Shown here: positions 1 through 40,529 of the stretch, piece after piece
Layout of the letters: each line of letters opens with the position of its first letter
How positions within the stretch are numbered: the stretch's first letter is position 1
Source: Boseongicola sp. SB0662_bin_57
Lineage (GTDB): Bacteria > Pseudomonadota > Alphaproteobacteria > Rhodobacterales > Rhodobacteraceae
Assembly: GCA_009839535.1 (NCBI GenBank)
Contig: VXPN01000263.1
Span: 1-40,529, forward strand
Direction: 5' to 3'
Length of the DNA: 40,529 bases
The notes under the pieces: model-generated
What the model saw: the letters and a program-made list of their open reading frames with translations, nothing else
Told to the model about the DNA's origin: nothing
The model's database searches: none
Program-made: the position numbers and the translations under genes

Positions 1-509
1 CGCTCGGGCTTCGCCCTCGCTCGCTGCTGTTGCACCTCAGAGTGGAACCCGGGTCTTATATTTGGGCTACCGCCCAGCGTCTCGAGGAACGCTGCGAAAT
101 CAGAATATGCAGTTGCGTGCTCGCTCGGAAGAAGAGCTTCGAAAACTTCGGCATTTCGCCCGTGACCGCCGAAAGTCACGTTGCCGCTGCCGACGAGGAG
201 GACTTGCTCTTCGTCTGAACACAAGTAGATGCACTTGGGATGGAAGACGCCACTCGGCAGGCCGACAGGAACAATTCTGTATTCCTGTCCGACACGCATG
301 GAACGACGCTCTAGGAGTGAAGAACGATATCCCTGGGCATCACAAACGAGCCAAATGTCATCGCACCCTTGCTGCAAGAGCGGGCGCAAGACTTCTGATT
401 CAAAGTAGCTCAGGCTGAGAGCATATGTCGTGAAGAGCGCATGCTTCCAGCGCGACGCTGACAGGAACTCAGCAATGGTTGGAGCATGTTCTTCTTCTTG
501 GGAACTCAT
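1..509 (-). CDS. PLD/HKD-superfamily nuclease-domain protein, N-terminal part only (gene runs off the left edge)
   Basis: Absent from the ORF track because there is no stop inside the window. The minus-strand ATG at 509-507 has AAGGA about 8 nt upstream. My translation MSSQEEEHAPTIAEFLSASRWKHALFTTYALSLSYFESEVLRPLL...SGVFHPKCIYLCSDEEQVLLVGSGNVTFGGHGRN stays open to position 1. HPK...GSGN matches the HxK...GSxN (HKD) signature of PLD-family nucleases. Confidence 0.6.
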   Translation of the reverse strand, partial: MSSQEEEHAPTIAEFLSASRWKHALFTTYALSLSYFESEVLRPLLQQGCDDIWLVCDAQGYRSSLLERRSMRVGQEYRIVPVGLPSGVFHPKCIYLCSDEEQVLLVGSGNVTFGGHGRNAEVFEALLPSEHATAYSDFAAFLETLGGSPNIRPGFHSEVQQQRARAKPE

Positions 510-1781
510 CTGCCATATCCTTAGCGTGCCTTCGATCAAGCGCAATGGCGGAGCAAAATCCTTCCACGGGCAACCAAGGCGCAGGTCACTTTCGGGTTTG
601 ACGAGAGCTTCGCAACCGGCAAGGCAAACCCGTCAACCTTGTTGACCCAAAGGGAGAGTACCGCAATGTGTGGGACAGTTGTCGAGTCTGGTCCGTGATG
701 GCACGATCGGGTCATGTCCGCGTCACAGGACATCATGCAGTTGAAGGTTCACCTCTAGGGTATCACCCCGATGATCAGGAGGAGCATACAGGTGCCGCCA
801 TCTACGACCTTGCACGAGTTGCATGGCATTCTTCAGGTGGCGATTGGCTGGGAGAGGGTTCGAAACCCGGGTTGGCTGCAGCAATTTTTGGTGAACAAGA
901 CAGAGCGGAGACAAGACCAGTCAATCAAGTGACCCCGCAGATTTTGGTTGCGCTCTTTCCGAGCATGTCGCCATCACATGCCAATGCCTTGCACAGGATG
1001 GAGGGCGCTTCCGCACGGCACTGGCCCTCGCGAACAGCTTGAGGTGGAAGCTTCTATTCCGGCAACTTGGCAAATCCCCGCTTATCCACAGACACTTTCA
1101 ATTTCGGCCATGGCGTTCAAGGCAACGCCGCCGAAGACCACTCGCTTCAGAGTAGCTCCCAAGAATGTTGACAGCGATGCTGTCCGCCACTCGGACGGCG
1201 GAGCCCCGCACCTATGCTGCATCAGGTGAGCGCAAAGTGCGGTCTTTTCCAGCTGCCGGAGAACAAAGAGTTTCCCGATCATCTGCAGGCTCGCGCCGAG
1301 GACAGGGGCCTCAAGAGCCAAAGCTGATGCCGGGCACGGATGCAACGCCGTCGCCGGGACCGCGATTCCACAGCAACGAAGCAAGCGACTGCCGCGCTTC
1401 GCCAAAGGTTGCAGGAAGGCGAGACTTCAGCGATTCGTCTCGCCTTTGCTCTGACCGTCCCAGGTGTTCGGTTCCCGCGGCGCCGGCCTGGCAGAAGTCG
1501 CCAGCCTAGTGGGACAGCGGCTCCACACCCGCCTCGACGCCAGGCACATGCCTCGCGCCCAATCCGATCGCATGCGATTTAGCAGCGCGGCTGCCAGGAA
1601 TTGCTGCACTGCTTGCGGTCTGCATTGCACACGAACCGCTAGTTTGCCATATTGATGTGCACACCGATGTTGTCTTCGAAGGTAACATGCAAACGCTTCA
1701 CACTCGTCTGATCGCAAACCAGACCTGATCCCAACTTACCAAACGACGAACCATGACCCTTTGCTTCCGGAACTCCTAGAC

Positions 1782-2396
1782 ATGACTGCATCACTCGGTT
1801 ACGACCCAAGTCACCCCCTTCCGGATCCAGTGGCCATGCCTGATGCGGCTACCGCTCGGAAATTTGCACTTGGAACGCGTTCACGCCATCTTCGGAATGT
1901 TGAAAGTGATTTCTTTCAAGTTCCCCAAAGCTCCAACCAACCCAAGCCACCCCGACAGGTTTCTCACGCGGCAGTTCGTATCCTGGATCCCATAGACGCA
2001 TTTGCCCGCCAACTTGAAGAGCGGCTCGCAAGCCTAATGGAGACTGTCAATGCATATGATGACCGCATCTCCGCCTTGGAAGAGCAGGCCGCGGTTGAAG
2101 GGTACTTTCTAAACTCTCGATCAAGAGAGACCTTTCTGGAATTCTTCATAAGCAGCCCTTTGACAAAACTCGGCCACCTTTTTCTTCTGGAAAGCGGCAA
2201 CCTGCGTGCCGTTTGGAAAGGTGACGACAAGTCGCACGTCGGGCTCCAGTTCTTGGACAACGGCCTCATACAATATGTCTTGTTTAGGCAGCGACTTGCT
2301 GACGGTCCGGTATCAAGAGCGTACGGGCGAGATACGCCACGCGGCGTCCTCGCACAAATCTCCGCGCTCCAATTGGACCAAGCAGTGTTTCGGTGA
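1782..2396 (+). CDS. Hypothetical protein (about 204 aa), first gene of an overlapping pair
   Basis: ORF track 1761-2396, where the TTG at 1761 gives the longest form and the first ATG is at 1782 (MTASLGYD...). Ordinary amino-acid composition with a predicted coiled stretch (LEERLASLMETVNAYDDRISALEEQ). Its TGA overlaps the GTG of the next ORF. I recognise no family. Confidence 0.45.
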   Translation: MTASLGYDPSHPLPDPVAMPDAATARKFALGTRSRHLRNVESDFFQVPQSSNQPKPPRQVSHAAVRILDPIDAFARQLEERLASLMETVNAYDDRISALEEQAAVEGYFLNSRSRETFLEFFISSPLTKLGHLFLLESGNLRAVWKGDDKSHVGLQFLDNGLIQYVLFRQRLADGPVSRAYGRDTPRGVLAQISALQLDQAVFR

Positions 2397-2854
2397 GCGC
2401 CGGGGAAGTACCCGAAGCGCATCATGTAGTGCGATACGTCAAACCATCGTTGATTGACGAAGAGGCAGTGGATGGCAGTGCATTCGTGCTGCGCGAGTCT
2501 GAATCCGGTCTTTCTGTGAACTGGCTGGAATTCTTCGAAGACAACGACTGCCCTGATCCGGTTGCTGCAATCCGCGATCTCGCCAGAATATCCTTGGCAT
2601 CAACCGGCCACTTCGCGAAGCTCAGCGTTGGCCAGACAAAGGAACATGTACCCGTCGCCGCTGCTGACGTTGGCATTCCTCTTGAGCTGGCCGTTGTTCA
2701 GGCTCCCTTGCCCCGAGAGGCTGACTTTGAGGCTGACCCGTCTCATGCGGAAATTCTCGGTCTTCCTGATCGCGACGAAGATGCCGCAATGGTGGTAGGT
2801 GACTTGATTGCTGAGTGCATCTTGCTCCCGCTCATTCCGGCGAAGGCGACCTAG
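2393..2854 (+). CDS. Hypothetical protein (153 aa), translationally coupled to the upstream ORF
   Basis: GTG at 2393 overlaps the upstream stop (GTGA at 2393-2396). The sequence HHVVRYVKPSLIDEEAVDGSAFVLRESESGLSVNWLEFFED... looks protein-like, but no catalytic motif is recognised. It converges on the giant minus-strand gene. Confidence 0.45.
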   Translation: MSAGEVPEAHHVVRYVKPSLIDEEAVDGSAFVLRESESGLSVNWLEFFEDNDCPDPVAAIRDLARISLASTGHFAKLSVGQTKEHVPVAAADVGIPLELAVVQAPLPREADFEADPSHAEILGLPDRDEDAAMVVGDLIAECILLPLIPAKAT

Positions 2855-2925
2855 GCCGATCCAAGACCTCATATGCCGACCCAATCCGCATCCAGCGCAT
2901 TTCTTGCGCCATTCAAAAGCGGGTA

Positions 2926-5900
2926 TCACGCCAAACCTACCAGTGTCGCTGATCTTGCCCGCGCATGAAACCAACGCTTCACAGGCAAGATGGTTCCGAT
3001 TTCCTCCAGATGATCCAAGAAAGCATATAACGACTGATTAGGATGCGAAGGCAGCATGTCAACGACTTCCACCAGCTTTTTGTCAAGCCAGGAATACCAC
3101 TCATGTTCCTCCTCTAAGGCCGCTGCCGCCTGCAACAGGATTCGAGGAATGACCTCCACCTCCTTCTCAGTCACCAGCGACGAGATTCTCACCACTCCGT
3201 CACCAATACTTGAACAAAGTGAAGCACTTCGATTTGCTGCTGCCACGACACTCGCGCGTTCTAGGGTCTGAAGCGCTCGAGAGGTTTCCTTGACGTCCAT
3301 TTCTGGCGCTGCGTCACACGCACTCTCGACCGCCAGTCTTGCCAGTTCGAGTTGTCGTTCATTCAAGCAATGCAACTGGGAGAGAGTGACTAATGGCAGC
3401 ACTATATCGCCGTCCTTTGCTTGGGCAAGTTCCTCAATTTGCTCATTCACGTGGTCAGGCGGCGCACGGTCAGGTCGCCTGTCACCTTCCAGCGGACCAG
3501 GAAACCACAATGCCAGTTTAAGGCCGGACTTCTCAAGTTCCTCCAACTTCCCGTCGATCGATCCTGACGCTGGCACTTCTCGCCCGTTCTGCTCATGGCG
3601 TCTTCTCAAGGCCTCAAGCCGGCCAAGCACTTCATGGCGCAATCTATCCGAAGTCATTTGCGCCGCAAAAAGCATCGGCTCCACTCTTGCGTCAACGAGG
3701 CCCGCGTATGCCCCTGCTGCCGACATGTACTGACCAGCCCATTTTTCCAAGCTTCCCAGGTCAACGGTGTATCGCGACCTCAACATTGTTTCGACAACAT
3801 AGCCGGCCTGCATCCACGCCCCGAGCTGTTTCCAGTACCCCGGCTTCGTGGCGCCATCCTTCAGCAGGCCAATGCGGTTGAGGACAAAGTTCCCAACTAT
3901 CTGCAGCAGCCCGTATACGTCCCTTTCCTCATCGAACCCAAAATTTTCGTCCAGAAGTTGTTCCACGGCCTTGGATGCAAAATCCCGAAAGCGGTGATCG
4001 TGTTGCCTGTATAGAGCCACGTCCAGCGCACCAAGCCGGCTGAACGGATTCAATTCGGAATTCGCGGCTCTCAGTGCCGACCAAACATCGTCATCACTCT
4101 CATCGGCCAACCACTGGCCCGGCGAAAGTTCGTCGTGCACCGCTCCGAGGCAGCAAATGTGCAGCCCGCCTTCCAGTTCTCGGCCAAGGAGCGAGCACCT
4201 GTGCTGTGCAAGGGTATCGCTCACAAATGAATTCGCTGTCTGGTCGACCGGCGGCGGCGCCACGAACCGCTCAAAATACTCCATGGATTCTGGAACAAAG
4301 TCGCTGGGGCCCACTTGCTTGCCACCTAGTATCTTGTCCGCGATGCTGGCCTGCGTTGCGGCAACACCGTTGAAGCTCTCTTCAAGGAGACGCGACACCG
4401 TACTGAATTCCGGGACTGCAGAGCCAATTTCCTCCCGGAGTTGATCTTTTGATTCGAACGTCGGACCTAGCCTGTCGGCAATTCTGTCAAATGCCGTCAA
4501 ACGAACTTCCGAACTTGGAGACAGAAGGCACAGATCGGCCATGTCAACTTCTTGTGTTGCTCTCTCGGCATCCAACCAGCTCAAACGGATCATCTGGCTC
4601 TTTCCATCATATGTCACTGCCATTTCAGTGTCTGCCAAGTCCAAGGCCGTTGCTTCGCCGCCTTCGACCAGCGCTGCGGTCGCCGCGCTGAACAGGTCTC
4701 GATCCACAATCTGGATGGTCGGCCCAATCGAAATAACACTCTCCGCGCTATAGCCACTTCTCTTGGCGAACTCTGGGTCGTCTCTGAACATCAATGCCCG
4801 GGCCTTCTCCGGGAGAAGCTCCAGGATCAAATTGCCGTATGCAGCTTGATTAGTGTCGTGATCCGCGATTGCCTCAATGGCCTTTCTCGAATTCAACAAG
4901 GCAGCGTGGATCCTGTCTGAATTCGCGGGCCACAGATGCTGCAAAACGGTTTGCTCTATCCAATTTGCATAGTCATCTTTGCGTGCCGTAGCTATGCTTG
5001 AGAGTGGAAGCAGAACACTTCCAACGCGTAGCGAAACGACTTCACCAACCAATCGTCCGTACTCATCGAAATCCAATGCCTGGTGACCCGGGACTATGGT
5101 TTCCATCAGATTCCGCCAAATCCAGCTCGTATGGGCCACTACCGCCTCCGACGCCAGATCTGTGTCATGCCACATCTCGGAAATGGCCGCAGTGCACGCT
5201 GCCCTTGAGTTGGACACCAACGCAAACGCCTGATGCCAATTCGTCAATGCTAGCGAGTCACCTAGTGCTGTGGATTGCCGGAGCACTCGCAATTCGACAC
5301 TTTCAACCGTTTGTCCCTCCCTCACTCCGGTAGCACGAAGCCAATGGCATATCTCCTCTGCCTCCAAGGGGACAAATGCAAACCCGGCAGCTCGCAACCT
5401 GTGCCGAACACGGATGTAGTCTTCCTGCGGCATAAGATCGAACTTCATCAAGTGCTTGATGACATCCAGAACAGTCAAAATTGGCTTTGCCTGGTCATTC
5501 GATCCAATGAAGTGCGAGTGACTGTTCAAGAACCGGTCATCGATGCACAGCGCATCACACTGTGAGCCACCCCCCAAAAGCGACGCCGATGCCTTGAAGC
5601 GAAATGATCTCTCTGCATCCTTGAGAATCTGTGCAGCCGGCTGCGGCAAAAACGACGCCGTTCCCTCTTCGAGACGAGACGTGATCGTGCGCCTGATGGA
5701 CTCAATGCCGGACACAACTCTGTCCTCGGACTCCTCTTCATCGGCCAAAGCCCGCATGTCCGCAAAAGCACTGTCACGAATAAGAACTTTACCGAGAGCC
5801 GCAACGATCGGCTGAAGAACGTGTGCGGCGTTAAGGTAGTCCAACACGACATCGTCGAAACAAAACTGCCTTGTTGCCAAGTCGCTCGGTATGCCGGAAT

Positions 5901-8900
5901 CCTCCGTATCACCGCAATTTCTCAAGACGGAACAAATGCGCCCGTAAGCGTCTGCCTCGATTCTTCCATCTTCCTTCAGCCAGCTGCAAAGGGACGTCAG
6001 TGAGATGGTAACGTCCTCATATTCGCCCAGGTTGGCTTCCCTCTGCATCAGTGATCCAACCGCATAGATCGGGCGCGTGCACACGGCCATGGCTTTTTCG
6101 TTTCTTGCCCACTGCAAGACTTCAGCGGTCGCTCTTCCAGTCTCTTCAACTAGCCATCTCGGCGGCGCGCCCTCCAGATTCAAAGTTCTGATCTGTCTCT
6201 GGTCGTGTAGCCGCAAAACCTGTTTTGCCCCGGCAATTCGGGATGGTTGGTGGAAATGCGCCTCAGCCTTCTCCCGAAACAGGTGTTCAAAGATGTCGGG
6301 GGAGAACTTGACGTGACGAAAGACGTCCAACGACGCATCCAAAATGCCAAGATGATGCAAGACCAAGACCGAGGTCACGTCAACTCCCACTGTCCAGTCG
6401 TCCTCGATCTCGGTATCCGGTCGGCCAGCCGCTATGATTGGCAGTGCCACTCGATGCCGACCGTCGGCTTCTTTTGCGTTTTTGCTGGAAAGGTCCAGAA
6501 GCAACCGACTCAGCGAAACGCCGAACTTGTCCGCCATCATGCCGATGGGTATCTCCCCTTGCGTCCACTTTCGGTCTACCTCAACGAGGTGCTTGCGACG
6601 CTTGGGCAGCCAATCTTCAACGACGTAGCGGAGCGACATGCTCCGGACCGGCCCTTCGTCATCCGTAGACAGCTCCGCTGCTCGCAAAAGCCACTGCGGA
6701 TCCGCCTCCTCCTCGTGGCCAAGTCGAAAAAACTGCCAGCATACCGCGGCCAGAACCGCGGCGTCATCAGGCGCCCTATCCGCCGCAAGCCTCAACAGTT
6801 GCAATGCCCTTTCTCTTGATTGGCTCTCCTGTCCTACAAGACTTGCCAACGAAACCAGTTCGAATGCGTCAAGTTGTTCCCGAAGCCCCCATGCTGCGGT
6901 CACCATCCCCCCAAGGACCGCCCAATTTCCGGAGGCGATTGCGACCTTCACACCAATGAGCAGATTTTCCGTCGTTAGTCTCTTTTGCTTCGACCGTTCA
7001 TTCGCTTTCTCCGCTTCCACGTATTTCCCGGCGTGAAACAGCGCAATGCTCTTTGCGTTGAGTAGCGCTTCACTGTGATTCAAGAGATCCCCGCATTCAT
7101 CCAGAAAGGACAAAATACGTTCGTGATCTAGAAATGAAGGTCCTGAATAGGATGCAACGACATCAATAGCAATTTCTTCAGTCGGAAATCTTTGAAACAA
7201 TTCAAGGCAAAGCGGTCGTAGTGCCTCACGATCATTTCTTCTCTTGAGAAACTCTATCAGGTTCCGTAAGTCAATTATGCTATCAGTCTTTCCGTATTGC
7301 TCTTCCAGTTCATTTCGAATGTCTTGGCCCTCGTAGGCATCTATCATCATTTCAAGTCGCTTGAAGTGATGTTTGTCCAGTGAATCTCGATGTCGTTCCA
7401 GTGCGCGACGCGCATCGTGTAATGAATCTTCATCTGTGAGAATTGATTCAATGTAAGTTGATACAAATAGTGCAGGCGGAATTATGCTCTGTAGATGCTC
7501 TTCATTTTCTTCGAAGTATTTTTTGAACCGCTCCCGCCTCAATTTGTTCCTGTTGACAAAGAATTCTGCTACTCGTGCGCGCTCATCGAGTCCTCCGAGT
7601 TCGCGTCTCTTGTCCAGGTAAGCTTCCAGCGGCTTTCTGTCATAGTCTATCCCAAACGAGTGCACAAAAGGAACAAGTGCCACAGACGTTTCTGCATCTG
7701 CCATTTCTGCACCAACGCGTTCGCGTTCGGCATTTCGCTTGCCCGCATCGGGTTCCATTAGGCGCAGCCAGAGAGTCCAATCCGCCAAGTGGTTGAGCCA
7801 CTCTTTCCCTATCCGTCCTCGTAGAATCTGCTCGGCACGTCGGAAGCACTCCAGTGACCTGGCATGGTGGCCCGCTGCGGCGGCGCTCGAAATTGGCGCT
7901 ATGCCGAAAAACAAGGGAGGGCCATCAAGAACACGGTTCCTAAACTCGTCCGGAAGAAGAAGTGCCGCGTTTATTCTGCCCTCAGCAATTGCAAGCGCCG
8001 GAATTTCGTCCCACATTGGCTGACTGCCTGGCAAAGTGGCCGCTGCATCTTCCCATCTTCCGCAGCTTGCTGATGCATAGGCCCAATCGACCCATCCAGG
8101 ACCGGAAAAGAAATTCTCCTGGTCGACAACTCCTGATTGATCAAACCACTTCAGCGCTCGAAGCGCGCCTTTGGCCCGCATCAGGATTCCAAACCAGACT
8201 GACCTGGAATCCTGATCTCCTGCATCGCGAAGGTCACGTAGCGCCCCGTCTGCATCGCCTTCGGCCTCGCGAATGAGAGCGTCAATGATTGCCAAGTTTG
8301 GGCTCGGTTCACTCTTGGCGAGGCTCTCTCTTAGGTCTTTCGCGAATGCCAATGTCTCCATCCGCTCAGCACATAATCTTGCTGTCCACTGGAAGACATC
8401 CTGTTTCGAAGACTCATTGATTGTAGAAAGGTCGCCACCGTTCACGCGTTCAAACAATTGTAGAATTTTCTGTCTTGCTGTTTGAGACTCCAATGAACGA
8501 AGAGCCAGAATGTCTCGAAGTTCGTCTTCGGCGAATGGTGATAAAATCTGTTGAACTATTGGGAACTTCTCTGTGACTAGGTCAGCCAAAGAATTGACGT
8601 GCTTTTCTTCAAAATCGTCGAGACGAGAATTAAAGTCTCCATGCATTCTTTGGAACATTCCTGCCAATGGACGCTCTCTAGAAGACATTGAAGAAATATA
8701 TCCGGCAGCCAAGATGCCGGTCACAACGTCAATGGGACCCTTGGCACGGTTCGCTTGTTCTCCAGTATGTTCTGAGTACGCTAATGCAAGTCGCTTTCTT
8801 GCTTCAGCGTTGCTGGAAGTCGATCCCATTATTTGATCAGTCGCAAGAGTTTTGAAATCCTCTTCAACGGCATTGTTTCTGATCCATTCCTTAACCGCGT

Positions 8901-9150
8901 GAACCTTAAGAAAGTCTGGTGCGATGTACTTATGTTCAATGGTGTTCAAGAGCCCTTGCCACCATGCATCCGTTATTTGTCCGTCTCTCAATCTGCCATA
9001 CGTATCCCGTAAGACATGTTGTAGAAGATCAGAATTGTAGCCTTTTCGACCCGCCGATCTTTCATTGTGAAGGCGTACAGCATGCGGTATCGTCGCGCTG
9101 AACGCCGATCGCAATGCAGCGGTGAATAGGGAAGATACTGCATCTGACAT
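2926..9150 (-). CDS. Giant uncharacterised protein (2074 aa): mostly alpha-helical/TPR-like with a central PIN-like acidic segment and no NTPase motif
   Basis: ORF track 2926-9204. I prefer the ATG at 9150 (MSDAVSSLF...), which lies 13 nt downstream of the res stop (TGA 9166-9164); the longer form would overlap res. There is no GxxxxGK[ST] anywhere. The mid-protein segment WTVGVDVTSVLVLHHLGILD...FSPDIFEHLF...ALCIDDRFLN resembles the conserved acidic positions of PIN-like nucleases (tentative). Confidence 0.75.
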   Translation of the reverse strand: MSDAVSSLFTAALRSAFSATIPHAVRLHNERSAGRKGYNSDLLQHVLRDTYGRLRDGQITDAWWQGLLNTIEHKYIAPDFLKVHAVKEWIRNNAVEEDFKTLATDQIMGSTSSNAEARKRLALAYSEHTGEQANRAKGPIDVVTGILAAGYISSMSSRERPLAGMFQRMHGDFNSRLDDFEEKHVNSLADLVTEKFPIVQQILSPFAEDELRDILALRSLESQTARQKILQLFERVNGGDLSTINESSKQDVFQWTARLCAERMETLAFAKDLRESLAKSEPSPNLAIIDALIREAEGDADGALRDLRDAGDQDSRSVWFGILMRAKGALRALKWFDQSGVVDQENFFSGPGWVDWAYASASCGRWEDAAATLPGSQPMWDEIPALAIAEGRINAALLLPDEFRNRVLDGPPLFFGIAPISSAAAAGHHARSLECFRRAEQILRGRIGKEWLNHLADWTLWLRLMEPDAGKRNAERERVGAEMADAETSVALVPFVHSFGIDYDRKPLEAYLDKRRELGGLDERARVAEFFVNRNKLRRERFKKYFEENEEHLQSIIPPALFVSTYIESILTDEDSLHDARRALERHRDSLDKHHFKRLEMMIDAYEGQDIRNELEEQYGKTDSIIDLRNLIEFLKRRNDREALRPLCLELFQRFPTEEIAIDVVASYSGPSFLDHERILSFLDECGDLLNHSEALLNAKSIALFHAGKYVEAEKANERSKQKRLTTENLLIGVKVAIASGNWAVLGGMVTAAWGLREQLDAFELVSLASLVGQESQSRERALQLLRLAADRAPDDAAVLAAVCWQFFRLGHEEEADPQWLLRAAELSTDDEGPVRSMSLRYVVEDWLPKRRKHLVEVDRKWTQGEIPIGMMADKFGVSLSRLLLDLSSKNAKEADGRHRVALPIIAAGRPDTEIEDDWTVGVDVTSVLVLHHLGILDASLDVFRHVKFSPDIFEHLFREKAEAHFHQPSRIAGAKQVLRLHDQRQIRTLNLEGAPPRWLVEETGRATAEVLQWARNEKAMAVCTRPIYAVGSLMQREANLGEYEDVTISLTSLCSWLKEDGRIEADAYGRICSVLRNCGDTEDSGIPSDLATRQFCFDDVVLDYLNAAHVLQPIVAALGKVLIRDSAFADMRALADEEESEDRVVSGIESIRRTITSRLEEGTASFLPQPAAQILKDAERSFRFKASASLLGGGSQCDALCIDDRFLNSHSHFIGSNDQAKPILTVLDVIKHLMKFDLMPQEDYIRVRHRLRAAGFAFVPLEAEEICHWLRATGVREGQTVESVELRVLRQSTALGDSLALTNWHQAFALVSNSRAACTAAISEMWHDTDLASEAVVAHTSWIWRNLMETIVPGHQALDFDEYGRLVGEVVSLRVGSVLLPLSSIATARKDDYANWIEQTVLQHLWPANSDRIHAALLNSRKAIEAIADHDTNQAAYGNLILELLPEKARALMFRDDPEFAKRSGYSAESVISIGPTIQIVDRDLFSAATAALVEGGEATALDLADTEMAVTYDGKSQMIRLSWLDAERATQEVDMADLCLLSPSSEVRLTAFDRIADRLGPTFESKDQLREEIGSAVPEFSTVSRLLEESFNGVAATQASIADKILGGKQVGPSDFVPESMEYFERFVAPPPVDQTANSFVSDTLAQHRCSLLGRELEGGLHICCLGAVHDELSPGQWLADESDDDVWSALRAANSELNPFSRLGALDVALYRQHDHRFRDFASKAVEQLLDENFGFDEERDVYGLLQIVGNFVLNRIGLLKDGATKPGYWKQLGAWMQAGYVVETMLRSRYTVDLGSLEKWAGQYMSAAGAYAGLVDARVEPMLFAAQMTSDRLRHEVLGRLEALRRRHEQNGREVPASGSIDGKLEELEKSGLKLALWFPGPLEGDRRPDRAPPDHVNEQIEELAQAKDGDIVLPLVTLSQLHCLNERQLELARLAVESACDAAPEMDVKETSRALQTLERASVVAAANRSASLCSSIGDGVVRISSLVTEKEVEVIPRILLQAAAALEEEHEWYSWLDKKLVEVVDMLPSHPNQSLYAFLDHLEEIGTILPVKRWFHARARSATLVGLA

Positions 9151-9163
9151 TTCTATCGACCCA

Positions 9164-11800
9164 TCATGGCGTTGTCGGAATTCGCAATGTACTGGAATTT
9201 GCAAAGTAGCGAGGGAGCTTGGCCTTCCACTCGCTCATCAGGATCAAGGCGCCCTCGACGGTTTCGCCGCTGTTAACCAATTCCAACTCGCCAACCGGCG
9301 TGGCATTGTCCCAACGGAAGTGATCCGAGAGGAAGGAAAGAACCTCCCGCTTGTAGGCCGTGTCGAGGTTGTCAAGCTGGTCGCCCTTGGTCTCGAGAGC
9401 CACGATCCGCCTGGCCGCTCCCTCACGCCGGACGGCAAAGATGAAGTCCGGGTAGATCTTCGCCGACTTCCACCCTTGGATGCCGTACTGCTTTCGCGCG
9501 ACGTTGCGGTGCCACCAGTCAAGCGTCTTCTCGCCGTCGATGTAGACCGCCACATCCCGCTCGTCACGGTTCATCTCGTTCTCGTAGACGGGCGAGAACA
9601 GGCTCCTTTCAAGCGGGCCGCCTGATTGGCTCGCGAGCTGGCGAGCGTTCTTTGGCTCAGTGGTCTCAACCCTTAAGGGCATTCGCCAGTTGCGGCCGTC
9701 GAGCCGCAAACGGAACTGAATGCGGCCCTCAAGCACCTCGTCCTTGAAATGGGCTTCGGCGCACGCGTTTCGCTTGACGTCTAGCCCCTTGCGCAGCTCT
9801 TCCACGATCAAGCTGGCGGTCCGGCCGAGCATGGCGTCGTCGAATCCTCGCGCCCGAAGTGCCGCCACCGTTGCGCCGACGATCTCGCGCCCCACGAAGG
9901 CGTTCTGAACGATGTCCGAGATCATCCGGACCGCGTGGGCCGGATCAAAGGCAAGGCTCTCCGGACTTTCAGTGACGGTCTTGCTGACGAACGGTTCGCC
10001 GCCCGTGTGCGCGATGCCGATCCTCTGGAGCTGGCTTTCCGCCGCTTGCGCGTTATCGGGCACGATCTCCGAGATTTCCTGCGGATCAAAGCCCCGCCAG
10101 TCGATCCTGGAGAGCAGATCCGTCTCGTAGTCTAGCTCGCGCGCGTCGCCACCTTCGACCACCATGACCTTCGGAAGATAGATTTCCGTTTTGGCGAAAG
10201 CCGGGCGGCGCTTGATCGGGCGGGGCGTGTCGCCGTTCCCGTCCTCGCCGTCCTGGGTCACGCTCAGGACCAGATCGCCGAGCCCGTCCCGTTCCAGGCC
10301 TTCCTTGATTCCGGCGACAACCGTCGCCGTGTTTGCGTGGTGCGTGATCACGTGGCACTCGTCGAGGGCCTCGACACCCGTCTTCAGGGCACCCGGCTGC
10401 CGGAGAATGCGGCCGACGAGCTGCGTCATGGCCTTCAGGTTGGAACTGGCAGCAAGGCTGCACAGCACGTAGGCGAACGGACAGTCCCAGCCCTCCTGAA
10501 GGGCCTGCTTGGTGACTATCGCCCGGACCCTGCTGGTCGAGGACAGAAGGTCCTGGTTCTCGGGGGCCTTCAGGTCGTTTTGCTGGGCCGTCTTGATCGC
10601 GATCTCCGCTTCATCGAAGCCGGCCGTCAGGAGCCATTCCTTCACGTCTTCGGCGTGGACATGGCCGCTTTCGCGCTGTTCGGCACCCGTGCGCTCGACC
10701 TGGATCAGCATGATCGGACGGATGTACCTGCCGGTTTCGGACAGCAGCGTCCGTGCTTCGGCATCCAGCGCCTGAAGCTTGGCCAGGGCGGCGTTCAGTG
10801 TCGCCTTCCAGTCGTTGCCCTGCCGGGGATCGAGGTTGAGCGGCATCTTGATCATGCCCTCCCGGTCCAGCTCGCGGCCTGTCACCTCGATCAGGACATT
10901 GGCGTAACGCCCGGCGTGATGTTTCCTCCTGCCGCCCGGCTTGACGTCCTGCGGCGTGGCGGTCAGCTCCAGGACGAAGCACGGATTGAAGCCGTAAAGC
11001 GTCCTGAACGCCAGGTCGGTGATGGCGCGGTGCCCTTCGTCCAGAACGACGACGGGACGGATGAGCCGCAAGGCGTTGCCAAGGGAGTCCTTCACCATCG
11101 GGAACATGTCGTCATAGGCGGCGAGGTTTGGAGTCGCCTCAAGCGCGGCCTTGTGCGCCAACTGCTCGCCCTCCGGCGGGAAGAAGCCATGCACGTCTCC
11201 CCGGTCCTGGAACATCTTCAGGGATTCCTGCGTCTCGCGGTTGGCTGACTGAAGCATGAGCAGCATCACGCAGAGATTGGATTCCACGTCTCGGGCGTCG
11301 AGACGGTCCGTCTTCTCCATGATCTTCACGCGTCCGGCGGCAGCGCGGTCGAGCGCCTGCCGGTAGGGATGCTGGCGGTTCTTCAGGTGCTTCAGGGTCT
11401 GCGTGTAGATCGCCTCGTTCGGCACGATCCACAGGACGAAGCCCGTGTTTTGTTCCAGATAGCGCCCCAGGATCCGGGACACGGACGAGATGGCAATCCA
11501 GGTCTTGCCGCCCGCCGTGGGCACCTTGAGAACGGCGTTCGGCACGGGGCGGTTGCGGCCGTCCCGTCTAGGCGAGAAAGGAATGTTCTTTCGGGACTTT
11601 GGCAGCCTGCGTTCCGAGCGAAGCACCTCCCATGCCTTCTCGGCTAAGTCGGGAATGGGAACGTCAAGATCGGGCTCGACGGCCGCAAGGGCCGCGATCC
11701 TGTCCGCCTTGCCCTTCTCCTCCTTGAGAACGTCGAGATAGCCTTCCAGCGCCGAGAACGCGCGATTCTGGTAGTCGAGTTTTCGAAAGCTGAAGCCCAA
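9164..11800 (-). CDS. res: Type III restriction-modification system, restriction subunit (Res; SF2 helicase plus C-terminal PD-(D/E)xK nuclease)
   Basis: Motif I is KVPTAGGKTWIA and motif II is VVVLDEGHRA (DEGH). Later helicase motifs are present (LIQVERTG, QEGWDCPFAYVL). The C-terminal nuclease signature is IYPDFIF...ALETKG. The track ORF starts at TTG 11914 and would overlap mod by about 110 nt. No ATG follows, so I take the in-frame TTG at 11800-11798, which sits 4 nt after the mod stop with GGAG upstream. The start is uncertain. Confidence 0.85.
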   Translation of the reverse strand: MGFSFRKLDYQNRAFSALEGYLDVLKEEKGKADRIAALAAVEPDLDVPIPDLAEKAWEVLRSERRLPKSRKNIPFSPRRDGRNRPVPNAVLKVPTAGGKTWIAISSVSRILGRYLEQNTGFVLWIVPNEAIYTQTLKHLKNRQHPYRQALDRAAAGRVKIMEKTDRLDARDVESNLCVMLLMLQSANRETQESLKMFQDRGDVHGFFPPEGEQLAHKAALEATPNLAAYDDMFPMVKDSLGNALRLIRPVVVLDEGHRAITDLAFRTLYGFNPCFVLELTATPQDVKPGGRRKHHAGRYANVLIEVTGRELDREGMIKMPLNLDPRQGNDWKATLNAALAKLQALDAEARTLLSETGRYIRPIMLIQVERTGAEQRESGHVHAEDVKEWLLTAGFDEAEIAIKTAQQNDLKAPENQDLLSSTSRVRAIVTKQALQEGWDCPFAYVLCSLAASSNLKAMTQLVGRILRQPGALKTGVEALDECHVITHHANTATVVAGIKEGLERDGLGDLVLSVTQDGEDGNGDTPRPIKRRPAFAKTEIYLPKVMVVEGGDARELDYETDLLSRIDWRGFDPQEISEIVPDNAQAAESQLQRIGIAHTGGEPFVSKTVTESPESLAFDPAHAVRMISDIVQNAFVGREIVGATVAALRARGFDDAMLGRTASLIVEELRKGLDVKRNACAEAHFKDEVLEGRIQFRLRLDGRNWRMPLRVETTEPKNARQLASQSGGPLERSLFSPVYENEMNRDERDVAVYIDGEKTLDWWHRNVARKQYGIQGWKSAKIYPDFIFAVRREGAARRIVALETKGDQLDNLDTAYKREVLSFLSDHFRWDNATPVGELELVNSGETVEGALILMSEWKAKLPRYFANSSTLRIPTTP

Positions 11801-11804
11801 GGGA

Positions 11805-13577
11805 TCAACTCCGGTCGATGCGATAGAGGGCGAAGGGCAGTGGCACAAATTCAACCGGGATGTTCTGCTCGGCCAGCATCTTCTGGCTGACGTACCTGGC
11901 TGGCGCGAACACAAGGTGCCGTGCCTCCGGATCCGTCTCTGCGAATTCCTTTGCCCGCTTGAGCGTCAACGCCGATTCCGGGGACTTGAGCCAGTCCAGG
12001 TCGGGCCTGTAGATCAACCAGACATGCTGACCCTCCGTCGCCCCGAGATGGAATTCGCTTTCGCGCATGACGTTCGGATCGAGAGCTCGGGCGGTCGCCA
12101 TGTGAAAGAGAACGGAGCCAATCGCGTCATAGGTCGGCAGCGTTTCGCCACGGAGCACCTTGTCCAGCTCTATCGGATCGCCAAGAGTGCAGTAGGTGAA
12201 GCTCCCGCCAAGGCCGTCGGTGCGTTCCTCGACGGCCTTCTCTCCCGTGACGATCAGCTCGCCGTCCGTCACGGTCTTCTTGATGGCGTCGTATTCGTGG
12301 CCGTGCAGGTTTTCGATCCCGTCAACGGATTCGTGGAGCTTTTGCCCCTGTTTGAGTTTGGTCCACGTCAGCTTTTCGCGGAGAAGCTCGGTGCGCTGCG
12401 TGCCCCGGTAAGCGTGGCCGTTGATCACACGGCGCACCCGCTCCGCAGTTAGCCTGTCCGCATAGTCTTCCATCTCGATCAGGATGAACCGGCGATTTCC
12501 GCCATCCCGCTTGTTTGCCTGCAAGACTGCCTGAGCAGTGGTGCCTGATCCAGCGAAACTGTCGAGGACCAGAGCGTCTTCCTTGGGATGTTGCGAGACC
12601 AGGAATTCAATCAGGTCCGGCGGTTTGGGAAATTCGAAGTCACGATTGCCCATTATCCGTTCAAAGGCGACAGTTCCATCGCGTGTGTGAATCGGCAACT
12701 CAATCACGCTGGATGTATTGGTATGGTCGCCAAGATCGTCGAGAAACACTTTCTCTCTGGGACGGCCCTTTGCATCTGGAGGCCAAAGCACGCGCCCTTC
12801 GTCGATCAGGCGTTTCATTCGTTCCTGACCATATCGCCATCCTCTCTTGGGGCAGCCGAAGTTGAGTCCGGTCTCCGGATCGATCAGGTCGTAATGCAAG
12901 TTTGGCCTTGCTTCCCTTGATGCCATGCCAACCATGTTGCCACTGGACCACGGTCCTCGCTCGTCTTCGTCGGGATTCTGGAAGCTGGCTCCAAGTCTTT
13001 GATCGCCGAGGATGCCCTTCCCCACGACAATGATGAATTCATGATCGTTGGAAAGCCCGCTCTTGTTCCGGTTGTCCTTGTTCTGACGCGACTTCCAGAC
13101 GAGCTGGCCTATGAAGTTTTCCGGGCCGAATATCTCCCAGACAAGATGAACGAGACGGGCGTTTTCGATGTCGTCGATCGAGATGAAGAGCAGTCCGTCA
13201 TCTGCCAGCAGCTCTCTCAGCAGCCGCAGCCTGGGCCACATCATGGCGCACCACTTGTCGTGACGTAGGCCGTCCTCGATTCCAACCGGATTGGATTCGA
13301 GCCATTCCCTGATCATTGGGGCGTTGACGTTGTCGTTGTAGCGCCAGCCTTCGTTGCCGGTGTTGTACGGCGGGTCTATGAAGATGCAGTCCACCTTTCC
13401 CGCGTAGAGCGGCATGAGCGCCTTGAGGGCGTGCAGGTTGTCTCCGTGAACGATCAGGTTGCCGTCGAGCGCCACAGGACCGATGCCCTTGCTCTCCTCT
13501 GGCACCAGCGGCCTGAACGGCACCGCAAGATGGTGGTTGTAGACAAACTCCTTGCCTTTGAAGTTAAGTTCCGTCAT
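11805..13577 (-). CDS. mod: Type III restriction-modification system, methyltransferase subunit (Mod; beta-class N6-adenine/N4-cytosine MTase)
   Basis: Motif IV FIDPPYNTGNEGW is N-terminal and the AdoMet motif I VLDSFAGSGTTAQAV is C-terminal, with a long variable (TRD-like) region between them. This is the Type III Mod order. The ATG at 13577 (MTELNFKGKEF) has GAGAGG upstream. The track's longer start is 13610. Confidence 0.9.
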   Translation of the reverse strand: MTELNFKGKEFVYNHHLAVPFRPLVPEESKGIGPVALDGNLIVHGDNLHALKALMPLYAGKVDCIFIDPPYNTGNEGWRYNDNVNAPMIREWLESNPVGIEDGLRHDKWCAMMWPRLRLLRELLADDGLLFISIDDIENARLVHLVWEIFGPENFIGQLVWKSRQNKDNRNKSGLSNDHEFIIVVGKGILGDQRLGASFQNPDEDERGPWSSGNMVGMASREARPNLHYDLIDPETGLNFGCPKRGWRYGQERMKRLIDEGRVLWPPDAKGRPREKVFLDDLGDHTNTSSVIELPIHTRDGTVAFERIMGNRDFEFPKPPDLIEFLVSQHPKEDALVLDSFAGSGTTAQAVLQANKRDGGNRRFILIEMEDYADRLTAERVRRVINGHAYRGTQRTELLREKLTWTKLKQGQKLHESVDGIENLHGHEYDAIKKTVTDGELIVTGEKAVEERTDGLGGSFTYCTLGDPIELDKVLRGETLPTYDAIGSVLFHMATARALDPNVMRESEFHLGATEGQHVWLIYRPDLDWLKSPESALTLKRAKEFAETDPEARHLVFAPARYVSQKMLAEQNIPVEFVPLPFALYRIDRS

Positions 13578-13760
13578 GCGTGCCTCTCTTGAAGAGCCGT
13601 CGCGCTGCATGAAAGCAGCCGCGGCTCGTCTGTATCATTCCAAAGCCAACTTGCGAGAGCCATCCTTTGTCAAGACCCGCAAATTGCCATGAGCCGCTCA
13701 CTCGTGCTGACCGTGGCCAACTCTTCGCCGGGCAAAACCCAACTCAATCCGGACATCGAC

Positions 13761-16700
13761 TTATCCGGAGCGCAGAGACCTGAGCCACTCCAGCGTCTTG
13801 AGGACGGGTGCGTTCTGCTGGTCCACCGGGATGTGGGGTGGTTCATCCAAGTCCAGGACTACGGTCGTCATGTCGTTGGTTGGTATTTCCCATGCGTTGA
13901 TGACGGCCAGATCACGCTTGCCTATTGGCAGGTCGAAAATGGGCTTTGGCGCCGCCTGCTCGTTTGGCATGTGTGCGGGCATCAGCACATACCGACCATG
14001 ACGCGCGTACTCCGCGAGGAACTGATCAAGGTTCTGTGTCGAATTCGGGTACATGCGATGGAAGCGTGACACAAATCCGAGGACATTCTCATCCGATAGG
14101 GGAACATTGTCCGGGTTTGGGCTGACCATCACGGCATACGCAGCAGGCCTGTCGCGCGATATGCCGCGAACGATCGTGATCTTGAGATCGTCCTTGAAGT
14201 CGTCATCGCCGTACCGTTTGCGCCAAGACCTGAAGATGTCTTTGGCGGCCGCAAGGTTCTTGTACACAAGTCCCAGCATGGGCGGCTGCATGTCGGGACC
14301 GGGCGGGGACCTCATGAAGAGGGTGGCGTACCATTTCGCCTTGTCCCACTTTTGCACATCAATGGGCGAGATCCAGCGCGTCTTCGAGTGCTTGCCTTTG
14401 GCCACATCCCGCAGTTCTTTGGGCGCAAGGCCTTCGCCACGCTTTGCGTTGCCAATCGACTTGATTGCATCTGGAACTGGTGCGGGGGGCCAAGCTTCCG
14501 TGCGTTTGACTTCATAGATGGGATCGGCAGGATCGATCCAATCGGCGAGCGAAAGCCGTGCGCGATCACCATGCAGTTCATCAAGCATCATGGGAACGTT
14601 AGAGAACGTCAGCGCGCGATCCAGGGCGCGTTCATCTTCGAACAGCGCCTTTCCCCACGTCTCGGCATCCAGAGGCGCAGCGAAGCGAAGGAAGATCTCG
14701 AGAACGGCATCCTTCATCCAACGCGGAAACGACAGCACGTCTTCCTTGGTCTTGTATTCCATGACCAAGCGATGCGTGATCGTACCGACCGGCTCGCCTT
14801 CAACATCGGAAAACGTCAGAACCGGGCTGAGGCCAACGTCATCGGACGGCATTACCCGCAGTTGCAAGTGGTCCACCTGAGGAAAGATGCGATGATCGAG
14901 ACTCGTCGCAAGCAAGGCTTCCAGTGACCCAAGGACGGCCTCGCCAATTCCGATGGAAACAAGATTGTTGGTGCAGGCCACCTCGATGCGGCACCCGAGC
15001 ACGTTGGATGAGAGCGTGACGGTTTCCCCAAGGGCGAAATCTGGAACCGGATAGTCCGCTTTCACGCCGGATTCGCGCAAGTCTCGCATGATGGTCTCTA
15101 CCCCTTCAGATGTTTCTTGGTCCGGCATCCAACCTTCCATTCTCAGGATGTCTTCATTGCCCATCAGGTAGAGCAGAGCGCAGCGTGACATCGGCAACGC
15201 GAGCCTTTCGAGGGCGTCGGGAAGTTGAGCGATGTCGCCCAATTCAGCGACGGGTGTTTGCAACAGCAGCGATGCGATCTGCGTCATGTGCGCCGCATGC
15301 ATCTGGTCGAGGCGGCGACGCTGCCCGTCAGTGCGCGCTTGTGCGTTGCGAACGATCAGCTCCAACTCGTGCGCACTCAAGATCTGTGGAACGCGACCGA
15401 GTTTCAATTCGGTATCGAAGTGCCTGGACAAGACAGAAGCCCGAAGCGCGCCAATGCTGCCATGCCTCTTGAAGTTCGAGAATTCCTGACTGACGGCGGC
15501 GAGGGTGTAGTTCCTGGCAGCCCACGGAAGGCCGACTTCTTCGAAGGCGAATCCTGCGCCTATCAAGGCGTCGACAAGGACGTCTTCGTACTCCTCCTTG
15601 ATGAGGAGCGTGAGGGCGCGGCCGAACCAGCGGATCGCTTCGCAGGGCAGTCCCTTTGCAAGCTTCTGGTACGCCCGTTGCACGTTCTTCCCTGCCGCCT
15701 CGCCTTCCCCGCTACGTGACGCGAGGGCATCGGTGATAGTTTCGAACAGCGTGTCGAATTCGTCGCTGTCAGCGATGAACTCGCCGATTTGTGTGAGGGC
15801 ATCTGCGATGCTGGTGAACGGGAATGTCCCTAGCCCTTCGGCTCGTTTGATGACGTCGGTGAACGAGACCCAGATGTCCTTGAGCGGGTCGTCGCGATGC
15901 TCAACTCCTTTTTCGGAGACGCGGGTCATCAGCAACATGGCTTCGGCATGTAGCGCGTTGTTTGGGCGGTTGGTCTGCACCGCCAGGGCTTCCAGCGCGG
16001 ACTTGAGTGCGGCGGTGCGGTCCTTGAGCTTTCCTTTCGATGCTTCCATCGAACCCGTATGAACACTCACTCGTATGAGGGGCAGCAAATTGCTCAGACG
16101 CTCCAGATCATTCGCATCGTCGGAACCGAGAGCTAGACGTTCGACATCGTCATAGAGTTCAGACGTGCGAAGGTGGTCCTCATGCCAGAAATGAGAGGTC
16201 CACGCCCACTCGTAGGCAATCGCGAGTTCGAGCCTTTTGAGGTATTTGTCTCGCGCGAGACGAAGTGCGCGATCGAAACGCCCGTTCACGTCGGCGCTCG
16301 AATGCTCCAATCCTCGAGCCAGAAGCGCGGCACGCCGTGCATCCTCGACCAGCGCGACAGATTGCCCCTGATACTGCGAGGCGTCAGCGATCCTTGCCTC
16401 AAGGGCCTCCAGTTCCGCCGAGCGTTTCGTATCACTTGGCCCCTGCTTCCTGGCTTGCTTCTCCGTACCCTTGCCAACGCCAAGCTCCTCGACGGCAATG
16501 GCCATGCTGTCGTGCTTGAAGACGCGGTCGAGCAGCCACGTGCGATCCAGAATTGTGACTGGAATGCCGTGCTCCTTTGTCAGCCCGTCCTGCAGGTCGG
16601 CCGATTTCTTCGCAGGGACGAACTGGTTCGTTACGCAGATGATCTGATCGTAATCTCGCTTGGTGCCAGCGATTGCGGCGACGTCAGACCTGATTTTCGG

Positions 16701-17084
16701 TCGCCAGTCCTTCTTGGCGCTGAACGCGAAGGCCTTGCGCTCGCCGGCCTTGTCGTTGTCGGGCACGTACCAGCGTGCAGAGACTTCACTCGACACGGGG
16801 AATGTCTCTGCGTCGGTCTTGCCGTCACCCCCTCCAATCGGACCCGTCTGAGGACGAATGTTCGGCGCGATGAACTTTTCGCAAAGGCGCTGCGCGAAAT
16901 TCTCGAATGCGGTTTCGTCCTTCTGGTTGGTGAGCGTATCGAGGTGGTGGGACAAAACTTCGCGGCCGACCTCGTATTCCACTTCCGACACTGAATCGGA
17001 GAACAGGTCGGGGTGGCGGTCGCGCATGTAGCGGGACGGCGCATACTTCGTTTCAACGGGTGCGGTCTTTGCTTGTTCGGTCAT
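13761..17084 (-). CDS. Uncharacterised 1107-aa protein: N-terminal Mrr-like PD-(D/E)xK nuclease fold, helical-repeat middle, unknown C-terminal domain, no NTPase
   Basis: The N-terminus FENFAQRLCEKFIAPNIRPQTGPIGGGDGKTDAE...RKAFAFSAKKDW...IICVTNQFV fits the Mrr-type pattern (FE..h...L, G.GDGG.D, h.QxK-like SAKK). It is followed by about 500 aa of TPR-like helices and a mixed C-terminal region. The gene ends 183 nt upstream of mod on the same strand. Confidence 0.75.
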   Translation of the reverse strand: MTEQAKTAPVETKYAPSRYMRDRHPDLFSDSVSEVEYEVGREVLSHHLDTLTNQKDETAFENFAQRLCEKFIAPNIRPQTGPIGGGDGKTDAETFPVSSEVSARWYVPDNDKAGERKAFAFSAKKDWRPKIRSDVAAIAGTKRDYDQIICVTNQFVPAKKSADLQDGLTKEHGIPVTILDRTWLLDRVFKHDSMAIAVEELGVGKGTEKQARKQGPSDTKRSAELEALEARIADASQYQGQSVALVEDARRAALLARGLEHSSADVNGRFDRALRLARDKYLKRLELAIAYEWAWTSHFWHEDHLRTSELYDDVERLALGSDDANDLERLSNLLPLIRVSVHTGSMEASKGKLKDRTAALKSALEALAVQTNRPNNALHAEAMLLMTRVSEKGVEHRDDPLKDIWVSFTDVIKRAEGLGTFPFTSIADALTQIGEFIADSDEFDTLFETITDALASRSGEGEAAGKNVQRAYQKLAKGLPCEAIRWFGRALTLLIKEEYEDVLVDALIGAGFAFEEVGLPWAARNYTLAAVSQEFSNFKRHGSIGALRASVLSRHFDTELKLGRVPQILSAHELELIVRNAQARTDGQRRRLDQMHAAHMTQIASLLLQTPVAELGDIAQLPDALERLALPMSRCALLYLMGNEDILRMEGWMPDQETSEGVETIMRDLRESGVKADYPVPDFALGETVTLSSNVLGCRIEVACTNNLVSIGIGEAVLGSLEALLATSLDHRIFPQVDHLQLRVMPSDDVGLSPVLTFSDVEGEPVGTITHRLVMEYKTKEDVLSFPRWMKDAVLEIFLRFAAPLDAETWGKALFEDERALDRALTFSNVPMMLDELHGDRARLSLADWIDPADPIYEVKRTEAWPPAPVPDAIKSIGNAKRGEGLAPKELRDVAKGKHSKTRWISPIDVQKWDKAKWYATLFMRSPPGPDMQPPMLGLVYKNLAAAKDIFRSWRKRYGDDDFKDDLKITIVRGISRDRPAAYAVMVSPNPDNVPLSDENVLGFVSRFHRMYPNSTQNLDQFLAEYARHGRYVLMPAHMPNEQAAPKPIFDLPIGKRDLAVINAWEIPTNDMTTVVLDLDEPPHIPVDQQNAPVLKTLEWLRSLRSG

Positions 17085-17266
17085 GGGTCAACAACTTGGG
17101 ATGTAGCACCACTTAAGAAGTAGTGGTCGTTATGGAAAGCCCCAAATGTAGCGTACGACTCGTGAAGGTCTACGCTAAACGGCCGCTCAACGCGCCCGAC
17201 GCAGCGGTGGTCCAATTTCTCTTCAGATGTCGTCTGGTGGCGTAGCGGAATTCCGTAGAAGGTTGC

Positions 17267-17485
17267 TCAACACCGCTCGAATTCGGGGAAGATCCCGCGG
17301 TCGTGCTCGGCTCCCTGGTCCCGGACCAGGCCGAGCTCCCGCCCCAGCGTCTCCTGCCGCCTGCACCACGGCGACGGGTTCCAGGACATGGACTCGCGGT
17401 GCAGCGCGTGAAGCGTCGCCTTCGCCCTCTCCCTCGCCGCGCCGCCGGGCAGCCGCTCCATGACCGGCCCCTTGAGCGTCGGCAC
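17267..17485 (-). CDS. Small hypothetical protein (64-72 aa)
   Basis: Chosen from several overlapping ORFs because third-codon positions are almost all G/C in this frame (MPTLKGPVMERLPGGAARERAKATLHALHRESMSWNPSPW...). No family is recognised. It lies at the low-coordinate end of the very high-GC mobilization block. Confidence 0.35.
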   Translation of the reverse strand: MPTLKGPVMERLPGGAARERAKATLHALHRESMSWNPSPWCRRQETLGRELGLVRDQGAEHDRGIFPEFERC

Positions 17486-17728
17486 GGCAAATGATGGTGC
17501 GGCTTTCAGATTGTTCGATGGTCTTTGTGAGGTGTCGTTCGGTCAACGTTGGCGCAGCAAGTCGTTCCGGACGGGCGGAGCCTGACCACCTTGAGATCGT
17601 TGAGGGCGAGGCGATCGGCGGCCTCGAGGCCGGGTTCCGGATCGTGCGGGAGCGGCAGCGTTCGTGTCGCCGGCCAAGGCCGGATTTGGGTTGGGCGGCG
17701 GTTCCGGGAATCGGGACCGGCGAGTCCG

Positions 17729-18424
17729 TCAAAATGACGGCGGGGCCACGTTGATCCTGCAGGACACGATCCCGCCGCGCTCCCTGGCCGACTCCACGCA
17801 CCTGTCAAGGGATTCGCGGTCATGCCTGTATATCCTGTTCGCGCGGACGAGGTTTGAATGGGACTTGCGGTCGGAGTAGTAGAGAATGTCCAGTCCCGTC
17901 TGCCAGGACGTCTCGGAATTCGCCGCGCGCCAGAACCAGCTGGCGTGCACGGGGTGAACGGCGACCGCGGCGACGAGCCACAGGACAGCCATCGCGCCGG
18001 CCCCGGCCGCGAGGAACGCCATGTTCCGCCTGTGCTGCCTGCGGGCGTCCCGGTCCCGCTTGAGCGCCTCGCCGACCATGGCGGTCGCGGCGTCGAGCGC
18101 CTTCCTCGACTTTGCGGCCTCCTCCCGGAAAAGGGCGACCGCGCTGGCGGCCGCCGCGTCCATCACGGCGGCATGGTCCTCCGCCGTGGTGGCGAGCGCC
18201 GGCGCGGCCCCGACGGCCTTGATCCCCTCGGTGTTGGCCTTGACAGCCTTCGCCAACGCGCCGATGTCGCTCCCGTAGTCCGCCGGGGTCTCCCTCTCGT
18301 CAAGCAGCTCGTAGATCGCCTCCAGGGCCTTGCGCTGCACCGACATCTCCGCGACGAGGTCGGCGATCGTGCTCGCCCGCCCAGGCCCGCCGTCCTGCTG
18401 CATCCGTCCGTCCCTCTCCGTCAT
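17729..18424 (-). CDS. Hypothetical coiled-coil protein with one predicted TM helix, downstream of the relaxase
   Basis: The ATG at 18424 has GGGAGG 7 nt upstream and lies 17 nt after the relaxase stop. The hydrophobic stretch is MAFLAAGAGAMAVLWLVAAVAV. Composition is typical of relaxase-adjacent accessory proteins. Function unknown. Confidence 0.6.
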   Translation of the reverse strand: MTERDGRMQQDGGPGRASTIADLVAEMSVQRKALEAIYELLDERETPADYGSDIGALAKAVKANTEGIKAVGAAPALATTAEDHAAVMDAAAASAVALFREEAAKSRKALDAATAMVGEALKRDRDARRQHRRNMAFLAAGAGAMAVLWLVAAVAVHPVHASWFWRAANSETSWQTGLDILYYSDRKSHSNLVRANRIYRHDRESLDRCVESARERGGIVSCRINVAPPSF

Positions 18425-18440
18425 CCGCCGTCCTCCCGCC

Positions 18441-21400
18441 TCAGCATATCTCGGCGCCCAGGCTGCGTTGGGCGCTGAGCGACCGCGCCCGCTCCGCCCG
18501 CAGCCGCTCCGTGCTTTCGGGCAGCTTCGCGTGAAGCAGTCCCTCCGCGGCCTCCCGCGGCACCTCGCCGCCCGACGCCAGCCGCGCCTCGCCGGACTCC
18601 AGGAGCGCCTTGGCCGGCCCGTCCTTGTCGAGATCGCGGGAGAGGCCCTTCAGCGCCCGGCGCACGTCGCGGAGCCCGACCTTGCGGGCCTCGTAGAGCG
18701 CCTCCTGCTCCGCGACCGTCTCGTTCCAGCGCTCGACGAACCGCTCGATCCGCCCGGCCGGCGAGCGTTCGAACCTCTCCTGCCCGGAGACGGCGTCCTT
18801 GAGCCGCGCGGACAGCGCCTTGCCCTTGAGGTCCTGCACCTCCTCGCGCAGGGCCCCGTCGCGCCTCAGCGCCGCGGCCAGCCTGTCCCTCGCGCCCGGG
18901 CGCGCCTTCTCGAGTTGGGCCGCCGCGTCCTTGAGCGCTTTCCGCTGGCCCTGCAGGGGCTCGAGGCCTTGCTCCCGATGCCTCAGGATCGAGGCCGCGG
19001 CCCGCCCGTAGCCGATCAGGGCCCGCTCGTACCGGGTTCGCCGCAGCGGGTCCGCCTCCGGGTCCGGCGGAGGCGGGATGCCGGCCAGGCGGGCCTCGGA
19101 GCGCGCGGGCGTCGCCTCCTCGCGTCCCGACCGCGAAAGCCGGTCCTGGCCAGGCGCGGCGGCCGTCGCCGGGAGCGACCGGCGGATTCTCGCGGCCTCG
19201 TCAGGCATGGCCTCGAGATGGGGAACATGCGGGCTGCCCTTCGCCAGCATCGCGTTGGCCTCCGCCACGATCATCGCGCCCTCCTCCCGCAGGGCGCGGC
19301 GGTCCGGATCCGCAGGGTCGCGGGAAGCGGACGGAATCCCGACCTCCCGCCGCGCCTGCCAGCGGCCGGCGCGGCGGGACAGGTCGCGTACCTCGCCAGC
19401 CAGCGCCTCCTGCCGGTCGCGCGTTTCCTTCCACTCGACGACGGCCCGGGCGGAACCCGCATCAAGTCCCTCAGCGCCTTCGAGCCGATCGCCCAGCCGG
19501 GCCGTATCCGCCCAGCCCGCGCAGTGAAGCTCCGGCACGGAGTCCCTTCGCGCGCACTCCCGCAGCGCATGCCAGCCACGCCGGAACCGTCCCGAATCGT
19601 CCAGCGTGCGGACGCGCCCGATCGCCGCGACGCCCTCGCGAAGGCCGGCCTCCCCTGGCACGGCCTCACGGTCCGGACGGTCGTGACGGTCGTGATGTCC
19701 GTTACGCTGCCATCCGTCCTGCATCGCGCGCGCCTCGTCCAGCAGCGCCGCACCGTCTTTCCGCCACGCCGCGTGCCCTGGCATGTCCTCCGGGAAGCGG
19801 CCTGCCGCCTTGGCCGCCCAGCCGAGCTCCGGCCACCTGCGCCAGTGGGCGCGCACCCGCGCCGCGAGGTCGCGTTCCTTGCGCTCCTCCGAGATCCGGC
19901 GCTCGTGCCCCTCCAGCATCGCGTCCAGCGTCCGCCGCATGTCCGGCGGCAGATCCTCGATCGCGGACAGCGCCGCCGCCCGCGCCATCACCTCCGCATG
20001 TTCGCGAAGGTCACGGGAATCCGTGCCGGCCTCCTCCGCGCGCCGCTCCAGCTCGCGCCAGTCCGCGACCAGCTCCTCGAACGTCTCCGGGTCGATGACG
20101 GGCGGCCGCTCCGGATCGATGCCCAGCGCCTCCAGCGCGCCGTCCCCCTGTCCGGGCCGGCCCTCCAGCGCCTCCACGAGCCCCTCGCGGTCGTCGGTCA
20201 GCAGCAGGAACTCCTCCGAGGCGCGGCTGAGCTCGACATGGAACAGCGCCTGGTCCACCGCGCCCGCCGAATCCAGCACCGCGATCGCCGAGCGCGCCGT
20301 CGCGCCCTGCGCGGCGTGGACCGTGGTGCAGTAGGCGTGGTCCAGGTGCCGGAGCTGCACGTCCTTCCCCGAAAGCGAGAAGGCGTGCCCCTCCGTGTCG
20401 CGGAACCGCACGCGCTGGCCCCCGATGTCCAGCACCTCCGCCTCGCCGCCGTTGACGAGGCCTTGCCGGCCATGGGAGGCCTTCCGGTTGCGGGTCCAGC
20501 GGATCCGGTCGCCGGCGCGGATCTCGATCTCCTCGGTGTCGTGCAGCCGGCACCACCAGGCGCTGTTGCCCGAGGGCCGGAAGCTCCGCTCGCCGCCGGG
20601 CGTCGCCAGCACGACCCTTCCGTCCTCCACGCCCGTGACGATGCAGACGTCGTCCTGGCGGCAGCCGTAGGCGTCGCGGTGGAACACGACCGTGTCCCCT
20701 TCCTCCCAGCTGCGGACGTCGGCCGCCTGCGCCCGCGTCAGCCGCCGGTCGACCAGCCGGTCGATGGCAAGCGACCGTCCGTGCAGCGCGCCCTCCGCCG
20801 CGAGCCCCTCGCGCACGGCGGCGTTGACCTCGCGACGGATCGCGTGGGTGGGCGCCATGATCGCGGTGTCCGTCCTCTCCTCCGGCCCGAGCGCCAGCCA
20901 GCGCCGTCCCGCCTCCGCGCCGAGCTGTCCGCGCGGGACCTCGCGCACCCGCTCGCCGAGGATCTCCGTCGCCTCGCCCGGCGCGCCCTCCCTGGACTGC
21001 CTGACGGCCTCACGGAGCGCCGGGTCGCGCTGGCGCAGCACCTCGTCCATGACGACGGTCTCCATGCCCGCCCGCTGCAGGAGCCGGAACGGCTGGCCCG
21101 CGTCCACGGCGCGCAGCTGCGCCGTGTCGCCCACGAGCGCCACCCTTGCCACGCCGAGCGCCCGCGAGATTCGCAGGAGCGCCTCCATGCGCGCGGTGTC
21201 GACCATCGACGCCTCGTCGACCGCGAGGAGCGCGCCCCGGAACTCCTCCCGCCCCCGCACCAGCCGGTCCGGATCGGAGAGGTCTCCGTGGCGAACGAGG
21301 AACCGCTGCAGCGTCCAGGCCTCGACGCCCGCCTCCCGCGCCAGCACCCGCGCGGCGGAGGCCGATGGCGCGAGGCCCAGGATCCTGCGTTCCCCCGCGA

Positions 21401-22949
21401 GCACCGCGGCCTCGCGGAGCATCGCGGTCTTGCCGCTCCCGGCATGGCCCTGCACGCCGACGACCTTGTCCCGCGCGAGCAGCAGCGTCCGCACCGCCTT
21501 CCGCTGGCCGTCCGTGAGACGGCCGCCCTCCAGCCTCGCCGCGACCGCCGCCTCGTCGGCAAGCGGGACGGCCCTTCCGCGCCCCTCGCGCATCAGCGCC
21601 AGAAGCCGCCGCTCCGCCTTCACCGCCCGGTCGGTGACGAAGGCGCGGTCCGCGCCCCGGCGGACGGTCTCCACCAGCTCGCCCTCGCGCACGAGCCGCG
21701 CGACGGCGGCGTCGATGTCGGCGAGCGTCCAGCGCCCCGGCGCGTGGCCGAGCGCCACGGCCCGGATCTCCGTCTCGGGAATCACCGTGCGCCGCTCCTC
21801 CGCGTGCGCCACCGCGCGCGCCACCGCCTCCAGCGGCCCGGTCTCCGGCTCCCGCGACAGCCGCTCCGGGGCCGACGGCCTGCCCGTGCGCCGGCCCTTC
21901 CTCGGCGCCCTGGCGCCGCGCGGCAGCTTCGGCACGGCGGGCACGCGCTTGCGGTTCCGGATCACGTTCGCCGGCAGGTCCGGCGGCGGCACGGGCGGGA
22001 TCTCCGCGCGCGCGCCGGTCTCTGGATCGACGGGCCGGGGCGGGGCAAGCGCCATCCTGTCGCGGTCGAGCCCGAGGGCGCGGGCGCGCTCCCGCCACTC
22101 GGTGACGAGCTCGGCCAGGCCGCGGTCCCGCTTCCGCCTGCGCGTGTGCAGCGCCGCCATCTGCGCGAGCGCCGGGGTGTACGGAAGCCCCAGCCGCTCC
22201 AGGCGGTCGAGGATCGCCCGACGCCGTCCGGAGAACGCCATCAGGAACGAGCGGTCGTAGCCCGCCAGCTCGAACCCGGGCACGTTGCCGACCATCGTCG
22301 GCGCCGTCGCCATCCCCAGCGCCTGGAGCCGGCGGGCCAGCTCGTTGCGGTAGAAGGCCCCGATCAGCCTCTGGCTGCGCCGGATTCGGGTCGGCTCGAC
22401 GCTGCGCCATGCGCCCGCCTCGTTCCGGGTGACGTTGGCCAGGACGCAGTGCGTGTGCAGCTGCGGGTCGAGGTCGCGGCTCGACAGGTGCCGGAACCCG
22501 GCGACGGCCATGCCGTCCGCCTTCACCCGGGGCCGGCGTCGCGTTGCGGGGTCCCAGCCGCGCGTCTCCAGCAGCTCCGCCTCGATCCAGTCCAGCGTCG
22601 CGCGCACCGCGTCGTCATGCGCCCGGATCACCCGCCGGTCGCCGGCGACCAGCGCCTCCAGCGACACCGACTTCGGGGCCGAGAAGGTGACGTCCCAGCC
22701 GGGGCGGTGCTCGCGCGCGCCCTCGCGCATCCGCCCGAGCAGGACACCCTTGTCGGGCATCTCGCCCGAAAGCAGCCCCGCGAAGCGCTTCGGGTGCACG
22801 TGGCCCCTGAGCCCCAGCGCGCCCGCCGCATTGCCGTGCCAGAAGCTCGCCTGCCGGTGCTCGGGATCGTCCTTCACGTAGTATCCGTCCCGCTCGTAGT
22901 ACGAGAGCGCCGCCGTCGCGGAGGCGAGGCTGACGACCGTCGCGACCAT
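18441..22949 (-). CDS. MOBF-family conjugative relaxase-helicase (TrwC/TraI-like relaxase domain plus RecD-like helicase plus long coiled C-terminal extension), about 1502 aa
   Basis: Relaxase motifs: ALSYYERDGYYVKDD (Tyr pairs), DVTFSAPKSVS, FRHLSSRDLDPQLHTHCVLANVT (HxH metal site). Helicase motifs: GVQGHAGSGKTAML (Walker A), LLAVDEASMVD (Walker B), VALVGDTAQLRAVDAG, CTTVHAAQGAT. I take the ATG at 22949 (MVATVVSLAS) with GGGGAG upstream. The track start at 23174 adds an Arg/Pro-rich extension that looks spurious. Confidence 0.9.
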   Translation of the reverse strand: MVATVVSLASATAALSYYERDGYYVKDDPEHRQASFWHGNAAGALGLRGHVHPKRFAGLLSGEMPDKGVLLGRMREGAREHRPGWDVTFSAPKSVSLEALVAGDRRVIRAHDDAVRATLDWIEAELLETRGWDPATRRRPRVKADGMAVAGFRHLSSRDLDPQLHTHCVLANVTRNEAGAWRSVEPTRIRRSQRLIGAFYRNELARRLQALGMATAPTMVGNVPGFELAGYDRSFLMAFSGRRRAILDRLERLGLPYTPALAQMAALHTRRRKRDRGLAELVTEWRERARALGLDRDRMALAPPRPVDPETGARAEIPPVPPPDLPANVIRNRKRVPAVPKLPRGARAPRKGRRTGRPSAPERLSREPETGPLEAVARAVAHAEERRTVIPETEIRAVALGHAPGRWTLADIDAAVARLVREGELVETVRRGADRAFVTDRAVKAERRLLALMREGRGRAVPLADEAAVAARLEGGRLTDGQRKAVRTLLLARDKVVGVQGHAGSGKTAMLREAAVLAGERRILGLAPSASAARVLAREAGVEAWTLQRFLVRHGDLSDPDRLVRGREEFRGALLAVDEASMVDTARMEALLRISRALGVARVALVGDTAQLRAVDAGQPFRLLQRAGMETVVMDEVLRQRDPALREAVRQSREGAPGEATEILGERVREVPRGQLGAEAGRRWLALGPEERTDTAIMAPTHAIRREVNAAVREGLAAEGALHGRSLAIDRLVDRRLTRAQAADVRSWEEGDTVVFHRDAYGCRQDDVCIVTGVEDGRVVLATPGGERSFRPSGNSAWWCRLHDTEEIEIRAGDRIRWTRNRKASHGRQGLVNGGEAEVLDIGGQRVRFRDTEGHAFSLSGKDVQLRHLDHAYCTTVHAAQGATARSAIAVLDSAGAVDQALFHVELSRASEEFLLLTDDREGLVEALEGRPGQGDGALEALGIDPERPPVIDPETFEELVADWRELERRAEEAGTDSRDLREHAEVMARAAALSAIEDLPPDMRRTLDAMLEGHERRISEERKERDLAARVRAHWRRWPELGWAAKAAGRFPEDMPGHAAWRKDGAALLDEARAMQDGWQRNGHHDRHDRPDREAVPGEAGLREGVAAIGRVRTLDDSGRFRRGWHALRECARRDSVPELHCAGWADTARLGDRLEGAEGLDAGSARAVVEWKETRDRQEALAGEVRDLSRRAGRWQARREVGIPSASRDPADPDRRALREEGAMIVAEANAMLAKGSPHVPHLEAMPDEAARIRRSLPATAAAPGQDRLSRSGREEATPARSEARLAGIPPPPDPEADPLRRTRYERALIGYGRAAASILRHREQGLEPLQGQRKALKDAAAQLEKARPGARDRLAAALRRDGALREEVQDLKGKALSARLKDAVSGQERFERSPAGRIERFVERWNETVAEQEALYEARKVGLRDVRRALKGLSRDLDKDGPAKALLESGEARLASGGEVPREAAEGLLHAKLPESTERLRAERARSLSAQRSLGAEIC

Positions 22950-23201
22950 CCGTTCAGGCTCCCCGCAAGGCGGCGGCCAGGACGGAGCCGGAAAGGGCCG
23001 GGCCGCACGGAACGGCATGCAGGGGCGGGGCGCCATGCGCGGACGGTCCGGGATGCGGACCCGCCAACGGACACGGGGATCGGCAGCGCGACGGCAACGG
23101 GCAGGCCTGCCCGGCCCTCGCGGAAGCGCGGAAGCGGAGTCCGGGCGGTCCTCCGTCGCCATGTTGCCGTGCACGGCGACGGCCGGCGACGGCGCGGCGG
23201 T

Positions 23202-23915
23202 TCAGAATCCGAGCCATCGGAGAAGCCGGTCGGGATGGTCCGTCCACGTCGCCAGCGCCATCCCCGCGACGAAAGCGGCGCACGGCCAGAGGACGGGCAG
23301 CGGCCGGCGGGACCGCGCCTCCTCCGTCTTCCGGAGGAGCGCGGACAGGCTCGTCGAGACCGCGTCCAGGCCGGCCCCGGCTTCCTCCCGGAGACCGTCG
23401 ACGTCCGCCTTGATCCCGGCCGCGACGTCCCCGGTCCTGGCCGCGACGTCGAGGATCGCCTCGCGGTCCCCGGCCAGTTGCCTGGAAAGCCGCTCCGGCA
23501 AGCGGACGAGCGTCTCGCGGTCCTTGCGCAGCTCCGCCTCGATCGCTTCGGCGGCGACCTGGAGCCGTGCGGCGTGCGCGGCGACCAGCGCGGACGGCGA
23601 GTCCGGGCCGCCGTGCCCGGCGACCGTCTCCGCGACACGCGCGACGAGCCTGTCGCTCCAGTCGTCGAGCTCCTCCCGCGTCATCGGCCCGGGCCGTGCG
23701 GAGACCGCTTCGCCAACACGTTCGATGATCCTCGATTCCAGGCCCTCCAGGTCCTTCCGCGTCAATGCGGCCTCGCCCGACGCGGCCATCGCGTCGCCGA
23801 GCCTCGCGATCTCGTCCCTGACCGCCTCCAGCGCCGCGGCGCCCCCGGCCGGCCGCGTCGCCATCAGGTCCGTCGCGGACGGCCCGCGCTGCCCCGTGGC
23901 CCGCGTCCCGCTCAT
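23202..23915 (-). CDS. Hypothetical coiled-coil protein with a C-terminal TM helix (relaxosome/transfer accessory candidate)
   Basis: Its ATG overlaps the stop of the upstream RHH gene (ATGA at 23915-23912). It has long Ala/Glu/Arg-rich helices, then PLPVLWPCAAFVAGMALATW. Confidence 0.55.
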   Translation of the reverse strand: MSGTRATGQRGPSATDLMATRPAGGAAALEAVRDEIARLGDAMAASGEAALTRKDLEGLESRIIERVGEAVSARPGPMTREELDDWSDRLVARVAETVAGHGGPDSPSALVAAHAARLQVAAEAIEAELRKDRETLVRLPERLSRQLAGDREAILDVAARTGDVAAGIKADVDGLREEAGAGLDAVSTSLSALLRKTEEARSRRPLPVLWPCAAFVAGMALATWTDHPDRLLRWLGF

Positions 23916-24451
23916 CCGGCGCTCCCTCCTTGCTGTCCGCCTCGCGGGGATCGCCCGCCCGTGGCAGGCGCCGCCTCGCCGTCAGGGCGGACGGCCGCGG
24001 CCGCAGCGACTCCCGTCCGGGCGTCCGCGAGGGGCGCGCGGTTCCGCGTCAGCCGGGCCATGTCCGCCCGCGCCGCCCTCTCGCCGCGCACCGCGGCCAG
24101 CCGGGCGCGGACCTCGTCCGCCCGTCCGGCGTCGAGCATGTCCGCCGCCCACGTGGCGAACATCGCGGCGACCCGGGACTGCATGTCCGCGACCAGCGAG
24201 GCCGCGTCCCCGCCGCCGGCGACGAGCGCGCGGATCTCGCGGACGGCCTCCAGCATCTCGCGCTGCTCGGCCGGGGCGAGCGCGAGGACCGGGGCCGACC
24301 CGTCCCGCTCGCGCCCGTCGCGCTCGACGAGGCCGACGACGTAGCGCGCGACCGTCTGCCCCCGGCGGGCTGCGTGGTCGCGCACGGCGTCCCACTCGGC
24401 GTCCGTCGCCGAGATCGAGAGATGCCTCGGAGGCCTCGCCCTTCCCGTCAC
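23912..24451 (-). CDS. Ribbon-helix-helix (CopG/MobC-like) relaxosome accessory protein, paralog A (about 179 aa)
   Basis: The N-terminal motif LSISATDAEWDAVRDHAARRGQTVARYVVGLV fits the beta-strand/helix/helix pattern of RHH mobilization proteins. The GTG at 24451 overlaps the stop of paralog B (GTGA). Confidence 0.55.
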   Translation of the reverse strand: MTGRARPPRHLSISATDAEWDAVRDHAARRGQTVARYVVGLVERDGRERDGSAPVLALAPAEQREMLEAVREIRALVAGGGDAASLVADMQSRVAAMFATWAADMLDAGRADEVRARLAAVRGERAARADMARLTRNRAPLADARTGVAAAAAVRPDGEAAPATGGRSPRGGQQGGSAG

Positions 24452-24756
24452 GCCGCCCGCTCCCCGGCCATCGCCGAAATCGCCGACAGGAGGCTCTGGC
24501 CGCTCCCGCCGGGAAGCTCCTCCCGGAGCAGGCGGACGACGCCGAGGACCTCCAGCATGCCCTCCAGGAGCGACAGCTGCGCCTCCTCGTCGATCACGAC
24601 CGGATGCACGTCCGGATCGTCCTGGAGCGCCAGGTCGAGCACGTAGCGCGAGATCGTCTTGCCCGCCGCCTTCGCCCGCCCCCGGATCATCGCCTGCTCC
24701 TCCGGCGGGCAGTGCAGGCTGCGCTGCCGCCGCCGTTCGCGCGCCGCGCCGCTCAC
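24448..24756 (-). CDS. Ribbon-helix-helix protein, paralog B (about 102 aa)
   Basis: SLHCPPEEQAMIRGRAKAAGKTISRYVLDLAL has the same RHH layout. The GTG at 24756 overlaps the stop of paralog C (GTGA). Confidence 0.5.
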   Translation of the reverse strand: MSGAARERRRQRSLHCPPEEQAMIRGRAKAAGKTISRYVLDLALQDDPDVHPVVIDEEAQLSLLEGMLEVLGVVRLLREELPGGSGQSLLSAISAMAGERAA

Positions 24757-25112
24757 GGCGCGCCCTCCCGACCGGTCTCCGCGCCCGCCGCCTTCCAGCG
24801 GTTCGCCGCGCCGGGATCGGCCAGGCGGTCCAGCACGCCCTCCCGGTCCATCCACGCGTCGACCGCGTCGCAGGCGTCCTCCCACGCCGCGCCGGCCCCG
24901 GCCTCGCGCAGGCGACGCTCCTCCAGCTTCGAGAGCACCAGCGCCTCGCGGACCGCGCGGCGGACGACCTCCCCCGGAAGGCCGTCGGGCGCCAGCGCCC
25001 GCGCGACGACGTATCTCGACATTTCCATGCCCGCCGCACCGGCGGCCCGCGCGATGCGCTCCCATTCGGCGTCCGTGGCCATCAGGCCGCGCTGCCTTCG
25101 CGCCGCGCTCAT
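24753..25112 (-). CDS. Ribbon-helix-helix protein, paralog C (about 119 aa), first gene of the mobilization operon
   Basis: ATG at 25112 (MSAARRQRGLMATDAEWERIARAAGAAGMEMSRYVVARAL). The longer track ORF (to 25718) crosses the lower-GC intergenic region and is Cys/Arg/Gln-rich, so it is probably not translated. Confidence 0.55.
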   Translation of the reverse strand: MSAARRQRGLMATDAEWERIARAAGAAGMEMSRYVVARALAPDGLPGEVVRRAVREALVLSKLEERRLREAGAGAAWEDACDAVDAWMDREGVLDRLADPGAANRWKAAGAETGREGAP

Positions 25113-26160
25113 GACGCCGCCAACGGCCGGTTCACGGCCTCCTGCCTTGAAACAGGCCCCCGATCCGCCATTGCGCTCCCCCCAATGTTCCTGACATGCA
25201 TCTTGTGGCAAAAGCGGTTCGCCACTGCAAGGCGACATGCCTGAATGTTCCTCGGCTGCAACTTTTTCTTGTATCATCCTTGTCGGCGGCCCGCAACAAT
25301 GTTGCTTGACATTGCGGTCATTGCGTTGCATGCAAGGGACTTGCAGGAAAAGGCAACAGGAATCATGTGTGGCTGGAGCCACGTGACTCTCTCTTGAGCT
25401 GTCACACCCCACGCATCGCTGATGCAGGCATTGCCCTGTCTGCACTTGTCCGGTCCCTTGACGACTTTTGCCGTCAAACGGGGCCGCAAGGTTGTTGGAC
25501 CGAGCGTACTGCGCAGAGCTATACGCGGATCGCCATCGCCCGGTCCTCGCAGGACACCGCCTGTCCGGCACCGATATACGAGCGACATGCGTTCCGGATC
25601 CCTGTTCCCAACATGTATGCTCTGGAGCACCTTGCCCTCTGTCCCTCCATGGCCGCCGTGTATGCTCCGGGCACACAATTCCCTGTCCCTCTTTGTCCAC
25701 CTTGCATGCTCTCAGCATGCGGCACCATCATGGTCCAAACCCTCTTCGCGTGCTCACGAATTGCCCCCGGATCGGTCTTCGCAAATCCGAGGACGAACAG
25801 GAAAACCGCCTTGGGCTGCCGTCAACTTGCTTCGACTCGTCTCTGGACCCAGGTGAAACGAGCCGCCGAACGCGAACGGCAGGACGTCGTGTGCGTTTGC
25901 AGGCAGGCGCAAAGATTGAACGGAATGGCGGCGGGATCCGCCCCGCGAGCGGTCCGGTCTCGCAACCGACGCTTGCGCCAAGGCGGCCAGTACCCCGCTA
26001 ATCGTTCACCAGATCATCGAATTTCACTCGCTGACGTCCAGGCCTCAGGCCACACATGACGCCTCGATCCCCTGCAAGGCATCAAGCCGCCAGTGAGATG
26101 CCGCCATCCGGCAAGCCACGGCGGCAACCGGATTACGTCCTTCCCCATAGTGGCGGAAGC
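25113..26160. promoter_or_regulatory. About 1 kb lower-GC intergenic region between divergent RHH genes; candidate oriT plus divergent promoters
   Basis: I see no convincing ORF. The region is dense in short repeats. AATGTTCCT-GACATGC (25184-25199) is mirrored by GACATGC-ctg-AATGTTCCT (25234-25252). CATTGCG occurs twice (25310-25325), followed by the perfect palindrome TTGCATGCAA (25326-25335). Three iterons of about 45 bp lie at 25601-25720. In MOBF systems such as R388, oriT lies upstream of the RHH accessory gene. Confidence 0.35.
25601..25720. repeat. Three imperfect direct repeats (iteron-like) of about 45 bp
   Basis: The core TG(T/C)ATGCTC recurs at about 25614, 25659 and 25703. Each copy is preceded by a CCCTGTCCCT-like box. 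The last copy ends in the hairpin AGCATGC/GCATGCT (GCATGCTCTCAGCATGC). Confidence 0.4.
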
Positions 26161-26691
26161 ATGCAAGCCGGGATACCAGCCGCCGACAGGAGCGACAACG
26201 TGTCCGAAACCGATCATGGCGAGCCGAAGTCGACGGGGACTCCGTCCCTAACTAGGTCCAGCTCGCGCCGCACCCGCGGCCTCCGTTTCTCCGATTCCGA
26301 GTGGGAGGAGATCAGGGCGGCCGCCGAAGGCGACTGACTGACTGTCCCGGAGTTCGTCTGTGACAAGCTTCTGGCCATCGTGCGCGGCAATGCCGCGGCC
26401 GGCCCCGCCGAAAGCCTCGCTTCGCTTGCGCCCCTGATCAAGCGAACCTTCCGGTACACCTGGTTCCTCTCCACCCACAAACGGGACGAGATGATTCAGG
26501 AGGGTCGCCATGAGGAGATCGACAGCTTGGTCAAGGAGGCTCGTGACCTTCAGACAGAATTCAGCAGACCGAGCCGCGACTGCGGACCGGCTACTGACGC
26601 GGCACGCCCAACCGGCCGCCCTGAAAGGGAGCGTCGGACGGTTCCGCGACAGGGCCCAAAATTCTTGTGTAGCACGCTGCCCGATACATGA
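26161..26691 (+). pseudogene. RHH mobilization-protein paralog interrupted by an in-frame TGA
   Basis: Track ORFs 26056-26337 and 26380-26691 are in the same frame and are separated only by the TGA at 26335-26337. The joined reading ...RGLRFSDSEWEEIRAAAEGD*LTVPEFVCDKLLAI... reproduces the RHH motif of paralogs A-C across the stop. The stop lies inside (GACT)x3 at 26332-26343. Confidence 0.45.
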
Positions 26692-26849
26692 GGTAGCGGA
26701 TGACTTGAACCCGACCGCGCAAGCTCGCAAATTGGAAGTGAGTGAGGGCACTCTCGCAGAGGGCATGGACGCCATGGTGTCGCGCGACTGGCACAATTTT
26801 GATCTTGCGAAACGGACAGTCCGTACAACAACGAAGGAGGCCTGACCGA

Positions 26850-27563
26850 ATGAGGGTTCCAGCCTCGCCAGCGAAGGAGATGGAGCTGAATCCAGATGCA
26901 ACATCCGGAAGCCAGGAATTGTGTGAAGGGTTGACGATCTATTGCGCCGACATCGGGTCAGTCCCCAATAACAGTTTTGGATGGGCACGTCTCGTCGGAG
27001 ATGAATTCCACAAGTGCAATTGCATTGTTGGTCTTGTCGATGACATTGCCTGTGCCTTGGCGAAGCAGCGCAAGGTTGCGCTTGGCTTCGAGTGCCCGCT
27101 TTGGATTCCCGTGCCCGAGGAGCCTCAGTACCTGGGGAAGGCTCGTCGAGTGGACAGGGATCGCTCTTGGTCGGCCATTGCAGGGGCCAACGTGCTCGCA
27201 ACTGGCACCGCCCAGGTCGCGTGGATTCTTAGCGAACTGCGATCGAGATTGGAGAAGCAAGGAACGCCGTTTCCATCCGTACATCTGGCTTGGCCGAATT
27301 TCCCGACCAGCGAGTCCTTTCTGTTCTTTTGGGAAGCATTCGTGACCGGCAAGGCGAAGTCGGATGGTTCAGATGACGCGGGAGATGCCTTGATCGCTTG
27401 TCATGAGTTCAAGAGTCGCTTGCGAGATCCCGCTGAGACACTTGAACGTGAGCAACGGGTTCGATCGTTGATCGGAGTCGCGATTCTTTGGGCGGGATTG
27501 TCCGAGGATCTCAAGCTCCTGCACATGCCTTGCGTCGTTGTCCGGCCTGACGAAGCAAGTTGA
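26850..27563 (+). CDS. Hypothetical protein with RNase H-like (DUF429-like) motif pattern, 237 aa
   Basis: The ATG at 26850 has AAGGAGG 10 nt upstream. TIYCADIGSVPNNSFGWARL, then VALGFECPLWIP, then GDALIACHEF gives a D...E...D spacing reminiscent of RNase H-fold nucleases (tentative). The 317-aa antisense ORF is Arg/Ser/Cys-rich and was rejected. Confidence 0.6.
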   Translation: MRVPASPAKEMELNPDATSGSQELCEGLTIYCADIGSVPNNSFGWARLVGDEFHKCNCIVGLVDDIACALAKQRKVALGFECPLWIPVPEEPQYLGKARRVDRDRSWSAIAGANVLATGTAQVAWILSELRSRLEKQGTPFPSVHLAWPNFPTSESFLFFWEAFVTGKAKSDGSDDAGDALIACHEFKSRLRDPAETLEREQRVRSLIGVAILWAGLSEDLKLLHMPCVVVRPDEAS

Positions 27564-27735
27564 TCTACAGAACCGGGCCGGTCTTACTGCAATTGATTCT
27601 TTCGCGTTACTTCTGCCTTTTGTTCCTTGTCCGTCAGCTCGGCACGAGTGGAGACGGTCGTGAGGTTCGACTTGGCCTTGGTCCATTCCAAGGCGGTTCT
27701 GCACTACGGCCACAAGATACCGGGGCATCGACTTT

Positions 27736-27773
27736 CCCCAGATGAGTCCGGAGCGCAAGTGCCCCCGGATTCT
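27736..27773 (-). repeat. Fossil CRISPR repeat beyond the trailer end of the array
   Basis: ccccagatgagtccggagcgcaagtgcccccggattc aligns with the repeat consensus (atga.g.ccgg.gcg.aa..gcccc.ggat). It sits one spacer length (37 nt) before the first annotated repeat. An even weaker copy may lie near 27663-27700. Confidence 0.5.
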
Positions 27774-27810
27774 CTTACAACTGACTGGTCGCTGCGAATT
27801 ACGCTCCTGA

Positions 27811-30056
27811 CCTTCAATCAAGCCAGTGCGAAAATCCTCAGGATGCGATCTTCGCCGCCGTCGTTCGGGAGGCCGTCCCGAAACTTCAATGAAGCCGGGG
27901 CGAAATTTCCCCGGATGCAGTGATGGTCCATCGTTACATGGGATATTCAGGAGGCCTTCAATGAAACCGAGGCGAAAATGCCCCGGATGCATGCCGACGT
28001 CACGCCACGCGCGAACGCGTACACGGCCCTTCAATGGAGCTGGGGTAAAGACACCCCGGATGCGTCGACGCGACAGTGAACCTGGTCGAACTGCTGCAGC
28101 TCCTTCAATGAAGCCGGGGCAAACACACCCGGATGCGACGTGAACGAGATCCTGCATTTCGTGACATCAGGGCACCTTCAATGAAGCCGGGGCGAAAACG
28201 CCCCGGATGCGTGCACGGAGGTGTAGACCTTGTGGCCGCTGGTCACCCTTCAATGAAGCCGGGGCAAACACACCCCGGATGCGAGTCACGCCTTCGACCA
28301 ACGGCGTCTCGACCGCCTCGCTTCAATGGAGCCGGGACGAAAACGCCCCGGATGCCACGATACGCCATACCAGAATTCATGGCGGCTCTGAACCTTCAAT
28401 GGAGCCGGGGCGAAAACGCCCCGGATGCCTCGACGCGGACGGTCGCAATCACCGCAGGGCTGTACGCTTCAATGAAGCCGGGGCGAAAACGCCCCGGATG
28501 CGGGCCTTCCGTTTGCCACTCTCGCCTGTGCTTGTTCCAGCTTCAATGAAGCCGGGGCGAAAACGCCCCGGATGCGGTCGTGGTATGAAAAGATCGGTTC
28601 GTCCCTCGTATGTGCTTCAATGAAGCCGGGGCGAAAACGCCCCGGATGCACCGCTGCCCTCGTGACGAAAAGCGCTCTCGATCGGGTGCTTCAATGAAGC
28701 CGGGGCGAAAACGCCCCGGATGCCTTCGACCTCGTAGGTCCGGCCGCCGGCCTCTATCTCGCTTCAATGAAGCCGGGGCGAAAACGCCCCGGATGCCCTC
28801 GCGCACGTGCTCGGCATCTGGTTCAGGATCGCGGGCTTCAATGAAGCCGGGGCGAAAACGCCCCGGATGCCACAGTTTCAGCGCGCGCTCGCCGGGCCGG
28901 TGATCGCGGCTTCAATGAAGCCGGGGCGAAAACGCCCCGGATGCCGAGCTTTACAAGGAGGCCCGAAAACGGGGCGGCGTCGTGCTTCAATGAAGCCGGG
29001 GCGAAAACGCCCCGGATGCCACCGTCTACGCGGTCCAGCCGGGTGATGTTGCCACGAGCTTCAATGAAGCCGGGGCGAAAACGCCCCGGATGCCTCGGAC
29101 TTTTCGGCCGCAAGGTCATCGCGTCCAGCCAGGCTTCAATGAAGCCGGGGCGAAAACGCCCCGGATGCCTCGGCCCAATGGACGCCATTCCCGCGGACGC
29201 CATGGTGCTTCAATGAAGCCGGGGCGAAAACGCCCCGGATGCCTTCGCGGCTTCGCACGTTGCCCTTGGCCCGAATGGCAGGCTTCAATGAAGCCGGGGC
29301 GAAAACGCCCCGGATGCCCCCGAACTGGGCGTCCGTGGCGCCCTGCCGGATCTCCCTGCTTCAATGAAGCCGGGGCGAAAACGCCCCGGATGCCCCCCGT
29401 TCTCGTCTCGCGTGAAGCCCCCGAAAGCGATGCTTCAATGAAGCCGGGGCGAAAACGCCCCGGATGCCGGCGCACACAGAGCCGCTGGGATCGGGCAGTG
29501 TTCAGCTTCAATGAAGCCGGGGCGAAAACGCCCCGGATGCCCTTGACATGGGGGAAAATAGCGACAATCGATGGATCGTGCTTCAATGAAGCCGGGGCGA
29601 AAACGCCCCGGATGCCGACGTGGAGCCGTGGATGCGCGTTCGCCTGCCCAACTAGCTTCAATGAAGCCGGGGCGAAAACGCCCCGGATGCCTCGAGCAGC
29701 TGGACCGCCTGGACATGCGGTTCATGCAGCTTCAATGAAGCCGGGGCGAAAACGCCCCGGATGCCGGCGAGGCTAGGCGCACCAGTGCGAGCTTGAGGAG
29801 TGGCTTCAATGAAGCCGGGGCGAAAACGCCCCGGATGCCGTCGGAGGCGCTGTCGAAGCTGGTGCCGCTCGGCCTGCTTCAATGAAGCCGGGGCGAAAAC
29901 GCCCCGGATGCCTCGCCGCTGCCGCTCAGCAAGCGTGACGCATAAGACGCTTCAATGAAGCCGGGGCGAAAACGCCCCGGATGCCTCCGCGTAGGGCGTG
30001 TCGCGGCCCGGGTACTCGTGGCTTCAATGAAGCCGGGGCGAAAACGCCCCGGATGC
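27811..30056 (-). CRISPR. CRISPR array, 31 repeats of 36-37 bp and 30 spacers of 36-40 bp, transcribed on the minus strand
   Basis: Plus-strand consensus: GCTTCAATGAAGCCGGGGCGAAAACGCCCCGGATGC(C). Minus strand: (G)GCATCCGGGGCGTTTTCGCCCCGGCTTCATTGAAGC, with an 8-bp stem CCGGGGCG/CGCCCCGG, a 4-nt loop and an ATTGAAGC 3' end. I placed all 31 repeat starts by hand (27811, 27883, 27955, 28028, 28102, 28175, 28247, 28320, 28393, 28466 ... 29949, 30021). Repeats 10-31 are identical. Repeats 1-9 carry substitutions, and repeat 5 has a 1-nt deletion. Confidence 0.97.
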
Positions 30057-30323
30057 CCCGGCACCATACAACTCTCGGACAGGAAATAGAAATTCCAGCT
30101 GAATTCGAATGATCCGAAATCTGCCTGCCGTTTGATACCACAGCGAGCAAACGGGCCCCCAGATGTCGATCCGAAACATAAGTATGTCAACACTTTGAAC
30201 GATTTCGAGCGACCCCATGTCCTAAAGCGTTGCCTCGCCGCTCGAAACGGAACGGCGGGATTGCAAGCACTTGGCTCCGAAGCCTGAATTGCAGTCCTCG
30301 CCTCTCCGGATATGTCCGCCCGC
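30057..30323 (-). promoter_or_regulatory. CRISPR leader
   Basis: A 267-nt lower-GC non-coding stretch between the cas2 stop and the conserved end of the array. The perfect repeats abut it and the degenerate repeats lie at the far end. Confidence 0.65.
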
Positions 30324-30617
30324 TCACACCACGACGGCATTGCGCTCGATTGTCGAAAACGTCTTCCCGATGCTCATGACTGCGATGTCGGTCTTGTCCG
30401 TCGGGCCGATGTCGATCAGCAGCACATGGTCCTCGCCAACCTTGACGAGATCGCGAAGCCTCGTTTCCAGTTCGGCCCTGCGGCGGCGCGAGAGACGACA
30501 CTGGAAGACCGAAAGCTGGAGCCATTCCCCAAACCCCCGCATAGTATTGAAGACCCTTCGCCAGCGCTTGCTGTCGGAAATGTCGTAGGTGACGATGTAG
30601 GTGCGCTCGTTTCTCAT
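30324..30617 (-). CDS. cas2: CRISPR-associated endoribonuclease Cas2
   Basis: MRNERTYIVTYDISDSKRWRRVFNTMRGFGEWLQLSVFQCRL... is a classic Cas2 N-terminus. The ATG at 30617 has AGGA about 8 nt upstream. The track's GTG at 30623 is the alternative start. Confidence 0.93.
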   Translation of the reverse strand: MRNERTYIVTYDISDSKRWRRVFNTMRGFGEWLQLSVFQCRLSRRRRAELETRLRDLVKVGEDHVLLIDIGPTDKTDIAVMSIGKTFSTIERNAVVV

Positions 30618-30626
30618 GGGCACGTC

Positions 30627-32363
30627 CTACCTCGGAAGATAGTGCGGATAGTCAGGCAACTCGCCCAGCAGGTGCCGGCACAGCAACCGCGCCTGCAAGA
30701 GCAGAAGCCGGCGCATGCTGAGCCGGTAGCCGAACAACGGGTGCGTGGTCTCCTGTGAAAGGCGCCGCTCAAACGCTCCCACGAATCGCCGGCGACCGGC
30801 GCTGGTCAGCGAGGTTCCCGTTGGAGCGCTGACGAAATCGCCGGCCGAGATTTCGCCGGTGTTCACCACCGAGAGCACCACCGAATCCGCGATGACAGGC
30901 CGAAACGGTTCCATAATGTCGAGGGCCAAGGCAGGCTTGCCGTAGCGCGGGGCGTGAAAGAACCCGCGATAGGGGTCGAGTCCGACGGTGGCAAGGGCGA
31001 TCGTGAGGTGCCGGGTCAGCATGGCGTATGCGAGTGAAAGCATGGCGTTCACGGGGTCGGCTGGCGGACGACGGTTGCGTGCGGTGAACCTGAACGGGGC
31101 AAGGTTCCCGCTCTGGTCCGGCGCTCGCGCGGCGACTGGCGGCGACAGCAGCCCGGCGAATGCCCGGAAATACGTTGCAGCCGCGTCACCTTCAACGCCA
31201 AGCAGCGCATTCTTCGAGGTGGCGGCCATTGTTGACCGGCGTGCTGCGTTGAGCCGGTTCAGGATCTCCTTGCGGCGCTCGCGGTCGCCGCGCCAGTTCC
31301 GCCGCAAGATGGTCCGCTGGTTGACGATCTTGGCGGCAACGAGGCTGCGGGCGAATCCCAGGCAGTGGCCTGCATCGAAGCTGTTCCGGTACTGCGCGGT
31401 CCGAACCTCCACGTTTCTGTGCCCGATTCCATGGGTGACACCGCGGAACCAGCCGCCATGGCTGAGAAACGCCACGGGGATCTCGCGGTCCATCAGCGTG
31501 GCCAGCGCGGGTGCCGTAATCGAGACATTGCCGAACAGGGCGACGTCGGAGACGTCGTTCAACCGCACCGTGGTTTCGCCAAGTTCCTCGTCGGCGATCT
31601 TGAGTGTGTCGCCCTCCTTCGCGACACGAGCTCTCTGCGACTGGACGACCAGCGGAAGCGCTTCGTCCGCACCGACCGCGATCGGTCGCGGCGCGAGGCT
31701 GGAGCCACCGAGCGCCTGCATCTCGTCCGGAAGGCAGATGGAGACAAGGGCGCAGCGCGGGCACTTCGGGCTGTCTCGCAAGGGTGGCGGGATGCGGCCC
31801 TGGGCTGCCGTCAAGCGCAGTTGGCTGATCGCCTCCCGTGCCGCGGCACGGAGTTCGTCATCCAGCACGACCCGGACGCGTTCGCGACTTTCGGCGTACC
31901 AGATGGCGCCGTCGTTGACCCGATGCCCATGCTCCTCCAGCAACAGCGCCTGAAGGCAGACCTGGATGCGTTCCGGTTCGTACGCGCCTTTCGCGACATG
32001 CGGGCGCTTGCCGCGCTTGTAGTCGATCGGCGTGACGGCCCCGCCCTCGGCCTCGGCGACATCGATTTTGGCGATCACGCCAAGCTTCTCCGAGGAAAGC
32101 GTCAGGGACCGGCTGACCACCTTCCCGTCGATTCCGTCCAGCGCTTCGGGTTCTGGAAGGGGCTTGCTTGCATGATCGACCTTCTTGTGGACCCGCTGGC
32201 CGTCCACGGTGTCGCCCGTCTCGGCCCACTCGGACTGGCCCCACATAAGATACGCGAGACGCGGGCAGTAGACGAACTCGTTCACCATCCGCGCCGGGAC
32301 CAGCGGATCTTCGCCGGTTGCGGGCGGTGCCGGGAGATGGAGCTCCAGCTGACGGGAGGTCAC
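30627..32363 (-). CDS. cas4/cas1: Cas4-Cas1 fusion protein (578 aa)
   Basis: The Cas4 part is VNEFVYCPRLAYL...IDYKRG...SPKCPRCALVSIC (C...CxxC...C cluster, RecB-like DxK). The Cas1 part is LPLVVQSQRARVAKEGDTLKI...AKIVNQRTILRRN...NAMLSLAYAML...DPYRGFFH...ALALDIMEPFRP. The GTG at 32363 overlaps the upstream stop (GTGA). The track's 848-aa form is an N-terminal over-extension. Confidence 0.92.
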   Translation of the reverse strand: MTSRQLELHLPAPPATGEDPLVPARMVNEFVYCPRLAYLMWGQSEWAETGDTVDGQRVHKKVDHASKPLPEPEALDGIDGKVVSRSLTLSSEKLGVIAKIDVAEAEGGAVTPIDYKRGKRPHVAKGAYEPERIQVCLQALLLEEHGHRVNDGAIWYAESRERVRVVLDDELRAAAREAISQLRLTAAQGRIPPPLRDSPKCPRCALVSICLPDEMQALGGSSLAPRPIAVGADEALPLVVQSQRARVAKEGDTLKIADEELGETTVRLNDVSDVALFGNVSITAPALATLMDREIPVAFLSHGGWFRGVTHGIGHRNVEVRTAQYRNSFDAGHCLGFARSLVAAKIVNQRTILRRNWRGDRERRKEILNRLNAARRSTMAATSKNALLGVEGDAAATYFRAFAGLLSPPVAARAPDQSGNLAPFRFTARNRRPPADPVNAMLSLAYAMLTRHLTIALATVGLDPYRGFFHAPRYGKPALALDIMEPFRPVIADSVVLSVVNTGEISAGDFVSAPTGTSLTSAGRRRFVGAFERRLSQETTHPLFGYRLSMRRLLLLQARLLCRHLLGELPDYPHYLPR

Positions 32364-33337
32364 GGCGCGGATTCCGGATCCGCCCTCGTGACGTTCATGT
32401 ACTTGCCGGCTGAAATTCGTCGTGCCTGCCGCACATCGACGATGCCGAGGGCGGCCATCGTCTCGCGGTTCCCAAGGTCCGGATGCCCCAGCAATGACCG
32501 AATGCAGGCAAGGCTGATTGGCGCCCGCCAGATCGGCCATCGAAAGACGAAGCTTCCGTCGATCTCGCGTCGACCGCCAAGCATGCCCAGTCTTACTCGC
32601 CCACGCCGCGACACCGGAGCGACGGTCAGCACGGAGAGACCAATCGCGGCAAGCCTGTTTGCGCCGTGCTGCGTGGTTTCCTTCGTCGCCGTGTCGGTAG
32701 GATCCCGGGCACGCAGCGCGTAGCGAACGTCCTCGTGGGGATCCCAGCGAAACGACCACGTGGCGTCGGGTCGCTTCCACAGAGCGAACAGGGCCTCGCC
32801 CAGACACTCCGCCTCCGAGACCGCGATCCTGCCTTGGCCTTTGCCACGGCCTGGAGGCGCTTTCGTTCGCGGCACCTCTGCAAGCCGTTGCAGAAAATGC
32901 TGGTGCCCTTGTCCGAACATGAGGCAAAGCGGCGTCGGCTCCACCTTCCTGCCGTCGCGGGATATCGCCGCGTCGCTGAAGAGGGCCGCCCACAGGTCGG
33001 TCACGTATCCGCCCCGATCCGCGATTTCGGTCGCTCCTTGCAAGCTTCCGGCTGCTTCCTTCGGAGAGAAAGCAAGATCCTTTCGGTCTTCGAACTCGTG
33101 GTATTGGGCAAGGACGTTCACTCCCTCTGCGGCCGCTTCCACCAAGGCGTCCCGGTCCACGCCCTTCAGGCAATGCAAGGCCGGACGCAGCGGCGGGTCG
33201 CTGACCGTCCAGGAAACCCGGGCAAGCCAGTCCGGTCGGACCTCGTCAAGGGAGCGAAGCAGGCCAAGCAGCGCCATGAAGGCGAGCAGGTTGTCGGGCT
33301 CGATCCCGTCCAGGCGGTGAGTCTCGAAACCTGTCAT
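32360..33337 (-). CDS. cas8u2: Type I-U/I-G large-subunit candidate, short form (Cas8u2/Cas8g2, Csb3/Csx17-like), 325 aa
   Basis: Its position between cas3 and cas4-cas1 supports the call, and its ATG overlaps the cas3 stop (ATGA at 33337-33334). The N-terminus MTGFETHRLDGIEPDNLLAFMALLGLLRSL and the later segment HGANRLAAIGLSVL...FRWPIWRAPIS resemble what I remember of this family. The assignment is partly positional. Confidence 0.6.
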   Translation of the reverse strand: MTGFETHRLDGIEPDNLLAFMALLGLLRSLDEVRPDWLARVSWTVSDPPLRPALHCLKGVDRDALVEAAAEGVNVLAQYHEFEDRKDLAFSPKEAAGSLQGATEIADRGGYVTDLWAALFSDAAISRDGRKVEPTPLCLMFGQGHQHFLQRLAEVPRTKAPPGRGKGQGRIAVSEAECLGEALFALWKRPDATWSFRWDPHEDVRYALRARDPTDTATKETTQHGANRLAAIGLSVLTVAPVSRRGRVRLGMLGGRREIDGSFVFRWPIWRAPISLACIRSLLGHPDLGNRETMAALGIVDVRQARRISAGKYMNVTRADPESAP

Positions 33338-36243
33338 GAAATGGATTCCTCTTCCGAGGCCCGATGGTCCGCAAGGCGCAGCATCGCCTCCAGGTGGGCC
33401 AAGCCCCAGGTTCCGTATCGCCGCTTCAGGTCGTCGAACAGGCGAGGCCAGTCGGCACCGCCGAAATCGAACGTGAGCGACTGCGGGCCGGATTCGCCCT
33501 CCTGCAATCGCCAGTCCGCGACGTCGACGCACGGCAGCGGCTTGTCAGGGGCAGGATCGACGAAACCGAAGAAAGGTCGGCCCAGACCGTGGTGACTCCC
33601 GACAAGCCAGAGGACGAGGGCTGGATCGTGCGCCGAGTTCAACACCGGGTGCACCCGCGCCATCTGCACCGACAACGCCTCATGCCGCCATCCCTTGGGC
33701 AGTCCGGCCCCTTTCCATGCCTGCGGCGACCATGAACGGCGACTCTTGGCCAGCGGCAGGCCGTCGGGCCGGTTCCAGGGATCGCCGCCGGCAAGCATGG
33801 CCTGGAACCGCAGGTCGGCCTTGCCGGCATCGTGAAGGCGTGCCGCGAGGCGAAGCTCCTCCGCAACATCGTCGAGACCAAGCGTTTCGGCGAATCGCGA
33901 CGCGAACCGAGCGACGTTCTCTCCATGCTCGTCGAGACTCACGGCCCGGGCGGCGCAGTGCGATGCCGCGTCATCTTCCGTCGCGGGGGCGGCCCCGGAC
34001 GGCTCGGAAAGTTCGGAAATTCCACGTTCGGCAACGAGAATGGCGCCTCCATTGGGTCCGGCCGCATAGGGAAGATGTACGTCGATTTGCCCTCTTGCAC
34101 GTCGAAGCGCGTCCAGCGACGCCCGCAGGTCACTGATCGGGAGACCGACTTGCCTTTCGTCCTTCAAAGCTTTGAATGGAAGCGCCGCGATGAGGCTGTC
34201 GACCAGATCGAGGCCATCGACGCCTTCGGAGACAAGCACGTCCGAAACGCGTTCCCATTCGACCTCCGGGCTTACGAGACCGGCAGAGACTCGAACCGCG
34301 CAACGTCGACCCCGAAAAGGTGCGGCCGCCTTGTCCGCCACATCGGCAACGCGGGCGCCGGAGTCTGGTGCCCAGCCGAACCTGTCACAACCTCCGTAAT
34401 CAGCCGGAACGACGATCAGGTCCCCGGGACGCAGGTGACTCGCGCTGACGACGCCAGTGCGGGCATCGTCGTGGCCGGCCCAACGGAACGCCCTTCTTTC
34501 CGTTTCTCCGATTATCCGTGCAGCATGGGCTTCCGGCTCGCGTTGGGAAGTGTCCGAAAAGTCGGCATCTGCATCGTCGGGGCGGCGCAGCCATGCACGA
34601 GCGACCCAGAGCGGGAGCTCGATGACCTCGCTGGCGCGCGGCGGGACCAGCCGGATCAGTTCGTTGACGGCGGTCTCGTCCACGAGATCCTCTTCCGAAA
34701 GGTCGCCGCGCCAGACAATCGAGACTCCCGCTGCCGTCCGTTCCGCTCCATGCAGGAACAATCCGATGTCTGGATCCACGGCCGGTCGAGGCGAAGTCTG
34801 CGACCACAGGTCGAGATAGGCAGGCATGAGAACCGGTGCGTTCGGGCGCACCGACGCTAGGTCGTCAGAATCGAGTTTGACCTCTCGCAACCGTTCGGAC
34901 AACGCCTCCACTCCGAAGTCCACGGTGCCGCTCTCCGCGATCAAGCCGAGCGCGTCCCAGGTGCGGCGGATCCGGTCGCCATACACCGGATCGTCCTCCC
35001 TCTTCGCAATGTCCTTGGACAGCGCGAAGACGGCACCCTCGGCATCGATCGACCGCCCGGCACGGTTCAGCCTCCCGAATCGCTGCCGAAGCGCATCAAG
35101 GGGCGCTGCCTGGGTCACCAGACCGTCGAGATCGAGATCAACGCCGACTTCCAGGCATTGGGTCGCCACAACGAACAGTGGCCTAGATTCCGCGCGACTT
35201 CGTTCTCCAGTACGGAACGGGGCGAGCGAATTCGCAATCGCATCCCGATCAGCGCCGCGGGATCTCCCGATCATCAGCAGCGTGTCGGCCGCGTCGTCGT
35301 CATCCAGCATCGTGAAAATCTTTCTCGCCAGCGCCACGCGATTGACAACAACGCCAACCGCCGGGGGACATACGCCCCGCTTTCGCAAGCGGTCGGCCAT
35401 CGCGCGCGCCTCGGTCCCAAACTGCTCGGCTGCAGAGGCCAGGTTCCCGCGAAGGGGCGGCATTATCGTGGCCGGCTTGCGCACGCCGATTCGCTTGCTG
35501 AGTTCAGGGTCTCTCCTGTCCTCGGGAGACAATGTGAACGGTCGTTTCGCGGCGTTCCCCGGAGTCGCGGACAGGAGCGCCACCTTGACCTGGGCATGGC
35601 CAGTCGTGCGCACGGCTTCCAGAGTCTGCCGGAACGGCTCGGCAAGATGGGCTTCGTCCAGCAGGACAAGGCTGCCAGTGCCTAGAAGTCCCGCATGCAC
35701 CGGCTTCATGCGGTCTGACACGCCGTATCCCCGGAAAAGCAGCCGCGACCCCACCTGGTCGACGGTTGAGCAAAGGATGGTGGGCTGCGTCGGCGTCCGC
35801 GCCCAGTCATCCTCCAGCGGCGCACCGCCCCGAAGCCGGCAAGCGACCAGCGGCGGGCCTTCCTTGCCGGCCAGCTTCTTGAGACGCCGGGCGACTCGCG
35901 CGACAATCCCTCCATCGCATGGTCCAACCCGGAGGCCGGCATCCAGCGCCGTCGCAATCCTGCTGGCGCGGGCATGCGCATCGTCCACGACCAGCCGCCG
36001 GTCCACGACCAGCACCATTCGCAACGCCGCGCTGGCCGGTGCATCGCAACGCAGTGCCAGATGGAAGACCGCCGCGTCCAAGGCTGCGGTCTTCCCCGAA
36101 CTGGTGGGAAGATCCAGCACGTCCGGCCATGAATCAGAGTCGGCAAGCCGGTTGACCAGCGCCTGCTGCCAAGGGAACGGCTCGCAACCGTGAATGCTGC
36201 GAAAGAACTCGGCAAAGTCGGAAGCCCGAAGCTCCTCGGTCAA
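33334..36243 (-). CDS. cas3: Cas3 helicase with C-terminal HD nuclease domain (type I-U/I-G architecture)
   Basis: LDLPTSSGKTAALDA (motif I) and LVLLDEAHL (DEAH). The C-terminal HD motifs are LRLAARLHDAGKADLRF, WRHEALS and LVGSHHG. Two starts are possible: TTG at 36243, overlapping the csb2 stop as TTGA (my preference by analogy with the other junctions), or TTG at 36261 (track). Confidence 0.92.
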   Translation of the reverse strand: MTEELRASDFAEFFRSIHGCEPFPWQQALVNRLADSDSWPDVLDLPTSSGKTAALDAAVFHLALRCDAPASAALRMVLVVDRRLVVDDAHARASRIATALDAGLRVGPCDGGIVARVARRLKKLAGKEGPPLVACRLRGGAPLEDDWARTPTQPTILCSTVDQVGSRLLFRGYGVSDRMKPVHAGLLGTGSLVLLDEAHLAEPFRQTLEAVRTTGHAQVKVALLSATPGNAAKRPFTLSPEDRRDPELSKRIGVRKPATIMPPLRGNLASAAEQFGTEARAMADRLRKRGVCPPAVGVVVNRVALARKIFTMLDDDDAADTLLMIGRSRGADRDAIANSLAPFRTGERSRAESRPLFVVATQCLEVGVDLDLDGLVTQAAPLDALRQRFGRLNRAGRSIDAEGAVFALSKDIAKREDDPVYGDRIRRTWDALGLIAESGTVDFGVEALSERLREVKLDSDDLASVRPNAPVLMPAYLDLWSQTSPRPAVDPDIGLFLHGAERTAAGVSIVWRGDLSEEDLVDETAVNELIRLVPPRASEVIELPLWVARAWLRRPDDADADFSDTSQREPEAHAARIIGETERRAFRWAGHDDARTGVVSASHLRPGDLIVVPADYGGCDRFGWAPDSGARVADVADKAAAPFRGRRCAVRVSAGLVSPEVEWERVSDVLVSEGVDGLDLVDSLIAALPFKALKDERQVGLPISDLRASLDALRRARGQIDVHLPYAAGPNGGAILVAERGISELSEPSGAAPATEDDAASHCAARAVSLDEHGENVARFASRFAETLGLDDVAEELRLAARLHDAGKADLRFQAMLAGGDPWNRPDGLPLAKSRRSWSPQAWKGAGLPKGWRHEALSVQMARVHPVLNSAHDPALVLWLVGSHHGLGRPFFGFVDPAPDKPLPCVDVADWRLQEGESGPQSLTFDFGGADWPRLFDDLKRRYGTWGLAHLEAMLRLADHRASEEESIS

Positions 36244-37682
36244 TTGCCTGCACCCCGGCAAAGGCCCAGGCCGTTGAACCTCCCCGCGCCAATAAGGACG
36301 GGACCGCCTACGCTCCGCTCGAACTCGATCACGGCATGGACCAGCTGACGGCTCTCAAGCGACCTGGGCAGCTTCCATCGGGTCCAGGGAGGCTCGCCCG
36401 CCAGGGGACGGGCCGGTGGCGCGCCCTTGACCGCAGAGTGCTTGCCGACCCGAATGCGATCGATGTCGGGGCGGGGCAATCCGGCATGTTGGCAGGCACG
36501 CGCAACGAGCTCGCGGACCTCAGTGTCTTCTTTCCGCTTGAGGTGCCGGTCCAGCACGATGGGCGTTACCGTAGCCCACCGGCGCGATCCATCAAGGTAG
36601 GGATCAGGACGAAGAGACCGCAGGCGGTCTCCATGCTCCGCTGCGGGCGCGAGCTCGAGCGGCTTTCGAAGGGGCGGTCCCTGCAGAGTCAGCACACGTC
36701 GCTGAACGTCGGCTCGAAATGGCGCCAAGACTTCGAATGCCGCGCGAAATCCGTCGATGCGATGCAGCGCTTCTCCGGACGGAGGCACCACGGCGAATCC
36801 CAGGACGCGGCCGTCGCCATGAGGCGAGCCCACGAAGGCCATGGGCGCGATTGCAAGATGGGGATGTCGCGTGGGCGTTCCGTCGGGCGCATGCCCGGAC
36901 ACGATCTCGGGGATGGCGTCACCCCGACCAACCCTGCGATAGCCGGCCATCAACGTCTGTCGCAGCAGGCGGCCGACCAGTGCGGATGCCCGAATGTCGG
37001 GAACCTCGCCGGAAACGGCCTCCAGGACCAGCCACTCGGTTGCGGTTTCGGGCAACGGCGCATGTTCCGCGAACACGGGTGCCCCCGGCCTGATTTCCGG
37101 GCGGGAGGGCCTGGCGCGATGCGCCTCTTCCAGCTCGATCAGCCTGCCGGGATAGACACGTCGACGTGCGCGTTGCTTGCCAAGATGCGACCCTCGGGTC
37201 TCGCCGGGAACGAACCGGCACCGCGCAAGGCTGGCCGAATGACCGAGATATCCGACACAGCCCGCGATCGCGTTCAAGGCGTCGACAGTCCCGGCGTCTG
37301 GCGCATCAGGCCAGACCAGTTCCACCTTGGGGTCGTCGGGCCTCGTTGCGGGAAAGCGCCGCGGCTGGCGAGGGCGACGATCCGGCAGCACCTTGAGATA
37401 GGTCTTCGTCGCCTTCGACGCCCTGAGATCGTTCGGCGGCACGAACACGTCGGGGGCTGTTCTGGGATTGTGTCCGCTGGCGTGTATGACGGGAGGCGGC
37501 TGACCTTCGAGCCATTCCAGAGCCGCGCGCTCGACCGGGGCTTCACCCCTGACTCCCCATGCCGACACCAGTGCCGAAAACACCCGATCGGGCTGTGGCG
37601 GCCAGTCGGGAGCATTGCTCCCGGGACCGCGCGATGCACGACAGACGCCGGTCAGGAACTCAATTTCGAGCACGAGGCTCAT
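36240..37682 (-). CDS. csb2: Csb2 (Cas5-Cas6 fusion of type I-U/I-G), 480 aa
   Basis: MSLVLEIEFLTGVCRASRGPGSNAPDWPPQPDRVFSALVSAWG matches the Csb2 N-terminal signature (eWPPsP.RlfsAL). Its ATG overlaps the csb1 stop (ATGA at 37682-37679). The track form has a 78-aa Arg-rich over-extension. Confidence 0.85.
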   Translation of the reverse strand: MSLVLEIEFLTGVCRASRGPGSNAPDWPPQPDRVFSALVSAWGVRGEAPVERAALEWLEGQPPPVIHASGHNPRTAPDVFVPPNDLRASKATKTYLKVLPDRRPRQPRRFPATRPDDPKVELVWPDAPDAGTVDALNAIAGCVGYLGHSASLARCRFVPGETRGSHLGKQRARRRVYPGRLIELEEAHRARPSRPEIRPGAPVFAEHAPLPETATEWLVLEAVSGEVPDIRASALVGRLLRQTLMAGYRRVGRGDAIPEIVSGHAPDGTPTRHPHLAIAPMAFVGSPHGDGRVLGFAVVPPSGEALHRIDGFRAAFEVLAPFRADVQRRVLTLQGPPLRKPLELAPAAEHGDRLRSLRPDPYLDGSRRWATVTPIVLDRHLKRKEDTEVRELVARACQHAGLPRPDIDRIRVGKHSAVKGAPPARPLAGEPPWTRWKLPRSLESRQLVHAVIEFERSVGGPVLIGAGRFNGLGLCRGAGN

Positions 37683-38917
37683 CGGTCGTCCCCGTCTTCT
37701 CCGCCTTCTCCTTCCAGCGCGAGTTCGCGGCTTCTGCGCACGATCTCGACCAGCTTTTTCTGCGGCGTCAGCGCGAGAGATCGAAAGTAGAAGCCCGCAT
37801 CCTCCGCCTGCCGGAACGCTTCCCGATACAGCGCCAGCGCCTTGGCGCGATCGAATTCGACTTCCGTTGCAGATCCGTCCCAATTGACAAGCTCGAGCGG
37901 GGCAGCGCCCTCGCAAACGAGATCGCAGCGTGAACGCAACGCATACCCGCGCGCATCCTGCTCGGCGACCGCCAACAAGCCGAGAGAGGCGACCAGCACC
38001 CGCCCTGCCGCATCGCGCGCGCCGCCGCCGAACCGCAGACGCCTGATTCCGGCCAGCGTGATCGCGACCCGATGCTCCGCGTGGTCGCAGGTCACGCCCA
38101 GAGGCTCGACCGACGGTGCAATGTTGCCGTGATTGATTTCCGACGGCCGCACCCTCTTCGCCCCCTTTCCCGCATCCTCCTGGTTGGTGCTCCAGCCGGA
38201 GGCTCCCTTGTAGACCTCCACCTTGCGAAGCACGCCGAGAGGATCGATCCGGCTTCCGGTGCGGCGGCCCGAAGTTCGCGGGATGATTTCGCCGGTTTCC
38301 TGACTGTGGACGATCTCATCCACCGGCGTGTCGACGGCCACGATTTCGGAAACGATCGTTCGCGGGAACTTCGCGCCGAAGCCGCCGCCCTCTCCCTGGC
38401 TGTGCCATGCGCCGAAGACCAGCGCCGTGGGCGATAGCTCCAGCAGCGCGGTTGCGTCGGCGGGCTTGGCGGCCGCAAGACGTCGACCCTCGTCGCTCTG
38501 CATGAAGGGAACGTCGCCGAGCAGGCTGTCCCTCAGGATGGCGTCGTAGACACGGTGAGGCGCGTCGAGCGAGGTTATGCGCTCCAGGGGGCTCACGCCC
38601 GCGCCTCGGAAATCCACCGTGACGTAAGGGATGTGAATCGGCTCGTCCCCGCCCTCTCCGTCGGCTGCCGCCAGGAGCGATTCTTCGAGACGGTTGGCCT
38701 GGCTCTGGACGCTGTCGATCAGGACGCACCAGACCTCCTTGCCGTCCATTCGTCGCCGCTCGAAGACATGGCGGGCGGGATCGTTGTTGCGTTCGCCCGG
38801 ATAGGTCGGCGGGAAAATCTTGTCGCCGCGTCCTCCGATCGGCTGAAGACGGGCGATGCGGCGAAATGCCGCCGCATTGCCGATCACCTCTCCCAAGAAT
38901 CCTGCATCGATCTTCAT
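37679..38917 (-). CDS. csb1: Csb1 (Cas7 backbone subunit of type I-U/I-G), 412 aa
   Basis: LQPIGGRGDKIFPPTYPG...CVLIDSVQSQANRLEESLL is the Csb1/Cas7u signature as I remember it. AGGAGA lies 8 nt upstream of the ATG. Confidence 0.88.
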   Translation of the reverse strand: MKIDAGFLGEVIGNAAAFRRIARLQPIGGRGDKIFPPTYPGERNNDPARHVFERRRMDGKEVWCVLIDSVQSQANRLEESLLAAADGEGGDEPIHIPYVTVDFRGAGVSPLERITSLDAPHRVYDAILRDSLLGDVPFMQSDEGRRLAAAKPADATALLELSPTALVFGAWHSQGEGGGFGAKFPRTIVSEIVAVDTPVDEIVHSQETGEIIPRTSGRRTGSRIDPLGVLRKVEVYKGASGWSTNQEDAGKGAKRVRPSEINHGNIAPSVEPLGVTCDHAEHRVAITLAGIRRLRFGGGARDAAGRVLVASLGLLAVAEQDARGYALRSRCDLVCEGAAPLELVNWDGSATEVEFDRAKALALYREAFRQAEDAGFYFRSLALTPQKKLVEIVRRSRELALEGEGGEDGDDR

Positions 38918-39117
38918 TCTTGTTTCTCCTGTACAGCGTTTCGGTCAGTCTGTTCGTTGTGGTCGATCCCCGCTGCATGCGTCTTGCGCCATGCAGCATG
39001 CGGAGGCGGCCGGAACTCAGGCGCGCCTTGCGGCAATTCACACTCGACGGTCGTCATGGTCAGGCTCTTGCCTTCAATCTTCAGCGAACTGATCCTTCCA
39101 ATGTGCACACGAACCAT
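38914..39117 (-). CDS. Small ORF (67 aa) heading the cas operon, unknown function
   Basis: The ATG at 39117 is preceded by AGGGAGG with a 7-nt spacer. Its stop overlaps the csb1 ATG (ATGA at 38917-38914). The sequence is MVRVHIGRISSLKIEGKSLTMTTVECELPQGAPEFRPPPHAAWRKTHAAGIDHNEQTDRNAVQEKQE. The G/C bias at third codon positions is weaker than in the cas genes. Confidence 0.45.
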   Translation of the reverse strand: MVRVHIGRISSLKIEGKSLTMTTVECELPQGAPEFRPPPHAAWRKTHAAGIDHNEQTDRNAVQEKQE

Positions 39118-39150
39118 CGGCCAGCCTCCCTGCCATCTCGTTCACCCAGA

Positions 39151-39180
39151 ACGATACGCAGATTGAAATGTATTTGTCAA
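39151..39180 (-). promoter_or_regulatory. Candidate sigma70-type promoter for the cas operon
   Basis: The minus strand reads TTGACA (39180-39175), then an 18-nt spacer, then TATCGT (39156-39151). It sits inside the only AT-rich patch upstream of the operon. A 7-bp inverted repeat TGCGCAC/GTGCGCA lies at 39227-39253, just upstream. Confidence 0.3.
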
Positions 39181-39881
39181 CTCCCCTTAACCCTACTAAT
39201 ATAACTAAGTAATCTTGATGGGTGTCTGCGCACTCAATCGCGCACCGTGCGCATCAGGCCACATTGAAGCGTTATGTTCGTAGGGTTTGCAGCGTCACGC
39301 TCCGCTCGGCATCCGGGTCGCAAGGCCCGGCTTCTTTCGTTGACGCGGCTTCCCTCCGTCAGGCGGTCAAGCTGTCACGTATTCTCGGCCGTGGCATCCC
39401 AGATGAACGTCTTCACGCAAGCTGATGTTGCCCTTGTCGCGCAATCTGATGCAGATCGGCCTGCGACGTTCGGGGTTGAGGTGATCCTTCCGGGCTATTG
39501 GAAAGGAAGGCTGAATTTCCGGTCGCGACGGATCATCAAGCGGCATGCGTCGAGCGTTTCCTGCCGGATGCTGCTTCCGGCGAGCCAGTCCGGCAACGGA
39601 TCCGGCGCTGGGAGATCGTCGTCCTGGACGTAGGCGGCTTCATGTCGAGCGACGCGAGCGGCTTTGTCGCAGGCTTGCTCTACGGCCCGGGCCAGGACGA
39701 GGTCGGAAACGTCTTCGAGCGGAAATGGCTGCTCGGGGGCTTTCGGCGCTTCCCTGCCGCTTGCGGCCGCGCCGATGTCCCGTTGAATGATGCAGAAGCC
39801 GGTTCAGGGAATTTGCGTGTCAAGATGCAAACGTGCGCCGCCCGATCTGGTCGGCGCCCTCTTGCGCGCATCGTGGCAGGT

Positions 39882-40529
39882 TCAATCGCAAAGCTGATCA
39901 ATGCGGTCGGCGATGCGTTGGGCCGGTTCGCGCAACTGGTCCACAGTCCAGTCAGCAGCGTAGCCCTCCGTCACGTCGGAAGGCCGGGCATGGTTCACGA
40001 GCCGCTTCGTCAGCGAGCGCGGCAGCATCAGCTCGCGCTCGGCCACCGTGATGAACGCGTTGCGCAGCCCGTGGAACCAGAATCGGGTGCCCGCCGCCTT
40101 GCCGATGCCCTCGTAGAACCGCGCAATGTCCGCGACATGGCCCGACTTCGCCTTCTTCGGCGACGGGAACACCCAGCCCTCGGATGGCGCGGCCTCACCG
40201 CCGCAGTCCGGCCGGAGCCGCTCGAGGATGGCAGCGAGCTGCCGCGTGACCGGAAGCTCGAGCGGCACACCCGTCTTCGTCTCGTCGACCCGCAGGATGC
40301 GCCGCTCCAGGTCAACCCGCTCCCGGCGCAGCGACAGGACCTCGCTCCGGCGCATGCCCGTGTAGAGGCCGATCAGGAAGATGTCGCGGATCGCGGGACT
40401 GGGCACGGCCGCCTCGATGCCCGCGCGCCAGCGCGGCAGCACCTCCGCCGGGCCAGAAATCTGGCGCCGCTTCTTGGCGTTGAAGCGCCCGCCCGCCGCC
40501 AGCCAGAGATCGACCGGGTTGCGCAGGCC
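39882..40529 (-). CDS. int: Tyrosine recombinase/integrase, C-terminal catalytic domain (N-terminus lies beyond the right edge)
   Basis: Catalytic residues in order: LYTGMRRSEVLSL (Arg), WFHGLRNAF (HxxR), TEGYAADW (Tyr). The reading frame stays open from 40442 to the window end (GLRNPVDLWLAAGGRFNAKKRRQISGPAEV...), so the track ORF is truncated. Confidence 0.85.
   Translation of the reverse strand, partial: GLRNPVDLWLAAGGRFNAKKRRQISGPAEVLPRWRAGIEAAVPSPAIRDIFLIGLYTGMRRSEVLSLRRERVDLERRILRVDETKTGVPLELPVTRQLAAILERLRPDCGGEAAPSEGWVFPSPKKAKSGHVADIARFYEGIGKAAGTRFWFHGLRNAFITVAERELMLPRSLTKRLVNHARPSDVTEGYAADWTVDQLREPAQRIADRIDQLCD

Follow-up and report, generated by a model that had tools for sequence, protein, structure and literature searches.

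A large NTPase-less protein with a TPR-HTH-double-PIN architecture, encoded behind a Type III restriction-modification locus, is a candidate component of a mobile conflict module

The closest described relatives of the locus presented here are the TPR-GreA/B-C-PIN systems, conflict systems that were put forward by computational prediction (Kaur, Burroughs, Iyer and Aravind 2021, eLife, PMC8195603) and that are described as mostly stand-alone; their PIN is represented in Pfam by the family PF20698 (PMC8195603). A further Pfam entry, PF24407 (HTH_upst_double_PIN), is defined as a 70-aa HTH alone, with no paper found on its function, partners or architecture, and our literature search returned no paper that names either PF24407 or PF20698. 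That phage defence can require a PIN RNase with no classical antitoxin is shown by DS-3 and DS-5, validated PIN-containing defence proteins (DefensePredictor, PMC13092281). These are E. coli systems of a different architecture, and their likeness to the protein considered below is the PIN domain, with no homology claimed.

The window, i.e., the whole stretch of 40,529 nt that was analysed (Boseongicola sp. SB0662_bin_57, GCA_009839535.1, contig VXPN01000263.1, positions 1-40,529), forms a defence/mobile island, in which a CRISPR-Cas I-U system, its array and a TrwC relaxase are also found. Three genes follow one another on the reverse strand, the last of which we refer to as the giant, and two small genes converge on it from the opposite side:

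11805-13610, reverse strand: mod (PADLOC MTase_III, 1.7e-220)
9164-11800, reverse strand: res, starting at TTG 11800 (PADLOC REase_III, 2.5e-177)
2926..9150, reverse strand: giant gene, 2,074 aa, stop codon at 2926-2928, a full-length member of PF24407, 'HTH upstream of double PIN'
2393..2854, forward strand: d153, 153 aa, conserved partner convergent with the giant, 71 nt between the stop codons
1782..2396, forward strand: d211, ~204 aa from ATG 1782, conserved partner whose stop overlaps the d153 start by 4 nt

The original prediction of an intact large reading frame co-directional with mod and res was confirmed, res starting 4 nt past the mod stop and ending 13 nt before the giant ATG. The giant frame is open over 2,074 codons from ATG 9150 and remains open back to TTG 9204; ATG 9150 is favoured as the start because homologues keep the N terminus from MSDAVSS onward. 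With ~90 or more clusters of full-length homologues, this 6.2-kb frame lies far beyond chance. The protein is without an NTPase. Its predicted lack of Walker A, helicase and methylase motifs held in a motif scan, from which GxxxxGK[ST], DExD/H and [DNS]PP[YFW] were all absent, and in a Pfam search that returned no helicase or methylase domain; the single AxxxxGKS (aa 1511-1518) is not kept in the family consensus.

The giant begins with a swappable domain and TPR-like repeats; an HTH then leads on to two tandem PIN-like units, a helical connector and a 630-aa beta-plus-solenoid module:

8563..9150, reverse strand: N-terminal domain, aa 1-196, swappable, restricted to the giant family and a few 240-330-aa proteins
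6616..8562, reverse strand: TPR-like helical region, aa 197-845, with TPR matches in homologues and weak PDB profile matches
6421..6615, reverse strand: HTH, aa 846-910 (PF24407, 41.3 bits against a cut-off of 27)
5887..6420, reverse strand: PIN-A, first PIN-like alpha/beta unit, aa ~911-1088, assigned from the AlphaFold model and conservation, with PF20698 mapping here in P0341
5371..5886, reverse strand: PIN-B, second PIN-like unit, aa ~1089-1260, assigned from PF20698 in homologues, conservation and modelled strand and helix positions
4780..5370, reverse strand: helical connector, aa 1261-1457, from the model, equivalent to the end of 'subunit A' in split forms
2929..4779, reverse strand: C-terminal module, aa 1458-2074, a small beta domain and then a HEAT/ARM-like alpha-solenoid, which split relatives encode in an overlapping gene of its own
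4540-4737, reverse strand: the small beta domain, aa ~1472-1537, within the C-terminal module and after the PINs

A PDB sequence search with the N-terminal domain (aa 1-196) gave no match. In the homologue P0076 a SEFIR/TIR domain at aa 5-143 stands in its place, and a 2,213-aa 'caspase family protein' on plasmid p1 of Leptolyngbya boryana, which adjoins ubiquitin-like/E1 genes, aligns with the giant core from its residue 347. The expected helical, TPR-like arrays are also present: TPR_19, TPR_15, TPR_2 and related families match several homologues at aa ~610-775, the signal in the window protein being weak; the family profile gives weak PDB matches to the TPR proteins coatomer epsilon (7e-4) and BBS4; and the AlphaFold (AF2) model, which spans aa 905-2074 (1,170 aa, pLDDT 89.4), is all-helical at aa ~1305-1465 and 1545-2074. 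PF24407 is matched by all 22 of the 22 aligned family members.

The model predicts two beta-alpha units directly after the HTH, with invariant Asp residues placed right behind the strands. The original prediction of a PIN-type core was thus right in kind, but what it took for one core is two tandem PIN-like units, with GVDVTS (D924) in the first and CIDDRF (D1204/D1205) in the second. The four acidic positions that characterise a PIN (after beta1, in the following helix, after beta3 and after beta4) are found. In PIN-A, D924 is conserved in 100% and E960 and E1003 in ~96-97% of sequences, and position 1040, a D in 61 of 74 sequences and with a stated conservation of 86%, is N in the window protein; in PIN-B the acidic set is complete in the window, comprising D1099 (95%), E1140/E1150 (D/E1140 or E/D1150, 88-97%), D1204 (100%) and D1229 (100%). 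PF20698 matches 14 of 22 family members at E<=0.01 over almost the full model length (aa ~1097-1210). The homologue scores lie on or close to the gathering cut-off of 27.8 bits, the best being 29.6 bits (9.7e-7). The profile falls on PIN-B in three homologues (P0057, aa 1098-1211; P0063; P0022), and the window protein itself has no match at E<=0.01. A Foldseek search with the 1,170-aa model returned HEAT/ARM alpha-solenoids as the sole matches, with no PIN structure among them, and the PIN folds are accordingly described here as predicted. The acidic residues are those of VapC-type RNases; unlike in VapBC and other type II toxin-antitoxin systems, the units form part of a 2,074-aa scaffold, and no adjoining antitoxin-like inhibitor domain was identified.

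In split relatives a gene of ~1,435 aa is followed by an overlapping gene of ~633 aa (~630), and the 633-aa protein of one such locus (L141) aligns with the C-terminal module of the giant at 34% identity (6e-102).

Judged by its sequence, the giant is a variant of the predicted TPR-GreA/B-C-PIN conflict systems. Like these, it is a large NTPase-less protein in which TPR repeats lie N-terminal to a PIN predicted to be of the PF20698 type, its relatives carry a variable N-terminal module (TIR or caspase), and it is often stand-alone and patchily distributed; in one relative (P0073), a C-terminal half like that of the giant is fused to a PIN/TPR half with a strong PF20698 match (5e-20). However, the PF24407 HTH occupies the GreA/B-C position: the GreA_GreB (FKBP-like) domain had no match at E<=0.1 in any family member scanned, and no GreA or Gfh1 chain appeared in the profile-versus-PDB search. 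The PIN is moreover duplicated, with marginal PF20698 scores, the 630-aa beta-plus-solenoid module, a gene of its own in split forms, is added, and conserved two-gene partner cassettes accompany the giant. The two PIN-like units after the HTH also agree with the name of PF24407, for which the giant scores 41.3 bits. The earlier statement that no described defence system has such a composition therefore needs qualifying, as the protein carries PF24407 and a PIN predicted to be of the type set for the TPR-GreA/B-C-PIN system, itself a prediction, and the kind is not wholly undescribed.

The position of the giant had suggested a third, accessory sensor or effector subunit extending the Type III system. 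A single transcript for all three genes is probable here, since they are co-directional, the giant lies 13 nt from res, and a scan of 9000-9700 found no promoter- or terminator-like site; read-through from res into the giant is plausible on the same grounds. The likeness to EcoP15I-like mod-res systems consists of this adjacency and probable co-transcription, in the present window only. None of the 60 homologue loci, all taken from species-representative genomes, has a Type III res adjoining the giant, and the conserved adjacency to mod-res expected of an accessory gene is absent from them; one weak mod-like match lies 7 kb from the giant in a single locus (L014), and further annotated homologue contexts contained no Type III genes. 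Homology to close relatives stops at the giant start codon, upstream of which the closest of them (L001, 70%; L066; L072) have unrelated DNA. GC3 is 0.82 in res and 0.72 in mod versus 0.55 in the giant, 0.57 in d153 and 0.53 in d211. A PADLOC check of the locus, as had been advised, assigned mod and res to Type III models that are fully covered without the giant, and none of the giant, d153 and d211 matched a PADLOC-DB v2 family at E<=0.01. The giant differs from mod-res in composition and evolutionary history, and it co-evolves with other genes, as set out below. The accessory role is largely refuted by these comparisons, and we regard it as highly improbable. We take the giant to be a separate, horizontally mobile protein rather than a Type III subunit; the 13-nt junction could mean a functional coupling to res that is specific to this genome.

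The giant family comprises ~90 clusters, mostly full length at ~2,060 aa and all with PF24407. Only 60 loci were found among 185,579 species genomes, spread over Proteobacteria, Acidobacteriota, Binatia, Spirochaetia, Nitrospirota and Desulfobacterota, a rare and patchy distribution as would be expected of a mobile gene. Neighbours of the homologues include Type I restriction-modification genes with HepT/MNT, Mrr, AbiEi/AbiEii, DrmD/HmaA-like SNF2 helicases, toxin-antitoxin genes and integrases, and several loci sit amid housekeeping or metabolic genes. On this evidence and on that of the domain swaps, a defence function is a candidate one. It is conceivable, instead, that the module has no part in immunity and serves mobile elements selfishly, for addiction or stabilisation, or else symbiont physiology, as a scaffold for regulation or RNA processing. 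Many carriers are MAGs of sponge or marine symbionts, which are rich in TPR proteins; some loci lie among metabolic genes; relatives occur on plasmids; relaxase, integrase and toxin-antitoxin genes lie near members of the family; and a search of viral contigs found no relative of the giant, the defence role being deduced from context. However, the exchange of N-terminal domains for TIR/SEFIR, and the caspase-annotated relative with an equal core, are typical of immune effectors, the giant recurs beside restriction-modification, Abi, CRISPR and DISARM-like genes, and its rarity and patchiness speak against a housekeeping role. We consider a non-immune module quite unlikely.

The giant had alternatively been proposed as an independent, single-gene defence factor riding on the restriction-modification promoter. 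Independence is supported by the above, but a single gene is not, given the two small convergent partners. The d211/d153 pair lies at the equivalent place in 15 of the 60 genome loci and on further contigs, and is inherited with the giant in ~40% of loci, this window included. In 18 of 20 loci it stands tail-to-tail with the giant, at a distance of 46-179 nt from the giant stop, and all three genes are co-directional in one (L064). The 4-nt overlap of d211 with d153 is conserved. In d211, ~100 variable N-terminal residues precede ~110 conserved C-terminal ones, and d153 has invariant H11, R14, Y15, S41, V42, W44, E46, D115, S117 and H118, with a confidently modelled, predicted alpha/beta fold that found no match in a fold search. 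Neither protein has a match in Pfam, PADLOC, NCBIfam or PHROG, in PDB sequences or in fold searches, and in these searches neither showed homology to known toxin or antitoxin families. In gene architecture, i.e., two small co-directional, overlapping genes that also occur as an autonomous cassette, as in VapBC and type II systems, they look like a toxin-antitoxin cassette, although they match no toxin or antitoxin family or fold.

The partners bear directly on whether the giant works by itself as a single-protein system, which is what Kaur et al. proposed for TPR-GreA/B-C-PIN proteins, with d211-d153 a hitch-hiking toxin-antitoxin cassette on a shared mobile segment. The pair may be dispensable or incidental, as it is missing from ~60% of loci and 17 giant loci are without any conserved partner; PMC8195603 describes such systems as mostly stand-alone; and distant relatives of d153 occur in two-gene cassettes of their own that lie between housekeeping genes, e.g., between BamA/PdxA, sulfatase and similar genes in L079, L097 and L133. 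Against this, giant and pair remain adjacent across phyla and at giant identities as low as 31-38%, at the 46-179 nt spacing, and their adjacency has outlasted the change of orientation in L064. The distance matrices of giant and pair correlate at r=0.91-0.92, and the observed value was matched in none of 2,000 Mantel permutations. In a sister clade, a 157-aa gene and a VapC-like gene with a true PF01850 PIN lie immediately upstream of the giant instead of d211/d153, and this different PIN-toxin-like cassette at the 5' end suggests a recurring functional need. A self-sufficient giant is, on this evidence, unlikely.

The best explanation of the whole is, if only by modest odds, an independent mobile conflict module made up of the TPR-HTH-double-PIN giant and a two-gene cassette. 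On this reading, the giant is the large component of a horizontally transferred module that came to lie directly behind res in this island. It has probably come to be transcribed by read-through from mod-res because its own upstream region appears lost in the present genome. The module would act as a conflict system, either against invaders or by abortive infection, in which the TPR and solenoid surfaces together with the HTH may recognise an invader-derived protein or nucleic acid. Such recognition could license the PIN-B site (D1099, E1140/E1150, D1204, D1229) to cut RNA, and d211-d153 may behave as an antitoxin-toxin cassette that provides a second effector or a regulator.

A bolder version, to which we give clearly less credence but which is possible, holds that the giant together with d211 and d153 makes up an NTPase-independent immune system of a kind not described before, with a ~2,000-aa TPR/solenoid scaffold, a duplicated PIN and a coupled toxin-antitoxin-like pair. 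On sensing infection, the scaffold would free or switch on either the small effector or its own PIN, and d153 would represent a new fold with a possible catalytic H-R-Y/S-x-N-W/D-x-S-H site. If true, the split forms would be a four-part system.

A noncoding element also accompanies the pair:

1623..1657, forward strand: conserved motif CATTGCA-N14-TTGCCATATTGATG, ~125-160 nt upstream of d211

It was not called by a strict sigma-70 scan and, in an alignment of five loci, reads like a promoter.

The giant gene stands at the end of a compact, co-directional run of genes behind a Type III restriction–modification (R-M) pair, and two small genes converge on its 3' end:

11805-13610, (-) strand: mod, PADLOC MTase_III, 1.7e-220
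11800-9164, (-) strand: res, with a TTG start 4 nt past the mod stop; PADLOC REase_III, 2.5e-177
9150 (ATG) to 2926, (-) strand: the giant, 2,074 codons, beginning 13 nt after res
2393-2854, (+) strand: d153, overlapping d211 by 4 nt; its stop lies 71 nt from the giant stop
1782 (ATG) to 2396, (+) strand: d211, conserved partner, converging on the 3' end of the giant

The original prediction described this junction accurately, in the gaps of 4 nt and 13 nt, the shared direction of the genes and the size of the ORF, and proposed the giant as either an accessory that extends the R-M system or an independent defence factor using its promoter. The mod and res genes are each covered end to end by their PADLOC models and form an intact Type III pair. 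The stretch 9000-9700 yielded neither a promoter- nor a terminator-like site, so that the giant in this genome is probably read through from res. The proposed accessory role is, however, contradicted by the relatives. A tblastn search with the res and mod of the window against 60 homologue loci, whose counts are a lower bound, found no res and one weak mod-like match 7 kb off (L014), and clustering of all flanking ORFs placed no R-M family among the conserved neighbours. Homology to the loci L001, L066 and L072 does not continue upstream of the giant start codon, and in tblastx synteny, noisy at the GC of the window, the block ~1600-9150 alone is common to relatives. The GC3 of res (0.82) and mod (0.72) also breaks with that of the giant (0.55), d153 (0.57) and d211 (0.53). 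We rejected the three-gene model on these grounds, and despite the tight junction that had suggested it, a role of the giant as a Type III accessory is highly improbable. This removes a tempting but wrong model, and it indicates that systems with no relation to each other can, when packed into one island, come to adjoin closely and probably share a transcript.

The sole direct profile match of the giant is to Pfam PF24407, ‘HTH upstream of double PIN’, with 41.3 bits (cut-off 27 bits) over aa 846-910, which makes it a member of that family. A search of 5.8 billion proteins returned ~90 clusters of homologues, all carrying PF24407 and most of them 2,000-2,140 aa in size, aligned over their full length at 30-71% identity. 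A motif scan bore out the noted lack of Walker A, helicase and methylase motifs: the sequence contains no GxxxxGK[ST], DExD/H or methylase motif, and its lone near-match, AVTYDGKS at aa 1511-1518, is unconserved among the family consensus. The giant, d153 and d211 match nothing in PADLOC, NCBIfam or PHROGs; none of the three has a model in PADLOC v2. Single-sequence and profile searches of the PDB gave weak TPR matches and nothing else for the giant, and nothing meaningful for its N-terminal domain, d153 or d211.

The first ~196 residues of the giant form a distinct module, whose place is taken by a SEFIR/TIR domain in the homologue cluster P0076, while a 2,213-aa ‘caspase family protein’ on a Leptolyngbya plasmid aligns with the TPR-HTH-double-PIN core from its residue 347. 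The profile of the N-terminal domain retrieved 330 proteins from 1.84 billion representatives, comprising giants, ~1,430-aa forms, fragments and a few proteins of 240-330 aa without a Pfam domain. The helical, TPR-like arrays read from the sequence alone held up, as TPR families match the homologues and PDB TPR proteins are weakly matched by profile; in the homologues and with the family profile this signal stems from the region N-terminal to the HTH. An AlphaFold2 model of aa 905-2074 (74-sequence alignment; pLDDT 89.4, pTM 0.80) places two beta-alpha-beta units at aa ~911-1088 and ~1089-1260, followed by a helical stretch, a small beta domain at ~1472-1537 and a long all-helical C-terminus. 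Foldseek found nothing at E<=1e-3 in the PDB for this 1,170-aa model, the search being swamped by importin-like solenoids, and the C-terminus aligns only to HEAT/ARM solenoids such as importin-beta (none at E<=1e-3).

The PIN profile PF20698 matches 14 of 22 aligned members (best 9.7e-7); the match spans nearly the whole profile and falls at aa ~1097-1210, the second unit (PIN-B), and in P0341 it falls on the first (PIN-A) instead. The acidic residues of PIN-B are D1099 (95% conserved), D/E1140, E/D1150, D1204 (100%) and D1229 (100%), each placed where a strand has just ended or a helix begins, which is the arrangement of VapC-type PINs. PIN-A carries D924 (100%), E960, E1003 and D1040 (86%), position 1040 being N in the window protein. 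The reading of a PIN-type acidic nuclease core was thus right in kind, but it is not a single core: GVDVTS and CIDDRF belong to two different PIN units.

Several relatives are split versions of the giant, in which a first gene (~1,366-1,446 aa) overlaps a second (~625-633 aa) that corresponds to giant aa 1458-2067:

L141, 4444-10630: a 1,435-aa gene, then an overlapping 633-aa gene; the 633-aa product aligns to giant aa 1458-2067 at 34% identity, 6e-102
L140, 3462-9680: split like L141, the second part further divided into 236 + 396 aa; AbiEi/AbiEii just upstream
L139, 5674-11641: split version

The ~1,430-aa relatives are of this kind, and a Methylophaga thalassica plasmid carries a split form of 1,366 + 624 aa, at 158690-164657 of NZ_CP143310. 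The fusion/fission boundary lies at giant aa ~1440-1458. Because the split relatives encode the C-terminal residues as a gene of their own, the ~800 residues that had seemed to resemble nothing are, with the model also considered, largely a separable beta-plus-solenoid subunit. A separate case is P0073 (L025/L039, 6170-13585; Acidobacteriota, 2,471 aa), which has TPR and a strong PF20698 PIN (aa 988-1126, 5e-20) in its N-terminal half and a giant-like C-terminal part (tblastn to window aa 879-2066), as though two related systems had fused.

The genes d211 and d153 are the only conserved neighbours of the giant; 15 of the 60 genome loci, as well as further contigs, have them at this position and in this orientation, and in L064 the giant, a 187-aa gene and a 158-aa gene follow one another co-directionally. 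In a set of 20 non-redundant loci, pairwise distances correlate at r=0.91 between giant and d153 and at r=0.92 between giant and d211, values reached by none of 2,000 Mantel permutations. Pair-bearing giants occur in several clades, the deep branch L036 included, which fits an old association with repeated loss. A pair-less clade (L070, L021, L011, L027, L019) has a different cassette, in which a 157-aa gene and a PF01850 PIN (VapC-like) gene, co-directional, end 0-400 nt before the giant and in L070 (7074-8008) overlap its start; 17 other loci have no conserved partner. Relatives of d153 at >=53% identity, from metagenome loci, adjoin a giant, and homologues at 26-47% belong to independent cassettes of two genes, which again overlap by 4 nt and lie between housekeeping genes (e.g., BamA/PdxA, sulfatase). 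Since these distant homologues stand alone as two-gene cassettes, the behaviour of d211-d153 can be called toxin-antitoxin-like. A self-sufficient giant accompanied by a hitch-hiking toxin-antitoxin cassette would sit well with the stand-alone cassettes and partner-less loci and less well with the correlated distances; we regard it as unlikely, if still a serious competitor.

The invariant residues of d153 are H11, R14, Y15, S41, V42, W44, E46, D115, S117 and H118. Its alpha/beta model is confident (pLDDT 92.5) and finds nothing in the PDB by Foldseek at E<=1e-3, nor anything significant in BFVD. The best PDB superposition is with the NADase Tne2 (6b12_A; TM 0.39/0.47, probability 0.11, rank 41 by E-value), and we rejected an ADP-ribosyltransferase/NADase assignment as unsupported, the likeness to Tne2 being only a lead. 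The sole high-probability structural neighbour, and the one found in BFVD, is A0A9E7QQI2, an unnamed 149-aa viral protein (probability 0.97, TM 0.43, E 0.025). The 71-nt convergent spacer folds no better than shuffles (z=-0.89), and scanning the two ends of the module for promoters and terminators gave no calls. Upstream of d211 lies a further element:

1623-1657, (+) strand: CATTGCA-N14-TTGCCATATTGATG, non-coding, ~125-160 nt upstream of the d211 start

This motif does not vary between the window, L001, L065, L066 and L072, where the proteins are only 35-60% identical, and may be a promoter, operator or 5'-UTR element; a strict sigma-70 scan did not call it.

The family is rare and patchy, with 60 loci among 185,579 species genomes (one genome per species), in Proteobacteria, Acidobacteriota, Binatia, Spirochaetia, Nitrospirota, Desulfobacterota and a few archaeal MAG contigs. 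The nearest relatives are Paracoccaceae/Rhodobacteraceae MAGs (L001 at 70%; P0003, ‘Aestuariivita sp.’). Distant ones lie on plasmids of cultured Methylophaga (M. thalassica IOM01), Agrobacterium (A. fabrum) and several cyanobacteria (including Leptolyngbya boryana), which make experimental testing possible. Among IMG/VR viral contigs there was no relative of the giant and one distant d153-like ORF (L137). Many carriers have sponge-microbiome-like bin names (titles of L020, L022, L026 and L028; P0092, P0095 and P0190), with RHO3_bin, APA_bin, SB0662_bin and OXC/OXI locus tags read as sponge bins; going by these names alone, sponge symbionts may carry the family more often than other bacteria.

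The annotated surroundings of homologues hold Type I R-M together with HepT/MNT (L067), Mrr-type nucleases (L068, L071) and AbiE (L140), besides toxin-antitoxin genes and integrases (L065, L069). In a PADLOC scan of neighbouring ORFs, made via alignment and giving per-family counts, SNF2 helicases of ~1,150 aa matching HmaA/DrmD (E=0) recur <=10 kb from giants (L004, L006, L007, L013, L017 and others), and DrmA and mad2 are matched too. The caspase-annotated gene of L138 (L. boryana IU 594 plasmid p1, 3358-9999) adjoins multiubiquitin, ThiF-family E1-like, DUF6527 and DUF3037 genes, a conflict neighbourhood of the ubiquitin-like conjugation kind. Metabolic genes flank other homologue loci. A non-immune, selfish or regulatory role, to be judged between these metabolic flanks and the defence genes elsewhere, seems distinctly unlikely.

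We tentatively favour, as on balance probable, a conflict system formed by the giant, d211 and d153 and related to the TPR-GreA/B-C-PIN proteins, which are predicted to attack invader transcripts (Kaur et al., PMC8195603). The repeat scaffolds and HTH would act as sensor of a trigger and as gate of the PIN-B nuclease. Further output or control could come from the d211-d153 cassette and from the N-terminus, which is exchangeable (a domain specific to the family in this protein, TIR or caspase in others). The giant shares TPR and a variable N-terminus, and probably a PF20698-like PIN, with the system of Kaur et al.; however, a GreA/B-C domain is undetectable, with an HTH in that position, and the doubled PIN, an extra 630-aa module and the partner cassettes set it apart. 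It may thus work like that system, itself a prediction, rather than being a demonstrated member. Our literature search found no paper naming PF24407 or PF20698, and the present analysis gives this catalogued but unstudied family a first anatomy, covering domain order, putative catalytic residues, the fusion/fission boundary, swappable N-termini and two alternative partner cassettes of two genes each. Should the trio prove to be a defence system, the known repertoire would gain a sensor-effector that is PIN-based, lacks an NTPase and has a partner of new fold.

The window as a whole is a defence/mobile island, in which the Type III R-M pair and the trio lie together with the following:

30627-38917, (-) strand: type I-U-like cas operon with a Cas4-Cas1 fusion, Cas3, GSU0054 and GSU0053
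~28100-30060, (-) strand: CRISPR array adjoining the cas operon, ~37-nt repeats GCTTCAATGAAGCCGGGGCGAAAACGCCCCGGATGCC, period ~73 nt
18441-23174, (-) strand: TrwC/TraI relaxase ORF, matching PDB relaxase domains (3.5e-47)
13761-17084, (-) strand: mobile 1,107-aa ORF, 150 nt upstream of mod

By its gene content the CRISPR-Cas system is type I-U/I-G-like. The GC of block 18000-25000 is 74-78% and that of the window elsewhere 55-66%, which suggests that part of a conjugative element came in from a donor of far higher GC; a 2,004-aa plus-strand ORF there was dismissed as an antisense artefact. The 1,107-aa ORF has no Pfam, PADLOC, NCBIfam or PHROG match and at least 418 homologue clusters, with homologues 80-89% identical across Burkholderia, Sphingomonas, Agrobacterium, Ralstonia and Pseudovibrio. 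These adjoin relaxase, TraG, integrase and ParDE genes rather than R-M genes. We rejected it as a true R-M accessory, given homologues in conjugative or mobilisable elements without R-M genes, and it has the look of uncharacterised, highly mobile cargo that conjugative elements carry.

Follow-up and report, generated by a model that had tools for sequence, protein, structure and literature searches.

DSR1 and DSR2 are proteins of approximately 1000-1200 aa in which an N-terminal effector is followed by a long helical-repeat sensor, and they contain no NTPase. Avs proteins and other antiviral STAND NTPases with Mrr or Cap4 effectors carry an N-terminal nuclease effector and a TPR-like sensor together with the STAND NTPase module that defines them. 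Upx joins a sensor to a PD-(D/E)xK nuclease, has no NTPase, and senses phage terminase (PMC13601566). Avs7 and DSR1 have a sensor in common, which recognises the major capsid proteins of phages (PMC13581612). Here we analysed a gene for an 1107-aa protein within a 40,529-nt stretch of DNA (the window) from Boseongicola sp. SB0662_bin_57. The protein combined a candidate nuclease domain with a large sensor-like part in one chain, with no NTPase and no obligate partner gene. The preliminary description of this DNA had regarded such an NTPase-free single chain as an unusual design, but Upx and the likewise NTPase-free DSR1 are precedents for it.

The 1107-aa ORF was real and intact (Table 1). Its stop was located 150 nt upstream of the Mod ATG on the same strand, in agreement with the earlier placement of the gene directly upstream of mod. 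The window was a plasmid- or ICE-like region with a TrwC relaxase, a full CRISPR-Cas locus and the Type III restriction-modification (RM) genes, and megablast of the region against plasmids gave no match.

Table 1. Coordinates of the gene, its regions and the neighbouring Type III RM genes in the window.
Feature	Position	Strand	Remarks
Uncharacterised candidate nuclease-TPR ORF	13761..17084	minus	ATG start, 1107 aa plus stop codon, complete
N-terminal alpha/beta domain (N-domain), residues 25-215	16440..17012	minus	Candidate divergent Mrr_cat-like restriction-endonuclease-fold domain, presumed effector
Loop G84-G-G-D87-G-K-T-D91-A-E93	16806..16835	minus	D87, D91, E93 invariant; low pLDDT for 82-88
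Strand beta-3 and next helix, F119-A-F-S122-A-K124-K ... W127 ... K130 ... D134	16683..16730	minus	Residue conservation, hhalign
All-helical TPR-like repeat body, residues 216-675	15060..16439	minus	AlphaFold2, Foldseek; acidic
C-terminal lobe 1, residues 676-840	14565..15059	minus	Alpha/beta; most variable folded region
Linker, residues 841-899	14388..14564	minus	Variable, poorly structured
C-terminal lobe 2, residues 900-1107	13764..14387	minus	Alpha/beta; near-invariant H899, W913, W918, Y983
Type III RM methyltransferase (mod)	11805..13610	minus	PADLOC MTase_III, 1.7e-220; neighbour outside the unit
Type III RM restriction subunit (res)	9164..11914	minus	2.5e-177; neighbour outside the unit

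The preliminary description had divided the protein into an N-terminus with FE, GGGDGKTD and FAFSAKK motifs, approximately 500 aa of TPR-like helices and an unrecognised mixed domain of approximately 350 aa at the C-terminus, with no P-loop, and this three-part layout was borne out. The motifs were all present in the N-domain, the most conserved part of the protein with the lowest entropy among all regions (1.59 bits); the helical body and the C-terminal lobes were more variable. The AlphaFold2 model was wholly helical over residues 216-675 (pLDDT 87.7). When the full model was compared with PDB and BFVD by Foldseek, only TPR proteins came up, which swamped the search and left it uninformative on the N-domain. 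The best PDB matches of the helical body were LGN/Pins, OGT and SPINDLY, all weak (E >= 3.7e-3, Foldseek probability 1.0). The body was strongly acidic (median net charge about -16), which speaks against DNA binding by this part. Residues 676-1107 were predicted to form two alpha/beta lobes with a connecting loop. Foldseek of this region against PDB structures gave nothing at E <= 1e-3, the best matches being weak ones to catalytic domains of zincin-type aminopeptidases (E of about 1e-2). Lobe 1, with a net charge of about -10, was weakly similar to zincin-type peptidases but carried no HExxH motif, and lobe 2 had no structural match in the same database.

The absence of an NTPase was confirmed at several levels, including a search for a cryptic domain of this kind. 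No Walker A motif was conserved, scattered chance matches occurring in 12 of 251 sequences; no NTPase family was matched in Pfam, NCBIfam or PADLOC, and no NTPase fold was found by Foldseek. A STAND P-loop NTPase domain of the NACHT/NB-ARC type was absent, residues 216-675 being purely helical with no strand-containing domain there. The GGGDGKT segment, considered as a cryptic P-loop, was rejected: paralogs carry G and R in place of K89 and T90, and the segment connects one strand to another.

Residue conservation was counted over 251 full-length homologs with identities down to 29%. D87 and D91 were each kept in 250 of these, E93 in 246, and S122, K130 and D134 in all 251. D87, D91, E93, K130 and D134 were invariant even among paralogous families, the latter two residues, on the helix after beta-3, across the whole superfamily. 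D91 starts strand beta-2, the place of the 'PD' aspartate, and is aligned to GDgGiD in Mrr_cat (PF04471), the catalytic domain of Type IV enzymes. Position 122 on beta-3, equivalent to the E/Q position of (D/E/Q)xK, was always S/T and never D, E or Q, and K124 of FAFSAKK was only 85% conserved in the family and was Q in the paralogous families. The conservation of catalytic residues among homologs that had been anticipated thus held for D91, but not for (D/E)xK: the pattern D ... (D/E/Q)xK was absent, with S/T-x-(K/Q) on beta-3 in its place. The order of secondary structures assigned by DSSP in the AlphaFold2 model of the N-domain (H57-71, E76-78, E92-94, E117-122, H127-140, E147-152, H158-172, E176-179) fitted the alpha-beta-beta-beta-alpha-beta core of PD-(D/E)xK nucleases in a comparison of element order only.

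The relation of the N-domain to Mrr_cat was examined with hhalign. With a diverse Mrr_cat profile, the alignment was colinear over 111 columns, spanned positions 3-119 of 122 and scored 28.4 (P 4.8e-4, probability 32%; range 28-32%). The score was at most 14.8 in 30 column shuffles, 12.1 with the reversed profile and 9.5-13.2 with other domains of the same protein. The full-length match was obtained only with the more diverse Mrr_cat alignment; profiles of low diversity, namely the single EcoKMrr sequence and a shallow EcoKMrr-like alignment, gave probabilities below 2%. The colinear elements were the FE helix, the G-x-G-D-x-x-x-D loop, the beta-3 x-K motif, the VT(N/T)xF strand and the final hDxxxL. 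The N-domain lay below the detection of Pfam and HMMER. At E <= 10, neither PF04471 nor PF13156 of Pfam matched the full-length protein or its N-domain taken separately, so that the HMM search proposed for the N-terminal nuclease family was negative, and none of 26 family members and 75 relatives of the N-domain matched Mrr_cat. Searches of PDB by sequence and by profile, made for the family as a whole and for the N-domain superfamily, returned 0 matches at E <= 10.

Of the earlier assignment to the Mrr-type PD-(D/E)xK nucleases, the resemblance to Mrr_cat therefore stood, as the hhalign match exceeded its controls, and formal membership did not, given the missing Pfam match, the E/Q-to-S/T exchange and a lysine that is not conserved across the superfamily. 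Further differences from Mrr_cat were E93, K130 and D134 as additional invariant residues, and from EcoKMrr the absence of its N-terminal winged-helix DNA-binding domain. From the colinear remote match well above the controls, an Mrr-like homology of the N-domain is plausible rather than proven. A rearranged active site, read from the conserved residues, is possible though unproven; its candidate members are D87, D91 and E93 from the beta1-beta2 loop and strand, S/T122 of beta-3, and K130 and D134 of the helix that comes next. Without a canonical (D/E)xK, the N-domain could also be non-catalytic or have another activity. The same N-domain also stood at the head of other long helical proteins (980-1016 aa) whose C-termini differ, a pattern expected for a modular effector.

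With DSR1/DSR2, the protein shared the order of an N-terminal effector and a long helical-repeat sensor without an NTPase; the effector there is a SIR2 NADase, whereas here it is a putative nuclease, and the two-lobed alpha/beta C-terminal region is an extra of the present family. No similarity to DSR1/DSR2 was detected by sequence (Pfam, PADLOC) or Foldseek. Like Upx, the protein was one large polypeptide with a big sensor region, a divergent PD-(D/E)xK nuclease (a candidate here) and no NTPase, and both have a broad and patchy taxonomic distribution. In Upx, however, the sensor is N-terminal and the nuclease C-terminal with an intact ExK (E1176), whereas the nuclease here is N-terminal with S/T-x-K/Q, and beta-augmentation is the mode of action described for the Upx sensor, in contrast to the TPR-like body here. 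The PADLOC scan found no family for the 1107-aa protein, which was only indirect evidence against sequence similarity to Upx, as the presence of a Upx model in the library was unconfirmed. PADLOC, PDB sequence and Foldseek searches detected no homology to known NTPase-free sensor-effector proteins. With Avs and other STAND proteins, the protein had in common a presumed N-terminal effector (residues 25-215) followed by a repeat sensor (TPR-like, 216-675) and an occurrence on mobile elements and within defence islands; it did not have the NTPase module that defines STAND proteins.

The family comprised 2,935 clusters at 50% identity, and among the best 150 clusters listed nearly all members were approximately 1,100 aa and matched the profile end to end. 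Members were found in Alpha- and Betaproteobacteria, Bacteroidota, Verrucomicrobia, Acidobacteriota, Chloroflexota, Nitrospirota, Saccharibacteria, Chlamydiae, Firmicutes, Cyanobacteria and archaea. Identities of 80-89% across phylum or class boundaries pointed to horizontal transfer, and split or IS-disrupted copies were common. Searches of Pfam, NCBIfam, PADLOC and PHROGs with the whole protein, each region and the 26 and 75 relatives gave nothing relevant, and no description of the 1107-aa nuclease-TPR family was found in literature searches.

The genomic context was judged from approximately 20 annotated loci and the clustering of 80 loci, without a statistical test. Some homologs lay at the end of P2-like prophage tail modules, with GmrSD and HD genes as neighbours; others lay in integrase/relaxase islands, beside Pycsar, or beside a DEAD/MZB helicase, and paralogs adjoined Shedu and an Mrr REase, and DUF4238. 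Repeated neighbours were serine recombinases (12/80 loci) and ABC ATPases (8/80), as well as relaxases, IS3 elements, Fic, TraG, OLD/AAA_15 and HsdR. The preliminary description would have been contradicted by homologs outside defence islands; the loci placed the family in such islands and on mobile elements, its carriers being plasmids, prophages and genomic islands. No neighbour family held a fixed position in the 80 loci, and a conserved Dam methyltransferase partner was rejected as a candidate (0/80 by tblastn). Some homologs stood alone among housekeeping genes; this was counted against a defence function, as were the missing PADLOC and PHROG matches and, for the N-domain, the lack of a significant Pfam or PDB sequence match and the low hhalign probability.

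The reading we favour, with a probability of roughly 0.5, is that of a stand-alone and horizontally mobile defence protein made of a single chain, analogous to Upx and DSR1/DSR2, in which an NTPase-free sensor is combined with an N-terminal divergent Mrr-like nuclease. The acidic TPR-like body and the two C-terminal lobes would bind an invader-derived trigger, most likely a phage protein. Binding may relieve autoinhibition or drive oligomerisation without NTP hydrolysis, by which the N-terminal nuclease would be switched on; cleavage of DNA would then stop the infection or kill the infected cell. Only tentatively can a fuller picture be drawn, its parts taken jointly, of NTPase-independent immune receptors that form a very widespread family in bacteria and archaea (approximately 3,000 clusters at 50% identity). 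Their effector would be a new restriction-endonuclease-fold clade with a relocated active site (D-x3-D-x-E on the beta1-beta2 loop/strand, S/T on beta-3, K-x3-D on the next helix), their trigger module would consist of the TPR body and a new two-lobed C-terminal fold, possibly a pseudo-zincin, and at least two other sensor bodies would carry the same effector head.

The resemblance of the N-domain to the catalytic domain of Type IV enzymes would also suit a stand-alone restriction-type nuclease, Type IV-like or otherwise DNA-sensing, in which the C-terminal lobes directly recognise foreign DNA by a feature such as a modified base or a structure, the TPR body serves only to scaffold oligomers and no phage protein acts as trigger. 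The near-invariant H899, W913, W918 and Y983 of lobe 2 could form an aromatic pocket for such a role. However, Pfam and Foldseek detected no wHTH, SRA, EVE or YTH fold, and both the helical body and lobe 1 are strongly acidic. RM genes occurred near several loci, two prophage homologs directly followed a Dam-type methyltransferase and the window copy directly preceded mod, but homologs of this Mod or of these Dam genes were rarely adjacent (tblastn: Dam 0/80, Mod 3/80). We consider this explanation unlikely.

The frequent proximity to relaxases, coupling proteins, recombinases and integrases would fit a non-immune function, either in maintenance of the mobile element or DNA processing (addiction, exclusion, recombination) or as a scaffold whose restriction-endonuclease-fold N-domain is inactive. 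The gene was, however, also present in prophages and, as a singleton, at a distance from conjugation genes, and other defence genes lay near many loci, although no known defence model of PADLOC was matched. An inactive domain would agree with the loss of the canonical ExK motif, and inactive REase domains at the N-termini of NACHT proteins are known to Pfam (NA-iREase1); the invariance of D87, D91, E93, K130 and D134 across distant paralogs argues instead for catalysis. The split and IS-disrupted copies are as expected for a costly, dispensable cargo, and a non-immune function is likewise improbable.

A Type III system needs no subunit other than Mod and Res. An accessory or regulatory subunit of the adjacent Type III system, the concerted action suggested earlier, is very improbable despite the common strand, the short gap to mod with no terminator-like site between and the same arrangement in the closest relative (the syntenic sister element L019, 89% identity), since mod/res genes lay within 10 kb in only 3/80 homolog loci (tblastn), on the opposite strand in the other two (the distant Flavobacteriia homologs L061 and L077, within 5 kb), and in none of nine homolog loci with gene annotation, with no conserved neighbour family.

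If the single-chain defence protein that we favour does defend its host, it would represent a common, phylogenetically broad single-gene system missed by current defence finders (PADLOC v2 was blind to it) and a third class of examples in which an immune sensor switches on its effector with no NTPase in between. How TPR-type sensors relay ligand binding without STAND oligomerisation would then be open to direct tests. With its unusual catalytic constellation, the N-domain may represent a new clade of restriction endonucleases. Stand-alone N-domain proteins of approximately 200-260 aa were considered and rejected: two cases inspected on long contigs proved to be a copy truncated by an IS and a split copy of a long gene. 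Even without a role in defence, the family would still be among the larger completely unannotated protein families on mobile elements.

The 1107-aa open reading frame was confirmed to be a real gene with an ATG start codon. Neither the whole protein nor any of its three regions gave a match in Pfam, PADLOC, NCBIfam or PHROGs, and PDB sequences were not matched by the single sequence or by a 73-sequence profile. A word-indexed search detected 418 relatives, and among the matches listed nearly all were approximately 1,100 aa long with full-length coverage. Annotation was 'hypothetical' throughout, save for a few names assigned automatically in UniRef, among them 'Restriction endonuclease type IV Mrr domain-containing' and 'Tetratricopeptide repeat protein'. 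When 1.84 billion cluster representatives were searched exhaustively with the profile, 2,935 clusters were retrieved at E <= 1e-3 (1,056 at E <= 1e-30), and the profile match was end-to-end in almost all of the best 150. No paper describing the family was found in the literature; it is large and wholly unannotated.

With one genome scanned per species, 169 loci were confirmed, and the best 80 of them included two archaea together with Alpha- and Betaproteobacteria, Bacteroidota, Verrucomicrobiota, Acidobacteriota, Chloroflexota, Nitrospirota, Saccharibacteria, Chlamydiae and Lentisphaerae. Some copies were plasmid-borne, for example in Agrobacterium, Nostoc, Cupriavidus and Cohnella. The 80-89% identity shared by Rhodobacteraceae, Burkholderia, Sphingomonas and a verrucomicrobial MAG argues for horizontal transfer. 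Full-length homologs with ~29-31% identity were seen in archaeal and CPR MAGs (Nanohalarchaeota, L057; Methanobacteriaceae, L065; Saccharibacteria, L071 and L091), a host range that is unusually wide for a protein of ~1,100 aa; contamination of these MAGs is possible. Split or IS-truncated copies were frequent, suggesting that the gene is often inactivated.

In the AlphaFold2 model, built with 73 homologs (mean pLDDT 87.7, pTM 0.75), residues 25-215 formed an alpha/beta domain with the elements H57-71, E76-78, E92-94, E117-122, H127-140, E147-152, H158-172 and E176-179, and this predicted order is that expected of an alpha-beta-beta-beta-alpha-beta restriction-endonuclease core. Residues 216-675 were all helical, and Foldseek against PDB and BFVD returned the TPR proteins LGN/Pins, OGT and SPINDLY with probability up to 1.0 and weak E-values (3.7e-3 or worse), in agreement with the TPR-like body of the preliminary description. 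Two alpha/beta lobes followed (676-840 and 900-1107) with a variable loop between them. A second model of residues 655-1107 alone (pLDDT 87, pTM 0.83) matched no PDB structure at E <= 1e-3; its best matches were to M1 and M61 zincin aminopeptidases, in their catalytic domains (E ~1e-2, 120-165 columns), and the protein has no HExxH motif. The modelled C-terminal fold is plausibly new.

The P-loop had been reported as missing, and this held: Walker A was not conserved in 251 full-length homologs (scattered chance matches in 12), no beta strands were modelled between the effector and the C-lobes, and no NTPase family or fold was matched anywhere (Pfam, NCBIfam, PADLOC; Foldseek). A cryptic NTPase domain was detected by neither motif, family nor fold. 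The invariant 'GGGDGKT' was rejected as a P-loop because it connects one strand to the next and has G and R in place of K89 and T90 in paralogous families. This NTPase-free layout had been considered an unusual single-chain design, which is true by comparison with Avs. DSR1, which itself is not known to have an NTPase, provides a precedent. Another is Upx, in which a large sensor is joined to a divergent PD-(D/E)xK nuclease and phage terminase is the trigger (PMC13601566). DSR1 and Avs7 share a sensor for capsid protein (PMC13581612). Because of the precedents in Upx and DSR1, we regard the protein as a new variant and not as a categorically new design. Single-gene nuclease-plus-repeat candidates are common by now.

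The assignment of the N-domain to the Mrr type was upheld in part. An HMM search of the domain gave no match to Mrr, and profile-profile comparison failed both with EcoKMrr by itself and with its close relatives in a shallow alignment. With a diverse alignment of Mrr_cat (PF04471, the Type IV restriction endonuclease catalytic domain), composed of EcoKMrr relatives, 11 plasmid-borne enzymes (Bacillus to Halomicrobium) and two from homolog loci, hhalign gave a colinear match over 111 columns (positions 3-119 of 122; score 28.4, P 4.8e-4, probability 32%). All controls stayed well below this: the reversed profile scored 12.1, 30 column-shuffled profiles at most 14.8, and other domains of the target 9.5-13.2. 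The aligned pairs (N-domain/Mrr_cat) were the FE helix/FE, D87 and D91/GDgGiD, S122/Q of QxK, K124/125/K, VTNQ/VTTS and ILDRTW/LiDgerL. The N-domain is thus likely a divergent Mrr_cat-like restriction-endonuclease fold. The canonical PD-(D/E)xK motif is not kept. Cfr10I and NgoMIV are examples of enzymes with spatially rearranged active sites, and by analogy the site here would have been relocated to E93 and K130/D134.

The N-domain was the most conserved region among the 251 homologs, whose identity ranged down to 29% (mean column entropy 1.59 bits versus 1.95-2.5 bits elsewhere). S122, K130 and D134 were invariant, and D87 and D91 were kept in 250 and E93 in 246 of the sequences. Two distant paralogous families, represented by plasmid genes of Mycobacterium gordonae and Agrobacterium (hhalign probability 96.8% and 98.2%, respectively), had the same N-domain, with the motif GGDQGRDxE ... 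ACT ... KIRxD, and different C-termini; part of the helical body was also common to one of them. When 166 N-domains from the wider superfamily were compared, D87, D91, E93, K130 and D134 were 100% invariant, E61 (96%) and D180 (97%) were nearly so, position 122 was always S or T, and position 124 was mostly Q. K124, which the preliminary description took for the ExK lysine, was conserved in only 85% of the 251 homologs. The effector head may plausibly be a new clade. IS-truncated and frameshift-split paralog copies were also seen (L017, L018).

We tentatively regard the protein as a one-chain sensor-effector defence protein. The boldest reading, at a probability of roughly 0.35, is of a widespread receptor that works independently of an NTPase, its restriction-endonuclease active site relocated and its trigger-binding module new. 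Five features fit a one-chain sensor-effector: the head is highly conserved and catalytic-looking, it is reused on other bodies, the TPR body and C-lobes are acidic and more variable than the head, the spread across phyla is patchy, and other defence genes lie close by. The resemblance to Mrr_cat would suit a DNA-sensing Type IV-like nuclease as well; we consider this unlikely.

Homologs were found among recombinases, relaxases and other defence genes. They lay in integrase islands and in a mobilisable island that also contained MobA, TraG, resolvase and integrase. One was 2.7 kb away from a Pycsar system, and another adjoined a 1798-aa DEAD/MZB helicase. In Methylocystis and Agrobacterium the homolog stood where the tail module of a P2-like prophage ends (GmrSD and HD nearby in the latter), and once it was a single gene amid housekeeping genes. 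In the prophages of Methylocystis rosea (L004) and Agrobacterium pusense (L005), the homolog came after the gpU-gpX-gpD tail genes, directly downstream of a Dam-type gene of the same orientation; by tblastn, this methyltransferase was absent from the 80 other loci. The M. gordonae paralog adjoined a Shedu nuclease and an Mrr_cat enzyme, the A. tumefaciens paralog a Schlafen/AlbA_2 ATP-binding protein and a Tn3 element, and DUF4238 and HEPN genes were also near paralogs. A Burkholderia pseudomallei copy adjoined integrase, relaxase and ParE; many genomes of this species (P0020 cluster) carried the gene split (632 aa + 462 aa) or otherwise truncated, and intact 1110-aa copies occurred as well.

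Clustering of 1,053 ORFs from the 80 loci revealed no neighbour family at a fixed position. The commonest were large serine recombinases (12 loci), ABC ATPases (8), relaxases, IS3 transposases and Fic (5 each), coupling proteins (4), OLD/AAA_15 and Type I HsdR (3 each). Such company, with the lost motif, would also fit a non-immune mobile-element factor or an inactive scaffold; the invariant residues and adjacent defence genes speak against it, and we hold it to be improbable. The suggested action in concert with the Type III enzymes is very hard to maintain: the mod ATG is 150 nt downstream of the target stop with no terminator-like site found in the gap, but mod/res lay within 10 kb in only 3/80 loci, the syntenic sister element of the closest relative (L019, itself that relative, 89% identity) and two Flavobacteriia loci with mod/res on the opposite strand. 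The link is incidental, and the target is an autonomous, mobile, single-gene unit.

Features of the window and of related loci
Feature	Position	Strand	Remarks
2092-aa ORF	2926-9204	-	immediately downstream of res
Type III Res	9164..11914	-	2.5e-177; after mod
Type III methyltransferase (mod)	11805..13610	-	PADLOC MTase_III, 1.7e-220
Target ORF	13761..17084	-	1107 aa
192-aa ORF	17223-17801	-	directly upstream of target; no database match
DUF6118 gene	17729-18424	-	abuts relaxase; overlapped by 5' end of 192-aa ORF
TrwC relaxase	18441..23174
CRISPR array	27811-30060		at least 31 repeats, GCTTCAATGAAGCCGGGGCGAAAACGCCCCGGATGC, period 73-74 nt; degenerates towards 27.8 kb
Cas4-Cas1 fusion	30627-33173		next to CRISPR array
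Cas3	33334-36261		C-terminal HD domain
GSU0054-family protein	36240-37916
Paralog, M. gordonae plasmid p1	L015:5959-9009		1016 aa
Paralog, A. tumefaciens plasmid pAt1D1609b	L016:5977-8919		980 aa
Dam-type (MethyltransfD12) gene, M. rosea	L004:8874-9686
Dam-type (MethyltransfD12) gene, A. pusense	L005:9013-9852

The window is a defence region of a mobile element; besides the target, this element carries a type I-U/I-G-like locus, made up of the array and the cas genes. By tblastn, the 192-aa ORF and the DUF6118 gene were absent from the 80 homolog loci, as was the 2092-aa ORF, even from the syntenic L019. The latter, whose listed TTG start overlaps the res 3' end by 41 nt, had HTH_upst_double_PIN as its sole Pfam signal (residues 864-928, 1.9e-10), a sub-threshold PIN-TPR-GreABC match and none in PADLOC, NCBIfam or PHROG; it is a giant candidate conflict-system protein. 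The element is compositionally mosaic. The G+C content was 55-60% in 1-17 kb (target, mod, 2092-aa gene), 74-78% at 18000-25000 around the relaxase gene, and 60-66% beyond 26 kb; the strand opposite the relaxase gene has long spurious ORFs that overlap it.
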